Below are positions 1 to 60,928 of a stretch of 60,928 bases of DNA, piece after piece. The position numbers and the translations under genes were made by a program. A model generated the notes under the pieces. It searched no databases, was not told the origin of the DNA, and saw only the letters and a list, made by a program, of their open reading frames with translations. Position 1 is the stretch's first letter. Each line of letters starts with the position of its first letter. The stretch is from a virus (taxonomy: Duplodnaviria > Caudoviricetes), in the IMG/VR virus record IMGVR_UViG_3300032315_000554, positions 1 through 60,928 of that record; one strand, 5' to 3'.

Positions 1-123
1 TGAAAAATAAAGCCACCCACTACGGAACCTGCCAACTTTGCGGTTCCTTACAGAAACTCCCGAGCGGCGTTTTAGCTCAGCACGGGTACCAAATCCACTG
101 GCACCAGTTCGAGGGCGTCTGCA
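1..123. repeat. Terminal direct repeat copy 1 (circular assembly overlap)
   Basis: Bases 1-123 are identical to 60806-60928, and an ORF reads through the junction. Confidence 0.95.
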
Positions 124-737
124 AAGGATCGGGACACCTCCCGTTCGAGCAGTCCAAATGCATTGCCGAGGCGCAGATCGTACTCAGCGAGGAGTACCTC
201 CAGTCCAACGCCAAGCCCGTTGATCCGGGTTGGAAGTTCAGGCACAACAGTCCCGAGAAGGTCGAGTACAATCACCTGCTCAACGTCCGTAGGGGACATG
301 AGAGTTGGCTTCGTTTCCTCAAGCCCCGTGTCTCGAAGTGGAGCGTGAAGCCGTTGAAAGAGGTTCGCGAAGAGGACGCCAAAGCCGAGACGATCAAGGT
401 CGCCTCGCGCAACGTCCGCCAACTCGCCTCGTTCCGAAATGACGCCAAGTACGACCTGAGCCTTGCCATCGATGCCGTTGACAAGATCGTCGGATGGTCC
501 GAGTTCGGTTGCCTCAACTCATCGAATGGCGTGAATGTCGCAACGCGCATCCTGAGCAGCAACGGCACCAACAGCTACGGCAATGCCTTCAGCCTCGACG
601 ATGCCGAAGCCGCCATCAGCCACCTCCTGACCGCTCAAGCCGTCTGGCTCGACGCCAAGGCCAAGGCGGACGAGGCCAAAGCAGCCTTCGAGGCGGACAA
701 GGCACAGGCTCGCCGGGAGGCCCGGAAAGCCGCCTAG
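1..737 (+). CDS. Early hypothetical protein spanning the junction (starts at ATG 60805, about 245 aa), Cys/His-rich N-terminus
   Basis: ATG 60805 reads MKNKATHYGTCQLCG...AQHGY...CKGSGHLPFE without a stop into the frame of track ORF 345..737; a promoter and C/A-rich leader lie upstream. Confidence 0.85.
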   Translation, partial: KNKATHYGTCQLCGSLQKLPSGVLAQHGYQIHWHQFEGVCKGSGHLPFEQSKCIAEAQIVLSEEYLQSNAKPVDPGWKFRHNSPEKVEYNHLLNVRRGHESWLRFLKPRVSKWSVKPLKEVREEDAKAETIKVASRNVRQLASFRNDAKYDLSLAIDAVDKIVGWSEFGCLNSSNGVNVATRILSSNGTNSYGNAFSLDDAEAAISHLLTAQAVWLDAKAKADEAKAAFEADKAQARREARKAA

Positions 738-763
738 AAGCCCCGTAGAGACCGTTTCCCGGT

Positions 764-796
764 GCCCCGGAGGTTCGATTCCTCCGGGGCTTTTTT
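764..796 (+). terminator. Intrinsic terminator
   Basis: GCCCCGGAGG-TTCGATT-CCTCCGGGGC followed by T6. Confidence 0.85.
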
Positions 797-848
797 CTGT
801 CCATCTGGTAGTGGCGAAAAAAAGTGACTACCACCCAAAAAAACCCGG

Positions 849-888
849 TTGACGAACCCAAGCAGCTTGGGGTAATGTCCTACTCGTT
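849..888 (+). promoter_or_regulatory. Sigma70-type early promoter, near-leaderless
   Basis: TTGACG-18nt-TAATGT-CCTACTCGTT-ATG(889); the spacer holds inverted repeat CCCAAG-CAG-CTTGGG. Confidence 0.75.
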
Positions 889-1443
889 ATGGAAACACAT
901 ACCACCACAACGGGCGCGGGGAATTCCGCCGCGCACAACGTCTTGTACAAAGTTCGCAGCAAACAGGCGGGAAAGTTCTTCGGAAACGTGGGACGTTTTC
1001 CTAGCCTGTTCAACCCAGAGGTCGAGGTTGAGAAATGGGCATTCGGCGCGACCGAGCGTTACGCCTCGATTCTGACCGAAGATCGGGTCCGCAACTTGTA
1101 CCGCAACTTCGAGCCGTCCGATCTCGAAACGGTCCAACTCAACGGCAAAGGCACCGTGATCTTGAAAAACAAGCTCACCGGGAAGTACTACGCTGACGGC
1201 AAGAGCTTCAACGTAGACGAGGACGAGGCTACCGTGATCGCGATTCCTAGCCCCGAGTACCACACGATCAAGTACAGCTACGATCTGACCGAGGTCTGGC
1301 ACATCGTGCATCCCGGCGCTCCGGGTGCCAACGCCACTTGGGACAAGTTCCTAATCGACCTTAGCGACCTGTACCCGGTTGACGCCGAGGACTCGGCCAC
1401 AGACGAGGAACTGGCGCATGCAGGCGTCCGCCTGAGGCGCTAA
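889..1443 (+). CDS. Early hypothetical protein (184 aa)
   Basis: ORF directly after promoter. Confidence 0.85.
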   Translation: METHTTTTGAGNSAAHNVLYKVRSKQAGKFFGNVGRFPSLFNPEVEVEKWAFGATERYASILTEDRVRNLYRNFEPSDLETVQLNGKGTVILKNKLTGKYYADGKSFNVDEDEATVIAIPSPEYHTIKYSYDLTEVWHIVHPGAPGANATWDKFLIDLSDLYPVDAEDSATDEELAHAGVRLRR

Positions 1444-1451
1444 AAAACACG

Positions 1452-1480
1452 TTGACGGCATGGGGTGAAAGCCCCATGCT
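1452..1480 (+). promoter_or_regulatory. Sigma70-type promoter
   Basis: TTGACG-17nt-CATGCT, followed by the GCTCAATAGAGC hairpin also found at 2877. Confidence 0.6.
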
Positions 1481-1515
1481 GGCAACGCTCAATAGAGCAT
1501 CAAATAAATACATCA

Positions 1516-1683
1516 ATGAAACTGCCACACGAAAAACTAGGTATCTCGGAACTGGCTTACAACCTTGCGTACTCGCAGGGCTACCGGGATGGATTCAGCA
1601 AAAGCAACACATCGTACAAGCGCGGGACTGCTCTGCGCCGTGCGTATGACAAAGGGCGCCGGGACGCTCGGAGGTTCTTCTAA
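1516..1683 (+). CDS. Small basic protein (55 aa), AYxxGY..G pattern
   Basis: ATG after AATAAATACATCA; stop overlaps the next start. Confidence 0.7.
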   Translation: MKLPHEKLGISELAYNLAYSQGYRDGFSKSNTSYKRGTALRRAYDKGRRDARRFF

Positions 1684-1985
1684 TGGGACGCACCGATCTC
1701 ACCCCGGAGGCTTACAACCAAGCCGTCAGCATCCTCATCGCCAAGCTCAACGAGGCGCTGGATCGCAGCAAACTCGCACACGATGTCTATGTGCGTCACG
1801 AAACGCTCGGTGACACGCTTTACAGCTACGTCACCGTGACGGGTTCCAACCCGAAAAAGGAGACCATCCACAAGGTGCTCTACTTCCTGTCCGGGTTCAT
1901 CAATATCGGACTAGGACGTGGAGCCGGGCGCCACACCGATGACCGGGCGAGCTTCACGCTCAAACGCAAAATCGACAACGTGTGA
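1683..1985 (+). CDS. Hypothetical protein (100 aa)
   Basis: TAATG coupling; followed by a terminator. Confidence 0.8.
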   Translation: MGRTDLTPEAYNQAVSILIAKLNEALDRSKLAHDVYVRHETLGDTLYSYVTVTGSNPKKETIHKVLYFLSGFINIGLGRGAGRHTDDRASFTLKRKIDNV

Positions 1986-2003
1986 GTCGAACGGTCGTTT
2001 GAC

Positions 2004-2034
2004 AAAAGACCCCGGAGGAAACTCCGGGGTTTTT
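2004..2034 (+). terminator. Intrinsic terminator
   Basis: ACCCCGGAG-GAAA-CTCCGGGGT then T-run. Confidence 0.85.
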
Positions 2035-2051
2035 CTCTGTAAAATTAGGTA

Positions 2052-2090
2052 TTGACCCCCATGCCGGGCGGTAGTAGTATTACCCCTGTT
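2052..2090 (+). promoter_or_regulatory. Sigma70-type early promoter, near-leaderless
   Basis: TTGACC-17nt-TAGTAT-TACCCCTGTT-ATG(2091). Confidence 0.75.
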
Positions 2091-2765
2091 ATGCCAAAAC
2101 ATAGCACCACCATCCGACTGCGTCCCGTGAATCACGGGACGTGCGCGGCAGAACGCAACCGATTCTGCGGACCATCCGCATTGTCGGCTGCAACAGGCAT
2201 GCAGTCCGGCGAAGCCGCCAGACTGCTTCGTAAGGTCAGTGGTCGTAACAAGATCACTGGATGTCAGACGCACCACCTCCGTAGTGCGTTCGAGTTGTGC
2301 AACGTCACTGTGTCATACGTCCCCAACTGGCGTGATGGCGCCAAGACGCTCGGCCAATGGCTCAAGGCGTCAGCGTCATGGCGCAAGCGCAAGGTGTACC
2401 TCGTCGTTGCTGGCAACCACTTCCAACTGGTGCAGGGACGTAGCTACGTCTGCGGCATCAGCCGGGACGTGGTATCGCAGAAGCACCCGGTTGTTAAACG
2501 CAAGGCTCGCATCACCGAGGTGTACGAGTTGCGCGTGAAGCCGGGGTGCCACATCGAGATCCCGGCGGACGCTCGCAAGCCGAAGCTGACTCGGAAGGTT
2601 GACGAGAACTACCGAGACTTCCGGGCGTACTGCAAAGAGCGCGGACTGACGTACAGGATCGCGTACGATGACTACATCGAGTTCTCGGACGGAATCCAGT
2701 TCCCGTGGTACGGTTGCTGGAGCGAGGCGCTGGAGCGTCATCAGGACCGCTTTGGCGAGGAGTAG
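2091..2765 (+). CDS. Early hypothetical protein (224 aa); CGP...H pattern could be a Cys-peptidase-like fold
   Basis: Start reassigned to ATG 2091 after the promoter; FCGPSALS and GNHF motifs. Confidence 0.75.
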   Translation: MPKHSTTIRLRPVNHGTCAAERNRFCGPSALSAATGMQSGEAARLLRKVSGRNKITGCQTHHLRSAFELCNVTVSYVPNWRDGAKTLGQWLKASASWRKRKVYLVVAGNHFQLVQGRSYVCGISRDVVSQKHPVVKRKARITEVYELRVKPGCHIEIPADARKPKLTRKVDENYRDFRAYCKERGLTYRIAYDDYIEFSDGIQFPWYGCWSEALERHQDRFGEE

Positions 2766-2841
2766 CGTTACGGGTCCGGGCGGAGTTCAATCCCCTGCCC
2801 GGACATCCGAAATATCCCATTTAACAGAGTAAAAAAGTAGG

Positions 2842-2870
2842 TTGACTCCCCCCCGGGCATAGGCAATACT
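2842..2870 (+). promoter_or_regulatory. Sigma70-type promoter
   Basis: TTGACT-17nt-AATACT, with an A-tract upstream and GCTCAATAGAGC near +1. Confidence 0.65.
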
Positions 2871-2910
2871 TTCCATGCTCAATAGAGCAAAAACATCAAT
2901 ACATACATCA

Positions 2911-3645
2911 ATGAAAAATAACGGCTACTTCATCAGCACCGGGTTCAAAAACGGTTTCTACACACTCAAGCAGCTTGTCTTCGAGACTCGCTACGCACAG
3001 GGATGCAGCGGTCAATGGGTCGCAGCTTCCTGCGACGAGAAAGAAGTTTTCTACCAGAACCTCAGCACTGATCGTGATGAGGCGCTTCGCAAGGCCAAGG
3101 AGTTGACTGGCTATGACCTCAGCATCAACTTCGACCTCGACGAGATCGAGCGCCTCAAGGCCGAAGAGTACGCTCGCATCCGCGCCGAGAAGCAGGCGGC
3201 TTTCGAGGCGACTGACTGGAGCGTCTTCCAGTTTGGCAAGTACCAAGGTCTCTCGGTCTATGACGTGTTCGATAAAGATCCCGGATACGTCGAGTGGTTC
3301 GCCGGGACTGGCGTCAGCGTCAACGACGAGGGCAAGGCCCGTACCCGTCAATATTGCATCGAGCTTGCCGCGCCCGTCATCGAGGCCCGTAAGGCCAAGG
3401 AAAGCTCGGAGGCTCAAGCCATCATCGCCGCCTTGGGCGAGGACAAGGTCAAGCATGCCGCTGAATACACCGAAGGCTTTGCCTCTGACGTTAGCAGCCA
3501 ACTTCTGCACGGCGCGGTGCCTAGCACTAGGGCTTTGTGGATCCTCGCCGAGATCTTTGCCAAGCAATCCGGGCGCCGAAACAGCAAGGCGTACAAAGCG
3601 GCTTTCGAGAAGATCGAGGACGCACTGCAGATAGCACTCATCTAA
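2911..3645 (+). CDS. Hypothetical protein with FGKY(Q)G...DPGYVEW motif (DUF3820/ExoX C-terminal-like)
   Basis: Motif FQFGKYQGLSVYDVFDKDPGYVEWF; start after ATACATACATCA. Confidence 0.75.
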   Translation: MKNNGYFISTGFKNGFYTLKQLVFETRYAQGCSGQWVAASCDEKEVFYQNLSTDRDEALRKAKELTGYDLSINFDLDEIERLKAEEYARIRAEKQAAFEATDWSVFQFGKYQGLSVYDVFDKDPGYVEWFAGTGVSVNDEGKARTRQYCIELAAPVIEARKAKESSEAQAIIAALGEDKVKHAAEYTEGFASDVSSQLLHGAVPSTRALWILAEIFAKQSGRRNSKAYKAAFEKIEDALQIALI

Positions 3646-3724
3646 ATTTCGCCAGCACAACACAAACCAAACAGTGGGGGCCGGGCGCTGGCGGCTCGGT
3701 CCCCGCACAATCAGAGATAAATAC

Positions 3725-3958
3725 ATGACACTGAAAAAACCACCAATGACGATCCGCATGGGTCAGGTCGCCGGGTTCATCGCGCTCGGCTACCTCAACA
3801 AAGAAACCGCCGACGAACTTGGCATCTCCGTCAAAACGGTCGAGAAGCACCGAGGCAGGCTGATGGCTGCTTTCGGGCTGCGTAACACGGCAGACATCAC
3901 CCGGTTCGCAATCCTGCACCGGATTATCTCGCTCAAGACCGAAAATCAGTTCAACTAA
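3725..3958 (+). CDS. LuxR/GerE-type helix-turn-helix transcription regulator
   Basis: GYLNKETADELGISVKTVEKHRGRLMAAFGLRNTADITRFAI matches the LuxR C-terminal HTH. Confidence 0.9.
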   Translation: MTLKKPPMTIRMGQVAGFIALGYLNKETADELGISVKTVEKHRGRLMAAFGLRNTADITRFAILHRIISLKTENQFN

Positions 3959-3974
3959 ATGGCACAATATTGCA

Positions 3975-4002
3975 TTGACGCCCGGCGCCCGGCGCTTAGC
4001 CT
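3975..4002 (+). promoter_or_regulatory. Probable promoter of the recombination/replication operon
   Basis: TTGACG-16nt (CCCGGCG tandem)-TAGCCT. Confidence 0.5.
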
Positions 4003-4021
4003 CTCACCAATAAATACATTT

Positions 4022-4162
4022 ATGAACCTCACCCATCTCAAGCTGGTCCTCTCGGACCTCGCTTCACTCAGAACCGGGACTGACATCGTCATTGTTCTCG
4101 GCTTCGCAATACTCTTCGTGGGCATCGTGTTGATCCCGGTGATCGACGCACTCGCGAACTAA
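4022..4162 (+). CDS. Small membrane protein (46 aa)
   Basis: One hydrophobic segment IVIVLGFAILFVGIVLIPVI; AATAAATAC leader. Confidence 0.7.
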   Translation: MNLTHLKLVLSDLASLRTGTDIVIVLGFAILFVGIVLIPVIDALAN

Positions 4163-4187
4163 CCCAAACACACACACCAATAAATAC

Positions 4188-4970
4188 ATGAGCAATCAAC
4201 TCACTGTTTCACCCGTGTCCGTTTCGGACATGGAACGCATGGCGACATCAATCGCCAAATCGGGTCTGTTCGGCATGAAAACTGTCGATCAGGCGTTGGC
4301 ACTAATGGTCGTAGCTGCAGCCGAGGGCAAGCACCCCGGCAGCGTTGCCGCCGAGTACCACATCATTCAAGGCAAAGCATCGCTCAAAGCCGATGCGATG
4401 CTCGCTCGCTTCCAGCAGGCAGGCGGCAAGGTCGAGTGGCATGACCACACCGACACCAAGGTCTCCGCGACCTTCTCTCACGCTCAGGGCGGATCGCTCC
4501 GCATTGACTGGGACTCGGCTCGGGCCAAGGCTGCTGGCTTGGGAGGCAAGGACAACTGGGCAAAGTACCCTCGCCAAATGCTCCGCGCCCGAGTGATCTC
4601 GGAAGGCGTCCGGGCGGTCTTCCCGGCAGTTTTGGGAGGCATGTACACGCCCGAGGAAGTCGTTGACTTCACGTCAGCGCCCGTCAGTGCCCCGGCGCCG
4701 ATCAAAGCGCCTGCAGCGCCCGTAAAGGCGCAGGAGGAGCCTCTGGTCATCGAGGCTGAACTGGTCGAGGACGATGGCGCCCCGGCATGGTACGAGGAGT
4801 TCAACAAGTCCTTTGGTCCGCATGAGGAGGCAATCAATGCTTTCCTGCTGGCTAAGGAGCAGATTGGCACCTTGGAGACATGGCGCGACCTGTCTGAGGG
4901 AGCGTACCGTAAACGCATCGTCGCTGCACCGGACAAGTTCCTTGCGGCGGTAGCCAAGGGAGCCAAGTGA
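4188..4970 (+). CDS. RecT-like single-strand annealing recombinase
   Basis: HIIQGKASLKADAM and WAKYPRQMLRARVIS...GMYTPEE motifs; adjacent to the exonuclease. Confidence 0.8.
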   Translation: MSNQLTVSPVSVSDMERMATSIAKSGLFGMKTVDQALALMVVAAAEGKHPGSVAAEYHIIQGKASLKADAMLARFQQAGGKVEWHDHTDTKVSATFSHAQGGSLRIDWDSARAKAAGLGGKDNWAKYPRQMLRARVISEGVRAVFPAVLGGMYTPEEVVDFTSAPVSAPAPIKAPAAPVKAQEEPLVIEAELVEDDGAPAWYEEFNKSFGPHEEAINAFLLAKEQIGTLETWRDLSEGAYRKRIVAAPDKFLAAVAKGAK

Positions 4971-6013
4971 GCACCAGCATTCGCCCATCGAGCCTGCCGA
5001 AATTGGCAGTCGCCAGTGGCGGATGCGCCTGCTTCGAGTCGTCGCCGGGGACATCCCCGGCGGCGGCAAGGGGCTTGCGTATGGACGCAGCGTTTCGCTC
5101 AGCTTTCGGTGGTGATTCGTCTCCGCTGCATGCGCTCGAACCCGAGGAGCAGGACGCCGTGACGTGGGCTGTAGCGACCACAAAACGATTCGCTGGCGAC
5201 AGCAACATCGTCACCGACGAGGATAACCTGAAGGTCGTTGTCCCCGGCATGGAGCACCACACCGGGACGGAAGACGCCCGAGTGCCTGACCTGTCGTTGT
5301 CTCTCGACTTGAAGTCTGGTCAGATCCGCAACTACCGGGAGCAGATGGCTGCATATGCGCTCGGAAACATGAACGCATACTTCGTTCCAAAGTGGACGTG
5401 CGTCTTGCTGTTCGCGGACCAGAAGGCTGAGATTGTCTTCGAGTTCACGTTCGACGAGGCGAAAGCCATCGTGGACGAGGTGCTCGCGGACTTCCATGAC
5501 CCGGACAAGGTTGCTACCCCGTGCGACTACTGCTGCTGGTGCGCGAAGAAGAACACTTGCACGGCACTCGTTCGTCCCATCGCCGAGTCGCTGGAGATCA
5601 TCGAGGCGCCGAAGCTGACGCTCGAAGACATGAAGCATCAGTTGGTGAGCAACCCTGTCCGTCTCGGTGCGTTCCTCGCAGCAGCCAACATCTTCAAAAA
5701 GGAGTTGTGGGACTACGCGAAGGATCACGCCAAGACCGTGATGGAGCGAGGCGAAGAGGTTCCCGGCTGGAAGCTCAGCAAGACCAAGGGGAGCGAGGTA
5801 TTCGACACGCTCGCCATCATCGAGGCTGCGCTCACCACCGAGGCTACGATGACAGACGTTGTCGAGTTGATGGGCGGAGAGATCGACGGCAAGAAGTTCC
5901 GCGAGTGGGCGGAGAAGCGTGGTTACACGCCTTCCGCACTCGAAGCGAAAAACAAACCCGGCTTCACGCGCATGCTTGAAGTCAAAGGAAAGAAGAAACA
6001 GCTAACTCAATAA
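4967..6013 (+). CDS. Cas4-like PD-(D/E)XK exonuclease (DUF2800-like)
   Basis: GTED...DLKSG...QMAAYA and CDYCCWC...C cluster; RPSS N-terminus. Confidence 0.8.
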   Translation: MSTSIRPSSLPKLAVASGGCACFESSPGTSPAAARGLRMDAAFRSAFGGDSSPLHALEPEEQDAVTWAVATTKRFAGDSNIVTDEDNLKVVVPGMEHHTGTEDARVPDLSLSLDLKSGQIRNYREQMAAYALGNMNAYFVPKWTCVLLFADQKAEIVFEFTFDEAKAIVDEVLADFHDPDKVATPCDYCCWCAKKNTCTALVRPIAESLEIIEAPKLTLEDMKHQLVSNPVRLGAFLAAANIFKKELWDYAKDHAKTVMERGEEVPGWKLSKTKGSEVFDTLAIIEAALTTEATMTDVVELMGGEIDGKKFREWAEKRGYTPSALEAKNKPGFTRMLEVKGKKKQLTQ

Positions 6014-6017
6014 ATAC

Positions 6018-6323
6018 ATGAATACATTAGGTGCAGAATTGCGTGATCAGGGAGCCGCTCAGGTGAGCGGAAACACTCCTGACGAGTGGCGGAACTACGT
6101 TGACGGTCTCATCAGGACGATGGCGCTGTCAGGTCAGGAGTTCACCGCCGAGGACGTTCGAGACTACTCGGGAGATCCTCCGAATCATCCTAACGCTATG
6201 GGCGCCCGGTTCCTGAGCGCCGTGCGTCAAGGTGTCATCGTGCGAAGCGGCTTCGCAAACTCCCGGCGCCGTAGCAGGCATGCCGGGGTAATCGCGGTCT
6301 ACCGGGGGGCGTCCGATGTCTAA
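6018..6323 (+). CDS. Hypothetical protein, possible winged-helix DNA binder
   Basis: FTAEDVR...HPNAMGA motif; AATAAATAC leader. Confidence 0.75.
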   Translation: MNTLGAELRDQGAAQVSGNTPDEWRNYVDGLIRTMALSGQEFTAEDVRDYSGDPPNHPNAMGARFLSAVRQGVIVRSGFANSRRRSRHAGVIAVYRGASDV

Positions 6324-7026
6324 GAAGAAGGCTCCCGCATTCCAGTTCTATCCCGGCGACTGGCTTGGATCCCAACGTGTCACCCTCATGTCTCTCGAAG
6401 AGGAGGGGGCATACATCCGGCTTCTGAGCTACTGCTGGCAACACGGCAGCATTCCCCGCGAACCCGAGAAGATCGCTCGCCTCATAGGCAAAGGCGCCTC
6501 GATCACTCTGGCTCAGTCTGTCGCAACCATGTTCCAACCACCCTTGGACAATGGTTCGATGGTTGGTGACGTGTTGGTTCACGATAGGTTGCAAGCACAA
6601 CGCGACGAGTACGATGCTTGGCTCGAAAAAAGCCGCCGAGGAGGCAAGGCATCAGCCGAGGCTCGGAGACGCAACAGAGTAGAAGGCGAACCACCCTTGC
6701 AACCACCCTTGCAACCAAACGGCAACACTACATCTTCATCTACATCTACAATAGATATAGAGAGAGAGAGAACGCCGTCACTCGACGAGGTGCTGGCCTT
6801 TGCCAATCAGATCGGTCTGGCGGCATGGCGAGCCGAGGACTGGTGGAACGAGATGGAGTCCGTCAACTGGCTCGATCACCGTGGGCGCCCGGTGCATAAG
6901 TGGCAGAATAGTCTCGCACGGGTGCGGACAAACTGGGCGGCACTTGGCAGTCCGATGCAGCCGATCAGCTACAGCAAGACTCAGAAAGATTCCAAGCCTG
7001 AGCGGAGGTCAAAGTATGAGTTCTGA
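6316..7026 (+). CDS. Replication initiator, YdaU/DUF1376-like
   Basis: PAFQFYPGDWL...MSLEEEGAYIRLL..W N-terminus; internal iterons; loader gene follows. Confidence 0.85.
   Translation: MSKKKAPAFQFYPGDWLGSQRVTLMSLEEEGAYIRLLSYCWQHGSIPREPEKIARLIGKGASITLAQSVATMFQPPLDNGSMVGDVLVHDRLQAQRDEYDAWLEKSRRGGKASAEARRRNRVEGEPPLQPPLQPNGNTTSSSTSTIDIERERTPSLDEVLAFANQIGLAAWRAEDWWNEMESVNWLDHRGRPVHKWQNSLARVRTNWAALGSPMQPISYSKTQKDSKPERRSKYEF
6536..6772. repeat. Putative replication origin: AACCACCCTTG iterons followed by an AT/AG-rich tract
   Basis: Copies at 6536, 6689 and 6701 (partial at 6713) inside the initiator gene, as in the lambda O/ori arrangement. Confidence 0.65.
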
Positions 7027-7747
7027 AGTCGCCGAGGTATCAAATGATACCGTCCGCAAGCGTGAGACCCGGCCATGCGCGGAGTGCTTCACTGATGTCG
7101 AGGCTGACGTGATCGAGTTCGCCGGGAGGCGCATCGAGTTCACCGTGGTCTGCGACGAGTGCGAGAAGAAACTACTCGCCGAGCAGGACGAGAAGGACAA
7201 TGTCGAGCGCAGTAGCAGGCTAATAAAGGAGTTTAATGACCTGTGTCCTCCGCTGTATCAGGACACTGACCTCACGCGCATCTACTCGGGCTTCGCTCGG
7301 GCGGCTACGCATTGGCCCTACGGACCAAAAGGCGTGACCCTGATCGGCGCGGCAGGTGAAGGCAAGACCCGTGCCGCATGGATGTTGCTCAAACGCATGC
7401 ATATGGCCGGGAAGAAGGTCTACGGATTGACAGGCACTCAGCTTGGAAAGTTTGCCGCTGACCAGTGGCACTCTCGGGCCGACGAGAAGCGCAACGCTGA
7501 GGAAGCTATCGACCGATGCAGGCAGTGCTCCCTGCTGCTCATCGATGACTTGGGCAAGCAGAAGTTCACCGAGAGGGCTGAGCTTGAGTTGTACGATATT
7601 TTAGAATATCGCACTTCGCACTTGCGCCCAACCATTGTGACTGCTAATTCGGACGGTAAGGAACTATTAAACATGCTTTCGGAGGACCGAGGAGAACCGA
7701 TCCTTCGCCGAATCCAAGAGTTCTCAACAACCATCAAGAAGAAATAA
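7016..7747 (+). CDS. DnaC/IstB-like AAA+ helicase loader
   Basis: CxxC..CxxC; Walker A GAAGEGKT; Walker B LLLIDDLG; PTIVTAN. Confidence 0.9.
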   Translation: MSSEVAEVSNDTVRKRETRPCAECFTDVEADVIEFAGRRIEFTVVCDECEKKLLAEQDEKDNVERSSRLIKEFNDLCPPLYQDTDLTRIYSGFARAATHWPYGPKGVTLIGAAGEGKTRAAWMLLKRMHMAGKKVYGLTGTQLGKFAADQWHSRADEKRNAEEAIDRCRQCSLLLIDDLGKQKFTERAELELYDILEYRTSHLRPTIVTANSDGKELLNMLSEDRGEPILRRIQEFSTTIKKK

Positions 7748-7749
7748 AT

Positions 7750-8088
7750 ATGAATACATATGATGGAACCTATCACGGGTTCCCCCTTAAAGCGCAGGAC
7801 GATAGTGAACCAGACTGTCGTAGAACAAGTTGGTCGGTGCTCGTAGACAACGAGTGGCATGAGATCGTTTGCTGCTCGCTGGACTGGCGTGAGAACGATG
7901 CAGCCAGCGCCATGATCAGTATCTTGAAGCGGAGCCGGGAGCATACCCGTGCGCTCGCAACCCAAGCACTGATGGAGGCTCAGGAAGTCGCAGGCAACGA
8001 ACCGACGAACGAACGGATTCGCCTGATCGCCAACTTGCTCAAGAGGGCGCTCAACTACGACGAGGAGTCCAAGCAGATCCCCGAGTGA
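7750..8088 (+). CDS. Hypothetical protein (112 aa)
   Basis: Operon-coupled ORF with AATAAAT leader. Confidence 0.75.
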   Translation: MNTYDGTYHGFPLKAQDDSEPDCRRTSWSVLVDNEWHEIVCCSLDWRENDAASAMISILKRSREHTRALATQALMEAQEVAGNEPTNERIRLIANLLKRALNYDEESKQIPE

Positions 8089-8666
8089 TGATGTTCACAA
8101 AGTACGGTTCGATCCCGCATCACAAATACATCCTCGTCGATTCGAGCTTCACGCATGAGTCGCCGATAGGTTGGCAAGAAGCCATGTGGGTAGGAGTCAC
8201 ATCAATCCCCGGACGTGCGTGGGGACTAAACGTAGTGTTCCGGCTCGGCGGCATGCTTTACCGCAACGTGCCGCCGCATGCTGTCGCGTTCGCCCCGGAA
8301 CCCGAGTCGCTTTGGTGCGTGGACAACGCTCAGGCATGGAACTGCTACAGCGACCACTTCGTTGTCTACGACGATCCGGTGCTGTCCGGGATGAGGCTGA
8401 ACGCTAAGACATCCGCCGGGATCACTCCCGGTGAGTTCATGTTCGCCACTGGTCACATGCGTGACGGCTGGAGCGAGGCTCCCGAGCAGGACAAGATGTT
8501 CATGTGGTGCAGGCTCGACAACGGACGCCTGACGATTCAGCCAAACAATCACGTCACGTTTTTCGACTCGTCGTTCATCATCAATTGTTCGCCCACACCG
8601 AGGCTGCTGCTGCAGGAGACCTTCGCTCAGGTCGATGAGAAGCAGAACTACAAGTACGACTTCTAA
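8088..8666 (+). CDS. Conserved phage hypothetical protein
   Basis: SIPGRAW, YRNVPPHA, WNCYS and QPNN motifs; coupled to neighbours. Confidence 0.8.
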   Translation: MMFTKYGSIPHHKYILVDSSFTHESPIGWQEAMWVGVTSIPGRAWGLNVVFRLGGMLYRNVPPHAVAFAPEPESLWCVDNAQAWNCYSDHFVVYDDPVLSGMRLNAKTSAGITPGEFMFATGHMRDGWSEAPEQDKMFMWCRLDNGRLTIQPNNHVTFFDSSFIINCSPTPRLLLQETFAQVDEKQNYKYDF

Positions 8667-9313
8667 TGATCCCGGCATTCACCAAGGTCAACAAGTACGT
8701 CTTTGATGACAAGGCGTACTCATGGTCGCTGCCGTCCGGGACCACATGCCCCGGCGCCGAGAAGTGTCTGGCTATAGCAGACAGGCACACCGGGAAGGTC
8801 TGGAACGGTCCAAAGCAGGAGTTCCGTTGCTACTCAGCGGTATACGAACGGTACCCGAGCGTACGCAATCGACTATGGTGCAACTTCGATGCCATCAAGG
8901 GCAAGACGCCTCATCAGGTCTGCTCGATCTTAGACCGTGCGAAGCCCCGGAAGATGGAACGGTGCCGCATCCACACTGCCGGGGACTTCTTCTCGCAGAC
9001 CTACTTCGACGGTTGGCTGCTCTTCGTCGAGGCCAACCCTGACATACACTTTTGGGCATTCACCAAGTCGCTTCCCTTTTGGGTCGCACGGCTTGGTCAG
9101 ATCCCCAAGAACCTGAACCTGCAGGCGTCCTGCGGGGGCCGACACGATCACCTGATCGCAATACATAACCTGAAGTTTGCCAAAGTAGTGTGGAGCGAGG
9201 ACACCGCTCAGCGGCTCGGGCTAGTCATCGACACCGATGACTACCTCGCCGCTTACGGTTCCAAACCCTTCGCGCTCTTGGAAAACTTCTCCAATAAGAA
9301 AACCAAAGTATGA
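8666..9313 (+). CDS. Gp88-like protein (radical-SAM-related fold)
   Basis: SLPSGTTCPGA..C...CY, RIHTAGDFFS and FWAFTK motifs. Confidence 0.8.
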   Translation: MIPAFTKVNKYVFDDKAYSWSLPSGTTCPGAEKCLAIADRHTGKVWNGPKQEFRCYSAVYERYPSVRNRLWCNFDAIKGKTPHQVCSILDRAKPRKMERCRIHTAGDFFSQTYFDGWLLFVEANPDIHFWAFTKSLPFWVARLGQIPKNLNLQASCGGRHDHLIAIHNLKFAKVVWSEDTAQRLGLVIDTDDYLAAYGSKPFALLENFSNKKTKV

Positions 9314-9447
9314 GTCTGTACGAGAACATCAATAAACGTAAGAAAGCCGGGACATCGCGCCCGAAGTCCAAATCAACCATCGCTCCCAAAACCTTCGCCA
9401 AGATGAAGGCTAAGCGCGGCGGCTTCGCTGCCAAGAAAGGAAAGTAA
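9310..9447 (+). CDS. Small very basic protein (45 aa, not in ORF track)
   Basis: MSLYENINKRKKAGTSRPKSKSTIAPKTFAKMKAKRGGFAAKKGK; ATGA and TAATG overlaps on both sides. Confidence 0.8.
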   Translation: MSLYENINKRKKAGTSRPKSKSTIAPKTFAKMKAKRGGFAAKKGK

Positions 9448-9758
9448 TGGGACGCCCACCGAAACCGACACGCCTTCAGTTTGGCGTCAGGACCGCGAAG
9501 CGTAGGGCGCAGCCCAACGAGTTCAACGTCACGTTGAAGATGGAGCATCAGCAATGCATCGCGTGGTACGAGTACATCCACAGCGAACTTGTCAAGATCG
9601 CAAAGGTGCTCGAAACTCAAGCGTATCCTCCGGGATGCGTGATCGGCGCCGAGCAGTCACACAAGCTCGACGCTCCCCGCGAGATTGAGTCGGTAAAGTC
9701 CGTCTTGGATTATACCAGTGCTCCCACTGAACCCACAACCACCACAACAGAAGTCTAA
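9447..9758 (+). CDS. Hypothetical protein (103 aa)
   Basis: Coupled ORF. Confidence 0.7.
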   Translation: MGRPPKPTRLQFGVRTAKRRAQPNEFNVTLKMEHQQCIAWYEYIHSELVKIAKVLETQAYPPGCVIGAEQSHKLDAPREIESVKSVLDYTSAPTEPTTTTTEV

Positions 9759-9763
9759 ATCAT

Positions 9764-10288
9764 ATGGCAAAAGAAACTCAGTACGTTGACGCAGAGGGCA
9801 AGTTCGTCTGCACAGTGAAACGCCCCGGCAACGGTTGGCTCGACGAGACCAAGTCAGGCACCCCGTTTGTCCGTATCCCGTGCATCGTAAGCGAGCCGGG
9901 CGACCAAGAGGGCAAAGAGATCGTCTGGCGCGGCTACCTCAGCGAGAAAGCCAAGCCCCGGACTGTCGAGACGCTGATCCAAGCATTCGACTGGGACGGC
10001 AACTGGAACGACCTCAACTTCGACGGCATTCAGTGCATGATCGTGACCGAGGCGGAGGAGTACAACGGTGAGACTCGCATCAAGGCGAGATGGCTCAACC
10101 GTCTCAGCAACAAAGCAGCGGACGAGGTAGCCGCTCGTATCGCGGCCCGAATGATCGCCGAGGACGAGGGCAAGCCTGTGCCTGAGGACACGTCCAAGGC
10201 CAAGGCTGAAGCCGCCAAGGCCAAGGCTATGGGATCCAAGCCGTCCGAGAAGGAAGAGGAACTGGAAGACGATGACATTCCATTCTGA
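9764..10288 (+). CDS. Phage single-stranded DNA-binding protein (DUF669-like)
   Basis: Beta-rich core, ETKSGTP motif and acidic tail ending EDDDIPF. Confidence 0.8.
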   Translation: MAKETQYVDAEGKFVCTVKRPGNGWLDETKSGTPFVRIPCIVSEPGDQEGKEIVWRGYLSEKAKPRTVETLIQAFDWDGNWNDLNFDGIQCMIVTEAEEYNGETRIKARWLNRLSNKAADEVAARIAARMIAEDEGKPVPEDTSKAKAEAAKAKAMGSKPSEKEEELEDDDIPF

Positions 10289-10294
10289 CGCTGG

Positions 10295-10774
10295 ATGACA
10301 ATCGTCCTCACCAAGACGGAGTTCTCGGCGGCAGTCGATGGAGCAAACAAACGCTTCATCACTGCCGCCACAGGACGGTGGGCGGGGCACCGTGACCCCG
10401 AGCAGACCGAGATAAAGCGCATGACAAACGACATCATCGCCGTCATGGCGGAGATCGCTGTCGCCAAGGCGCTCGGAGTCTTCTTCGTTCCTACGTTCAA
10501 CACGTTTCACAAGCAGCCTGATATCGAGCCGGATATCGAGGTAAGATCAACCCCCGAGGAGGACAATAGCCTGTTGATCCGGGACAACGATGACCTCGAC
10601 AGAAAGTTCGTACTCGTCATCGTCAGCGACCTCTCCTGCCGCATCGCAGGTTGGTGCTACGGGTACGAACGTGACGATCTAGGACGCATCAGAAACCCTA
10701 ACGGTATGGGCGCTGCACACTTCGTTCCGCAATTTAACTTACGACCGTTCGACGAGCTTCTTTTCGGATTTTAA
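10295..10774 (+). CDS. PD-(D/E)XK-fold nuclease-like protein
   Basis: AEIAVAK...PDI..DIEVRS motif. Confidence 0.7.
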   Translation: MTIVLTKTEFSAAVDGANKRFITAATGRWAGHRDPEQTEIKRMTNDIIAVMAEIAVAKALGVFFVPTFNTFHKQPDIEPDIEVRSTPEEDNSLLIRDNDDLDRKFVLVIVSDLSCRIAGWCYGYERDDLGRIRNPNGMGAAHFVPQFNLRPFDELLFGF

Positions 10775-10845
10775 CCAATGGTGGAGGTGCTCAAAGGCTT
10801 TGCCGGGGAGACCCGGACTCCACCCACCCACTTTTATCTATATCT

Positions 10846-10986
10846 ATGCACAACCAACTAGAAACCCTACCTGACGAGGCGCCCGACAACGAGACGCCCA
10901 CCAACGACCTCTGCCTCCACGGCAAGCCGATCAACCAATGCAACCCCTGCGACTACGCAGCACAACTCTCATTCGATGGCAACTAA
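10846..10986 (+). CDS. Small acidic protein with CxH...CxxC (46 aa, not in ORF track)
   Basis: MHNQLETLPDEAPDNETPTNDLCLHGKPINQCNPCDYAAQLSFDGN. Confidence 0.6.
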   Translation: MHNQLETLPDEAPDNETPTNDLCLHGKPINQCNPCDYAAQLSFDGN

Positions 10987-11499
10987 ACCTAAGCGCAAGA
11001 TATCTAAGCCGTTCAAACCGGACGAACTGACATGGTGCGAACTCGACGTGATCGGCACCTTCCTCGTCGAGCGTAAAGACCTGTTCCGGGACCATATCAA
11101 ACAATTCGGTTACAGCGAATACGAGGCTTTGATCATGCAACGCGACATCGCAAACAGGATCTGGAACAAGATGCTAAACATCGACCCAAAGACCTTCAGC
11201 AAACCCCTGTTCCGACACCTATTAGCGTCCATGACCGCATCAAAGCCGTCCTCAGTGACGATGAGACCGTCCAACTCGCCACCGGACTCGAAGACGCCTT
11301 CATTGGTATCGGGCGCCAGTTCAACACGCCCATCGCCATTTACTCACGCTCCAAAGCTATACAGTGCTTTATTGACCAAGGAATGACCGAGGAAGAAGCC
11401 GAGGAGTACTTCGAGTTCAACACTGCTGGCGCATGGATCGGCAGTCAGACCCCCATCTTCATGGAGGACGAACCTTCTCACCACAATGACCAAAGATGA
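10976..11499 (+). CDS. Hypothetical protein with candidate -1 frameshift; the -1 frame (stop at 11499) encodes a conserved-looking phage domain
   Basis: Frame-0 ORF 10976..11386; the -1 frame reads GLEDAFIGIG...GMTEEEAEEYFEFNTAGAWIGSQTPIF with no ATG/GTG/TTG upstream of the domain; slippery C CCA AAG at 11185-11191. Confidence 0.65.
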
Positions 11500-11872
11500 C
11501 ATACTCAAGCTCGGCTTCGTCGAACAGCCCGATGGATCCTTCTCAAAGGTTCCAGCGACCGTTCACAATTCAAATCAATCTCGGCCCGTACCTAACCCCG
11601 TCTCTCAACACTCTCCTCAACAAGCACTGGTCGCACTTGCACAAGGAAAAGGCAAAGGCGGCAGACGCATTACGGTCAGCATTAATCGCCGATCCACTCG
11701 TACGCTCGATCTGGACAACTTTGCTGGAGGCTGCAAACCTCTCATCGACCAACTTCGCTACGCACAACTCATCCCGGACGATGACCCGGCGTCAGTCGAG
11801 ATCATCTTCACGCAAGAAAAAGTCGCGCACCAAAACCAGCAAGGAACGTCCGTCAAGATAGTCTACCACTAA
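11486..11872 (+). CDS. RusA-like Holliday junction resolvase
   Basis: DLDN...KPLIDQL....IPDDD catalytic pattern. Confidence 0.8.
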   Translation: MTKDDILKLGFVEQPDGSFSKVPATVHNSNQSRPVPNPVSQHSPQQALVALAQGKGKGGRRITVSINRRSTRTLDLDNFAGGCKPLIDQLRYAQLIPDDDPASVEIIFTQEKVAHQNQQGTSVKIVYH

Positions 11873-11976
11873 TCATTCTCTCCTCATCTCGCCTCGCCTC
11901 ATCTCTCATCTCTGCTCGTCGCTTGCTCCGATTTTAACGTGGTGCTTTACTCTGTCAATATTATAGTCACAACTCC

Positions 11977-12459
11977 ATGAATCCCAACGCTCCAAAAGTC
12001 GGGCGACCTTCCTCATTCACTCAGCAACTCGCTGATGAAATATGTGAGCGTATCGCACTCGGTGAAACACTTCGTTCTATATGCTTGGATAATCACATCC
12101 CTGACAGAATCACCGTTCTCCGATGGCTAAAGAAGCATAACGATTTCCGCAACCAATACACGCAGGCGCGACTCGACCAAGCCGACACCTTCGCCGAAGA
12201 GATCATCGATATCGGTCGCACTGCAGGAGACGCTCAACTCGGTCGCCTTCAGATGGACGCACTCAAATGGGCGTCCTCGAAGATCGCTCCGAAGAAGTAC
12301 GGTGAGAAAGTCGAGCATGAAGTCAACGGATCTCAGAAGCTGAACCTGACGTTCACCATTGGCGGACGTGACGATACTGTGGACGGGGACTTTACCCTGA
12401 TGGACTCGAAGCCTGTTCCTGCTCTAGAATCCCCGGAGAACGATCATGCTGAGCCTTAA
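11977..12459 (+). CDS. terS: Terminase small subunit (Sf6-like)
   Basis: GRPSSFTQQLADEICERIALGETLRSIC...KWASSKIAPKKYG. Confidence 0.92.
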   Translation: MNPNAPKVGRPSSFTQQLADEICERIALGETLRSICLDNHIPDRITVLRWLKKHNDFRNQYTQARLDQADTFAEEIIDIGRTAGDAQLGRLQMDALKWASSKIAPKKYGEKVEHEVNGSQKLNLTFTIGGRDDTVDGDFTLMDSKPVPALESPENDHAEP

Positions 12460-12673
12460 ACGCATCGATGGACATATCGAGATCCACACTGATTTCGGTA
12501 TCGTCGGACCTCGCCTCGAACGAGGATCACCGTTCCCGAAGTTCCGGGACCGCTATCCTGACACCGCTGACGGCGAAGCTGAGGCAATGTTTGACATGGC
12601 GAAGATCGTCGAGTACATCGATCTGCATAACGACAAGAAACACAGCAGGTTGTACCGAAAGCGCCGTCCATAA
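12446..12673 (+). CDS. Hypothetical protein (75 aa)
   Basis: Overlaps the terS stop; plausible composition. Confidence 0.65.
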   Translation: MLSLKRIDGHIEIHTDFGIVGPRLERGSPFPKFRDRYPDTADGEAEAMFDMAKIVEYIDLHNDKKHSRLYRKRRP

Positions 12674-12757
12674 CACGATATAAGACCCATCATGTATAAT
12701 GGCTTGGAGCGTTCTATCATATTTCCAGCTATCACATAACACTGAAGATCAACACTT

Positions 12758-12863
12758 TGCTACGCTCGGGACCGATTCAACCGTTAATTGGACAGCTTCG
12801 TGGGGGAGTTGTCCGCGCCAACTAGTTGACCCCCGAGCGTAGCACCCCCCCTCCCCCCCTCCC
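12758..12863. other. Long inverted-repeat structure plus poly-C tract
   Basis: TGCTACGCTCGGG (12758-12770) pairs with CCCGAGCGTAGCA (12832-12844), with inner stems; C-runs at 12845-12863. Confidence 0.65.
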
Positions 12864-13268
12864 ATGCTCTCTTGGCACCAGTACGCACTCAGCATCGCTC
12901 AGGCGGTCTCCCGGAAGAGCAAAGACCCTTGGCAGCAGGTCGGCGCCTGTATCCTCCGCCATGACAACTCAGTGGCGTCTGTCGGCTACAATGGCTTCCC
13001 GGCAGGCATGCCAGAGGACTGGAGCGACCGGGACGGTAGGAGGCGCTTCGTGGTGCATGCCGAGGCCAATGCGCTTCGCTACGTTCAGCCCGGAGACGCA
13101 TGGCTCCTCGCAAGCACACTGCTCCCCTGCAACGACTGTCTGCGCCTCATAGCGTCCTACCGCATCAGGACCATCGTGTACGGAGACACCTATGCGCTCG
13201 ACAACTCTACGCATGAACTAGCGTCAGCCTTCGACATAGAACTGATCCACATGCCACACTTCAAATGA
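12864..13268 (+). CDS. dCMP deaminase
   Basis: SKDP...VGACI...GYNGFP, HAEANA and PCNDC zinc motifs. Confidence 0.95.
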   Translation: MLSWHQYALSIAQAVSRKSKDPWQQVGACILRHDNSVASVGYNGFPAGMPEDWSDRDGRRRFVVHAEANALRYVQPGDAWLLASTLLPCNDCLRLIASYRIRTIVYGDTYALDNSTHELASAFDIELIHMPHFK

Positions 13269-13540
13269 TTGACCCCCCTAGCATCAGCAGAATGGCGCTG
13301 AGCTTCTTCAAGTCAGCAGCGGTCTTCGTAGCTGCAGGGATGCCCCGTGCAAGCGTCGAGGAGATCGAGCAGCGTCTAGGCATATGCAACGCATGCCCGA
13401 GCTTCGACAAGGACGGGTACGGAGGCTCAGGGCAGTGCCGGGTATGCGGCTGCAACATGGAGATCAAGACCGTCATGGCTACCGAGGCTTGCCCGGAAGG
13501 CAAGTGGCAGAAGATCAACCCCGAGAAGGAGGACAAATGA
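13265..13540 (+). CDS. Cys-rich small protein (DUF6171-like)
   Basis: RLGICNACP...CRVCGC...CPEGKW. Confidence 0.75.
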   Translation: MIDPPSISRMALSFFKSAAVFVAAGMPRASVEEIEQRLGICNACPSFDKDGYGGSGQCRVCGCNMEIKTVMATEACPEGKWQKINPEKEDK

Positions 13541-13725
13541 CAGACGCGATTAAAGCAGCAATTGCGCTGCATGACTTCATAAGGTCGAACGCAGGCGAGA
13601 ACGCTGATTGGCCCATACAGATTACATCGTCAGAAGCTGGTGCGCTTGAAAGGCTCGACATGTTATTGAGAGACTTCAAGAATGCTGTTAAAGCAGTTGA
13701 AAAAAACGAGGGGGTAGCCACATGA
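13537..13725 (+). CDS. Hypothetical protein (62 aa)
   Basis: ATGA overlap; GGAGG upstream. Confidence 0.65.
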   Translation: MTDAIKAAIALHDFIRSNAGENADWPIQITSSEAGALERLDMLLRDFKNAVKAVEKNEGVAT

Positions 13726-13913
13726 AACGAAGCAGACTGATCACAAATCGCGCAACGGACGGGCTGGGCGACATGATTGTCCTGACCATTACGGTGCTCG
13801 CGGGAGCCATTCTCTTCGCCTTGCTAGGCAGCATGCTTGACGGGATGAGGGCGGAGCACCCTGAGCCAGACCTGAGCCTATGTCCATTCTGCGATCAGCC
13901 TGTGCAGTACTAG
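13722..13913 (+). CDS. Small membrane protein with C-terminal CxxC
   Basis: One TM segment; CPFC; ATGA overlap. Confidence 0.65.
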   Translation: MKRSRLITNRATDGLGDMIVLTITVLAGAILFALLGSMLDGMRAEHPEPDLSLCPFCDQPVQY

Positions 13914-14002
13914 CACTGCTGACAGCGGGATGCTCCAGCACCGAGGTGGCGTACGACCATGAGACAAAGATGCTATGGGTGGGACTGAAGAAAACATTCT
14001 GA
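13880..14002 (+). CDS. Small lipoprotein (40 aa, not in ORF track)
   Basis: MSILRSACAVLALLTAG|CSSTEVAYDHETKMLWVGLKKTF; lipobox LTAGC. Confidence 0.65.
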   Translation: MSILRSACAVLALLTAGCSSTEVAYDHETKMLWVGLKKTF

Positions 14003-14071
14003 GGGAGTTTGCGGCTAGAGTGGAACTTGACGCAGAGACGTGCGAAGCTCTGGTGCAGAAGCGATGCTATT

Positions 14072-14401
14072 ATGAGATCAAAGAACAACACTGGTACCAA
14101 GAAACAGAAGGCAAAGATCAATGAGGACGGCGAGACGTTCTTCAAGGTGATGCTGGTGCCCGAGTTTGAGTCGGCGATGCTTGGCATAGCCAGACACAAC
14201 GGGAACATGGTGGCAGTGTACGACATGAACGCCTGCATCGATATCATGGTTGCGGACGGCATGAAGCCGGGGTGCGCTGTGAGATACCTGACGAGCAAGA
14301 TCGACAACGAGTACAACGAGGACCACTGTCCTGCGTTTGTAGTGACGTACTCGGACAAGAATGCCACGAAGATGGGCCTGACGCTAAACGGGAAGAACTA
14401 G
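14072..14401 (+). CDS. Hypothetical protein, divergent paralog of the 11221-11499 domain
   Basis: FESAMLGIA...VAVYDMNACIDIMVADGM...A..Y...PAFV. Confidence 0.7.
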   Translation: MRSKNNTGTKKQKAKINEDGETFFKVMLVPEFESAMLGIARHNGNMVAVYDMNACIDIMVADGMKPGCAVRYLTSKIDNEYNEDHCPAFVVTYSDKNATKMGLTLNGKN

Positions 14402-14469
14402 AAAATTATCTTTAGGAACCCACAAGATTAACTTGTAAGAATCCAATCGGCATATAAATTTCTTAGATT

Positions 14470-14943
14470 ATGGCAAACATCGATATTCAGAGTAATCTTT
14501 CTACAGCAAAGTTCAGGCAGTCTGTTTTGCAGGAACTTGTGAGCGGTCTCACTATTAGTGGCTCAACGACTCCGATTCCCGTTACGTTGCGAACGGATTC
14601 TAGCGGGTATAAGCTATTCCATAAAGCGCAGTCTGCAGCATCTACAAATGCTACAGTTGTTAAATCAGCGCCTGCTTCAATTGGGTTACTCTCGATGTTT
14701 CATGCTAGTGGTTCAGGTGGCAGTAAGTTTGTAAAAATCTACAACAAGGCAACAACTCCAACAGCTTCAGACGTTCCAATTTTCACGTTTGTGATTCGCC
14801 CAAATGAAACTATTAACATCGTTCCTGCCATTCCTTTCTTTTTTGACCAAGGTTTGTCATATCGCATGACGGCTAACTATGCAGACTCAGATAATACGGG
14901 TGTAGCTGCAGGCGAGCTTGCGATTAATGTGGCTTATGCTTGA
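14470..14943 (+). CDS. Probable virion decoration/beta-sandwich protein
   Basis: AASTNATVVKSAP...KIYNKATTPT motif; more AT-rich than flanks; N-terminal helix resembles the head-fibre N-terminus. Confidence 0.7.
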   Translation: MANIDIQSNLSTAKFRQSVLQELVSGLTISGSTTPIPVTLRTDSSGYKLFHKAQSAASTNATVVKSAPASIGLLSMFHASGSGGSKFVKIYNKATTPTASDVPIFTFVIRPNETINIVPAIPFFFDQGLSYRMTANYADSDNTGVAAGELAINVAYA

Positions 14944-16814
14944 TGGAGATAACTAAGTCAGTAGAGAACGCGATTCGTCTGGCGTCGAGGATCAGGCAGG
15001 AGGCCGAGCGGAGCGACGAGGATGGCGTGGTCTATGCAGCGGCTTACATCATGCAGCATGCGTCGAAGCCGTCTGGCAAGCAGACGGTGACGCTCGACGA
15101 GAAGGAGGCGAGGGCGATTGTGCTGCAGTTTGTTCAGCACCTGTTGGACAAGGACCAGTTCGAGGCGGCGGCTACGATTCTTTGGGGCGAGCAGGTGTAC
15201 GACTGGAGGCCGAGCAGCGCACGGGACGCATGGCGGTGCCTGTTCGAGAACGACAAGCTACTTATTCAGGGGGCGGGAGCGATGGGAAAGACGTTCAATG
15301 CGGCGGCATGGTTCCTCTTGGACTGGATGCGAGACCCGTACTACACCTGCATCAAAGTGGTCTCGCTGACCGAGGCGCATGCTCAGCGCAACGTGTTTGC
15401 TGCCATTAAGAACTTTTATAGGACAGCACTGGTGAAGCCCGAGTACGAGGGGGGCGAGGAGTTGGTGAAGTCGATTCAGGCGAACGACGATGACAAGAAC
15501 GGGATCCACTTGGTGGCGGTGCCGAAGGGAGACAGCGGAACGGGAACGCTGCGCGGCTTTCACCCGGCGCCGAGGGCAGGCAAGCCGCACCCGAGGTGGG
15601 GAGTGATGAGCAGGACGCATGTGGTGCTCGACGAGGCGGAGGAGGTGCCAGCAGGCGTCTGGGAAGGCTTGCAGAACATCCTGTCGGCGGCGGACACCGA
15701 GGGCGCAAAAGGTCGCATTAAGATTTTCGGAGCGTCGAACCCGAAGGACAGGACGAGTGAATTCGGGAAGCGGTGCGAGCCTGAGCGTGGGTGGCCGAGC
15801 GTGGACTGCGAAGATGACTTTGAGTGGGACAGCAGGGAGGGGTGGCATGTGCTGAGGCTGGATGCGGCGAGGTGCGAGAACGTGACCGAGAAGAAGATTA
15901 TCTTCCCCGGCTTCCAGACGTACGAGGGGTACATGGCGTACGAGGCCAAGGGCAAGACGGCAGAATATTACACGATGGCTCGGGGATTCTTTCCTCAGGA
16001 AGGCATCAGCATGGCGATTATCACGCCAGCGATGATGGACAACTCGGTGGGCATCGCACGGTTCATTGGCCCGGTGGTCCCGCTCGCGGCTTTCGATCTG
16101 GCGCTGGAGGGCAACGATCAGGTGCTGTGCAGCTACGGTCGCTACGGTCTGTCGGACGGATGGACGCCGAGGAGCGGGAAGTTCATCCAGTTCAAAACGC
16201 CGAGGACGGTGTTGCAGTTGGACAGTCAGATATCTTTTCCAAAGAAGCCTACGCTGGAGCAGACGCAAGCGATCATAAGGTTCTGCAAACAGATGCGTAT
16301 TGCACCAAATTGGTTGTGCGTGGACAGGACGGGTAACGGCGCCGGGATTCACGATGCATTATGCAGTCTTTTTGGATCTGAGGTGATGGGCGTGAATTAT
16401 AGCTGGGCGGCTTCAGAGACGCATATACTTGGAGACGATAGTCAGAGGGCGAACGAGTTGTACAGTGGGGTGGTGACCGAATTGGTCTTTGGCTTGGCGA
16501 AGTATCTGGAGTTTGAGTACCTGAAGATTTCGCCCGGATTCGGCAACGACGAACTGGTTAAGCAGGCAATCGGGCGAAGGTACAAGCAGCAAGGCAAGGG
16601 ACTGGTGCGTGTCGAGAGCAAGGCTGACTATGTGAAGCGGACGAGGCAGCACAGTCCTGACTCGTTAGACTCGCTGTCTTTATTGGTATATTTGATGCGT
16701 CAACGTGCCGGGGCGGTGGCAACGATGACCGAGCCGAAGCCTGAACCCGTGTTGCGCCGGGAGAGAAACTTGGGATACATAGACAAATTAGAGTTTGTAG
16801 ATTTCAGCGAATAA
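14943..16814 (+). CDS. terL: Terminase large subunit
   Basis: Walker A GAGAMGKT; Walker B VVLDEAEE; coupling motif ASNP; nuclease FDLALEGND and SPDSLDS. Confidence 0.93.
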   Translation: MEITKSVENAIRLASRIRQEAERSDEDGVVYAAAYIMQHASKPSGKQTVTLDEKEARAIVLQFVQHLLDKDQFEAAATILWGEQVYDWRPSSARDAWRCLFENDKLLIQGAGAMGKTFNAAAWFLLDWMRDPYYTCIKVVSLTEAHAQRNVFAAIKNFYRTALVKPEYEGGEELVKSIQANDDDKNGIHLVAVPKGDSGTGTLRGFHPAPRAGKPHPRWGVMSRTHVVLDEAEEVPAGVWEGLQNILSAADTEGAKGRIKIFGASNPKDRTSEFGKRCEPERGWPSVDCEDDFEWDSREGWHVLRLDAARCENVTEKKIIFPGFQTYEGYMAYEAKGKTAEYYTMARGFFPQEGISMAIITPAMMDNSVGIARFIGPVVPLAAFDLALEGNDQVLCSYGRYGLSDGWTPRSGKFIQFKTPRTVLQLDSQISFPKKPTLEQTQAIIRFCKQMRIAPNWLCVDRTGNGAGIHDALCSLFGSEVMGVNYSWAASETHILGDDSQRANELYSGVVTELVFGLAKYLEFEYLKISPGFGNDELVKQAIGRRYKQQGKGLVRVESKADYVKRTRQHSPDSLDSLSLLVYLMRQRAGAVATMTEPKPEPVLRRERNLGYIDKLEFVDFSE

Positions 16815-16829
16815 TCTAGAAGTAACCAC

Positions 16830-17408
16830 ATGCAAGAGTCCAAAAAAGCTATGCTCAGGCGATTTTCTGACGCAAATGAGTTAGATTTTTGGAAAAACGT
16901 ATTCAGAGGCAACGGAATTGACGTGGGTTCTGGAGACGATCTCATCGCTGTGGACGGGGTTCGCGGCTTTGATGTCGATGACGGTGACGCAAACAGCCTG
17001 CACCTATACTTTGAATCGAACTTTTTTGATTACGTTCATGCCAGTCAGTGCCTTGAGCACATGCATGACCCAAAAGCGGCGTTAGAAAGTTGGCTCAAGG
17101 TTCTAAAGCCCAACGGGTATTTGGTTGTCACTGTGCCGAGTTGGGAACTGTACGAGGGAATGGTGTGGCCGAGCAGGTACAACCCTGATCACAAGATCAC
17201 CTTTAGCATGTGGCAGAAGGACACCCCCGCTCCGCACCATGTAAAATGCCCGGAGTGGCTAACAAAAAACTTCCCGCAACACACGGTTATGATGTGCCGA
17301 TTGGTGGACACAAATTACAACTACAAGGTCGGGACTAGAGTAGACCAGACCTATAAATTTGAAGACCGTGTGGAAGCGTTTATCGAGTTTGTGATACAGA
17401 AGAAGTAG
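16830..17408 (+). CDS. Class I SAM-dependent methyltransferase (Methyltransf_11-like)
   Basis: GIDVGSG, FDYVHASQCLEHM and LKPNG motifs. Confidence 0.9.
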   Translation: MQESKKAMLRRFSDANELDFWKNVFRGNGIDVGSGDDLIAVDGVRGFDVDDGDANSLHLYFESNFFDYVHASQCLEHMHDPKAALESWLKVLKPNGYLVVTVPSWELYEGMVWPSRYNPDHKITFSMWQKDTPAPHHVKCPEWLTKNFPQHTVMMCRLVDTNYNYKVGTRVDQTYKFEDRVEAFIEFVIQKK

Positions 17409-17410
17409 CT

Positions 17411-17989
17411 ATGGCAAAGCCGATTCCACAGTGGCATCCTCCCGGAGGGTTTCATTACTTCGAGGGAGACGTTAAGCTCGAAGCCAGTACGCTGGAAAAA
17501 CTGTACAAGACCGTCGAGAGCTACCGTGCGGAGAACTACCTGCCTTCCGGTGACGTGGAGGGAGACGTTAACATGTACATATGCGGAAATTGGCCGACAT
17601 ACTGCTACGGAGTGGACATGGTTGTAGTGACAAGCGTGAATCCAGCCACAGCGGCTACCGAGTTGCTTAACGACATCACGATTTGGGCAAAAAATATACT
17701 GCATTCCACCAAAAGACGTGTAACTGTCTCCGACGATCTTGCTGAGCAGAGGGCGAAAATATGTCTAGGATGCAAATACAACATAAATTGGAGAAGCGGA
17801 TGCGGTGCTTGTATAATCGCGGCGGAAAGAATTTCAGCGTCTGTGCGTCAGGCTCGGGAAACAAAGTCTTCACAAGTGCTTGGCGGATGCGCCAAGATGA
17901 GGCATGACAATAGATCGGCTATATTTTTCGACCGCGATGAATTCGTCACAACAGGAAACCTCCCAGACCACTGCTGGCTGAAAGTATAA
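17411..17989 (+). CDS. Cys-rich hypothetical protein
   Basis: PPGGFHY N-terminus; EQRAKICLGC, CGAC and HCWL. Confidence 0.8.
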   Translation: MAKPIPQWHPPGGFHYFEGDVKLEASTLEKLYKTVESYRAENYLPSGDVEGDVNMYICGNWPTYCYGVDMVVVTSVNPATAATELLNDITIWAKNILHSTKRRVTVSDDLAEQRAKICLGCKYNINWRSGCGACIIAAERISASVRQARETKSSQVLGGCAKMRHDNRSAIFFDRDEFVTTGNLPDHCWLKV

Positions 17990-17991
17990 TT

Positions 17992-20418
17992 ATGGCAGAC
18001 ACAGTAAAACCGTTGCCCCCCATTGTCACGCAGACGTACGGAAACGCTGCTGCCAGAATCGCTGACGCTACGGACAAGACGAGAATCCTTGACCTTAGGA
18101 TGTCTTCCGGTGACTCGCAGACGAGTGACGTTGTCGATCCAGACAATTTCAAGGTACGAAGGACGTTTAAGGATGCGGCTCAGGCTTACAGCGCATACAA
18201 GCGGCTGAAGCAGCAGAACGTCGAGCGCAACCGTAAGAATCAACTCATCCAGAAGAAGCTGAACAACGAACCCCCGTACTCTCCGAAGAAACTTGAGAGT
18301 ATGGGTCAGAACTGGAGAAGTAACCGTCCGACAGGTTTTTTATCGACGATGGTGTCTAGGATTCAGCCGCCATTTCGTCAGGTCATTGAGGCTTCACAGA
18401 CGCTGACCTATACAAAGTTTCCGGGAGAAGGAATTGATTCGGAGCAGAAGACCAAAGTCTTCCGCGAAGAGATCACCAAATGCATTCGCGGATGGAACGG
18501 TCACACGGATCTCATCACTCAGGTGGTGCATGAGAATACAACTTTTGGGTTCACCGCAATGTGTTGGGACGATCCCCGCGACTGGAAGCCAGAGTTTTTG
18601 CGTCAGGACTACACGTTTTTTTCGATTGAGACTCCTCAGGAAGCCGATGCAACTCCAATTTGGGCGCGGAAGCGGAGGTACCAAATTGCCGAATTGCTCC
18701 CGGTGCTTGAGGATCCCGAGCTTTCTGCTCTTGCCGGATGGCATATCAACAACTTGGTCAAATCGATCAACAACGCTACCCCGGCGGGACGTACGTTGGA
18801 CTCCGACGACGATGCCAGACGGTACGAAGACTGGATTCGGGAGGGATCCTACGGCGCCTCGTACGAGAACGATGCCAAGTACGTCGAGCTTGGAGAGATT
18901 CTGGTCAAGGAGCCTAACGGAAAAATTTCCCGATTCCTCTTCGATGACAAGTCAGGCGACGAAATTTGTACTCAGTTGGACCGATACAACCGCATGAGCG
19001 AGTCGATTGCGTTGTTCGCCATCGAAATCGGCTCAGGCTCGCTGATGTCCTCGCGGGGCGCCGGGCGTGATCTCTACAACACGCACATCGCTGTCGATAA
19101 GGCGCGGAACCTTGTGGTCGATAACGTCTATCTCAAGGGAATGCTTCTCCTGAAAAAAGGTCCGACATCGAAGTCTGGTGTGCCGCCGCTCACGGTGAAC
19201 CATCCTGTGGCGTTTATCGCTGAGGGATACGAGGTCATTCCTCAGCAGTTGCCGTCTGACGTTAGTGATTTCCTCAGTCTAGATCAGTTTATCTCGGGAC
19301 TGGCTGAGATTCAGGTCGGAACCTTTCTGCCCGGCGAGGCAATCGGTCGCGAGACACGTCAAAAGACTGCCAGCGAGGTCAACCGCATCGCTGCAATCGA
19401 GGGACAGATCCGAGAAGGCATCCTGATGCGTTGGATGAAGCAGTATTCCAAGGCAGTCGAGCGCATGCAGCGTGGAATCTGCCATCCCGAGCACGTCAAA
19501 GTCGCTTCCGAGTTAAAAACCAAGCTCGATACGGCTCGATTAGAAAATCCAAAGGTGGTTTGGGCGCGAAAAGAGGTCGCTGAGGCTTTTGAGCGGTCTA
19601 CGATGGAGATGCCTAGCTTCATGGTGCCATTCGAGGTTCCTAATCACCTCGACGAGGACGCAGTTTATTGCGTTTTGAACATGCTCGACCGCAACTTGCC
19701 GCCGAGCGACATCCTTTTGATGGCGTTTTCGCCTGCGACCGAGTTGCTGCCAGACAATATCGCGCAGGAAGACATGGTCTTGGACCTTCTCATCCAGCGT
19801 TACACCGGAAACCCGGCGATCAACCAAGACGAACTGATCAAACTCGACTGGAGCCGCAAGGTAGGGGAGTCCATCGCCAACTCGGTCATCCTTCCCAAGG
19901 ATCAGGTCGAGGCGCTCGCCATCGAGGCGACACGTCAGCAGGTTATCGAGCTACAAAGCATCATCGCTGGCGACGATGTCCCGGTCTCTCCGCGAGACAA
20001 CGACATTATTCACCTTCAGACGATGGCTCAGAAGCTCTTCCCGATCATAGCGTCTGCTCCGAAGGGAGCATTGCCTCAGGAGATGGCTCAGCCGTTTATG
20101 AAAGCTATCGAGCACTTTGGTCAGCACCTTGCTGCAGCAGAGGCGAAAGGCGCAGACTCGAAGACGATTAACGAATTCCGGGCGATGGCGAAGCAAGCTG
20201 TCGATCACCTCACAGCGAGCATGGCGCCTCAGGCTCCTCAGGGCGCTATGCCTGCAGCGGCGGTGGGAATGCCCACCGGGGCGGCTCCTATGGGGCGCCC
20301 GAGACGTGTGTCTATGGCTCAGGCCGAAGGGGTGGCGGATTCCGTTCAGCCTAACCAATCGATGACGGGAGTCGTTAACGAAGTTGCCGCTCCTCCTAAC
20401 CCTCCAACAGCAGCGTAA
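17992..20418 (+). CDS. Portal protein (probable)
   Basis: 808 aa between terL and scaffold; KTASEV motif typical of podovirus portals; Ala/Pro/Gln-rich tail. Confidence 0.75.
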   Translation: MADTVKPLPPIVTQTYGNAAARIADATDKTRILDLRMSSGDSQTSDVVDPDNFKVRRTFKDAAQAYSAYKRLKQQNVERNRKNQLIQKKLNNEPPYSPKKLESMGQNWRSNRPTGFLSTMVSRIQPPFRQVIEASQTLTYTKFPGEGIDSEQKTKVFREEITKCIRGWNGHTDLITQVVHENTTFGFTAMCWDDPRDWKPEFLRQDYTFFSIETPQEADATPIWARKRRYQIAELLPVLEDPELSALAGWHINNLVKSINNATPAGRTLDSDDDARRYEDWIREGSYGASYENDAKYVELGEILVKEPNGKISRFLFDDKSGDEICTQLDRYNRMSESIALFAIEIGSGSLMSSRGAGRDLYNTHIAVDKARNLVVDNVYLKGMLLLKKGPTSKSGVPPLTVNHPVAFIAEGYEVIPQQLPSDVSDFLSLDQFISGLAEIQVGTFLPGEAIGRETRQKTASEVNRIAAIEGQIREGILMRWMKQYSKAVERMQRGICHPEHVKVASELKTKLDTARLENPKVVWARKEVAEAFERSTMEMPSFMVPFEVPNHLDEDAVYCVLNMLDRNLPPSDILLMAFSPATELLPDNIAQEDMVLDLLIQRYTGNPAINQDELIKLDWSRKVGESIANSVILPKDQVEALAIEATRQQVIELQSIIAGDDVPVSPRDNDIIHLQTMAQKLFPIIASAPKGALPQEMAQPFMKAIEHFGQHLAAAEAKGADSKTINEFRAMAKQAVDHLTASMAPQAPQGAMPAAAVGMPTGAAPMGRPRRVSMAQAEGVADSVQPNQSMTGVVNEVAAPPNPPTAA

Positions 20419-20437
20419 AATTCAACCAACCAAACAT

Positions 20438-20824
20438 ATGCCACAACAACCTAAAAAAATGATGATGATGAAGCCCTATAAAAACATGGGCGCCATTACG
20501 AACAAAGAGCGCAAGATGCTCGAAAAGATCGACTATGCAGGCGACTTCGACAGAGAGCTTGCTAAGTTTGAAAAAGTCGTAGCGCCAAAGAAAATCGACA
20601 GAGATGTCGCCAAATTTGGAAAAATCGTAAGTCCAAAAGAACCTCGCCGTCAGCAGGCCCGTGAAATGATGCGGACATCAAAGCCGGAAGTCAGGGAGAC
20701 AAAGCAAGACATGATTCGTCGCAAGAAAAATGATTTGGGTATTCGCGGACAAATCACCGAGGGCGAGATGGCTAGGATCAAGCGATCCATGACTGCCAAA
20801 GAGCGCAATATGTTCAATAAATAA
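20438..20824 (+). CDS. Basic hypothetical protein with short internal repeat
   Basis: DRELAKFEKVVAPK / DRDVAKFGKIVSPK. Confidence 0.7.
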   Translation: MPQQPKKMMMMKPYKNMGAITNKERKMLEKIDYAGDFDRELAKFEKVVAPKKIDRDVAKFGKIVSPKEPRRQQAREMMRTSKPEVRETKQDMIRRKKNDLGIRGQITEGEMARIKRSMTAKERNMFNK

Positions 20825-20877
20825 ACCAATGAAGACACAGATCCTGAGCGTAATCCGATGGCTAAAGGGTAAATTCG

Positions 20878-21171
20878 ATGAGGAAAAAAAACAAACCGAA
20901 GTCGAAAAACCCAAAGCAGCCAAAGCGCCACGAAAAACGTGTTCGTGTAATACGAAGAAAGCTCGGGCGCGAAAAGGCTGATGGAATTTGCTTTTTTGAC
21001 GGAAAAGTACACGTCGATGAAAGGTTGAGGGGGATCCACCTTCTAGAGACACTCATCCACGAACTTCTTCACCATGAATTTCCTCAACTGTCAGAAGACG
21101 CTGTAGAAAAGTCATCGAAATCTATGGCAGTTACGATGTACGATGACAAATGGAGAAGGATCGAAGAATAA
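20878..21171 (+). CDS. Small HEXXH zinc-metallopeptidase-like protein
   Basis: LLETLIHELLHHEFPQLSEDAVE. Confidence 0.7.
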   Translation: MRKKNKPKSKNPKQPKRHEKRVRVIRRKLGREKADGICFFDGKVHVDERLRGIHLLETLIHELLHHEFPQLSEDAVEKSSKSMAVTMYDDKWRRIEE

Positions 21172-21909
21172 ATATATGAACTAGGAACAAAACAAACCGA
21201 TAAATAAACTTCCAGTGATCACATTTATCCACGTCTGTAAACGCGACGAGCAACTCTTTGCCAAGTGGCTTCGCCACACCAAGGAGCTTGGTATGCCTGA
21301 CATGGTCATCTGGACCGAGCCGGGCGTAAACGTGGATCACAAAATTGACCGCATCTTCCAGTCTCCCTACGAGTATCCTGAGATCAACACTCACGTCTGG
21401 TATGAAGCCTGCACCAAGTTGCGCGAACCAGTGCTCTATTTAGAGCCAGATGCTTGGCCCGTAGCCAAAAATTGGGCAAAGGCAATTGAAACTGAATACG
21501 AAAACTTTGGTCAACCGCCTGCTTTAATTACTGCCTCAACCGATCACGCAGAAGCTACGGCTGGAAATCGTAGTATCGATCCCCCGTATTATGTGTGCAG
21601 CGGAATTGGCGTTTATGATGCAGTGCAGCTACCTCTAGGAGATTACGAAGAGTTCCGCCAAAAGATTCCATACAGAATGGCTTGGGATTGGTGGATCCCG
21701 CAGCAAACGGGGATTAAACGCACTCCTCTGATACGACATAGCTACGGGATCTACAGTAACGGAGAAGTGGTTGGGTGGCATGCCTTCTTCTCTCGTAACC
21801 ATTTCCAGAGGATGTGCGAGGGTGCCGCCATTTTTCATAAAGATCCAGTGGGTTCATGCGTTCAATGGGTGGACAAGGTCAATAATCTAAAGGAATAAAT
21901 ATATGAACT
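21166..21909 (+). repeat. 17-bp direct repeat GAATAAATATATGAACT flanking the glycosyltransferase-like gene
   Basis: Copies at 21166-21182 and 21893-21909. Confidence 0.8.
21215..21898 (+). CDS. Glycosyltransferase-like protein (GT-A, EPD in place of DxD)
   Basis: VLYLEPDAWPV, SGIGVY, AWDWW and IFHKD motifs. Confidence 0.65.
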   Translation: MITFIHVCKRDEQLFAKWLRHTKELGMPDMVIWTEPGVNVDHKIDRIFQSPYEYPEINTHVWYEACTKLREPVLYLEPDAWPVAKNWAKAIETEYENFGQPPALITASTDHAEATAGNRSIDPPYYVCSGIGVYDAVQLPLGDYEEFRQKIPYRMAWDWWIPQQTGIKRTPLIRHSYGIYSNGEVVGWHAFFSRNHFQRMCEGAAIFHKDPVGSCVQWVDKVNNLKE

Positions 21910-22142
21910 GGAGAGACTCAGACTCAGCAAAGCTACGAGAATACAACCAGAAATCTGGAGGAGCATTGGTCAGGCTAATGAAGTCCCGTGTTCCTCGATG
22001 CACCGGGAAGAATATTGAAGCCGTTGCGCTTCAGGCAAAGTTCAAAGAAGGCTACGAGACCGCTATTCAGGACATTGAGGATCTTCTCAAGGAGCAGTTC
22101 GACAATTCCGATGCGTCGAACGGCAAATTCCAAAGCATGTAG
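21903..22142 (+). CDS. Small head-module protein (79 aa)
   Basis: Position between portal and scaffold; helical composition. Confidence 0.75.
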   Translation: MNWRDSDSAKLREYNQKSGGALVRLMKSRVPRCTGKNIEAVALQAKFKEGYETAIQDIEDLLKEQFDNSDASNGKFQSM

Positions 22143-22143
22143 T

Positions 22144-22401
22144 ATGGCTACTATCAAAAAACGCTTTACGAAGATCGTGACCAATAAGGCTACGGGAAGA
22201 ACCCGTACCGTGAAGTATGGTCAGGCCGGAAAGGCGAAGGACGGCAAGGACCGCATCCGCCCCGGAACCAAAAAGGGTGATGCTTACTGCGCCCGATCAT
22301 TGAAGATCAAGGGCGACTGGAAAAAGGATAAAAATTCCCCCAACAGCCTGTCCCGGAAAAAGTGGAAATGCCGTGGAGCAAAGTCCATGCGATCAAAATA
22401 A
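22144..22401 (+). CDS. Small basic phage protein
   Basis: YCARS...DKNSPN..SRKKWKC motif; start reassigned to ATG 22144. Confidence 0.8.
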   Translation: MATIKKRFTKIVTNKATGRTRTVKYGQAGKAKDGKDRIRPGTKKGDAYCARSLKIKGDWKKDKNSPNSLSRKKWKCRGAKSMRSK

Positions 22402-22404
22402 TTT

Positions 22405-23712
22405 ATGAGCACAGAAATAGATAACGATACAAGCATAGACAACGAGTCAAACGTAGTTTCAGAACCCACAGCAGCGTCCGGGTTTGGAAATCCATCATTG
22501 GACGCTGACAAAATCGACGACAGCACCGAAGCTCGCATCGATGCACTTCTCGACGAATCCATTCGCGATACGAATCCAGACTTCAAAGAAAGCGATTCGT
22601 CTAGCGAGGAGGATTCTGAAAATCTTCTTTCGGCGGAAAATCCAAAGATTGAGCGGGATTCAAGATCCGCTGAGGCTGTTGCCCAACCGAATCAGGTTGA
22701 GGCTACTCCTGTAGCTGAGATTGATCCTGAAATTGCTGCCATTGAGCAGCCAAGAAATCTTTCCGAGAAGAACCAGAGCAACTGGAGAAAACTTCAAGAG
22801 ACCGCTTCCGTTTACAAGAAGCAGGCAGAAGAGGCTGATCAACTTCGTTCCAGACTGCAGGAGTTGGAGGCGCAGTCTCCTCAGGTGCAGACTCCCACTG
22901 ATTACGAAGAGTTGAAGAAGTTCAGGCAAATTTTTGACATCAAAAATGACCCCGAGTTTAAGTCCAAGTACGAGAAGCCACTCAGTCAGGCCAAGGAAAA
23001 CATCTACGGCATCCTGAAAAAGCATGGCGCCTCAGACGAGGTGATCCAATCAATCGAGAAAGCCGGGGGACCGGACAAGATCGATCAGACGTGGTGGAAA
23101 AACAACGCTATCGACAAACTCCCGCTTACAGACTCCGAAAGGCTGAAGCGAAATCTTGTTGACGTTGTTGACCTGAAAGAGAATCAGGAAAAAGAGTTGG
23201 AGTTTGTTGCTCAAAACGCCGAGCAGATCATGCAGGAGCGTCAGATGGAAACGTATCACTGGTACGAATCCGAAAACCAAAACATCGAGCAGCATGTTGA
23301 CCAACTCACAAAGGATCTTCCTTGGGCTAGATATATGGACGTTCCTCAGGGTGCTTCGCAAGAAGAGGCGTCAAAAATCCAACAACACAATGCTGCCGTG
23401 GATTCATTGTCTGAAAAATTCAACGCCGCTCTGTGGCCTCAGACGGCTCAAGATAGGACGAACGTAGCCGCCGCAGCGGTATTCTCTCATGTCTTGACCG
23501 AAGAGCTTCAGAAGACGCAAAAGGCTTACGCCGATACTCAGAGTCAGTTGAAAAAACTGACAGAAGAAAACAACAGGCTAAAAGGCGCAGGAAAGCTGCC
23601 AAGGTCTAATGTTGGATCTTCTAATTCTGTCAAAGCAAACTCTCTTAGCGACCGCATAAAGATGTCCCCGATGGACGCCATCGATTTCGGTCTTGATGAA
23701 GCAGGTTCCTAA
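22405..23712 (+). CDS. Capsid scaffolding protein (probable)
   Basis: Acidic N-terminus, long coiled coils, head-module position. Confidence 0.7.
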   Translation: MSTEIDNDTSIDNESNVVSEPTAASGFGNPSLDADKIDDSTEARIDALLDESIRDTNPDFKESDSSSEEDSENLLSAENPKIERDSRSAEAVAQPNQVEATPVAEIDPEIAAIEQPRNLSEKNQSNWRKLQETASVYKKQAEEADQLRSRLQELEAQSPQVQTPTDYEELKKFRQIFDIKNDPEFKSKYEKPLSQAKENIYGILKKHGASDEVIQSIEKAGGPDKIDQTWWKNNAIDKLPLTDSERLKRNLVDVVDLKENQEKELEFVAQNAEQIMQERQMETYHWYESENQNIEQHVDQLTKDLPWARYMDVPQGASQEEASKIQQHNAAVDSLSEKFNAALWPQTAQDRTNVAAAAVFSHVLTEELQKTQKAYADTQSQLKKLTEENNRLKGAGKLPRSNVGSSNSVKANSLSDRIKMSPMDAIDFGLDEAGS

Positions 23713-24803
23713 TGGAAGAAAAACCCTCTGTTTTTGGCGGTCTAAAAAACCTCGTAAAAAGAGGCATCGATAAATTTATGAACACACGCATCAGTCCAGA
23801 TGAGCAGATCACACTAAACGCACTCGACTCGTTCGATCCGTTTTCGAGACCCGGCCAAACGACTCCTCCTCCTCCTCCTAAAAAAACAGAAGAGGTTGCT
23901 CCTATTGCAACTGAACCCGTGCGCGAGGAGGCTCCTATCAGAAAAATAATTGTGACTGATACGAAGCCGAAGAAGTCTCAGGCAAAAAAGAAGCAAGAGC
24001 CTCAGGAGGAAAATAGTGACGTTCTTCAGAACGCCCCGGAAGTTGCATTTTCTGACGTTGTGGCAAGAGAAAATCCGATTCAAGAGTCACGAAGTCCTGA
24101 GGGTCTTCCATCGTACCGATGTGAGTTCTCGGGGAGAGACGTGTTTGTTGGATTCCCATGCTACAAAACGACAAACCCGGTAACGGCATTCGCTATGATA
24201 GCTATGGCGCTAGACTTTGGCAGGGACAAGATTCGCTTCGATATGTCCATTGGAGACGCAATGATCTATCACTCGCGAAACGTACTGGCACAGAAGTTCC
24301 TTGAAACTGATGCAAAGTATCTCTTGATGATCGACGATGATATTATTCCCTGCATAGGTAGGCCAGCGTGGATGAGATCAACAGTCGCAGCAGCCAGAAA
24401 CATAGCAGAACAACCGTTGCAGAGGCATGTTATCCACCGTCTGGTTGGCTCCGGTAAGACGTTGATCGGTGGGGCATACTTTGGTCGCCAAGAAGGCGCC
24501 CCGCTAATGTGCTCAAACAGAGACTTGGCGAGCCAAGCTCGCGAGTACCGTGACTTCTATCACCCGGTAGACTGGGTAGGAACTGGATGCATTCTTATCC
24601 ATCGAAAGGTATTCGAGGACATCGAGCAAAAGTTTCCAGAGCTAAATCCAGAGAAGGAAGGCGAACCGTTCGATTACTTCCATCCGATCAAATCGACAAT
24701 GGGAGAAGACGTTTCTTTCTGCCACAGGGCAAAGATCGCCGGGCATCAGCCGTTTATTGATCTCGGGACACCTGTCTTTCACGTTGGCTACAAGACCTAC
24801 TGA
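23712..24803 (+). CDS. GT-A (GT2-like) glycosyltransferase with low-complexity N-terminal extension
   Basis: HSRN, LLMIDDD, VGTGCILIHRKVF, GEDVSFC and FHVG motifs. Confidence 0.85.
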   Translation: MEEKPSVFGGLKNLVKRGIDKFMNTRISPDEQITLNALDSFDPFSRPGQTTPPPPPKKTEEVAPIATEPVREEAPIRKIIVTDTKPKKSQAKKKQEPQEENSDVLQNAPEVAFSDVVARENPIQESRSPEGLPSYRCEFSGRDVFVGFPCYKTTNPVTAFAMIAMALDFGRDKIRFDMSIGDAMIYHSRNVLAQKFLETDAKYLLMIDDDIIPCIGRPAWMRSTVAAARNIAEQPLQRHVIHRLVGSGKTLIGGAYFGRQEGAPLMCSNRDLASQAREYRDFYHPVDWVGTGCILIHRKVFEDIEQKFPELNPEKEGEPFDYFHPIKSTMGEDVSFCHRAKIAGHQPFIDLGTPVFHVGYKTY

Positions 24804-25390
24804 TGAAAAAGAAGATATTTGCCTACTACGAACCCATTCAGGAGTACTCTCAAAAAGAAGAGTTTCCGAGGGCAAACGCATGGAAGCACACTTGGCAAAA
24901 CCAAGGATGGGAATGCGTCATGCTCAATAGGAGCCATGCTGAGCATGAAAAGCAGCAGTCTAAGCTGATGAAGCACATGATGATGGAGGGCAATAGAATG
25001 CCACAGGACAAGCTGAACGACTTCAAGAAGATGCTGGCTAGGTACAAAAGATGGTGTGCCTTATACATGTGCGGCGGAGGGTGGATGTCTGACTACGATG
25101 TTGCGAATATAGCGTTTACTCCGAGTCTGGCTGAAGAGCTAGAGAAGGAGAAAACGCTGCACATCATCACCGGAGAACCTGCCTACTTGTTTTACGCAAC
25201 TCAGGACCATTGCCGGGCTGCAATATTAAAGTTTATGTCTTCCAGTTTTTACAAGGACGGAAGAATTCAGTTTGAGTCAGACATTCTTGAGGCGGAAGAA
25301 AGCATAAACCATCTGACTAATCTATTGTTCCACGGGGAACAGGGTTCTTCTGAACCCAAGTCGCAGCAAATGCTAAAGTATTGCACCTAA
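24803..25390 (+). CDS. DXD glycosyltransferase-like protein (GT32/Och1-like)
   Basis: AWKHTW...RYKRWCAL...GGGWMSDYDV. Confidence 0.7.
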   Translation: MKKKIFAYYEPIQEYSQKEEFPRANAWKHTWQNQGWECVMLNRSHAEHEKQQSKLMKHMMMEGNRMPQDKLNDFKKMLARYKRWCALYMCGGGWMSDYDVANIAFTPSLAEELEKEKTLHIITGEPAYLFYATQDHCRAAILKFMSSSFYKDGRIQFESDILEAEESINHLTNLLFHGEQGSSEPKSQQMLKYCT

Positions 25391-25399
25391 TATCACGGT

Positions 25400-26107
25400 A
25401 TGCGCTTCCTTCACTCAGGCTCCATAGGAGATATAATTGCGTTTCTGCCGTGCATGAGAGCACTCGGTGGCGGAGATCTCGTTATAACAGATCACCCCGA
25501 GCTTTGTATGGGAGGGTTCAAGTATGACTCCGTAAAGCCGCTGCTCGAAGCACAGGACTATGTACAGTCGGTATCGTATACAAGGCATCCCGAAGGCATA
25601 GACTACGATGCCTGTGGGTTCAGGAGGTACTGGGGACAGGGTTCAATTATAGAAATGCAAGCCAAAGAGCTTGGCATACCAGTGCCGTACTTGTCTGCTT
25701 GGATTAAAGTGCAGCCTGACCCCACTACCGTTGGGAGAATAGTTTGCTGCAGGTCGCATAGATACAGAAACGATAAATTCCCTTGGGCGCAGGTAGTTGA
25801 TCAGTTCCGTGAAAAAATAATCTTTATTGGCCTATATGATGAGTACGGAGACTTCACAAATAACTACGGACACGTCGATAAACTTTGCGTCAAAGACTTG
25901 CTGGAATTTGCTCAGTTGATCGCCGGAAGCGATATTTTCATAGGCAACCAGTCTTCTCCATTTTGGATCGCCGCAGGAATGAACCATCCTCTTGTGCAGG
26001 AAACTCATCAGCATATACGCGACTCGGTGGTTCCGTACGGCAACGCATTCTACTCGGAAGATGGAAGTTTCGAGCGAATAAATGATTTTATAAAAAAAAA
26101 ACTTTGA
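25400..26107 (+). CDS. GT-B (GT9/heptosyltransferase-like) glycosyltransferase
   Basis: SGSIGDII.FLP and LLEFAQLIAGSDIFIGNQSSPFWIAAG motifs. Confidence 0.85.
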   Translation: MRFLHSGSIGDIIAFLPCMRALGGGDLVITDHPELCMGGFKYDSVKPLLEAQDYVQSVSYTRHPEGIDYDACGFRRYWGQGSIIEMQAKELGIPVPYLSAWIKVQPDPTTVGRIVCCRSHRYRNDKFPWAQVVDQFREKIIFIGLYDEYGDFTNNYGHVDKLCVKDLLEFAQLIAGSDIFIGNQSSPFWIAAGMNHPLVQETHQHIRDSVVPYGNAFYSEDGSFERINDFIKKKL

Positions 26108-26132
26108 CAAAAAAACGAAATCTACTTAGTTT
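26104..26132 (+). promoter_or_regulatory. Capsid-gene promoter
   Basis: TTGACA-17nt-TAGTTT. Confidence 0.7.
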
Positions 26133-26139
26133 TCTAGCA

Positions 26140-26355
26140 GATCGGAATACTGCTTCCGTTATAGCAGCGACCAGCAGTGGTCACCAAGCACTGCAAGCAG
26201 GCCGAAAACAATGCACCAACGTGCCGGGTGCGACCAGAAAAGCAACTTCCCGCACCCGTGGGAAAAAACGCTTTTGGAGTCGCCCCGGTTTTTTCTTGGG
26301 GTGGTTTCAAAAGCAAAGAAACCAAAACAAAACTTAACCAAGAAAAACTAAAATT
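26140..26355 (+). ncRNA. Structured 5' leader of the capsid gene (candidate cis-regulatory RNA)
   Basis: Several stems including two mutually exclusive pairings; T-tract at 26289-26294. Confidence 0.5.
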
Positions 26356-27564
26356 ATGTCGTATGATTGCATTCCCTTGGCGACGATCCAAAACTTCGCC
26401 GCTAAGGACGTTGACCGTATCATTGGTCAGATTGGCCGGGTTCTCGCCCGGAAGTCTCCTTACATTAACTCCATCGATGGTGGAACGCTACCTAACGTCT
26501 CTGACGTGGTTCGCTCTGTTGTCGAGGAAATGGCTGTTCCTGCGTCCTCGCTCGCGGCTCCTGTTTTCGTCAATGACACCACACTCTGTGGCGTTGGCGC
26601 CAACCCGGACCTCGTCGGCAGCACCGAGTACAGCTTCCAACTCCAAACCCTTCGCGGTGCTGGTCCCCGTGTCTGCGTCAAGCAGGCTCGCACGGCATTC
26701 AAGGGAAGCTATCTGCAGGCTCAGGTCTCTCTTGAGAAGACCATCCTGCAGATCATCAACGCTGACATCCGGTACCAGTACCTGATCCAGTCGGGCATCA
26801 AGTTTGTCGCCAACAGCACCCGTGCGTTCACACAGAACCTCACGGGCGACATGCAGGCGCTCAACACGAAGTTCGCGGCAGTCCTCCCGGATGCTCCGAT
26901 GAACTTCAAGACGCTCTACAAGATCGGCAGCTTCCTGCGCGAAGAGATGCTGGCTGAACCCTTCGCGACCCGTGACGGAGAATTCTTCCAAGTCTTGGCG
27001 AGCGCAGATCAGATCGAAAACTTCCGCAATGACGCTGATGTCAAAGAGGACTTGATCGGTCTGACCACTGGCTCCTTCCGCCTCGGCGAGGAGAGCATCG
27101 CTGGCTACCAGTTCATGGGCTACCGGGGCTTTGCTTTCGGCATCGACCAGCAGCCTCTCCGGGCGACTGGATTCGACGGAAGTAACAACCTTGTTCTGGT
27201 CAACCCGATCATCAGCCAGTCCGTGGACAACGGCTTCGCTCAGCGCCGTAACCCTGCTTGGGTTAGTGCTCCGTACGAGGTCATGTTCGTCATCGCTGGC
27301 GAAGCGTTCAAGCGCCTCGTCCCCGAGTCGTACACTGGTGAGGGAACCTTCAAGTTCGCTCCTCAGCTTGCGATGGGCGAACTGGAGTGGACCTACTTCC
27401 GCGACAACGACTGCAACCTGTACGGTGACTTTGGTCAGCACATCTACCAAATTCAACGTGCGATTCAGCCGATCCGTCCGCAGAACGTCTGCGCCATCGT
27501 CTACAAGCGTTGCCCGTTTGACGGTCTGCCTCTGGCTTGCTCGACCAGCACGACTGGTCTCTAG
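26356..27564 (+). CDS. Major capsid protein
   Basis: 402 aa with strong codon bias, own promoter, downstream hairpin and position after the scaffold. Confidence 0.8.
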   Translation: MSYDCIPLATIQNFAAKDVDRIIGQIGRVLARKSPYINSIDGGTLPNVSDVVRSVVEEMAVPASSLAAPVFVNDTTLCGVGANPDLVGSTEYSFQLQTLRGAGPRVCVKQARTAFKGSYLQAQVSLEKTILQIINADIRYQYLIQSGIKFVANSTRAFTQNLTGDMQALNTKFAAVLPDAPMNFKTLYKIGSFLREEMLAEPFATRDGEFFQVLASADQIENFRNDADVKEDLIGLTTGSFRLGEESIAGYQFMGYRGFAFGIDQQPLRATGFDGSNNLVLVNPIISQSVDNGFAQRRNPAWVSAPYEVMFVIAGEAFKRLVPESYTGEGTFKFAPQLAMGELEWTYFRDNDCNLYGDFGQHIYQIQRAIQPIRPQNVCAIVYKRCPFDGLPLACSTSTTGL

Positions 27565-27568
27565 TCTA

Positions 27569-27628
27569 AGAGTCATCTGATCACGGCGGGGGATGAGCAA
27601 TCACTCCCCCGCCCCATCAGGTGATTCT
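27569..27628 (+). promoter_or_regulatory. Long hairpin after the capsid gene (stabiliser, processing site or atypical terminator)
   Basis: AGAGTCATCTGAT..GGCGGGGGA..TCCCCCGCC..ATCAGGTGATTCT; no U-tract. Confidence 0.65.
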
Positions 27629-27663
27629 GTGCATAGGTCACGGGCTTACCGCTTTAAGAATAC

Positions 27664-29976
27664 ATGAGCAGTCCTAGTATTTTAGATACAGCGGAGTATC
27701 GTAAATTGGCGCTTATTGCTGCTGGAGTGAACCTTTCCTCTATTCCTCCAATACTAGATACAGCAACTTGGCGACATCTTATGCTTGCCGCTCTGTATGA
27801 AATCGGCAGCGGCGGAGGAGGAGGAGGAGGATATATTAATGGTATAGTCAATACTTATAACGACTTGCCAGTGACGATAGGAACACCTGCAATCAATTCA
27901 GTTTATCTTGTGCGATTTTCCACAGGAATATGGCTAATCAACAGACACCCGGCTGGACTGTATATTCGTATATCCGATTTGGGAAATTTAGACGATTGGG
28001 AATATCTAGGAACATTTCCTGAGGTTCAGTCAGACTCGCGCTGGCGAGTTTATAATGAAGCCGCCCCAACTAAGGAAGTTGCTCTGGATGTCAGCGGGGT
28101 AACCTCAGGGGTCACAAGAACTTTATCCGTACCGAATGCGTCTGGTCGCATCCAAGTCGAGGGCCAGCCAATAGGAAACACCGCGCCAGCCGCAGGCACC
28201 TTCACCACCCTCACCGCGAACACCTCTCTTGCCGTAGCAGGCGGAATTATCACTGGCGCATCAAACGTCATTGAGATGGTCAATGCAAGCAACACACAAA
28301 CATTTCGCATCTACAGCAGTTTTTCATTAGCTAACATTTTTTCTCGGCTGTCGATTCGCGGTGCAAATCCATTTAGCGGCAACCACATCATTGCGACTGA
28401 AAAGGGAACCAGTGGCGGCGCGGCAAAGGGACTTGATCTTCAGACTGACAGCGTTACACGCTTGACGTTAGGCGAAACTGGAGGGGTGACGGTAGCCAGC
28501 GGCAACCTCGTTGTCACAGACAACACGGGAGGCGAAACCGCAACCTTCGACGCGCAGAATAAGCTGACGGCAAATCGGACGTATAATCTGCCTAATGCCA
28601 CTGGAACTATCGCGCTTAACGAAACCTTCGCCGCCCCGCCAGCCATCGGCAGCACCACGCCAGCCGCCGGATCGTTTACGACTTTGAGCGCGAGCGATTA
28701 CCTCACCGCATCCAACGCAACGGCCAGCCCACCGACAACTCTTACAGCGGCGAGAGGTATTCAATGGTCTGGTCTGGGCGGCACTTTTTCCAACACTGCG
28801 TCGATCTACGGATCATACAACGGCGGAATTCCGACTTTCGGAATCGGCACAGGAGCGTCAGCTGGTTCCACGACAGAAATCGCAGCGTTCAACTCAAGCG
28901 GTATTACTTTTAATAATGTGCTCAACATTCCAGACGGCTCCAGAACCGCGCTACCCTTCCGCTTCACCAGCGAAACCAACAACGGATTTTATCGTCGAGG
29001 CGCAAACACGCTGACTTTTGTGAACGGCGGCAGCAATCGCTTTGAGATCAGCGGAACGCAAGTTCGTTTGGAGGTCAACCAGAGCTTTGGTTGGGTTTCC
29101 AACGATTTAACTGGTTCAATAGATTTGAATTTTGTTCGTGATGCCGCCGATACCCTCGGTCAACGCCGTGGTTTAGTTGCCCAGCGTTACAACCTCTACG
29201 GCACATTCACCAGCACCACGAATTTTGAACGTCTGTTTCTGGACTACAACGCCACAGCGTTAGCCTTCCGTATCGGCACGGAGAAGGGAACCAGTGGATC
29301 TGCGAGGGCGTTGGAGTTTCAGACGGATGGGGTGACGAGGATGACGCTTGGCGCAACTGGAATTTTCACCTATAGCGCGGCTGCAACTTTCAACGTCAAT
29401 ACCACTGGTTCTGGGAACAATACGTTAACTCTTGATAATGGCGGGACGGCTGGCTCGGCGAGGATGCTTGTTGGTGCTGGAGGATCACATAGTCAAACGA
29501 TAACAATGGACCCTCGCGGGGTAAGCACAGGACAGCCCACGATAAATGCCGCTTCTAATCCAGCATGGCTTCATCTTCAAACGGGAGCGACCACTCGTTT
29601 AAGTCTTGGCCCAAGCGAGGCCAATTTTACCGTGCCAATCATTCGCATCGGCGGCACAACCAGTCTTTTCCCCGCGCTGAAGCGCAGCAGCACAACGCTG
29701 CAAGTGAGGCTGGCGGATGATACCGACTTCGCCCCGCTCTCCTGCGGTGCCTTGACCCTCAACGGCAACCTCGACGCCTCCACGCGAAACATTGTCACCG
29801 ACACCACAACAGGAACCAAGATCGGCACGGCAACCACGCAGAAGATCGGGTTCTTCAACGCAACGCCTGTAGTGCAGCCGACCGCCGTGGCAGACGCAAC
29901 GGACGCCGCAACCGTGATTACTCAACTCAACGCCTTGCTTGCGCGTGTGCGAACACTCGGCCTCATCGCCAACTAA
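27664..29976 (+). CDS. Head/tail fibre protein (770 aa)
   Basis: G/T/A-rich; IG.T.PAAG.FTTL repeats; C-terminal GFFNATPVVQPTAVADATDAATVITQLNALLA..LGLI resembles head-fibre termini. Confidence 0.8.
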   Translation: MSSPSILDTAEYRKLALIAAGVNLSSIPPILDTATWRHLMLAALYEIGSGGGGGGGYINGIVNTYNDLPVTIGTPAINSVYLVRFSTGIWLINRHPAGLYIRISDLGNLDDWEYLGTFPEVQSDSRWRVYNEAAPTKEVALDVSGVTSGVTRTLSVPNASGRIQVEGQPIGNTAPAAGTFTTLTANTSLAVAGGIITGASNVIEMVNASNTQTFRIYSSFSLANIFSRLSIRGANPFSGNHIIATEKGTSGGAAKGLDLQTDSVTRLTLGETGGVTVASGNLVVTDNTGGETATFDAQNKLTANRTYNLPNATGTIALNETFAAPPAIGSTTPAAGSFTTLSASDYLTASNATASPPTTLTAARGIQWSGLGGTFSNTASIYGSYNGGIPTFGIGTGASAGSTTEIAAFNSSGITFNNVLNIPDGSRTALPFRFTSETNNGFYRRGANTLTFVNGGSNRFEISGTQVRLEVNQSFGWVSNDLTGSIDLNFVRDAADTLGQRRGLVAQRYNLYGTFTSTTNFERLFLDYNATALAFRIGTEKGTSGSARALEFQTDGVTRMTLGATGIFTYSAAATFNVNTTGSGNNTLTLDNGGTAGSARMLVGAGGSHSQTITMDPRGVSTGQPTINAASNPAWLHLQTGATTRLSLGPSEANFTVPIIRIGGTTSLFPALKRSSTTLQVRLADDTDFAPLSCGALTLNGNLDASTRNIVTDTTTGTKIGTATTQKIGFFNATPVVQPTAVADATDAATVITQLNALLARVRTLGLIAN

Positions 29977-29980
29977 CTTT

Positions 29981-30307
29981 ATGCTAACCAACCCAACCCC
30001 AATAGTGACGGACCCCGTTCCGTCGAAAACCTACGACAAGCTACATGTGTATACGCTCTCCGCGATCCAGCCTACGGCGGATTCGGGAAGCATTACCGTG
30101 GAGCTTCTGCCATCTACTTCGGATGGACAGCTTGCTTCGGGAGACAAAGTCCAGCGCATGACCGCGCCCCTGAACCCTGAAATCATGGTAGCCGTGCCAG
30201 AGTTGAAAGCTGCGTTCGATGCCGTGATTGCGGCGATCCCCGCCACACAAGCCTATCTGGCGAGCCAGCAAGAAACCGTCGAACAGGAGGAAACTATCAA
30301 TGAATAA
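29981..30307 (+). CDS. Fibre-associated hypothetical protein
   Basis: Follows the fibre gene; ATG 29981. Confidence 0.7.
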   Translation: MLTNPTPIVTDPVPSKTYDKLHVYTLSAIQPTADSGSITVELLPSTSDGQLASGDKVQRMTAPLNPEIMVAVPELKAAFDAVIAAIPATQAYLASQQETVEQEETINE

Positions 30308-30458
30308 GACAGTCACACTAACAGAGGAAGAAGCTCGCATCGTGATGCAAGCTCTGGATATTGCTACAAAAACCGGGGGGCTGAATGCTGCCGCGCAACT
30401 TTTGCCTGTTGCGGTGTCCATTGAGAAGCAGTTAACAAATAAAGAAGAATCGTCATAG
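30300..30458 (+). CDS. Small helical protein (52 aa), possible fibre chaperone
   Basis: MNKTVTLTEEEARIVMQALDIATKTGGL; overlapping start. Confidence 0.7.
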   Translation: MNKTVTLTEEEARIVMQALDIATKTGGLNAAAQLLPVAVSIEKQLTNKEESS

Positions 30459-30469
30459 AGTGCAAAACA

Positions 30470-30784
30470 ATGAATCCTCAGGCTGTAATTGATGCCACTA
30501 ACCATGCGGCAGCGCAAAGCGACAGATGGATGTTTGTCGCCTTGCTGGTAATTGGACTTCTTGCAATAGGATACTTGTTCCGGTTTTTTACGCAGCGAAT
30601 CGATGCGCTTCAAACGCGAATGGACGTTCAGAGCGGCGACTTTATTAGCCATCTGCAAAAAGCAAACAAGGAAATGCTGGAGGTCATCAGCCTTGCACAA
30701 TCGACAATCTCAAAAAATTCTATGCTGATGGAACGGGTAGAAAGAAGGTTAAACGAGGGCGGCAGGAGAATAAGTGACACATGA
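30470..30784 (+). CDS. Membrane protein with coiled coil (holin or i-spanin candidate)
   Basis: One TM segment then coiled coil; lysis context. Confidence 0.6.
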   Translation: MNPQAVIDATNHAAAQSDRWMFVALLVIGLLAIGYLFRFFTQRIDALQTRMDVQSGDFISHLQKANKEMLEVISLAQSTISKNSMLMERVERRLNEGGRRISDT

Positions 30785-30999
30785 AGCCCAAACAGATTTC
30801 ATTAGTACTCGTAATTGCACTTGCAATAGCAATGCTTGCATTGCTTACGGGATGCGTGAGCGTACCTATACCGCCGGGCGGCGACAATTCAGGAAAACTT
30901 GGAAGACTGGAACTTAAACTGGTCTTCATACCGAATATCTCTGGAGCTATCGACTATCTCTGGAGCCAACAACAACCAAAACCAACATCATCAAAATGA
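30781..30999 (+). CDS. Lipoprotein (o-spanin candidate)
   Basis: Signal peptide with lipobox LLTGC; Pro-rich mature part. Confidence 0.65.
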   Translation: MKPKQISLVLVIALAIAMLALLTGCVSVPIPPGGDNSGKLGRLELKLVFIPNISGAIDYLWSQQQPKPTSSK

Positions 31000-31172
31000 A
31001 AAACATCCTCAGCGTTCTGCTTCAAAAACTAACCGAGAATTCCACTTGGCGCGGACTCATCCTTCTTAGCACCGCACTTGGACTCCGGTTAGAACCCGAG
31101 TTGCAGACGCAAATCATCTCCGCTGGCCTCGCCTTGGTCGGCGTCATCAACGTCATCCGCAAAGGAAAGTAA
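30996..31172 (+). CDS. Holin (58 aa, not in ORF track)
   Basis: MKNILSVLLQKLTENSTWRGLILLSTALGLRLEPELQTQIISAGLALVGVINVIRKGK; two hydrophobic helices and basic tail; coupled to the endolysin. Confidence 0.75.
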   Translation: MKNILSVLLQKLTENSTWRGLILLSTALGLRLEPELQTQIISAGLALVGVINVIRKGK

Positions 31173-31723
31173 TGGTTCCTCGCTCAAAGCCGAAACAGTC
31201 TAAGGACGCAACTGAGAAGTTGCTCCGAAGGGCTGGAGTCACTGAGAAGGTGGCTCTTGTCGGCGTTCGGGGATACTACAAAAACACTCTAGGCAAGCCC
31301 AACGAAAACGACATCGGGATATACGACGATGCTGTTTTCTTGGTCTCGCCAGAGGTGTATGCGGCGTTCAATGCAAACGTAGATCCATCAGTGCTGAAGC
31401 CGAATGTCGCGACACTGGTTCCGGGCGTCTACATGTACAAGAAAGGGAAGCATGGCATATCCCGTGGACCCGGATACCCGGCGCTCAGGCCAGCGACTGC
31501 TGGCGAAAGGCTTCCTGTTCGCAGGTGGAACGAGAAAACTAACGACTACTACTACGACACTGGAGTAGCCATAAACGTCCACAAAGGATCTCTAAGATCA
31601 ACCTCGTCTGATGGTTGTCAGACAATATACCCAAGCCAGTACGATGCGTTTATAAGTCTCGTCTACAGCGAGATGAAACGATTTTCCCAAAAACTAATCC
31701 CGTACCTTTTAGTAGAATATTAG
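31172..31723 (+). CDS. Endolysin candidate with YkuD/L,D-peptidase-like H..C motif
   Basis: VGVRGY, YDD and INVHKG....SSDGCQ. Confidence 0.75.
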   Translation: MVPRSKPKQSKDATEKLLRRAGVTEKVALVGVRGYYKNTLGKPNENDIGIYDDAVFLVSPEVYAAFNANVDPSVLKPNVATLVPGVYMYKKGKHGISRGPGYPALRPATAGERLPVRRWNEKTNDYYYDTGVAINVHKGSLRSTSSDGCQTIYPSQYDAFISLVYSEMKRFSQKLIPYLLVEY

Positions 31724-31724
31724 T

Positions 31725-32162
31725 ATGAATCCAAAAAATAGAATCCTAGCACACATCAAGCGAACCGGGTGCAAAGACCCTGAACGCATCCGCAAGTTCT
31801 TCAGCAAGAGCGAAGAGGGGTCAATTTCTATGGCGATTATTCGTCAGGTTGTTGGTAACGGCTCAGAAGAAAAGAGCTACCAGAATACTCCGAAGACCAA
31901 GTTGCGGATCAAGAAGCACTCGTTGGACGATTTTCGCGTAGAGAACGACTTCAGCTTCAAGATCGAGAAAGCTATCGACGAGTTGGGTGACGGTTACCTG
32001 ACCGAGAACGAGTTCAAGCTGGTTTGCGGAGTCCCCGCGAGCTACTTCAGGCGCTTCGCCGATCTCCCCGAGTTTCGGAACAATCACTTCAGGTTGCGCG
32101 ATGTTGTCTATTGGGCTTCCGAGAAAACCATCAAACAGATGAAAGAAATAGTGGGGATCTAA
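31725..32162 (+). CDS. Hypothetical protein (145 aa)
   Basis: Tightly packed ORF. Confidence 0.75.
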   Translation: MNPKNRILAHIKRTGCKDPERIRKFFSKSEEGSISMAIIRQVVGNGSEEKSYQNTPKTKLRIKKHSLDDFRVENDFSFKIEKAIDELGDGYLTENEFKLVCGVPASYFRRFADLPEFRNNHFRLRDVVYWASEKTIKQMKEIVGI

Positions 32163-32164
32163 CC

Positions 32165-33004
32165 ATGAAAAAGAAGCCCAAAACCGTACAGCAGTTCGAG
32201 AACGAATATATTGCCTCTCCTGCTGGTCAGGAGCGCATCAGCGGCATGAGTCGCATTCTGGAGCACCTGCAAAACACGAAGAGGACTACCTCCATCAAGA
32301 TTCCCGAAGACACCATCAGGGTCGGCATTTTTGGAGACACGCATTTCGGTTCGTTGTACGAGGATCTTGAGGCGCTAAATGCCTACGCTGACGCATGCCG
32401 CAAGCGTGGGGTTCAGGCTATGGTACACGCCGGGGACGTTCTCGAAGGGCACAAGCTGTTTCGTGGTCAAGAGTACGAGACCCACAAGCATGGGTGGGAA
32501 GCTCAGAGCAAGTGGTTCGCCGAGGTGGCGCCTGACTTTGGCGTCCCGGTCCACTTTATCACTGGCAACCATGATATCAGCCTGAAACGTGCCGCTGGCA
32601 TCAGTGTTGGGAGCGGACTTGAGCAGTTGCGCCCCGATTGGATCTTCCTTGGCGAGGATCATGGAGAGATCAATTTCTCCATGAAAAATGGCAGGAGTAT
32701 TAAATTCGGCTTATTGCACCCCGGAGGAGGCTCGTCCTACGCACTCTCCTACCGCGCCCAAAAGATAGTTGAGCAGATCGAGGGCGGAACTAAGCCTGAC
32801 GTTCTGGCTATTGGGAACTACCATAAGAGCGATTGGCTCCCATCGTACCGCAACGTGTCGGTCTTGCAGGTCGGATGCTTCCAGCGCCAAACGCCATTTA
32901 TGCTAACCAAAGGTCTTTCGGCTATGGTCGGAGGATGGATTTTGGAGATTGGAATGGGAGAAGGTTGCTCTCGCCAGAGAGCAGAGTTTTTTCCGTTCTA
33001 TTAA
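32165..33004 (+). CDS. Calcineurin-like metallophosphoesterase
   Basis: GDTH, AGDVLEG, GNHD, LHPG and GNYH motifs. Confidence 0.9.
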   Translation: MKKKPKTVQQFENEYIASPAGQERISGMSRILEHLQNTKRTTSIKIPEDTIRVGIFGDTHFGSLYEDLEALNAYADACRKRGVQAMVHAGDVLEGHKLFRGQEYETHKHGWEAQSKWFAEVAPDFGVPVHFITGNHDISLKRAAGISVGSGLEQLRPDWIFLGEDHGEINFSMKNGRSIKFGLLHPGGGSSYALSYRAQKIVEQIEGGTKPDVLAIGNYHKSDWLPSYRNVSVLQVGCFQRQTPFMLTKGLSAMVGGWILEIGMGEGCSRQRAEFFPFY

Positions 33005-33011
33005 AAAGTGT

Positions 33012-33039
33012 TTGCATTACTCTAAACGGAAAATAATCT
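33012..33039 (+). promoter_or_regulatory. Possible tail-module promoter
   Basis: TTGCAT-16nt-TAATCT in an AT-rich gap. Confidence 0.45.
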
Positions 33040-33057
33040 CAAACAAACCTTACGCAT

Positions 33058-33750
33058 ATGTCGAACTGCAGCGATCCCTATAACAATGTATGTCGTCAGG
33101 ATATTCCTTATCCTCAGGTCAGCCCCGAGAGCGTTCCTTCACTGATCGATAATCTTGTTACTGCTCTCTACGGATCTTTTTACAATCCTCAAACTGGCAC
33201 TGGCTTTATTACAAAGTCTGTGGTTAATGGTCGCGTTGTTTGGAACATTGCTTGCGATCCTCAAAATAATCCGGCGGACGTTCCGACAATACCTCGACTT
33301 CCCGGAGAAGGAACGCTGTGCTATTTGCTTAGAATTTTCGAGCTTACAGTTCCACAATATGCCTTGGGAGTTCCCCAAGGAGGATTGCGTTGGTCGCTTG
33401 CCGGAAACGATGTGGCGACAACGCTAAGCCTAACAGGTGCCGTAAGCACCAGCACAACAGCTTATATTGTATCTGTAGGGGGCGTAATACAGGATCCTAG
33501 TAGTTACACCCTTAACACAGCGTCTCTACCGTACACTTTAGTTATGCCAGCACCGATACCAACTGGCGTGGATCTTGTTGCGGTAAGCATCAATAGCCCT
33601 GTTGCTGGATGGTATAGCGCATCAGGAGTACCAAACGGTCTTATCACTGCTCCTGTCGGAAGTATTTACACAAATACGTCTGGAGGCGCCAACCAAACAC
33701 TTTGGGTCAAAGAGTCTGGTTCTGGAAATACTGGATGGGTTGCTAAATAG
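33058..33750 (+). CDS. Tail fibre/adaptor protein
   Basis: VGGVIQDP.SY domain; C-terminal APVGSIY...LWVKESGSGNTGW motif seen in tailspikes. Confidence 0.75.
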   Translation: MSNCSDPYNNVCRQDIPYPQVSPESVPSLIDNLVTALYGSFYNPQTGTGFITKSVVNGRVVWNIACDPQNNPADVPTIPRLPGEGTLCYLLRIFELTVPQYALGVPQGGLRWSLAGNDVATTLSLTGAVSTSTTAYIVSVGGVIQDPSSYTLNTASLPYTLVMPAPIPTGVDLVAVSINSPVAGWYSASGVPNGLITAPVGSIYTNTSGGANQTLWVKESGSGNTGWVAK

Positions 33751-33773
33751 TAATATCAACCAACAACAAAGCT

Positions 33774-35114
33774 ATGTCATTAATACGAATCAAAAGTCCG
33801 GTCATTGAAAATGGCACAATTGTTAATGCGGATCTCAGCCCGTCTGCAGCAATTGACTTTAGCAAGCTGGCTGCACTGGATAGCGCCAATATTCTCGTAG
33901 GAAACGGTAGTAATGTCGCGACCAAGGTTGCCGTTACAGGAGATGTAACGATCAACAATACGGGTGTGACAGCTATCGCAAATTTGGCTGTTACCGCCGG
34001 AAAAATTGCTGACAGTGCTATTAACGATTTGAAGCTCGCAAACAATGCGGTTACGAGTGCGAAAATAAATAACAATGCGGTAACACTCTCGAAGTTGGCT
34101 AATCCGCAGTACACTGGTTTACGCAATCGGATCATCAACGGCGACTTTCGCGTAGCTCAGCGTGGTACAAGTTTTGTTTCAGGATCCAACAACGACGATA
34201 CTTATAATCTTGACCGTTGGTATGTTCTTTCTGACGGCAACGATGTGGTAGACATCACGCGCACAACGACAGAAATTCCTACTGGAGGATTTTCTGCCAT
34301 TGCCTTGGACGTAGAAACGATAAACAAGAAATTCGGCATTGCTCAGATTATTGAACAACAGAACTGCATAGGATTGATTGGCGGCAATGTGACGCTGACA
34401 TTCAAGGCAAGGGTTAGCTCTGTCGCAAAACTGGACAATATCAAAGCGGCGGTTGTTGCGTGGACGGGTGCTGCTGATGCTGTTACAAGCGATATTATTT
34501 CTGCATGGGGAGCCGAAGGAACTAATCCCACCTTGATCGCTGATGCCGTATACGAAAACACTCCGGTTAATCTTGCCGTCACAACAGCTTACGCGACTTA
34601 TTCCATTGCTGCCAACGTGGATACAGCCAACGCAAAAAACATTATCGTGTTCATATGGAGTGACGTAGATGACACGACACTTGGCGATTTTCTTTACATC
34701 ACCGATGTTCAGCTTGAACCGGGAACTGCTGCTACTCCGTTTGAGGTGCGACCAATTGGTGAAGAACTGGCTTTGTGTCAGAGATATTATTACCGTTCTG
34801 CCGCAAGCACGAACGCAGACCGTTTTGGCGGAGGCTTCACTACTACAACAGCAGTCGCAAATGCGCTTATTTCGTTTCCGGTTACCATGAGAGGCGCCCC
34901 AACGGCACTTGAGCAGACTGGAAACGTGGCGGACTATCGTTTGTTTCATCTTGCGACCAGCACGACATCCACTGTCGTTCCATCATTTGTCACTGCGTCC
35001 CCCAATATGGCGACAGTGGCAGTTACTGCAGGAGCCGCTCTGGTCGCCGGGCAAGGAGCGGCGATTGCCGCTGCCACTACTAACGCATTTCTAGGATTCT
35101 CTGCAGAACTTTAA
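33774..35114 (+). CDS. Tail fibre with carbohydrate-binding-like domain
   Basis: AVT..K(I/L) repeats; NRIINGDF..AQRG, DRW and VQLEPG..ATPFE.RP..ELALCQRYY. Confidence 0.85.
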   Translation: MSLIRIKSPVIENGTIVNADLSPSAAIDFSKLAALDSANILVGNGSNVATKVAVTGDVTINNTGVTAIANLAVTAGKIADSAINDLKLANNAVTSAKINNNAVTLSKLANPQYTGLRNRIINGDFRVAQRGTSFVSGSNNDDTYNLDRWYVLSDGNDVVDITRTTTEIPTGGFSAIALDVETINKKFGIAQIIEQQNCIGLIGGNVTLTFKARVSSVAKLDNIKAAVVAWTGAADAVTSDIISAWGAEGTNPTLIADAVYENTPVNLAVTTAYATYSIAANVDTANAKNIIVFIWSDVDDTTLGDFLYITDVQLEPGTAATPFEVRPIGEELALCQRYYYRSAASTNADRFGGGFTTTTAVANALISFPVTMRGAPTALEQTGNVADYRLFHLATSTTSTVVPSFVTASPNMATVAVTAGAALVAGQGAAIAAATTNAFLGFSAEL

Positions 35115-35126
35115 TACCTGAAAAAT

Positions 35127-35522
35127 ATGGCATACACCGACAAAAAAATGGAACTTCCTGATGGATTTATCGATCTCGGAGAAAAAATTTCTTCTTCCGA
35201 TTTAAGACCGATGGAGGTGAAGGATGTTTCCTACCACTATCCATCTCTTTACTTCGCTGATGCAAAGGGAATGGAGTCGCTCCCAGAAAGTGGCACGGCG
35301 ACAATCCATTTCAAAAAGGTGATGGAACGCAAGGAGACGGTTTCTACCGAAAACGGCACCGAGAAGCGTTACAGCGTTGAGCTTCAGATTTGTGGAATTA
35401 AGCCCGACGAAGATTCTGTGGATTTAGAGGAGAAAGAAGACCCCGAAGACATTTTTGAGCGCGAACTTTCCAAGTACGAATCTGAAGAAGAGGAAGACGA
35501 GTCGGAAGAAGAAGAGGACTAA
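35127..35522 (+). CDS. Acidic hypothetical protein
   Basis: Poly-E/D C-terminus. Confidence 0.75.
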   Translation: MAYTDKKMELPDGFIDLGEKISSSDLRPMEVKDVSYHYPSLYFADAKGMESLPESGTATIHFKKVMERKETVSTENGTEKRYSVELQICGIKPDEDSVDLEEKEDPEDIFERELSKYESEEEEDESEEEED

Positions 35523-35525
35523 TTT

Positions 35526-35888
35526 ATGGCTAAAAAAACAGACAAAAATCCGGCTCCAAACGCCGATGCAATGATGCCTGAAAACGCACCCGTGGACATG
35601 GGCGCCGGGGAGCCTATGCTCCCCATGCCTATGGGCGCCGAAATGCCCGAGGGCGGCGGCAAGGTGATGATGCAGATTCCCAAGGAAACCTTTATGGGAG
35701 TCCATCAGATCGTTGTCCAACTGGCTACGGCGCTAGACGAATTGGCTGCAGGTATTGCCAGTCAGGACGCCGCAGAGACCGTTGTCGCTGACGCTGAGAT
35801 GGCTCCAGAGGGCGCCCCGATGGCTCCAGCCGACGAGGCGTTCTTGGAGGAAATGGCGATGCAGGGCAGTCAGCGTGGAGTTGTGTAA
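35526..35888 (+). CDS. Acidic Met/Ala/Pro-rich hypothetical protein
   Basis: Tightly packed ORF. Confidence 0.7.
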   Translation: MAKKTDKNPAPNADAMMPENAPVDMGAGEPMLPMPMGAEMPEGGGKVMMQIPKETFMGVHQIVVQLATALDELAAGIASQDAAETVVADAEMAPEGAPMAPADEAFLEEMAMQGSQRGVV

Positions 35889-35893
35889 GCACT

Positions 35894-38800
35894 ATGTTTG
35901 TCTCGCAGATATTTGACGAGGCAGCAGAGATTCTTGGCACCACTGATACTGCCAAGATATTCCGAAAACTGACTCAAGCCCTACAGACTCTCATGGAGTC
36001 TGGTCACTGGATGCACGTCACCAGTGAGGTGGATGTGTGTACCGGATGGGACAAGTGTACCGTCACGCTACCAAGAGAAATCGAGGTTCCACTAGCCATT
36101 AACGTCGATGGAAGCCCTGTCTATTTCAGGAACCGTCTTTTCCAGTATCACGTCAATAAGGGCGGAGTCTACAACACGGTAGACTGGGCATGGGATGACC
36201 GGGGCTTTGTTGCGACCATGATGGACATCGTTCAGCCGTCACAATTGATTGCTGTCGCAGAATCTGACAATGACGCCGGGAAGCACCTCAGGATATTGGG
36301 TACAGACTCAAACAATAGAATCCTTAGGAGCCAGACAACAAACGGAGTTGGTGTAGACGGTCTCATTCTTCCGATCCACAGCCAGAGCGACTTTCAGTTT
36401 GGTACCATCACCCCTGACGGATCGACGATCCGCACTCGGGACGCCGCAATCACACCTCTCGGAAAATTTACTACCACAACTCCGCACACGCTCAACTCTG
36501 GAGAGGGCGGATCAATCACTGCTATAACAGGAACTATCCCGGAGCCGCTTCAGAACGGACAGCGGTACTATGTAGGGGTTGTAGACTCTTTAACTATTCA
36601 GCTTTACAGCGACTCTCTAAATGCTCAAGCGGGAGACTACCACATTCAATTACAAAGTGTCTTAGATGCTGGTCAGATTAAGTTTTCTGACTCCCGGTCT
36701 TCTCACGTTGTTACTGCCTTAAAACTTTCTCAAACCCCCCTTGTCGCAATCGATGCGGCGAATCCGGTAACTTTCCCGGCGCAACTTCTTCCGGCACCGT
36801 TAATCTCTGGAGCAACATACTTTGCCAACCTCATTGATCCTCTAAATCTTCAGATATTTGCATCGCTGTCTGACGCTCAAAACAATCGTGATCCCGTATA
36901 CACCTCGGGATCCATAAACTCGATAAATGTCGATATCCGTAAAAGTGTATCTCCACAAACCGAGCTAGAATTCAATGTGGATCACTTTTTTGCTACCGGA
37001 GATCAGGTTCAAGCAGTGACCAATGGTGGCGTACTCCCTCAACCGTTGATCGGAGGAAGCAACTACTATGTTCGGGCAATTAATTCCAAGACGGTAACTC
37101 TTCACCCGTCCGCATCTGACGCATTCACTAATACAAACGCCATTAATATGGTGTCATCTGGAAGCGGGACAAACTCGTTGGTAAAACTTTTACCTGCTTC
37201 TGTTTCTGTCGGTTCACAAAACAACATAATCGTAGACGGATTTAATCTTCCAGCGGCTTCGGGAACTGGTGGCGCAGCCAAGGGATATCCCTCTGGAATT
37301 GTCACATCGTTTACGGCTGCATTTCCCATTGGAAGCGGATACACGTCAGCGCCGACAGTCTCTTTTTCGGACGCTGGCGGAGACGGGTATGTTTCTGGTC
37401 AAGTTACTCTTGAGATTTCTGGCAGCAATACAACGCCCGGATCTTTTGCTATAACAGTGACAAGTGGAGTCATAACTTCTGTGGCAGTAAGCTCTGCTGG
37501 TTCTGGTTATCAACCTGATGCCACTGTAAAAGTTATCGATCTTAGCGTTGCTCAAAACGGACGTGGAGCAGAAGTTGCCATCACGGGACTTACCCCAACT
37601 GGAGGAATCGCTGGATTTCAGATTCGAGAAGTTGGAAGCGGAGCCACTGCTACGGCACAGATTAATGCGACCAATAACATCGCTGGAATTATTCTAAACA
37701 GTCCCGGATCTGGGTATATTATTCCTCCTAGAATGTCGTTTAGTGGCGGCGGAGGTACCGTACCCTCAGGATCGATACCAGTTGTTTCTATTACGACATC
37801 ATTTTTAGAAGAAATTGTAGTAACAAGTAAGGGATCAGGTTACCAAACAGCCCCGGCTGTTGTCATCACTGGCGGTGGTGGTTCCGGTGCAGTCGCGACT
37901 TCTGTCGTTCAGAATGGGCAGATCGTTGAGGTAAATATTATAACGAAGGGTACGGGATACACGTCTCCACCCACTATTGCTTTTAGACCTTCAACCGGAG
38001 TGTTCGTCTCATTCTCTACGACCGGAACTTTCCCGTCTCCTTTGACGCAAGGTTCTTCATACCGAGCGGAGGCTCCGTTCTCAACGTCAGGGTTCACGGC
38101 AGTAAACGTGGACTACAGTCCCGTGAACATTACAAGTACGGGCACTGGTCAGTTCTATGTATTGCTGTCCAGACCGTTCTCGGTGGGTTGGACGAATAGA
38201 TGGTCTGGTGACTTTTCGGGCTTGACAACTCCTGCTCCGGTATTCTTTGGAACAGACTTTGCGCTTCCATCAACATCCCCAGCAATCGACAACGGTGTCA
38301 CGCAATTCTGGCTGAACATTGATCCGACATTCGAGACTGCCAGAGCTTACAATAGCCAAACAAACGCTCAAAACGGAGGGACCGATGGGCTTGTCACGAT
38401 ACTATCGTTTGGCACTGGTCAGTCTTACTATGCTGTCAGGACATCAGTTATTCCTCAGCCTTACGACAACTTGATCGAACCCGACACGGTTGAGTTTCTT
38501 CAAGACGGAGAAGTTGTGAGGGCGTCATCTTCTGGAACGCTTCCGAGTCCACTGGTTGATGGCGTAGACTACACGGTCAAAATTTTCGGAAACAATGTCA
38601 GGCTATATGACTCCTTGGGAAACCTTGTGATCATTACCACTCCGGGCATTGGTCACCTGAGCATCGACATCGAAAGAATGTTGACGGCTCAGCCTTCCAC
38701 AAGCATCGATGCGGAAGCATCGTTGTATTACACAGGACAGTCCATAACGGTACGTCCAAGAGACGGGGACACTCTTCCAAGTCCTCTGGTTGCGGGGACG

Positions 38801-39391
38801 AGTTACTATGTGAGAAAACTGGACGCGAACTCCTTTGAGCTTTATGCCACCAAAGCGAACGCTACGAATGAACCGTCTACAACGGGAAGAATCAGTTTTC
38901 TAACAGCAGGCAACTCGGCGGACAGCACGTTTATCATCGATGCTGTTGAGGATCCAATCTTCGTCAAGTCTGTCTCTAATGTTGAGAAGCCTTTGACCGA
39001 TGGATTTGTTTCTCTTTATGCGTTCGACTTCGGTCGCACGAATGACATGACGCTTATCGGGCAATATCACCCGAGTGAGGTCAATCCAATGTATAGAAGA
39101 GTTCGCGTTGGAAAACCGTGTGCGTGGGTAAGGATTATCTACCGGGTTAAGACGCCAAATATCACGTCTATTTACGACTATATTCCAATCGAGCATGAAC
39201 GTGCGATTCTGACAGCACTGCATGCTGTTGATCTCGAAGACAAAGACTTTGCCGATCAAGCTACTCGTTACTGGGGGATAGCGTTTAACTACCTCAGGAA
39301 CCAGCAGGACAGCTTGGACGGTCATGCGATGGCAACTCCTCAGATTAACAACATTACCTATGGAGACGGAACTGACCCGGTAATGACGTAG
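35894..39391 (+). CDS. Head-tail adaptor/tail protein with large repetitive beta insertion (1165 aa)
   Basis: Helical N- and C-termini; six P.PL..G..Y repeats and six G(S/T/D)GY repeats; precedes the nozzle. Confidence 0.7.
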   Translation: MFVSQIFDEAAEILGTTDTAKIFRKLTQALQTLMESGHWMHVTSEVDVCTGWDKCTVTLPREIEVPLAINVDGSPVYFRNRLFQYHVNKGGVYNTVDWAWDDRGFVATMMDIVQPSQLIAVAESDNDAGKHLRILGTDSNNRILRSQTTNGVGVDGLILPIHSQSDFQFGTITPDGSTIRTRDAAITPLGKFTTTTPHTLNSGEGGSITAITGTIPEPLQNGQRYYVGVVDSLTIQLYSDSLNAQAGDYHIQLQSVLDAGQIKFSDSRSSHVVTALKLSQTPLVAIDAANPVTFPAQLLPAPLISGATYFANLIDPLNLQIFASLSDAQNNRDPVYTSGSINSINVDIRKSVSPQTELEFNVDHFFATGDQVQAVTNGGVLPQPLIGGSNYYVRAINSKTVTLHPSASDAFTNTNAINMVSSGSGTNSLVKLLPASVSVGSQNNIIVDGFNLPAASGTGGAAKGYPSGIVTSFTAAFPIGSGYTSAPTVSFSDAGGDGYVSGQVTLEISGSNTTPGSFAITVTSGVITSVAVSSAGSGYQPDATVKVIDLSVAQNGRGAEVAITGLTPTGGIAGFQIREVGSGATATAQINATNNIAGIILNSPGSGYIIPPRMSFSGGGGTVPSGSIPVVSITTSFLEEIVVTSKGSGYQTAPAVVITGGGGSGAVATSVVQNGQIVEVNIITKGTGYTSPPTIAFRPSTGVFVSFSTTGTFPSPLTQGSSYRAEAPFSTSGFTAVNVDYSPVNITSTGTGQFYVLLSRPFSVGWTNRWSGDFSGLTTPAPVFFGTDFALPSTSPAIDNGVTQFWLNIDPTFETARAYNSQTNAQNGGTDGLVTILSFGTGQSYYAVRTSVIPQPYDNLIEPDTVEFLQDGEVVRASSSGTLPSPLVDGVDYTVKIFGNNVRLYDSLGNLVIITTPGIGHLSIDIERMLTAQPSTSIDAEASLYYTGQSITVRPRDGDTLPSPLVAGTSYYVRKLDANSFELYATKANATNEPSTTGRISFLTAGNSADSTFIIDAVEDPIFVKSVSNVEKPLTDGFVSLYAFDFGRTNDMTLIGQYHPSEVNPMYRRVRVGKPCAWVRIIYRVKTPNITSIYDYIPIEHERAILTALHAVDLEDKDFADQATRYWGIAFNYLRNQQDSLDGHAMATPQINNITYGDGTDPVMT

Positions 39392-39392
39392 C

Positions 39393-41522
39393 ATGAAATC
39401 CGATCAGATTAACTCTGGAAGACTTGTAAAGGTCAGCACTGGTTGGACTCAGGGCGTCAATAGTGTACGCAACCCGTGGGCGCTACCGGAGAACCAATTA
39501 AAGTGGGGAGTAAACGTCACTGTGCGCGGAGGAATTGCACAGACTCGACCGGGGTATTCCATGCGCCTATCTCTTCCTGCTGGAAATTTTCAAGGAGGCA
39601 TATTCTTTGCGAGCAACAAGCAGTTTAGCGCACCGATAAAAAACACGGTTGGTGGTAAACAAGTAATTTCCCCGGCAAAAATATTTACACCTGATGGCAA
39701 TGGAGTTGTGGCCTCAGAAATCCCGTACATCGTTTTTGCTGTGGATGGCATTGTTTACTACGCACCGTTTCCATTGTCGCAGCCAAAGAACTGGTCTGAC
39801 TACCAGCTTACAGGAATAGAGATGGATCCCAACGTCAGCCAGTGTGTGTTTGCTCTGGCTACGCAGTCCGCGAGCATTAGCTCTGGAGGTGATGCTACCG
39901 TTACGCCTGCACATCGTATGGTAATGATTCAGGACGGCGTTTCTGCGCCTTCTTATTGGGACGGCTCAAACACAACTGGAGTTCAGTCAGAAAACATTCC
40001 GGTCGGAACATGGATGGCTTACTCTGGCAATCGAATGTGGATAGCGGACAAGAACATTGTGCTGGCTTCTGACTTGGGCGACCCAACAAGTTGGAGGGAA
40101 AGAACAACTGGCGCCGGAAGAGGTGATTTTAGCTTTTCCAGACCAGTCACAGGCTTGGTCTCATACGTTGGTCAAAACACAGACACTCGCTTGATCGTAT
40201 TCACTGACAGGTCCACTTTCTCGTTGGCTTCAGGTGTGCTTGATCGTGAATCGTGGACGAGCACACAAAACTTTCAAAACACGTTATACCCAACCGTGGG
40301 ATGCATCGCCGGGAAGAGCATAGCTTTTCAAGCAGGTCAAATGTGGTGGTATTCTCAGGGAGGTCTTGTCGCTGCTGACGTTGCTGCAGCCTCGTATCTC
40401 TCGTCTCAGGTTCTCTACAAGGACATTGAGATGGCGCGGACAAAGCGTTTCATATCCGGCAACCAAGAAGCCATATGCGCCACATCTTTCGAGAACTATC
40501 TCCTCTACTCGGTCCCATACCTTGAAAATATTAATTCGGCTACGATGGTTTTGGACTATGCGGCTGCTTCAGAGTGGGGACAGTCCCGAAACCCGGCTTG
40601 GTGCGGCGTGTGGGTCGGAACAAGACCTATTGAGTGGGCTACTGGAACAGTAGACGGTCAGCCTAGATGCTTTCAGTTTTCCATCGACTATGCCGCTACC
40701 AACGATGGTTCATACAATCATTTGTGGGAATCATTCATGCCCGAGCGTGTGGACTCATATCTAAATATTAATGCAGACGGATCAACGACCTCTTTGTTCC
40801 AAAGGATATACGCTCAGATAGAAACAGCCATGCTTGGAGACGGCATGGACCTGAAGCAGTTTGTGTACGCAGAAATCGAGGGCACAGAGATTGGAGGAAC
40901 AGTTGACGTAAAGGTAAGCTATCGTGGAAGTAAGGGTTCTTACCAAGAAGTTTTACAAAAAAGAATTCTGTCTGTTACTGACAGGTATCAGTACGAGCAT
41001 TCACCGTTTGTCGATGAGATAGACAAACTTGGTTTTTTGAATACACAGTATCGGAGACTTGTGACCGAAAGCGCCACAAGAAAGCCTTCTTACGTTACTT
41101 GCGAAAGCCCAAACACCGCTGACATCGACAAGGCGTTTACAATTTTAATAGAATGGTGCGGAGAATTTGGCGTGGAAATTGTAAGACAATTTCAAGACCC
41201 GTGGGGTGAAAAATCTATTGGATCTCCAACATCTAACGAAACCATATCATGTGTTGTTGGGGAGTCTGGAGACAGTATATCAGTTGACCTGAAAGAAAGC
41301 CCGTACGACACCGGGATAGGTGATGCCAAATCTTGGTACGCAAAGGTATACAAGACCGTAAATGTGCCATGCAGCAACAGTCCCTCGTCTGTTTCTGCGA
41401 CAGCTTCGGCCACATATCTTTCATTTATTTCATACTCTCATGCCGAAGAAGAGGCTGGAGTGCTTGCTCTTCAAGCCGCCAATGCAGCGGCTCAGCAATA
41501 CAAAGCACGGAATCCCTGCTAA
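39393..41522 (+). CDS. Tail nozzle/tubular protein B-like (beta-propeller)
   Basis: GVN...PWAL.ENQ, YSGNRMW..SDLGDP and VGCIA..SI motifs; podovirus gene order. Confidence 0.7.
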   Translation: MKSDQINSGRLVKVSTGWTQGVNSVRNPWALPENQLKWGVNVTVRGGIAQTRPGYSMRLSLPAGNFQGGIFFASNKQFSAPIKNTVGGKQVISPAKIFTPDGNGVVASEIPYIVFAVDGIVYYAPFPLSQPKNWSDYQLTGIEMDPNVSQCVFALATQSASISSGGDATVTPAHRMVMIQDGVSAPSYWDGSNTTGVQSENIPVGTWMAYSGNRMWIADKNIVLASDLGDPTSWRERTTGAGRGDFSFSRPVTGLVSYVGQNTDTRLIVFTDRSTFSLASGVLDRESWTSTQNFQNTLYPTVGCIAGKSIAFQAGQMWWYSQGGLVAADVAAASYLSSQVLYKDIEMARTKRFISGNQEAICATSFENYLLYSVPYLENINSATMVLDYAAASEWGQSRNPAWCGVWVGTRPIEWATGTVDGQPRCFQFSIDYAATNDGSYNHLWESFMPERVDSYLNINADGSTTSLFQRIYAQIETAMLGDGMDLKQFVYAEIEGTEIGGTVDVKVSYRGSKGSYQEVLQKRILSVTDRYQYEHSPFVDEIDKLGFLNTQYRRLVTESATRKPSYVTCESPNTADIDKAFTILIEWCGEFGVEIVRQFQDPWGEKSIGSPTSNETISCVVGESGDSISVDLKESPYDTGIGDAKSWYAKVYKTVNVPCSNSPSSVSATASATYLSFISYSHAEEEAGVLALQAANAAAQQYKARNPC

Positions 41523-41523
41523 C

Positions 41524-41766
41524 ATGCCAACTATCTCACAGGTTTCTGTACCAGTTACAGAGTTTCCAAACAGGTTTATTAGCCCATTTGCTGATGATCC
41601 GATACCGCCGCTTTACTCTTCTATTCCTATACGGCTTGCGAATCAATCATGCTTACCTTGTGCAATTTGCGAAACAAGTCAGCAACGCGCAGCGATTATT
41701 CAGGAGCAAGCAAGAAAATTCTCTGGTTTCTCTGGTCAAAACGAAACATTTGTCGGAATAATATAA
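41524..41766 (+). CDS. Small protein with CxxCxxC (80 aa)
   Basis: ATG 41524 right after the nozzle stop. Confidence 0.7.
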   Translation: MPTISQVSVPVTEFPNRFISPFADDPIPPLYSSIPIRLANQSCLPCAICETSQQRAAIIQEQARKFSGFSGQNETFVGII

Positions 41767-41768
41767 AT

Positions 41769-42152
41769 ATGGACTCAAGTCGTATAGACTACCAATTTTT
41801 GGTACCCGGAACTCAAGCGTTTGAGGAGGTCAAGAGATTTGCCAAAGACTTCGACCACGAAATCGTCGAGAGTCCACACGTTTCATTGTGTGCTCACGTT
41901 AAAAACGGTCAATTGGTTGGGTATTCGGACCACGTTTTTGCTCCTGTCGTATACCCTGCATTTCACCCAAAATACAGTAGTCCGCGAGACGCTGTTCGAG
42001 TTATGAACGACTACAAGAGTCACGTTCAGTTCGCCAAGGGGATTGGCTATATCGGCGTACCCTTAGAGACAGACAGACCAACTTTTACAAACGAGGTGAT
42101 GACTCGATTAGGATTGACTAGAATGTACAGAGAGATTTACTGCATAACTTAA
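41769..42152 (+). CDS. GNAT-like acyltransferase (putative)
   Basis: 127 aa; KNGQLVGY beta-hairpin and NEVMTRLGL motif-B-like end; sits before the ejection genes. Confidence 0.5.
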   Translation: MDSSRIDYQFLVPGTQAFEEVKRFAKDFDHEIVESPHVSLCAHVKNGQLVGYSDHVFAPVVYPAFHPKYSSPRDAVRVMNDYKSHVQFAKGIGYIGVPLETDRPTFTNEVMTRLGLTRMYREIYCIT

Positions 42153-42166
42153 ACAGAAGGAACTAT

Positions 42167-43024
42167 ATGGGAGGACAAACAGTAAGCCCCGGAAAATACA
42201 TCTCCAAACCGGATAACACGGTGGAGACGATGACTCTTAATGCCAAGTTGGCTGCTGATAACTTGAATTTTCAGCTTGGAATGCTCGGTTTTGAGCAGCA
42301 AGCAAAGAGTCAAGAGAGGGCGCTAAAATTAGCAGCACAACTTGCCCCGAATCTTCAGCAATTCAACGCCGCGAAGACATCCGAAGAGGCGGCTGAGATG
42401 GGCATGGCAAACCTTTCTAGGTCCAGACAGTTTGAGCAGTTGGCTGATCCTGAGACTGCAAAAATGCGTAGGCAGATCGGCAAGCGTGTCGCGGACGCAA
42501 CTTCTTCAGAGGCGCTGGAGAAGTACATGAATGAGTTTGCAAAGCGCAAAGGCGTTACTGACCTCGATCAGACTGGAATTTCTCGGGACTCTACCATTGG
42601 TAGGTCTGCTATCTTTGACCAAGCAACACAGGCTGCTCGTCAATTCAATCTAGAAAATTTAGCCGCTCAGCAGGGGTATCTCGCGGCGACTCAGGCGCCA
42701 ACAGGCGGACTGGATCCGGGAGCACTCATGGAGGCAAAGCAGGCATCCGAGTCCGCAAACTTGGCAAACCTGACCGGGTGGCAGCAGAACATCATCAATG
42801 CCGCTCGGGGCATGCAGCTACAGTCTCCAATGTTTGTTCCTACCGCCGGATATCAAGACATTCTTGGACTGCAACAAGCTAACCAGCAAAACAGGCAGAA
42901 TTATCAGCAGGCAATGTATCAGGCGGCGGCTCAGAATGCCTCAAATCAAAACCAGATGACTGGTGCATACATTGGCGCTGGCGGCGCAGTTGCAGGCGCC
43001 GCTCTTGGCGCTGTAATCATCTGA
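42167..43024 (+). CDS. Internal virion/ejection protein (MGG N-terminus)
   Basis: Q/A-rich helical; C-terminal GxxxG hydrophobic segment GAGGAVAGAALGAVII. Confidence 0.75.
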   Translation: MGGQTVSPGKYISKPDNTVETMTLNAKLAADNLNFQLGMLGFEQQAKSQERALKLAAQLAPNLQQFNAAKTSEEAAEMGMANLSRSRQFEQLADPETAKMRRQIGKRVADATSSEALEKYMNEFAKRKGVTDLDQTGISRDSTIGRSAIFDQATQAARQFNLENLAAQQGYLAATQAPTGGLDPGALMEAKQASESANLANLTGWQQNIINAARGMQLQSPMFVPTAGYQDILGLQQANQQNRQNYQQAMYQAAAQNASNQNQMTGAYIGAGGAVAGAALGAVII

Positions 43025-43026
43025 CC

Positions 43027-43866
43027 ATGCAAAACCTCATAGATACAACGATAGAAAAAGCCATAAGTTGGCACAAACGCTGGCCGCGATCTGTTGTGCT
43101 TTGGTCTGGTGGAAAGGATTCCACTGCGCTGCTGCACCTTCTACGGTTTAGATGCAAGATAGACGTTCCGGTCATTCAGTACAGGGAGCCGAAGTTGCGC
43201 TGGCGTTACGCATACTCCGACAAATTAATCAAAGACTGGAATCTGGAGGTATACGACTATGCTCCGTCCAAGGTAGCCATTACTGATGGACCTGACGTAG
43301 AAACGGGCGAGCCTCGCTTCGACATGCTCAAGTACTACCAGTGGGGTTCTAAGTGCGTTGGGATGTCTTTGGGAACCGAGCGCCCGAAACCGGGTGAAGA
43401 CTTCTTGTGCGGCGTTGATGACTTTCTTTATCGTCCTACGGGCACGTTTAATTGGGTGTGGGGAGCCGTATATATTGGAACAAAATACTGCGACACTGAT
43501 TTGATCAAGGGTCACGTTCCTTTGGCTATGGACATTCGGTACAACGAAGGTTCTCCGGTTTCCTTGTATCCGATGCGAGACTGGTCAGATAAAGATATTT
43601 TTCAGTACCTAGAAGACAATGGTGTCGAGCCAGATCCAACCAGATACATCAAGGTGGATGGAAGGTGGATCAATAATCCTGACAAATCTCTTAACGCAGA
43701 CTTTTATCCAGTGTGCTTTAATTGCGTCGATAGGCACCAAGGAAGACATGTTTTCTGCCCAAAGCTAAACGCGACCATCAGCAACATATCGGATGCAGCG
43801 CCGTACGAGGATGTAGTCATCCCTGATCTTGGTTTTCGTCCGATAGTCTGGAACAAGGAGAAATAA
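43027..43866 (+). CDS. PAPS-reductase-family PP-loop protein
   Basis: LWSGGKDS PP-loop; YPMRDWSDKDIFQYL; C-terminal CFNC...CPK. Confidence 0.9.
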   Translation: MQNLIDTTIEKAISWHKRWPRSVVLWSGGKDSTALLHLLRFRCKIDVPVIQYREPKLRWRYAYSDKLIKDWNLEVYDYAPSKVAITDGPDVETGEPRFDMLKYYQWGSKCVGMSLGTERPKPGEDFLCGVDDFLYRPTGTFNWVWGAVYIGTKYCDTDLIKGHVPLAMDIRYNEGSPVSLYPMRDWSDKDIFQYLEDNGVEPDPTRYIKVDGRWINNPDKSLNADFYPVCFNCVDRHQGRHVFCPKLNATISNISDAAPYEDVVIPDLGFRPIVWNKEK

Positions 43867-43867
43867 T

Positions 43868-44296
43868 ATGGGAGGAGCAAATAAACAGAGCGGATCACCA
43901 ACTTCAGGCGCGATGCCCGAAGTTCGCACGGCAACGATTCCAACTCAACAAGATTGGAGAAATGAAATCTCCGCTCAGAGGGGCGAGCAAGACCGCGCAA
44001 ACATGGCTAAACTTTTTCTCGGGGCGTCTCAGGACATTTCCAAGCAATTTGGTCAAATGGGATCAACACAACCCAAGCCGCTTAACCAGTGGCGCGATGT
44101 GCAGAAGTACAGTCAGAATCCTTCGTCAAACAACTTGCAGTTCACGCCGCTTTCTCCTGTTGAAATCTACAATGATGAACGCTTTGCGGTTCAAAAAGGT
44201 TTGGTTTCTGGAGTTGGAAACCTAGCAAGTGGAATTCTTAGCGGACTTTCTTACCGTGGGAGCGGATCAGGATCCAATATTAACTACAAAGGATAG
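43868..44296 (+). CDS. Internal virion protein candidate (MGG N-terminus)
   Basis: G/S/Q-rich; amphipathic GLVSGVGNLASGILSGL. Confidence 0.7.
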   Translation: MGGANKQSGSPTSGAMPEVRTATIPTQQDWRNEISAQRGEQDRANMAKLFLGASQDISKQFGQMGSTQPKPLNQWRDVQKYSQNPSSNNLQFTPLSPVEIYNDERFAVQKGLVSGVGNLASGILSGLSYRGSGSGSNINYKG

Positions 44297-44416
44297 TGAA
44301 ATATTGCGACAACCTTGCAAATCTTCGGCTCGGCGAATTGCTGCGTAAATAATCACGACAAAACGCCGGACTTATTGTATAAACAAACCAACCAAAAAAA
44401 CTAGGAGGATAATAAT

Positions 44417-44980
44417 ATGGGAGGCAGAGGCGGCGGAAAATCTAAACCAGCACCAGCACCTGACAACAGTGCAATGATTGCATTGATTCAGTCGCAGATG
44501 GCACAACAGGCTGCACAATTTGAAGCGGCACAAACTGCAGCTAAAGAAGCTGAGGAACGTGCCCGTGTTGAGCAGGAAAAGGCTGCTTTAAGAGCAGAAA
44601 ATGTTGCCGCAAGCGAGAAGATGCAACAGAGCTTCACAAACGCTCAGTCCAATCTTGCTAATCTAGAAGCACGTCAACAGTTGGAAGATGCTCAGGCGCA
44701 AGAGACTGCCGCTCTGCAGTACGCCGCTACTGGCGCTGCTGCAACTGGTGGCGGATACGATATCAATGCTGCGCGTGAAGAGGCTTTGAAGAACCTTGGA
44801 GCGGCTTCTGGCACCCTTCCTAGCACGGCAATGAACCGTGTGGGCGCGGCTGCTGGACAAAATCCGGCAATGACTACTGCAGCCTCACAGCTTGCAAACA
44901 TGGGAGCAGGAGGAAGTTCTCAACGCCAAAATACTTTCACACTTCCACAAGCAAAAAATATAACATTCGGAGGATCATAA
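44417..44980 (+). CDS. Internal virion protein candidate (MGG start, FGGS end)
   Basis: A/Q-rich; SD GGAGG; paralog of the next gene. Confidence 0.8.
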   Translation: MGGRGGGKSKPAPAPDNSAMIALIQSQMAQQAAQFEAAQTAAKEAEERARVEQEKAALRAENVAASEKMQQSFTNAQSNLANLEARQQLEDAQAQETAALQYAATGAAATGGGYDINAAREEALKNLGAASGTLPSTAMNRVGAAAGQNPAMTTAASQLANMGAGGSSQRQNTFTLPQAKNITFGGS

Positions 44981-44981
44981 T

Positions 44982-45590
44982 ATGGGAGGCTCAAAGGGTA
45001 AAAATAATAAAGCGCAGCAGCAAGCAGCGCAACGTGCAGCACAACAAGCGGCTGCGCTAAGGGCACAACAAGCGGCGGCGGCGGCTCACGCTGCAGCTAT
45101 AGCTAGAGCACAACAGCAGGCCGCGCAAAATGCGCTTGCCGCTCAGCAGGCTGCAGATGCACAGGCTGCTTTGAACGCTCAAAACACTGGAGCGTATAAC
45201 GCTATGCAGGAGAGTTTTACAACAGCAACAGAAGGTGTGCTTCCTCGTCTTGCACAAGAGTCTAGGAGCGAAGACGTTGCTCGTCAGGAAATTCAAGATG
45301 CTCAATACACTGCTGCTGGTGGCGCGGCTACTGGTGGCGGAGTTGACCTTGGATCGATTCGTCAGCAGGCTTTGTCAAACCTTGGAGTTAGTGCTCCGCT
45401 TCAAATTGGCGGAGCCATTGCTGGTCCCGCGAGCACCAATAACAACCCTGCTGCGAATACTCCTACAGGAGCCGCTTCAGGCGACATGGGTGCGATGATT
45501 GCCGCCAACAAAATGGGTGGCGGAAGAAACACACCGGGCAACGTATTTCGACTTCCAAAAGCTCCGAATCTTGCATTTGGCGGATCGTAA
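44982..45590 (+). CDS. Internal virion protein candidate (MGG start, FGGS end)
   Basis: Shares QY.A.G.AATGGG.D...R..AL.NLG and N.F.LP.A.N..FGGS with 44417. Confidence 0.8.
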   Translation: MGGSKGKNNKAQQQAAQRAAQQAAALRAQQAAAAAHAAAIARAQQQAAQNALAAQQAADAQAALNAQNTGAYNAMQESFTTATEGVLPRLAQESRSEDVARQEIQDAQYTAAGGAATGGGVDLGSIRQQALSNLGVSAPLQIGGAIAGPASTNNNPAANTPTGAASGDMGAMIAANKMGGGRNTPGNVFRLPKAPNLAFGGS

Positions 45591-45602
45591 AAAGGTTTAG
45601 CT

Positions 45603-47369
45603 ATGGCTTACAAGACCGCTGGGTACCAATTCAGCCCTCGCATCAGCACCGGAGGCGCCGGGGCGCTGGCTGACATGCCGCGCATTCAGGAAGTTGTTGT
45701 TCCTGAAAGTGCTGGCCTTAGGTTCGCGGCTCTTCCTGCTCCAGTGGTTCTGCCAGATCAGAGCGGTCTTGTTGGTCAATCAATTGCTTCTGCCATCACC
45801 GACATTGGCAAGGGAGTGATCTCTGGTTACATGACTCGGCGCGAAGAGGATCTAGCTCTTGCAAAAGAAGAGCGTAATTGGAACCGCAAGATGGAGCTAG
45901 AGCTTCTAAAGCAAGAACGATACGAAGAAGCAGAAAAGAAGCGAGACGAGAGACTTAACAAAACAATTCAGTCAAGGCTCGATCTTGTTGGTGCAAGAAA
46001 GGCGGCAGAGGAAGAAGCAGAACTCGAAGAAGAGATTGATTTTCTCGACGATGAAGAAAACTTGAGCGACAGGGTGAGCGATGGAACGGAGCCGTCAGTC
46101 TATAAAGATGACGGTACTGTCGCCGTGGAGGACATGCCCAATGACGAGCCTACCAGAGATATTCCGATGGAAGGTGGCGCCGTAAGAGTTCCGACAAATC
46201 CTCTTATCCCTGACGAGGAATTGGAGACTGCAGATCTTCCGCCGCTCAGCCAAGTTGCTCCGTACGGATTTCAAAACATTGGTGCACTTCCCGGAGCACA
46301 ACCGGGCATGGCTGAGGCGGACATTTCCGCGATTCCTCCCGAGTATCTTATGGCTCAAGCTCAGGGCGTTCCCCCGGCGGCTCCCGTTGACGAGTTGCCG
46401 CTCAAAGACATTGGCCTGAGCTTGGAAGACATTGACGTTTCTTTTGTCACTCCCGAAATGGAGCGAGAGGTTCGCGAAGCCCGAGGCGGATATCGCCAAC
46501 AGCTTGCAAGCGCATTGCTTGAGCAGGCTGCAAGAGCACAGGGAGGTCAGCCTCTGGCTGAAATGGAACCTGTCGGTGAAAAACCCAAGGGTCTCCCCAA
46601 AGGATTTAAGCCGGGACCGTATCGCTCAGCAGAAAGAGCGTACGAGATGTCCAATATGCAGATGCCGGAAGGATTTGCTCCTCCTAAAGTGGATACACTC
46701 AAAGATAAAAAAGGGGGCGTGTACTTCATGGTCAACATGCCAGAGCGACTTACTCCAAAAGAAGAAAAGACCGCTGAAGGTGGCGGAGGAAAGACATTGA
46801 CCTCAACGGAAGCGAAGACCTTGGGTGACTTTGATTCGGTCGTATACACGCTTAATGTCATCAATGATAAACTTACCAAACTTGAGCAGCGTGGACCGAT
46901 TGTTGGTCGTGTTCGCGGGGCAAACCCCTATGATGTTGACGCTCAAGAAATTGAAAATCTTGTAACCAGTGTTGTTCCGGGATTGGCTCGCGGCGTGTTT
47001 GGCGAGGTGGGTGTCCTTACAGACACTGACGTGGCTAGGTACATGAAGTTGGTACCAAACATCAAAACATATCCAGCATTAGTTCTGAGAGAATTTAGGA
47101 ATCTCAGTGACAAAGTGATGATGTCAAAACTTTCAAAACTTAATGCACTTAGAGATTCAGGTTATGATGTTAGTGGATTTGCTGGTCAGATGAAGGCAGC
47201 AGAGCAGCGAATGGAAGAGACAACAGGAGTTCTAAACGAACAGGTTCGTTCGCTCGCAACGCAATTGATGTCGATGAAGAAGGGCACACCAGAATACGAA
47301 GCGTCTTGGAAGCAGTTGCTAGAACTTAGAAAACGCCAACGCGCAGCAGAAGAAAAAGAATCTCAATAG
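45603..47369 (+). CDS. Ejection/DNA transfer protein (588 aa)
   Basis: Coiled coil, acidic linker and C-terminal ARGVFGEVGVLTDTD motif; precedes the giant protein. Confidence 0.7.
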   Translation: MAYKTAGYQFSPRISTGGAGALADMPRIQEVVVPESAGLRFAALPAPVVLPDQSGLVGQSIASAITDIGKGVISGYMTRREEDLALAKEERNWNRKMELELLKQERYEEAEKKRDERLNKTIQSRLDLVGARKAAEEEAELEEEIDFLDDEENLSDRVSDGTEPSVYKDDGTVAVEDMPNDEPTRDIPMEGGAVRVPTNPLIPDEELETADLPPLSQVAPYGFQNIGALPGAQPGMAEADISAIPPEYLMAQAQGVPPAAPVDELPLKDIGLSLEDIDVSFVTPEMEREVREARGGYRQQLASALLEQAARAQGGQPLAEMEPVGEKPKGLPKGFKPGPYRSAERAYEMSNMQMPEGFAPPKVDTLKDKKGGVYFMVNMPERLTPKEEKTAEGGGGKTLTSTEAKTLGDFDSVVYTLNVINDKLTKLEQRGPIVGRVRGANPYDVDAQEIENLVTSVVPGLARGVFGEVGVLTDTDVARYMKLVPNIKTYPALVLREFRNLSDKVMMSKLSKLNALRDSGYDVSGFAGQMKAAEQRMEETTGVLNEQVRSLATQLMSMKKGTPEYEASWKQLLELRKRQRAAEEKESQ

Positions 47370-47378
47370 TCCCGGCGT

Positions 47379-50300
47379 ATGACCATCGAAGATATTATGG
47401 CGGAAGCCGATTCCGCTATCGATTCCGAGGAGGGCAAGGAACCGGAAGAGGAACAGCAAGAGACTCCAGAGTCCTTAATGGCTAAGGCGGACGAAGAAAT
47501 AGACAAAGAGCCTGAAGATCCTTCAAGACTTTTGGCGCCGGAACCCATAAGCGAGCTAGATGCTCTTAAACCTAAAGCACCAACTCCTGAGCCGCAAAAA
47601 GTAGAGGCTCCTCCAGAAGATGCCGTGGACATCTTGCTGCAGATGACTCAGGGACAGACGCCTGATCAATACGACGAGAAGGTTTTTCAATGGAGGGACA
47701 CGCTCACTCCTCAACAGTTTGCAAAACTGTCCAAGCAAGATGAAGCATTTCCGCTGACAGACACCCAAGAAAGAGCGGCTTACGATTACCTTCGCAAGAG
47801 TGATGATCCGTTCAAGATTCCGCGCAACTTTGAAGATTGGTACGGCATCGCCGAGTACACTGCCGGGATGGTTCCGATGGTCGCGGAACAAGTTAAAGAC
47901 TCTGCCGTAGGGTTTGTTAAGGGTGGATATAAGTTCGGCAAGGGACTTGTCGATTACGCCACAGCCGAGAATTTTGCTTGGAAGGACGCTTACGAGACGC
48001 TTCCTGACGATGCTAAGGAGCGTGTCCGCGAGCAACTAGGCTCAATCCCCGGAGGATTTTTCAATCCCAAGGCTCTTCCTGACGCAGAGATCAGCAAAAT
48101 TGTATTCTCTGAATTGCCGCAACAAGAGCAGAAGAAATTTGAGGAGCAGTCTGCGGCAGGAACAGAAGCCGGGCGTACTGCCATGTTCAGTGCTCTTGAG
48201 CCACTGGTAGGTCTTCCGATCAGCATGGCCGAAACAGCCACAAAGGTGGCTACTGGTGGCATCTCAGCTTGGGACAGAGTCACAGAGGCTACTGGCATTC
48301 GCTCTTACGAGGACTCGTTTGAAAACTGGAGGAATCGCAGACTGTTCGACGGGTCAATGCAGCGTTGGAACGCCGAAAGGCCGACATCGTACGCGAAATT
48401 TTTGGAAATCATCTCCCCGGCTATTGTCTCAATTGCAAAGTTAGACGGTCCAACCGTCGAAGACTACATGCGCGAGGAGGGTCTGACACGCGAGCAGGCC
48501 GAGCTTGCGCGTGACTACGATGCCGAGCAACGGACGCTGGCGTCAATCGATCAGGTGCAAGAGGAAAGGATTCCTGACATCGATGAAGATATCAGGATTT
48601 TTGGCGAGTTTGCGCTTCCCGCCGGGTTCGGTCTCGACCAATTCGGTTACGCGATGAACTTGATGCGTGTCGGATCGTGGATGACACCGAAGCTGTACGC
48701 AAAGCTACGACTCGCTGGAAAAACGCCGGAAGAGATCAACCAGTATTACACCGCAAGAACAAATGCCGCCAAAGAGTCCGCTAAGAAGCAACTTGAAAGA
48801 CGCTCGAAGCCAACGGTCACCGGGACGGTTGCTGGAAAAACAGCCGATCAGATCGAGCGCATTCAAGCGGCTATGGATCAGAGCGCATTTTGGAAACGCA
48901 TTCGCCAAGCATCCCCGTATGTCGCTGGCGCTGCTGTCGGCTACGGCGTCACCGAGGATCCACTGGCGTTCCTTTACGGATCAATTGGTGGTCGCCTCGC
49001 CACTAGCTTCCCTCGTTTCATAAGCGACTGGGACGAAGCTCGACGCATTTCTGCAGGTGGACGGCAGGGAACTTTTGCGACACTAGCTGAGGTTAGACAG
49101 GACAGGGCGAACGCACGTCGAGGCAGACCGTTTGACCCTGAGGCTAAACCAGAGATCAAGCTGAAGGGTAGCGTGAGCGAGCGCATTCAGGACTATGGCG
49201 GAGAGAAGATTGACAATATCTTAGGCAATATCGGCGATTATGTCCGTATTGGCGTCGAGCCTACGCTGATTGGAATCGGTGTCGGCGCCATCAACTCGTC
49301 TGACGATGAAGAGTTGGCTTCCATGATCGGCAACGGCTTGGTCTTCAGCTTGGGAGGACGAGGGATTCAGCAGATACGAAACAAGTTATTCGGGGGCTAC
49401 GATCCCGTCATCGAGGGCAGGAGACTGCGTCAGGACATGGTTGACTTTCAAAAGCTATACCGTGACTCATCCCCGGAAAGCCGTAAACAGATCGACCGTC
49501 TTTCAGACTGGAACACGGTTGTTGACGCCAAAAAGCGTGACTTAGAGGCTGCACAAAAAAGGCTCCAAGATGCTGAGGCTGCTGCCCAAAAAGCCAGAGA
49601 TGGGGATCCCACAAAATTCAGGACCGAGGCGGATCGAATTTCAGAGGTAGGTTCCGCACTTGAAAAAGTTTCAGTTGCTCGCAAAGGGGTTGAGTTGCGT
49701 CAGGCGACTCTGGACCGTGTTAGCCGGGCAAACTTACAGACTCGAAACGAGTACAGCAGGCTATGGCTTAGGAATTTGGCTCGGGTCAACGTACTTGGAA
49801 ACGGAACGCTCCGCGAGGGCATGAATAACGTAGGCATCAATGTCCTCTCGTCTGCCGAGATCTACAAGCTGATGCGCCGGAACCCCGAGAACGCATCTCT
49901 CTCCAACGAGAGACTGTGGCAGTCTGCTACGCAATCGGGGTTTTATAGCTCCCCTGACGGCACAACGGTATTCAAGCCGGGTTCGCCGCTGAACGAGCAG
50001 GGAGGAAAGATGATCTTCGACTCGAAGCGCCCATCTGTGGTGGTCAATGCGGACTACATTCGCCAGACCGCTGGAAAGACAGGACAGCTTCCCATCTTTG
50101 CGTTGAATCACGAATTTGGACACCACCTCAAAAATGTCCCCGAGTATGCAGAGCTAATTAAGGATTCCGAGAGCATGCTGTTCGCTCAGGAGGTCAAAGA
50201 CTTGAGCGGCAATACGGTTGCTGTGACCCCCGGAAAGTATTCGCAATCGGATTTGGTGGACATGTACTGGAACAGGTATCTCGCCGGGTACACCAGAGCG

Positions 50301-53300
50301 GAAAAAACGCAGTTCGCTCAGATGAACGGGCTGCTCGACGAGACTACCGGACAACTCAAGCCAGAGGAGACAGCGGCTTACATGCGAAACGAGGTCATGG
50401 CGGACCTCACTGCAGAAAGCGTTTCTAGGTTTATCGATCCTCAGAAAGACGGTGCCGTCAAAGACATCTACGACCGGGCTTTGCTCAAGTTTAGGACCAA
50501 GAGACTTGCTAATCTTGTGGACAAGTTACGCAGGCTCGGCGGCACCGGGGACGTGATCACCGACAACACGGGCGCGGGGTTGTCTCCCGAAGTAGTACAG
50601 ACGGCTACGGACGCCTTGAAGGCATACGATGCGCTGAAGAATCAGGTCAGTCCCGCTGTGCCTCAGCCTGAGCGTCCAAAGATTAGCAAGGCACAGATGA
50701 TGGGTGACCGTGCGGTGCAGGCCAGATACGGCTCGGACAGTCCTCTCTTCAGTACAAGCGTCAAGGCTCAGGTATTCGATGCAAGCGGCAAGCCCATTGG
50801 CACCAGCATTCCTATCGATATGAAAGACCCGGCGCTTTCGGAAGGCGTATGGGAACGTACTGAGACGGGCGTTAAACAAATCGGTGGATACGGTCGCTTG
50901 AGTCGACAAATTGATCTTACCGGGGTTCCCGTTGGTTCACGCATTGTAATATCGAACCAACTTGACTATCAGCCAGACGGCGTAACGCCAATTATACTGA
51001 ATCCGAAACAAGCGAAAAAACGTGGCAAGGATAGGTTTCAAATTGTTCGCTCAGTACTCGACAACACACCTGACTACGGAGCGCCGAATCGATTCCAGCC
51101 AGTTGCTCCGGGTTCAGACACTTATCGCGGGACGTTCACACCTCTGCAGATGAAGGCACTGATGGACATACCCGAGTCAGTGGTTCCAAAGTCGATCAAA
51201 GAGAAGATCATTGCCATAAACACTGCTCTAGCTCGCAACGATGGAACCCGAATGATCGTGGACTATGCCGCTGTGATGACTGATAGCGGCAAGTATCAGG
51301 CTTTCTCCCCAAAGGTTTACGATGTCGTTCCTATCGGGATGATGTTCTCGAAGGACGGCAACTTCCTCGCCACTACGATCTCGGTTACACGGTTATTCGA
51401 CAAGCTCAACGCATGGTCTGACCGCATGCCTGCTCGTCTCGATTTCTGGAACGGATCGAAAGACAAGTTTTGGGATGACTTCTCGAAGAAGTACCTAGCC
51501 AACTGGCAAAAGGGCATTGAGGGGAGCGGATACACCAAAAAGGGCGAGCTTGTTGAGGGATCTACACCGCTAGACGCTGACGCAGAAATCGCAAAACAGA
51601 AGGCGAATATATTCAACGACTTCCTAAACCTGTTCGACAAAGAAACGGAAGGATTGAACCCTGATAGAACCGCGACCCCTCGACGCAAGGGAGATCCTAG
51701 AGACAAAAACATTGATCGAACGATCATGTCGTTGCGTATCGATCACATTGCCGAGATCATCGAGAACCCGATGGGCAAGCTGCCGATTGTATACGGGTAT
51801 GCGAAGCAAAACTTTTTACCTAAGAGTCCAGAGCAAAAAAATCGCAGCAAGAAACCGTCTGAATCAGACCTTGCGTATTTAAAAGCAATTGAATCTGGTG
51901 ACATTGATTCAGTCGAACCAGTCTTAAAAAATTTAGAGGATAGGGCGCAGAGTTTAATCAATTCTCTTGGAAGTCCAAAAGAAAGCGAAAAACGTGGCGA
52001 CTGGTATTCTGCTAATAGCGTCCTGCAGTGGGTGAATAGTGTAAGAAGTGGCAAAAAGCCTTCTAGATCCATTTCTTTTGAGCGTGGACAATCTAAATTA
52101 GTTCCAGAAAGCACAGATAGATTTCTTGAAAGGATTTCCGATAATTACTCAGGTATAAAGCTGCCATCAGATGCAGAAATTGCTTTAAGTAAAGCTGAAC
52201 AAATTTCAGGTACTGACATCCGCTATCTTCCTCGTAAGAAAATCGAAGGCGAAGAAATGCCGTTCAAGGTTGTCACTCAAAACCGTGACCCTGAAATGCA
52301 GGCAGCGGCACAGCGTTTGATTCGCGGAGAGATTGACGCTGCAGAGTACCAAGCTCTTGTTCGAGACAGGTCTCCGTACGAGGATCTTGATGATGTTCCC
52401 GAGCCACAATCTGTCGATCAGATCAAAGTGACGATGGGCGGCAGGGAAGAAAAGCCCAGTGCTCGCTCCGCAAAAGTTGGAGTCGCAAAGGCTGCAGGAT
52501 TAAAGCAGGGAGACTTGGCCGAGTCGCGCATCGACATCAGGGCATACTTGGACAAGGGAGAACACGTCAATGTGTTGCATCAGCCAACTTCCAAGGAGAT
52601 TGGTGGCAGTGCGTCTGGAGTTATTTCGTACGAACCAACAATTCATATGAAAGACGTGAAGTTCATGGTGAATCCAACAACGTCTTTGGAGATCGCTGCT
52701 GGAAGATCTAAGTCAACCATTGCACGAATCAACGGCAAGTGGCAGGACACGTCTCCAGAGGTTGCATTTGAGACGGCTAACGAGAAGTTCAATGATCCTG
52801 AATGGGTGCAGTTGGGGATGAACCCTACTCGCCAATCGAACTTCTACATCCGCTCTACCGGGGAACCAGTTAAGTCAGCAGACGAGATCATTCAAATCGG
52901 CAAGTTTGTTCTGGCGAAGAACGCGAAGAAGGTGACGCCGGAAGAGATGCCCGAGCGCACGATGACCGATTACGGCATGCAGTTCTTGCCGCGCCCGAAG
53001 AGGGCTGAGGAGGGCGAGCGAAAGACCCCGGTGCTGTCTGGCGTCGAGCCTCCCGTGCGGTTTGTCGGACCTCAGGGAGGTGCGCTGGAGGGCATCACGG
53101 TCGAGTACCAACCCGAAGCGAAGACGCTGGAAGGCATCAGCTTCCTGCCTCGTCCGAAGACTGACCGATACAAGTTTGCTTTCACGGTAGCCAGCGACCG
53201 CATCAAGCTGGTTGACGATCTGATCAAAGCGAAAGACTGGCAGGGCATTCGCGACCTGAATCAAGCGACCGTGCGTCACGCAATGTCTGACCTTCGCGGA

Positions 53301-56297
53301 GTCAATTACACGATCAAAGATGTGCTCGGTGCGTTCGAGAACGGGCGAGAAGTGTCCGCAATCGTGGAGGTAAACACCCCGGACCCCGAGATGGTTGCCG
53401 AGGTCAGGAAGCGCATGGTTGCTTTAGGTGAGCTATGGAAGCAAACAGAGGTTCTCGAAGAGATGGTTGGAATGGGAGATAAAGACCTACTAGGCACAAT
53501 CGATAACGATGGCTTCTTGCACATTGCCAAGCACGAACTAGAATTTGACAAGCTGACTTCACGAATGGTGGAAAAGGCTCGATTGGATGCTGGGATCCAA
53601 TCGATGACCATCGACGGAAACAACGTAATATTTTATGACACGGACAATATCGGAGCAGGATTTGCCGAAAGAGTTGGAGCTTTTGCGAAAAGTGTCGCCG
53701 AAGCAGGCGGAATCTTTCGAGGTTCTTCAACGGATAACGCAGCAGTTAGGAGCTACCGCGACCCTGAAAGTGTCAAAGCCGGATCCCTCTACTACACCGA
53801 CAACCCGGTTCAGCTTTTCGGTGCAGGACAACTCCCCGACAGACTCCGAAGCCCAGTCTACCGAGTAGTCTCCGAGCTTCTCGGAAGACCTCTCCCGCCG
53901 CCGAAAGACGGCAAGCGTTCGTACTTCACCAAGGAGGACGTTACTCCGAAGCAGGTCAAGCTGCAGAACGCTATCGGCAACTCGCAGGACCGTGTTGTAC
54001 TGAACGACCGGAAGAACAAAGACGTTGTCAAAGCGTACGAGGAGCTAAACGCAGAGCTTGTTAAGCAATACGATGCTTTGGTCGCTGCTGGAATGCGCTT
54101 CGAGGCGCTCAACGACTACGAGACGTACAGCAAAACATACCCGAATTCTTCTGCTGTGATCAGGGATATCAGGAACAACAACCAACTGATGTTCCTCAAG
54201 ACAAATCACGAGACCTTTGGACCGTTGAAAAATGGCAAGCCGATGGACTTCAGCTTCCATCCGCTTCTGCAGGATTCTGGAAGAACGGACTCCACCGGGA
54301 ACAAACTCAACTACAACAACATTCTTCGAGTGGTGCATGACGCAATAGCTCACGGCACATACGCTGCTGAGTTTGGACCTATCGGTGAGGAGTCTGCATG
54401 GCACACACACATCCGCACCATCGACAACCCGTGGGCTAGGTGGGCGCTGACGATGGAGACGAGAGGGCAAAATAGCTTCGTCAACTACCGTGACGTGCGG
54501 ATCGGCAAAGACAAGATGCCGCTCAAGCCCGGCGATGACGGCTATGTGCCCATCCCGGATCGTGACTATGCAGAGCAGAAGTTTGCGTTGATCCCTCTCA
54601 AGTATTCGCTGACCGGAGACGCCAAGGTCGATAAGCCTGTCAAAGAATTGATGGCTCAGATCGGCAAGAAACGGGCCGAAGGAAGCGCCGAGAAAGAACC
54701 GGACTGGATGCCATCGAAAGCAAAAGCAAAAGAGGTTCTTAGCAAAGTTCCTCAGCCTGTGGGAAACCCGAAAACGATGGTAGCTGACGCTACAGCGGTG
54801 ATGGGCAAGCCCACAAAAGCTGACGAGGCTTCGAGCGTCCCAGTCATTGTCAGCAAGGAGTGGGTGCAGAAGAAGGCAAAGAAAGACGATGAAGAGATCG
54901 GAGACGATGAAAGCGACACGATAACGGTTGGCGAGGCTCAACTCAAAGACGTGGTCAAATACGAACTTACTGGCATGCCGATTGTCGTTCGTCCGTTGCC
55001 AAACTACGCTGCGGCGAACAATGCTACGAAGGTAGCGAAAGATGTTTTGAAAATTGCTGAGCGCCCGGAGCAGTACAAAGAATACTCGGACAGGGTAGTC
55101 GCCGCCGGGGAAAAGGTCCGCAACGACCCTCAGCGGTTCACTACACTTTCCGGCTACCTCGAATTCATGCGTGAGTCCGGTGCGTCCGGGAACCTGCTCA
55201 TGCCTCCTACGCAATTGGTCGAGTTGGTTAAGAACGCGCAGAGCATTCTGAACCTCTGGAACGGTGGTTATCATGGCGCCAAGACGGCGCCGGGGACTGT
55301 CAAGGCGGCTAAGGAAGGTCTCGACGGCGTCAACGAGATGAAGAGTCTGATGACCGAGAACGGTGTGAACTTGGGTCCGACACCAATGATCACGGCGCTT
55401 CACCACCTGTGGGGAATCCTTTCGCGACAGCTAGATCCGCTCAACCAAGAGGGCATGTGGATGCGTCTGGTAAGCAACCCTCGCGTACTTGAACAAATTC
55501 AAAGGTCGATAGACGGCGAGTACAACCTGACCCGTGAGCAGTGGAAAGACATCGTTCAGAAAGCCCGGCGAGACACTAAAGGCGATTACGCCAAGATCGG
55601 CAACAACGCTACAGCGAACGCCAACTCGTTCGCTTTGATGCTGGAACGCCACAACGGCAAATGGGACCAACTAGCCTCGATCTACCGTCTCGACGATCCG
55701 GTCGCCATGACCAATGCGTTTTGGGGTCTGAATGTCGGACCTACCGGGATCAAAAACAAGGTGCAGCGATTCATTGGCCTGACGTTCGGCATTCATGGAT
55801 CGGTGCTGGACCGCTGGCGCTTCGTCTCGCTCAACCTTCCTATGGCTATGAAGCTGACCGGGAAGCCTGTCCCCGAGTCCTACTTCAAGTACTACGGGCG
55901 CAACAAGACGATCCCGGAGGATCCTGTGGGCATCTACAAGAGCTACGGCACCGTGGAGAACGGTAACCCGGTGTACTCGACGGCGCTCTACACGGGCATC
56001 GACCGGACCATCGAGGGAGTCATCGCCAACAGCCCGGCGCTACGCAACTTCCTTGGAGTTCATGCGACTCCCGGCGGATTCCATTGGGTTGACTGGAACA
56101 CTGTCAAAAACGAAGCCGTGGGTCATAGCTCGCTCGACCTGACCAAGGAATTCCTGAAACAGAAGGGGCGTGACGCCACTGTGGAGGACTTCCTCGATGT
56201 GGTGCAAAATAGCACCGTATACACACGGGCGGATCAGGACGGGAAAATTTTGGACTTGGTCATGGAGAACGGTGTGTTCAGAATTCGCGAAGACTAA
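47379..56297 (+). CDS. Giant polyvalent internal virion protein (2972 aa) with HEXXH peptidase and HhH-glycosylase-like domains
   Basis: Single ORF; HEFGH at 50109-50123; repeated (F/Y)LP(R/K) linkers; VHDAIAH..ETRGQNS; GIKNKV..F..VLDRW..HWVDW. Confidence 0.8.
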   Translation: MTIEDIMAEADSAIDSEEGKEPEEEQQETPESLMAKADEEIDKEPEDPSRLLAPEPISELDALKPKAPTPEPQKVEAPPEDAVDILLQMTQGQTPDQYDEKVFQWRDTLTPQQFAKLSKQDEAFPLTDTQERAAYDYLRKSDDPFKIPRNFEDWYGIAEYTAGMVPMVAEQVKDSAVGFVKGGYKFGKGLVDYATAENFAWKDAYETLPDDAKERVREQLGSIPGGFFNPKALPDAEISKIVFSELPQQEQKKFEEQSAAGTEAGRTAMFSALEPLVGLPISMAETATKVATGGISAWDRVTEATGIRSYEDSFENWRNRRLFDGSMQRWNAERPTSYAKFLEIISPAIVSIAKLDGPTVEDYMREEGLTREQAELARDYDAEQRTLASIDQVQEERIPDIDEDIRIFGEFALPAGFGLDQFGYAMNLMRVGSWMTPKLYAKLRLAGKTPEEINQYYTARTNAAKESAKKQLERRSKPTVTGTVAGKTADQIERIQAAMDQSAFWKRIRQASPYVAGAAVGYGVTEDPLAFLYGSIGGRLATSFPRFISDWDEARRISAGGRQGTFATLAEVRQDRANARRGRPFDPEAKPEIKLKGSVSERIQDYGGEKIDNILGNIGDYVRIGVEPTLIGIGVGAINSSDDEELASMIGNGLVFSLGGRGIQQIRNKLFGGYDPVIEGRRLRQDMVDFQKLYRDSSPESRKQIDRLSDWNTVVDAKKRDLEAAQKRLQDAEAAAQKARDGDPTKFRTEADRISEVGSALEKVSVARKGVELRQATLDRVSRANLQTRNEYSRLWLRNLARVNVLGNGTLREGMNNVGINVLSSAEIYKLMRRNPENASLSNERLWQSATQSGFYSSPDGTTVFKPGSPLNEQGGKMIFDSKRPSVVVNADYIRQTAGKTGQLPIFALNHEFGHHLKNVPEYAELIKDSESMLFAQEVKDLSGNTVAVTPGKYSQSDLVDMYWNRYLAGYTRAEKTQFAQMNGLLDETTGQLKPEETAAYMRNEVMADLTAESVSRFIDPQKDGAVKDIYDRALLKFRTKRLANLVDKLRRLGGTGDVITDNTGAGLSPEVVQTATDALKAYDALKNQVSPAVPQPERPKISKAQMMGDRAVQARYGSDSPLFSTSVKAQVFDASGKPIGTSIPIDMKDPALSEGVWERTETGVKQIGGYGRLSRQIDLTGVPVGSRIVISNQLDYQPDGVTPIILNPKQAKKRGKDRFQIVRSVLDNTPDYGAPNRFQPVAPGSDTYRGTFTPLQMKALMDIPESVVPKSIKEKIIAINTALARNDGTRMIVDYAAVMTDSGKYQAFSPKVYDVVPIGMMFSKDGNFLATTISVTRLFDKLNAWSDRMPARLDFWNGSKDKFWDDFSKKYLANWQKGIEGSGYTKKGELVEGSTPLDADAEIAKQKANIFNDFLNLFDKETEGLNPDRTATPRRKGDPRDKNIDRTIMSLRIDHIAEIIENPMGKLPIVYGYAKQNFLPKSPEQKNRSKKPSESDLAYLKAIESGDIDSVEPVLKNLEDRAQSLINSLGSPKESEKRGDWYSANSVLQWVNSVRSGKKPSRSISFERGQSKLVPESTDRFLERISDNYSGIKLPSDAEIALSKAEQISGTDIRYLPRKKIEGEEMPFKVVTQNRDPEMQAAAQRLIRGEIDAAEYQALVRDRSPYEDLDDVPEPQSVDQIKVTMGGREEKPSARSAKVGVAKAAGLKQGDLAESRIDIRAYLDKGEHVNVLHQPTSKEIGGSASGVISYEPTIHMKDVKFMVNPTTSLEIAAGRSKSTIARINGKWQDTSPEVAFETANEKFNDPEWVQLGMNPTRQSNFYIRSTGEPVKSADEIIQIGKFVLAKNAKKVTPEEMPERTMTDYGMQFLPRPKRAEEGERKTPVLSGVEPPVRFVGPQGGALEGITVEYQPEAKTLEGISFLPRPKTDRYKFAFTVASDRIKLVDDLIKAKDWQGIRDLNQATVRHAMSDLRGVNYTIKDVLGAFENGREVSAIVEVNTPDPEMVAEVRKRMVALGELWKQTEVLEEMVGMGDKDLLGTIDNDGFLHIAKHELEFDKLTSRMVEKARLDAGIQSMTIDGNNVIFYDTDNIGAGFAERVGAFAKSVAEAGGIFRGSSTDNAAVRSYRDPESVKAGSLYYTDNPVQLFGAGQLPDRLRSPVYRVVSELLGRPLPPPKDGKRSYFTKEDVTPKQVKLQNAIGNSQDRVVLNDRKNKDVVKAYEELNAELVKQYDALVAAGMRFEALNDYETYSKTYPNSSAVIRDIRNNNQLMFLKTNHETFGPLKNGKPMDFSFHPLLQDSGRTDSTGNKLNYNNILRVVHDAIAHGTYAAEFGPIGEESAWHTHIRTIDNPWARWALTMETRGQNSFVNYRDVRIGKDKMPLKPGDDGYVPIPDRDYAEQKFALIPLKYSLTGDAKVDKPVKELMAQIGKKRAEGSAEKEPDWMPSKAKAKEVLSKVPQPVGNPKTMVADATAVMGKPTKADEASSVPVIVSKEWVQKKAKKDDEEIGDDESDTITVGEAQLKDVVKYELTGMPIVVRPLPNYAAANNATKVAKDVLKIAERPEQYKEYSDRVVAAGEKVRNDPQRFTTLSGYLEFMRESGASGNLLMPPTQLVELVKNAQSILNLWNGGYHGAKTAPGTVKAAKEGLDGVNEMKSLMTENGVNLGPTPMITALHHLWGILSRQLDPLNQEGMWMRLVSNPRVLEQIQRSIDGEYNLTREQWKDIVQKARRDTKGDYAKIGNNATANANSFALMLERHNGKWDQLASIYRLDDPVAMTNAFWGLNVGPTGIKNKVQRFIGLTFGIHGSVLDRWRFVSLNLPMAMKLTGKPVPESYFKYYGRNKTIPEDPVGIYKSYGTVENGNPVYSTALYTGIDRTIEGVIANSPALRNFLGVHATPGGFHWVDWNTVKNEAVGHSSLDLTKEFLKQKGRDATVEDFLDVVQNSTVYTRADQDGKILDLVMENGVFRIRED

Positions 56298-56298
56298 T

Positions 56299-56496
56299 AT
56301 GCCAGCGTTTCCATGCGACAATACCGGGGACTTCGTTCCAGACGAGATGTACGACATCGTTCGGGACGAGCTTGAGAGGAAGAGGCAAGAGCTTGGCCGC
56401 GACCTCACTCAAGACGAGATCGACAAGTGCTACACCGACGAGGGTTTCGAGCCTCCAACCGAGTCGTATATCCCGCCAATGGAACCGGAGGAATAA
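56299..56496 (+). CDS. Small acidic protein (65 aa)
   Basis: ATG one base after the giant gene's stop codon. Confidence 0.7.
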   Translation: MPAFPCDNTGDFVPDEMYDIVRDELERKRQELGRDLTQDEIDKCYTDEGFEPPTESYIPPMEPEE

Positions 56497-56497
56497 T

Positions 56498-56641
56498 ATG
56501 CCGATCAGAAAATGCGCCTCACAAAACTGCTTCGTCAGGAATTTGAAGACTGAGTTGAAGGCAGGCAGACCCAAGAAGCAGGCGCTTGCCATCGCTTACT
56601 CGGTTCAGCGCGAGGCAAAGAAAAAGCAACGTGCGAAGTGA
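56498..56641 (+). CDS. Small basic protein (DUF6496-like, KQALAIAYS)
   Basis: MPIRKCASQNCFVRNLKTELKAGRPKKQALAIAYSVQREAKK. Confidence 0.8.
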   Translation: MPIRKCASQNCFVRNLKTELKAGRPKKQALAIAYSVQREAKKKQRAK

Positions 56642-56647
56642 TTTAAT

Positions 56648-56722
56648 TGCGGGATCGACAAGTCTGGTTAAGTCAGAGGTTTCATAAGCCTCCATGCGTG
56701 GGTTCAAATCCCACTCCCGCTA
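56648..56722 (+). tRNA. tRNA with CAT anticodon (Met/fMet or Ile2)
   Basis: Acceptor tGCGGGA/TCCCGCt-A; D arm GAC/GTC; anticodon arm GAGGT-TTCATAA-GCCTC; T arm GTGGG-TTCAAAT-CCCAC; CCA not fully encoded. Confidence 0.9.
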
Positions 56723-56771
56723 CCTCTTGAAAAACCTTGCCCGGCGGCTTGGGTTCGATGACTCTCACGGG

Positions 56772-57023
56772 ATGGCTATTAGTCGTAAAAGAAAACCACA
56801 CAACCACCCGGCGTTCCCGGTCCCGGCGTTTCCCGGAGACCAGAATACTCCTCCGATCCGCCCGAATAGTGGCATGGGTATGCGTGACTGGTTCGCCGGG
56901 CTTGCGATGCAAGCGTTTGTATCGAAGTTGAACAAGTCCAACGATGGACTTGATGACATTGAAATTGCACACATTGCTTATGACATTGCTGACGCAATGA
57001 TGGAGTACAAAGAGAACGAATGA
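56772..57023 (+). CDS. Conserved small phage protein (PAFP...GM..RDWFA...AY.IADAM)
   Basis: Recognisable phage motif; ATG 56772. Confidence 0.85.
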   Translation: MAISRKRKPHNHPAFPVPAFPGDQNTPPIRPNSGMGMRDWFAGLAMQAFVSKLNKSNDGLDDIEIAHIAYDIADAMMEYKENE

Positions 57024-57027
57024 TTTT

Positions 57028-57366
57028 ATGAGCACAGAACAAACCCAACCCGAAAACAACGAACAGCCGCAGCAGCAAGAAGCCATCAACGGTGACGCTG
57101 CAAATGCTGTCGATCAAGTCCTGTCGAAGATCGATTTCGACAAGGTCTCCAAGGATGATGTCTTTTCTGACATCATGCACAACTCGCGCATCTTCGCTTT
57201 CCGCCTAATGGTGGGAGCGGCAGTGCTCGAACAAGTCATTCTCCGCGAACGTGCGAAAGCCGCTGGCGCCGAGTTGCAGCCCAACGAGGTGGTCAATCCT
57301 CCCGCCGAGGAGCCGAGTCAGGAACAACCTGACCTCACGGTGGTGCGCGATGAAGAACCAAAGTGA
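57028..57366 (+). CDS. Acidic hypothetical protein
   Basis: Tightly packed ORF. Confidence 0.75.
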   Translation: MSTEQTQPENNEQPQQQEAINGDAANAVDQVLSKIDFDKVSKDDVFSDIMHNSRIFAFRLMVGAAVLEQVILRERAKAAGAELQPNEVVNPPAEEPSQEQPDLTVVRDEEPK

Positions 57367-57508
57367 CGTGCCTGCAGCCGTTCGGAAATTTCTTTCCGAT
57401 ATCGGACGCAAGGGCGGATCGTCTTGCAGCGAACGCAAGCGAATTGCCGCCGCAAAAAACGGTGCAAAAGGTGGTAGACCAAAACGCAAAGATGTTGTAG
57501 TTGAGTAG
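57350..57508 (+). CDS. Small basic protein with GRKGG/GAKGGRP motifs
   Basis: IGRKGG..SERKRIAAAKNGAKGGRPKRK. Confidence 0.7.
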   Translation: MKNQSDVPAAVRKFLSDIGRKGGSSCSERKRIAAAKNGAKGGRPKRKDVVVE

Positions 57509-57542
57509 TCGCAGGCGGCTAGTCTGCGTGGGCATAACAACG

Positions 57543-57586
57543 GGGGGGAGAGTGCTGGTGGGGCACTTTCCCCCCTAATTTTTTTT
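57543..57586 (+). terminator. Intrinsic terminator ending the late region
   Basis: GGGGGGAGAGTGCT-GGTG-GGCACTTTCCCCCC then T9. Confidence 0.85.
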
Positions 57587-57610
57587 CGATTTACTCTGTA
57601 AAAAAGGCAT

Positions 57611-57647
57611 TTGACAACCCAACCGGGTTGGGGTAATGTTCTACCTG
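57611..57647 (+). promoter_or_regulatory. Sigma70-type early promoter, near-leaderless
   Basis: TTGACA-17nt (CCCAAC-CGG-GTTGGG)-TAATGT-TCTACCTG-ATG(57648). Confidence 0.8.
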
Positions 57648-57836
57648 ATGAACGAACTATACGTTGGATATGCAGACCGGATGAGCGGCGAAGAGCCGTT
57701 CGTCGTTAACGGAAAGAAGTACGAATTCGTTTGGGCTAACTACTCGAACGGGCGCCGAGATATCGGTGTGTACGCTTTCAGCGAGGACAGGACGTTTGGT
57801 TATCTCGCATGGCGCGAGATGAACAATCTGAACTAA
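57648..57836 (+). CDS. Small early protein (62 aa)
   Basis: Directly after the promoter. Confidence 0.75.
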   Translation: MNELYVGYADRMSGEEPFVVNGKKYEFVWANYSNGRRDIGVYAFSEDRTFGYLAWREMNNLN

Positions 57837-57873
57837 CCCTCATCAACCACAACCACCACACCACCACCACCAC

Positions 57874-58410
57874 ATGAGTAAGTACGAAACAGTCACCATC
57901 CCCGGCGCCTTCTACGACCTCGCTTTCGAGCGGGGTCTGGAGGTTCCTCTCGACGAGGAGTTCCGCCGGGTTGGCAAGGGCAAGCAGTACACCGTCCGCA
58001 AGGACGAGTTGTTCGACAACCTCGTCGCCGAGGCTGACAAGTTCCTCACCGAGGAACATCACGGGACCAAGCTGCATTACGCTGCAGTCGCGTTCCTCCG
58101 CTCGCTCCGCAAGAGCGGCGTGAGGTTCAACATCACCAATGAACTCCCGGCGCAAAGCCGCCGCCGGATCACATGGGTGAAGACAGGCGCTGTGCTCGGG
58201 CCGGGATTCGGCAAGTACAGCGGACGCAACCTCGTTGGCGGAATCGACGAGTCGAACGGCAACGTCATCATCCGAGTGCATGGCACTCAACAGGTTCAGG
58301 TCTTCAACCTCGCCAATGCGTTTGCTCAGCAGACGCAGGCTCAGGCCCGGCGCATTGCGGACCAGAAGAAAGCCGCGAAGAAAGCCGCGAAGGCTGCTCG
58401 TCGCCGCTGA
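57874..58410 (+). CDS. Early hypothetical protein (178 aa)
   Basis: C/A-rich leader; strong codon bias; hairpin at 58419-58443 follows. Confidence 0.8.
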   Translation: MSKYETVTIPGAFYDLAFERGLEVPLDEEFRRVGKGKQYTVRKDELFDNLVAEADKFLTEEHHGTKLHYAAVAFLRSLRKSGVRFNITNELPAQSRRRITWVKTGAVLGPGFGKYSGRNLVGGIDESNGNVIIRVHGTQQVQVFNLANAFAQQTQAQARRIADQKKAAKKAAKAARRR

Positions 58411-58456
58411 CGTTCATCGTGCCGGGGGCACCACCCCCGGCACCATTAAGCGCCAG

Positions 58457-58720
58457 ATGATCACGAAAAAACAAATCAACCGGGCTGTCAGCCACCTCGA
58501 CCTGTACGTTGTCGGCAACGGTGACGGGTACTTCTACTGGGTGTGCAAGCGCACCGGGAGCACCATTGGCGCCAATTGCGATTGGCCCCGGCTGAACATG
58601 CTCACACTCGACCAGTGGGTCGCTGAGGCAGAGTATGCTCGTAGGTCCGGTATCGTTAACGGCTTTGCACCGGACGAGGACGAGAAGTGGCTCGCCCGGT
58701 ACGGGAGGGACTGGAAATGA
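58457..58720 (+). CDS. Early hypothetical protein (87 aa)
   Basis: ATG 58457; GDGYFYW motif. Confidence 0.7.
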   Translation: MITKKQINRAVSHLDLYVVGNGDGYFYWVCKRTGSTIGANCDWPRLNMLTLDQWVAEAEYARRSGIVNGFAPDEDEKWLARYGRDWK

Positions 58721-58917
58721 TCGTGCATCCACAAGACGCCGTGTGCCCGGAGTGTGGCGGCACCGTCATCGAGACCGAGTGCCCATACAGCTACATTGGT
58801 CTTACCTGCGAAAGGTGCGAGTGGCATGAGACGCAAAAAAAAGATTTGCCGCCGGGCCGGGCATGGGCAAAAGTACCCGTGTCCATTACGGACAAAACCA
58901 AAAACCAAAATAGATAA
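58717..58917 (+). CDS. Small zinc-ribbon protein
   Basis: CPECGG...CERCEW; ATGA overlap. Confidence 0.65.
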   Translation: MIVHPQDAVCPECGGTVIETECPYSYIGLTCERCEWHETQKKDLPPGRAWAKVPVSITDKTKNQNR

Positions 58918-58926
58918 ATAACCACC

Positions 58927-59667
58927 ATGATAAGTAACCTCGACTACAACACCGCACTGACTCCTCTCGAAGCGAGTCACGCTGCGTCCACGACAAGTGA
59001 TCGCTACGGGTTCATCTCGACCCGGCAGATCATCACCAACCTCGAAGAACACGGCTTCACGCCTCGCACTGTGGAGATCTGCAGGGCGAACAAGGCGGAG
59101 ACCAAAGGCTTCCAGAAACACGTTGTCCGCCTCACGCACAAAGACATCCTCCCGGTTGTCGATGGCGAGGGTCACCCGGAGATCGTCCTCATCAACTCGC
59201 ACGATGCGAAGTCGGCGCTGACGTTTGCGCTCGGCTACTTCCGTTTCGTTTGCTCGAACGGTCTGATCGCCGGATCATCGATCTACAAGACCCGGATCAT
59301 TCACCGGAGCATCAACGCGAGCAGCGTTCACGATGCCGTCAGCCGGATCGCTGGCCGCGCACCGGAGTTGATCGACAGCATCCAGCGCCTCAAGTCCCAC
59401 AAGCTCGATGCGCTGACTGAACAGACGTTCGTGCGCGAAGCCGCCAAGCTACGTTGGGAAGAGCCGTCTGACCGGGCGCTGCACTTCCTCAGTGCTCCCC
59501 GGCGCCAAGAGGACGCACAGCCCAACTTGTGGCAGGTGTACAACCGTGTGCAGGAGAGCCTGACGAAAGGCAATCGCTACTACGGCGTCCGCCGCATCAC
59601 CTCGCCGTCGAAAGACGTGCAGTTGAACGAGCAGATCTGGAACCTCGCTCAGAGCTTCGTCAACTAG
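58927..59667 (+). CDS. DUF932-family protein
   Basis: SDRY.FI.T, INSHD, FRFVCSNGL, RRQED and LWQVYNRVQE motifs. Confidence 0.9.
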   Translation: MISNLDYNTALTPLEASHAASTTSDRYGFISTRQIITNLEEHGFTPRTVEICRANKAETKGFQKHVVRLTHKDILPVVDGEGHPEIVLINSHDAKSALTFALGYFRFVCSNGLIAGSSIYKTRIIHRSINASSVHDAVSRIAGRAPELIDSIQRLKSHKLDALTEQTFVREAAKLRWEEPSDRALHFLSAPRRQEDAQPNLWQVYNRVQESLTKGNRYYGVRRITSPSKDVQLNEQIWNLAQSFVN

Positions 59668-59680
59668 GCTCAGCGCACTC

Positions 59681-59718
59681 AGCAGACCCCGGAGTTAACG
59701 CTCCGGGGTTTTGCTTTT
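59681..59718 (+). terminator. Intrinsic terminator
   Basis: ACCCCGGAG-TTAACG-CTCCGGGGT then TTTGCTTTT. Confidence 0.8.
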
Positions 59719-59797
59719 CCGGGGTATGTCCCGGCGCCCGGCGCATGCAAAAACACACTTTTTTACTCTGTTAAGTGGGGGGGAGAGAAAAAAAACT

Positions 59798-59836
59798 TTG
59801 CTTACCCCTACCAAGGTAGGTAAAGTCCTACCTGTT
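59798..59836 (+). promoter_or_regulatory. Sigma70-type early promoter, near-leaderless
   Basis: TTGCTT-17nt (CCTACC-AA-GGTAGG)-TAAAGT-CCTACCTGTT-ATG(59837). Confidence 0.7.
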
Positions 59837-60469
59837 ATGAAAAACACCACCACCACCACCAACGACGACAAGACTTACTACGGTAACGTCTTGGCAGTCA
59901 CCGAGAACAACGGCTACAGCGATAGCGATTTCTTCGCCATCGTTTGGGACGACGAGAAGCAGTGCATCCGCAAGATCTCAGACGGCACCACACGGTACGC
60001 CGCTCCCTCGATCTATCATCGCTCTGACGCAAGCCCCGAGGTTCGCGCCAAAGCTCAGCAGTGGCTGCTCAACGTCTACCTGCCACCGTTCGCTAAGGAA
60101 CTCCTCATCAAGGAGCGCACTCGCATCCAGTCGCTGCAGTTTGGCGAGCAGGTCGTCATCTACAAGGGACGCAAGTACCCGATTGGCACCCGGGGCGAAG
60201 TCTTCGGCGTGTATGACAACCAGTTCTTCCGCGACTACAGCAGCAGCCGGAAGTCTTGGTCGATCCAGATCAAGCGGTTCAACCCGAAGTCCAAGAACGT
60301 GGGCATCCGTCTCGCTGACGGTAGCCGCATCTTCACGTCACTCGATAACGTCGAGCGCACCGCAATCGCCGTTCCTACCGAGGATGAAGTCCGCAAAAAA
60401 ACCGAGTACCTCGCCAGTCTCGGTGTCCACAGCATCTTCAGCGGCTACTTCGCGCTGAGCTTCCTCTAA
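59837..60469 (+). CDS. Early hypothetical protein with SH3/KOW-like C-terminal part
   Basis: NGYSDSDFFAIVWD and VIYKGRKYPIGTRGEVF motifs; start reassigned. Confidence 0.8.
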   Translation: MKNTTTTTNDDKTYYGNVLAVTENNGYSDSDFFAIVWDDEKQCIRKISDGTTRYAAPSIYHRSDASPEVRAKAQQWLLNVYLPPFAKELLIKERTRIQSLQFGEQVVIYKGRKYPIGTRGEVFGVYDNQFFRDYSSSRKSWSIQIKRFNPKSKNVGIRLADGSRIFTSLDNVERTAIAVPTEDEVRKKTEYLASLGVHSIFSGYFALSFL

Positions 60470-60509
60470 CACAACCTCGCCGGGGTCCGATCCCCCGGCG
60501 CCCACAACC

Positions 60510-60728
60510 ATGAACATCCAAGCTATTCTGGACAAACAAGCAGGCTCGGCGGCTTACCTAGTAAACCGATTGAAGGAAGGTCTCACCATCACCAAGCAGG
60601 ACAGCAAGTTTCTGAATGCTTGGCTGAGCGCCGAGAAGGCTCGGGCAGCAGTTGCCGCTGGCAAGCCCATCCCCAAGTGCGGTCGAGCCGGGCGCCGGAA
60701 GAAAATTCTCACCGGATACGGGAACTGA
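60510..60728 (+). CDS. Small basic early protein (72 aa)
   Basis: ORF between a hairpin and the next promoter. Confidence 0.7.
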   Translation: MNIQAILDKQAGSAAYLVNRLKEGLTITKQDSKFLNAWLSAEKARAAVAAGKPIPKCGRAGRRKKILTGYGN

Positions 60729-60738
60729 AAAAAACCCG

Positions 60739-60776
60739 TTGACGCCTTTCCCGGCATGGGTAATACTCCTACCCGT
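60739..60776 (+). promoter_or_regulatory. Sigma70-type early promoter
   Basis: A-tract, then TTGACG-17nt-AATACT-CCTACCCGT. Confidence 0.75.
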
Positions 60777-60804
60777 CAGTTAACCACCAACCCACAACTA
60801 CCAC

Positions 60805-60928
60805 ATGAAAAATAAAGCCACCCACTACGGAACCTGCCAACTTTGCGGTTCCTTACAGAAACTCCCGAGCGGCGTTTTAGCTCAGCACGGGTACCAAATC
60901 CACTGGCACCAGTTCGAGGGCGTCTGCA
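60805..60928 (+). CDS. 5' part of the junction-spanning CDS (continues to 737)
   Basis: ATG 60805 after a C/A-rich leader. Confidence 0.85.
   Translation, partial: MKNKATHYGTCQLCGSLQKLPSGVLAQHGYQIHWHQFEGVC
60806..60928. repeat. Terminal direct repeat copy 2 (circular assembly overlap)
   Basis: Identical to 1-123. Confidence 0.95.

Follow-up and report, generated by a model that had tools for sequence, protein, structure and literature searches.

The analysed window is the complete 60.9-kb genome of an uncultured tailed phage for which no cultured relatives were found, and 82 ORFs were called in it with a heuristic caller. The genes listed in Table 1 would constitute one coupled late gene string. 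From gene order, composition and a single weak PHROG match (p709 to phrog_511, 'internal virion protein', E 3.2e-5), we infer that this region would be an internal-virion (ejection-type) protein module. Orthologues of p709 were found in 80 viral contigs with 65–93% identity, and a homologue with 42% identity is present in a distant lineage (L176/L177). The 80-aa ORF that follows has orthologues of 81–85 aa at the same position in relatives, starting with MPSI or MPNI. p588 matched no family in Pfam or PHROG, and the giant protein gave weak local matches only (PF25735, 27.8 bits; PF18495; phrog_586), with 37% identity across 1578 aa to the relative G004. The spacing of 1–2 nt described for the PP-loop gene in an earlier, sequence-only reading of this DNA was borne out by the measured coordinates (43024 to 43027, 2 nt; 43866 to 43868, 1 nt), and e187 and e202 are likewise separated by 1 nt (44980 to 44982). 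Internal or ejection proteins of podoviruses include T7 gp14–gp16 and P22 gp7/gp20/gp16. The module resembles these in its position after the tail genes and in the succession of small coiled-coil or membrane-active proteins and very large ones, but no similarity to them was detected in Pfam and PHROG searches.

Table 1. Features of the putative internal-virion protein module.
Feature	Coordinates	Strand	Description	Basis
p709	39393..41522	+	Tail or internal-virion protein, 709 aa; anchor gene upstream of the module	
80-aa ORF	41524..41766	+	Small conserved ORF, MPTISQVSVPVTEF..., between p709 and the GNAT gene	Read from the 41362-41766 frame
g127	41769..42152	+	Minimal GNAT-fold protein, 127 aa	AF2, Foldseek, VIA-align
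e285	42167..43024	+	First MGG protein (MGGQ), 285 aa; Q/N-rich middle, C-terminal glycine-zipper tail ...GAGGAVAGAALGAVII	
PP-loop gene	43027..43866	+	PP-loop ATP-pyrophosphatase, PAPS-reductase superfamily, 279 aa	PF01507, phrog_424, AF2
e142	43868..44296	+	Second MGG protein (MGGA), 142 aa; Gly-rich C-terminal segment	
Gap	44297..44416	.	120 nt	Relative L002 has a CxxCxxCC gene at the matching position
e187	44417..44980	+	Third MGG protein (MGGR), 187 aa; A/Q-rich coiled-coil type; C-terminal tail ...FTLPQAKNITFGGS	
e202	44982..45590	+	Fourth MGG protein (MGGS), 202 aa; e187 paralogue; C-terminal tail ...FRLPKAPNLAFGGS	
p588	45603..47369	+	588 aa, MAYKTAGYQF..., after the MGG genes	Orthologues in relatives
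Giant protein	47379..56297	+	2972 aa, last of the module	

The genes at 42167, 43868, 44417 and 44982 all begin with ATGGGAGG (Met-Gly-Gly), and each has its own AGGA/GGAGG Shine-Dalgarno site 5–9 nt upstream, which confirmed the four starts noticed before. At the DNA level, one of the starts is ctatATGGGAGG and the other three are taatATGGGAGG. Glycine occupies position 2 in 6 of the 82 window ORFs, and MGG starts were found in 4 of the 82, every one within the module block, while about 0.4 would be expected by chance genome-wide (Gly is 7.3% of residues); two further in-frame ATGGGNGG sites (25508 and 52434) are internal to longer ORFs and are not starts. In 86 related contigs, all from one phage lineage, within which orthologues and paralogues cannot be counted as independent, MGG starts were present in 173 of 210 distinct non-enzyme module proteins and in 51 of 52 distinct N-termini of e285 orthologues. 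M1, G2 and G3 are invariant in the alignment of e285 (A7) and residues past G3 vary freely; the orthologues of e142 also begin with MGG, e.g., that of L002 at 46% identity. Thus, the MGG cluster of putative virion proteins is real and strongly conserved, and Gly2 and Gly3 were kept in the homologues, a point on which the earlier proposal had been made to depend.

The codons used for Gly2 (GGA 42%, GGT 39%, GGC 19%) vary much like the background (43/25/20), which suggests that selection acts at the protein level. At Gly3, GGA accounts for 80% of codons versus 43% in the background and GGG is never used, and this bias may reflect a nucleotide-level constraint near the start codon. It is known that methionine aminopeptidase removes the initiator Met when position 2 is Gly, and after this removal the module proteins would begin with Gly-Gly, a terminus both small and flexible. 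These termini are best read as a lineage signature of virion proteins and could be a structural determinant for virion packing or exit. An even chance of being correct is given to the explanation in which MGG is a structural signature of virion proteins at the protein level, the GNAT-fold protein is its constant companion and the PP-loop enzyme is an optional mobile accessory. A structural role gives no reason for the retention of exactly two glycines.

The opposite ends of several module proteins are conserved as well. In the alignment of the e187 family (A8), M1, G3, G185 and G186 are invariant and G2 is found in at least 90%, and a C-terminal [FYL]GGx tail occurs in 80 of 132 complete non-e285 module proteins. 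In the e187 family, the conserved ...L-x-F-G-G-x tail would act similarly to the Gly-Gly N-terminus. We know of no description of a conserved MGG N-terminus and FGGx C-terminus for podovirus ejection proteins, and nothing on such termini was found in literature searches at the level of listings.

The predicted structure of g127 (AF2, pLDDT 86) matched GNATs when compared with the PDB by Foldseek (E from 7e-5), and VIA-align covered 115–124 of its 127 residues with Z scores of 9.5–10.9 and an rmsd of 2.5–3.5 Å. No sequence match was obtained in Pfam, NCBIfam or the PDB sequences, although its language-model neighbours include viral clusters with PF00583. The previous designation as GNAT-like therefore holds for the fold, but not for a sequence family. 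The start codon of g127 was set by aligning 23 homologues. The protein falls into a family of its own, made up of 92 cluster representatives with lengths of about 115–140 aa. It shares a predicted fold of one small domain with RimI/RimL, Naa50/Naa80 and SpeG, but is shorter than the matched enzymes (127 aa versus 147–176 aa) and has no recognisable acetyl-CoA loop motif. This motif is Q/R-x-x-G-x-G/A in GNATs, whereas the β4–α3 loop of g127 reads H-P-x-x-x-x-P-R-D. The invariant residues (Y62-P67 and V97-P98) cluster on the predicted strands β4 and β5, where the active sites of GNATs are located.

If the termini are modified, g127 would be the only credible writer, and it may acylate them. It could be an N-terminal acyl- or acetyltransferase for the exposed Gly-Gly α-amine of four to six module proteins, neutralising charge or attaching a lipid with which the proteins would insert into membranes as the DNA enters, i.e., the earlier proposal minus the PP-loop enzyme. 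In the synteny survey proposed with it, g127 immediately preceded e285, the first MGG gene, in all 69 related contigs covering this spot. Its placement and the location of its invariant residues would fit such an enzyme. In their substrates, N-terminal acetyltransferases recognise chiefly the initial residues, and conservation confined to the first three residues of otherwise divergent proteins is consistent with recognition of this kind. Small amino acids prevail at residue 4 (S 69, G 29, A 16 of 166). The N-terminal acetyltransferase-type enzymes Naa50, RimI, RimL, Naa80 and Ard1 are among the tied top structural matches, but polyamine and aminoglycoside acetyltransferases tie with them. The missing sequence match to any GNAT family and the divergent loop also argue against this role, and no phage precedent was found in literature searches at the level of listings. 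Moreover, the perfect co-occurrence comes from a single lineage, where it fits an enzymatic link and common descent equally well. In the distant lineage L176/L177, a g127 homologue with 29% identity is kept behind the p709 homologue, and the next three proteins, with good Shine-Dalgarno sites, begin with MDTT, MGDD and MSGL. The suggested link between the GNAT and N-terminal glycine is weakened by this distant lineage, and a role of g127 in acylating the module proteins is considered unlikely.

A comparison with N-myristoylated capsid and entry proteins of animal viruses shows the same succession of Met and Gly in virion proteins thought to act on membranes at entry, here with a GNAT-fold enzyme nearby. 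Eukaryotic N-myristoyltransferase, an enzyme of about 400 aa, consists of two GNAT domains, whereas g127 has one in 127 aa. Its substrates preferably carry Ser/Thr at position 6, which is not conserved in the MGG proteins.

The assignment of the enzyme encoded at 43027 to the PAPS-reductase family was upheld: PF01507 was matched above its cut-off (26.2 versus 22.5 bits), phrog_424 was matched at E 4.3e-10, and SGGKDS lies at residues 27–32 and C230-x-x-C233...C244 towards the C-terminus as stated before. Together with C128, these cysteines make up four that are invariant in the alignment. The predicted structure (AF2, pLDDT 85) was closest to the PAPS domain of FAD synthase, CysD, TtuA and APS reductase (VIA Z 13.8–15.6), and PAPS reductases, GMP synthetase and LarE are also among the closest folds; Z was 11.1–14.7 for TtuA/NcsA types and 13.8–14.7 for TtuA itself. 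The enzyme shares PP-loop fold, Pfam membership and SGGKDS with CysH, CysD and eukaryotic FAD synthetase, but differs from these enzymes in carrying an additional insert rich in beta structure and a C-terminal tail rich in Cys. A CysH of sulfate assimilation is unlikely, since the CysH motif ECG[ILV]H is not present, the NCBIfam CysH model scored 14.6 bits (cut-off 154; the CysD score was also far under its cut-off) and no APS kinase (PF01583) was found in the genome. This agrees with the earlier suggestion that the enzyme may not act in sulfur metabolism; the accompanying statement that no other sulfate-assimilation gene was recognised holds for APS kinase, the gene that the search covered. 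The substrate is probably not sulfate, and the enzyme would use ATP to adenylate its substrate at a Cys4 metal site.

Of the lineage's 64 evaluable contigs, 61 carry both g127 and the PP-loop gene, and the two lie in one translationally coupled block with the spacing of 1–2 nt. Both features would fit joint modification of the MGG proteins by the two enzymes, e.g., adenylation-assisted N-acylation, as the sequence-only reading had suggested. However, the two genes vary independently in their distribution. The PP-loop gene is missing from four genomes that are complete or 97% complete (G001, G002, G006 and G007) and that keep the GNAT and the MGG genes with unchanged starts. Conversely, the complete phage G005 carries the PP-loop gene without a g127 homologue, next to proteins beginning with MAMNMS and MPYAPT, and in L164 it follows a protein beginning with MAKKKRK, again without a GNAT. 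This distribution already contradicts a two-enzyme system, the probability of which is considered close to negligible, and the proposed partnership of the PP-loop enzyme was not sustained. Only two coding-strand ORFs are shared between the window and G005, the PP-loop gene (74%) and 31172-31723 (63%), while 72 ORFs are shared with G004 of the same lineage; the enzyme of the window is closer to its counterpart in group-B locus L007 (74% identity) than to the one in L014 of its own lineage (68%). These comparisons indicate that the PP-loop gene has moved horizontally, and it would be an optional accessory rather than part of the MGG system.

In relatives, the ORF adjoining the PP-loop gene encodes a protein of 91–101 aa that belongs to PF03692 (34.7–38.1 bits, cut-off 23; E 2e-9 to 3e-8), the YkgJ-type zinc- or iron-chelating domain also carried by the flagellin lysine methylase FliB. 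Of 52 evaluable contigs, 48 carried this CxxCxxCC gene, and the PP-loop enzyme would normally travel with such a small metal or Fe-S protein. The window genome has no PF03692 match anywhere, and a tblastn search of 43800-44500 with three CxxCxxCC proteins yielded noise only (E ≥ 0.19); the gap 44297..44416 contains no promoter or terminator signal above shuffles and no Rfam match. All conserved residues of the window enzyme are kept although the partner is missing. The enzyme resembles the [4Fe-4S] sulfurtransferases TtuA/NcsA in its fold, several invariant cysteines and the small companion of its relatives, but its cysteine pattern and the CxxCxxCC companion differ from TtuA/TtuB, and no match to TtuA/NcsA was found at the sequence level.

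Within the same late operon, placed there for expression timing only, the PP-loop enzyme might be an auxiliary enzyme for a nucleotide, nucleic acid or small metabolite, e.g., in thiolation or adenylyl transfer; this is somewhat unlikely, yet a tentative possibility. To our knowledge, none of the enzymes with the closest folds modifies a protein, the four invariant cysteines and the CxxCxxCC partner suit an Fe-S or redox enzyme, and horizontal mobility and dispensability are typical for auxiliary genes. However, DNA-modification and defence-family models gave no match except QueC (E 0.002), and no other pathway gene was found when PF03692 and APS kinase were looked for. In addition, the gene occupies the same slot in unrelated phages, after a glycine-zipper protein and ahead of the giant protein, which is not expected of a free-standing auxiliary gene.

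The recurrence of the PP-loop gene inside the same module in unrelated phages argues for some connection with the module. The glycine-zipper tail of e285 is common to the proteins encoded upstream of the PP-loop gene in unrelated phages. Among 108 loci from two unrelated phage lineages and L164, the upstream ORF mostly stops 2–6 nt ahead of the PP-loop ATG, and all 43 distinct tails end purely in small or hydrophobic residues. In relatives lacking the PP-loop gene, the C-terminus of the e285 orthologue was polar or charged in 8 of 8 distinct cases (GGGKFK, YFGGR, GGAKFK, NASPED, KGAVPK, PRAQYA, PERTS and GGNLG). The PP-loop enzyme, joined by the CxxCxxCC protein in genomes that have one, might thus act on or with this extreme C-terminal tail, e.g., through adenylation of the terminal carboxylate in preparation for amidation, thiocarboxylation or ligation, but such a role is distinctly unlikely. 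Other PP-loop enzymes adenylate carboxylates, and the top folds include TtuA, an enzyme that binds TtuB at its Gly-Gly C-terminus, but we know of no protein substrate in the PAPS-reductase branch. Deletion of the enzyme gene may simply have changed the adjacent 3' end, the enzyme is dispensable in complete genomes, and L155 retains the zipper yet adds about 50 residues. The e285 proteins of L036, which has the enzyme, and L034, which lacks it, are about 97% identical outside the last ~20 residues; the two differ almost only in these residues and the enzyme gene, which suggests that tail and enzyme move as a unit.

The window spans an entire virus record (60,928 bases) that has direct terminal repeats and carries essentially all genes on the plus strand. 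Exactly four of the 82 ORFs of a heuristic gene call begin with Met-Gly-Gly (MGG), whereas about 0.4 would be expected from the glycine frequency. These are e285, e142, e187 and its paralogue e202 (see table), all of them placed between the 127-aa ORF 41769 and the giant 2972-aa protein gene (47379-56297). The sequence-only reading had pointed out these starts as well as the tight spacing around the PP-loop gene (ORF 43027-43866), and both observations were confirmed: the PP-loop gene is flanked by 2 nt and 1 nt, and the start context of the four MGG ORFs is (c/t)(t/a)atATGGGAGG. The genes are referred to here as a putative ejection module, a label drawn from gene order and composition together with a single weak PHROG match, that of the 709-aa protein p709. 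No promoter, terminator or Rfam element stood out in the block.

Coordinates of features in the window and in related contigs
Feature	Coordinates	Strand	Remark
MGG-start ORF e285	42167-43024	+	own Shine-Dalgarno upstream
MGG-start ORF e142	43868-44296	+	own Shine-Dalgarno upstream
MGG-start ORF e187	44417-44980	+	own Shine-Dalgarno upstream
MGG-start ORF e202	44982-45590	+	own Shine-Dalgarno upstream
CxxCxxCC ORF	L001:6861-7133		PF03692
CxxCxxCC ORF	L002:4376-4675		PF03692
CxxCxxCC ORF	L007:6819-7106		PF03692
SET-domain protein	L007:3352-3750		PF00856; GC-rich group B
SET-domain protein	L020:3448-3846		PF00856; GC-rich group B
SET-domain protein	L006:3788-4183		PF00856; GC-rich group B

Among GenBank phages, no relative of the window was found by DNA or by four proteins (queries: region DNA, PP-loop protein, the 402-aa ORF 26356-27561 and p709). 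The 402-aa ORF, for which no annotation matched, is 86% identical in the uncultured relative G004. Uncultured relatives were retrieved via the PP-loop protein (27 loci), via p709 (101 found, 80 kept) and via a DNA pattern of the junction (52 stretches). Relatives of 61-63 kb with a p709 that is 56-93% identical were termed group A; phages of about 42 kb with a GC content of 0.58-0.62, which have almost nothing else in common with the window, were termed group B. The clade of the window is uncultured but widespread, public viromes containing over 100 of its contigs. A literature search covering titles and abstract openings returned nothing on this gene arrangement.

Conservation of the N-termini was determined in group A across 86 distinct contigs (the window among them), leaving out 14 group-B loci, 4 second loci of counted contigs and re-fetched pieces. 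Non-enzyme proteins were counted from the GNAT-fold ORF to the first protein of at least 450 aa. An MGG start was found in 173 of 210 distinct proteins, one had MG followed by a residue other than glycine and 36 started otherwise; these counts come from a single lineage with orthologues and paralogues included, and they point to strong conservation, yet not to independent events. Several of the 36 other starts were miscalled starts or truncated calls of a CxxCxxCC protein. The N-termini of the e285 orthologues were MGG in 51 of 52 distinct cases and MGS in one, and M1, G2 and G3 were the sole invariant N-terminal columns of the e285 alignment. The expectation that homologues retain Gly2 and Gly3 was thus borne out, with the exception of one distant lineage (L176/L177). 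One sub-lineage has its e285 orthologue as two separate ORFs (L140:2917-3823, L155:1735-2782, L161:5819-6866), a piece of 117-124 aa with an MGG start and one of 176-230 aa starting MANED or MDGYT.

Judged from codon use, selection on MGG appears to act mainly at the protein level, since the Gly2 codons are used near background (GGA 42%, GGT 39%, GGC 19%; background 43/25/20/12). At codon 3, GGA was used in 80% of cases compared to 43% in the background, an additional nucleotide-level bias, and GGG never occurred at codons 2 or 3 of the 166 distinct group-A MGG ORFs. Residue 4 was mostly small (S 69, G 29 and A 16 of 166). A nucleotide signal in ATGGGAGG, i.e., a Shine-Dalgarno-like GGAGG after the start, was rejected as the main cause because codon 2 is GGT or GGC in 58% of the starts, which have genuine Shine-Dalgarno sites ahead of them.

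A second signature, absent from the sequence-only reading, was found at the C-terminus. The tail F-x-L-P-x-x-x-x-L-x-[FYL]-G-G-x, followed directly by the stop codon, is shared by the e187 family and was carried by 80 of the 132 complete module proteins other than e285. In the window it ends e187 (FTLPQAKNITFGGS) and e202 (FRLPKAPNLAFGGS), and examples from other contigs are L029:9781-10846 and L067:14228-15870. It also occurs on a non-MGG paralogue (MSIVDF..., 228-257 aa). The GG codons of this FGGx tail often serve as Shine-Dalgarno site for the gene that follows, and the tail is kept where they do not (e202: GGCGGA). An RF2-like +1 frameshift joining ...FGGx to MGG... at TAA-N-ATG junctions was rejected since the last sense codon is variable.

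With roughly even confidence, the Gly-Gly N-termini, which Met removal would expose, and the FGGx C-termini are read as structural signatures that mark the internal virion proteins of this lineage, with the GNAT gene as a constant neighbor and the PP-loop gene as an optional mobile accessory, here minus its CxxCxxCC partner. The channel that podovirus-type phages build across the host envelope from capsid-stored proteins is poorly understood. A testable handle is offered by 4-6 putative virion proteins per genome that are constant only in the first three and often the last four residues, with a dedicated small GNAT-fold enzyme invariably adjacent. If the termini are unmodified, the Gly-Gly ends would represent a new sorting or threading signal.

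ORF 41769 had been called GNAT-like, which holds at the level of the fold and not for a curated sequence-family match. The ORF had no match in Pfam (0 families at E <= 1), PHROG, NCBIfam, PADLOC or the PDB sequences, PF00583 gave nothing at E <= 1 against the whole window genome and a PDB profile search with the ORF revealed no GNAT. The AF2 model (23 homologues) had a pLDDT of 86.1 and a pTM of 0.77. Foldseek against the PDB returned 40 matches at E <= 0.001, and the matches listed were GNATs such as GCN5/PCAF and SpeG. By VIA-align, Z scores of 9.5-10.9 and rmsd values of 2.5-3.5 A were obtained over 115-124 of 127 residues, with SpeG, VipF, Naa50, RimI, Naa80 and RimL among the tied top matches. 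The BFVD matches were viral acetyltransferases, and in the protein atlas the ORF fell to viral clusters of about 126-128 aa with PF00583 on 47-67% of the members. The modeled structure thus has the GNAT fold, which is characterized by a mixed beta-sheet with a beta4/beta5 splay and by flanking helices.

In GNATs, the loop after beta4 binds the acetyl-CoA pyrophosphate through the motif Q/R-x-x-G-x-G/A, from which many members deviate. The loop after the predicted beta4 of ORF 41769 is H66-P-K-Y-S-S-P-R-D74, with H66, P67, P72 and D74 invariant and no G-x-G. Unlike N-myristoyltransferase, a single chain of about 400 aa with two GNAT domains in tandem, the 127-aa protein consists of one domain. 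The ORF belongs to a distinct family of small GNATs, for which an exhaustive profile search yielded 92 cluster representatives of 115-140 aa with the conserved blocks F-A-x-S-F-D-H, G-Y-x-Q, P-A-x-H-P...P-R-D and K-L-G-F...E-L-Y.

The GNAT gene lies directly upstream of e285 in all 69 group-A contigs that cover the spot. This constant adjacency would fit an enzyme acting on the Gly-Gly termini, namely a phage N-terminal acyltransferase that caps the alpha-amines of internal virion proteins after Met removal, and so would the fact that the first residues alone are conserved in the MGG proteins, as N-terminal acetyltransferases read the first residues of their substrates. A sub-alignment search of viral and metagenome contigs, however, revealed at least one further GNAT lineage (L176/L177), in which the gene occupies the same place and the downstream proteins start MDTT, MGDD and MSGL. 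L176 and L177 are the same phage type, with p709 42% and the GNAT 29% identical and no PP-loop gene; the proteins after the GNAT have good Shine-Dalgarno sites and no FGGx tail. Three single distant proteins of the GNAT family, used as queries, returned no viral contig. N-terminal acylation by the GNAT is considered improbable, and it is the most interesting live alternative to the structural reading. If true, it would be the bacteriophage counterpart of the N-terminal acylation of animal-virus entry proteins. This reading can be extended to the mobile PP-loop/CxxCxxCC cassette, which would activate the C-terminal carboxylate of the glycine-zipper tail protein, so that ejection proteins inserting into membranes would have their charge neutralized at both ends of the chain. 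If the termini are modified, this would be, to our knowledge, the first system dedicated to modifying the N-termini of phage virion proteins.

The slot that the GNAT occupies in group A, just ahead of the first module protein, is taken in group B by a SET-domain protein of 131-132 aa (PF00856, 42-52 bits; see table), and the next protein then starts MAMNMS. Other group-B loci have a 116-aa protein in this position, followed by a protein starting MGGGS (L026) or MGSKS (L012). Compared with the GNAT, this 116-aa protein had an hhalign probability of 0.1-0.2, and it matched nothing in PDB or Pfam. That small folds known for modifying proteins (GNAT, SET) recur at one slot is suggestive and does not show a target.

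The enzyme encoded by ORF 43027 scored 26.2 bits against PF01507 (cut-off 22.5, E 9.2e-6) and matched phrog_424 and phrog_2302. Its 213 homologues lie on contigs of phage size, with at least 58% identity throughout the 120 matches listed, and most carry a precomputed PF01507 label. The AF2 model (pLDDT 85) aligned by VIA-align over 150-162 residues, with Z scores of 15.6 (8rom), 14.9 (1zun), 14.7 (5b4e) and 14.2 (4bwv). Fold matches comprised the PAPS domain of FAD synthase, CysD, TtuA, APS/PAPS reductases, GMP synthetase and LarE (Z 11-15.6), and the model has a PP-loop ATP-pyrophosphatase fold. SGGKDS and Cys128, Cys230, Cys233 and Cys244 did not vary among 32 family members, nor among the 7 loci inspected. 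The fold resembles that of TtuA/NcsA-type Fe-S PP-loop sulfurtransferases (Z 11.1-14.7), in which Cys residues ligate a [4Fe-4S] cluster beside the PP-loop; for ORF 43027, four invariant cysteines were identified in the sequence. In CysH, the C-terminal catalytic Cys sits in an ECG[IL]H-type motif. ECG[ILV]H was absent from all 7 family members checked, the CysH model NF002537 scored 14.6 bits (cut-off 154), the CysD models aligned with residues 20-76 alone (NF003587, 29.6 bits vs. 195; TIGR02039, 25.5 vs. 396.6) and no APS kinase was found in the window genome. The proposal that the enzyme does not act as CysH in sulfur assimilation is upheld by these results. Among the PADLOC models, which include PP-loop proteins linked to DNA phosphorothioation or defense (DndC, SspD, BREX type), only QueC was matched, and weakly (E 0.002, 16.3 bits), none of the aligned stretches reaching the threshold by itself. 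ORF 43027 is a PP-loop enzyme of a separate branch that probably binds metal or Fe-S.

The distribution of the PP-loop gene contradicts the proposal that it forms, with the GNAT, one system modifying the MGG proteins. Three of 64 evaluable contigs (L029, L030 and L034) lack the gene, and a profile search of whole records found none in G001 (100% complete), G002 (97%), G006 (100%) and G007 (100%), all of which keep the GNAT and the MGG-start genes. The e285 proteins of L036, with the enzyme, and L034, without it, differ in their last ~20 residues; up to there they are about 97% identical, and MGG is untouched. Conversely, the complete group-B phage G005 carries the enzyme without a GNAT homologue, and its module proteins start MAMNMSNSGGGG, MPYAPT and MANPLL. 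In L164, the enzyme (52% identical) and a CxxCxxCC ORF follow a protein starting MAKKKRK. The PP-loop enzyme is thus not tied to the MGG proteins, and the lack of support for a two-enzyme system spares effort on the wrong experiment. L164, a phage region resembling group B, comes from a contig of a Verrucomicrobiota MAG that is labeled Chthoniobacter flavus and may be wrongly binned; it is the sole cellular-genome match of the enzyme above 40% identity and a possible hint to a Verrucomicrobiota host.

By six-frame BLASTP, the window and G005 share three matched ORFs, two of them on the coding strand (PP-loop gene, 74%; 31172-31723, 63%), compared to 72 ORFs with group-A G004. The window enzyme is 74% identical to group B vs. 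68% to group-A L014. This identity pattern indicates that the PP-loop gene has moved between unrelated phages. Its place is equivalent in groups A and B, after a Q/N-rich protein with a glycine-zipper tail and before a giant protein.

The ORF upstream of the PP-loop gene ends in a hydrophobic glycine-zipper tail, made up of small or hydrophobic residues only, in 43 of 43 distinct tails (108 loci that include the 5' end of the enzyme gene, from groups A and B and L164; window region 42950-43027), and its stop mostly lies 2-6 nt before the PP-loop ATG. In enzyme-less relatives, the end of the orthologue was polar or charged in 8 of 8 distinct cases; in L155, the zipper is kept with about 50 residues added. 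This covariation could mean that tail and enzyme form one functional, mobile unit, which we regard as quite unlikely, or that deletions of the enzyme gene altered the adjacent 3' end.

In relatives, a 91-101-aa CxxCxxCC ORF (PF03692, 34.7-38.1 bits, cut-off 23) follows directly after or overlaps the 3' end of the PP-loop gene, or in some lies one gene further. Together they represent a mobile enzyme pair that recurs behind the glycine-zipper tail protein in unrelated phages. Of the 52 group-A contigs that could be evaluated, 48 had the partner, while the window, L031, L036 and L037 lacked it. PF03692 had no match anywhere in the window, and the 120-nt gap 44297-44416, where L002 has its CxxCxxCC gene, holds no remnant of it. 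The closeness of the window enzyme to its counterpart in the partner-bearing L001 (85% identity), compared to 68-70% identity with the enzymes of L031, L036 and L037, indicates that the partner gene appears to have disappeared on two or more occasions. Even so, all conserved residues are kept in the window enzyme. In group B (L007:6001-7074, L003, L020, L024), the PP-loop frame stays open for about 80 codons beyond the end of the window protein and covers the entire CxxCxxCC ORF, which is read in a different frame (L007; see table); this may reflect overlapping genes or a GC-rich shadow frame.

The 2972-aa protein could be assigned to no family; only weak local matches were obtained, to PF25735 (residues 1748-1839; mycobacteriophage L5 gp82-like), to the VbhA antitoxin motif (residues 1637-1664) and to phrog_586 and phrog_3170. 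ORF 31172-31723 (183 aa, phrog_3000), besides the PP-loop gene the sole gene common to the window and the unrelated G005, looks like a second horizontally exchanged gene. It had no match in Pfam or PDB, and its stretch ...H-K-G-S...S-D-G-C-Q... presumably resembles L,D-transpeptidase-type catalytic motifs.
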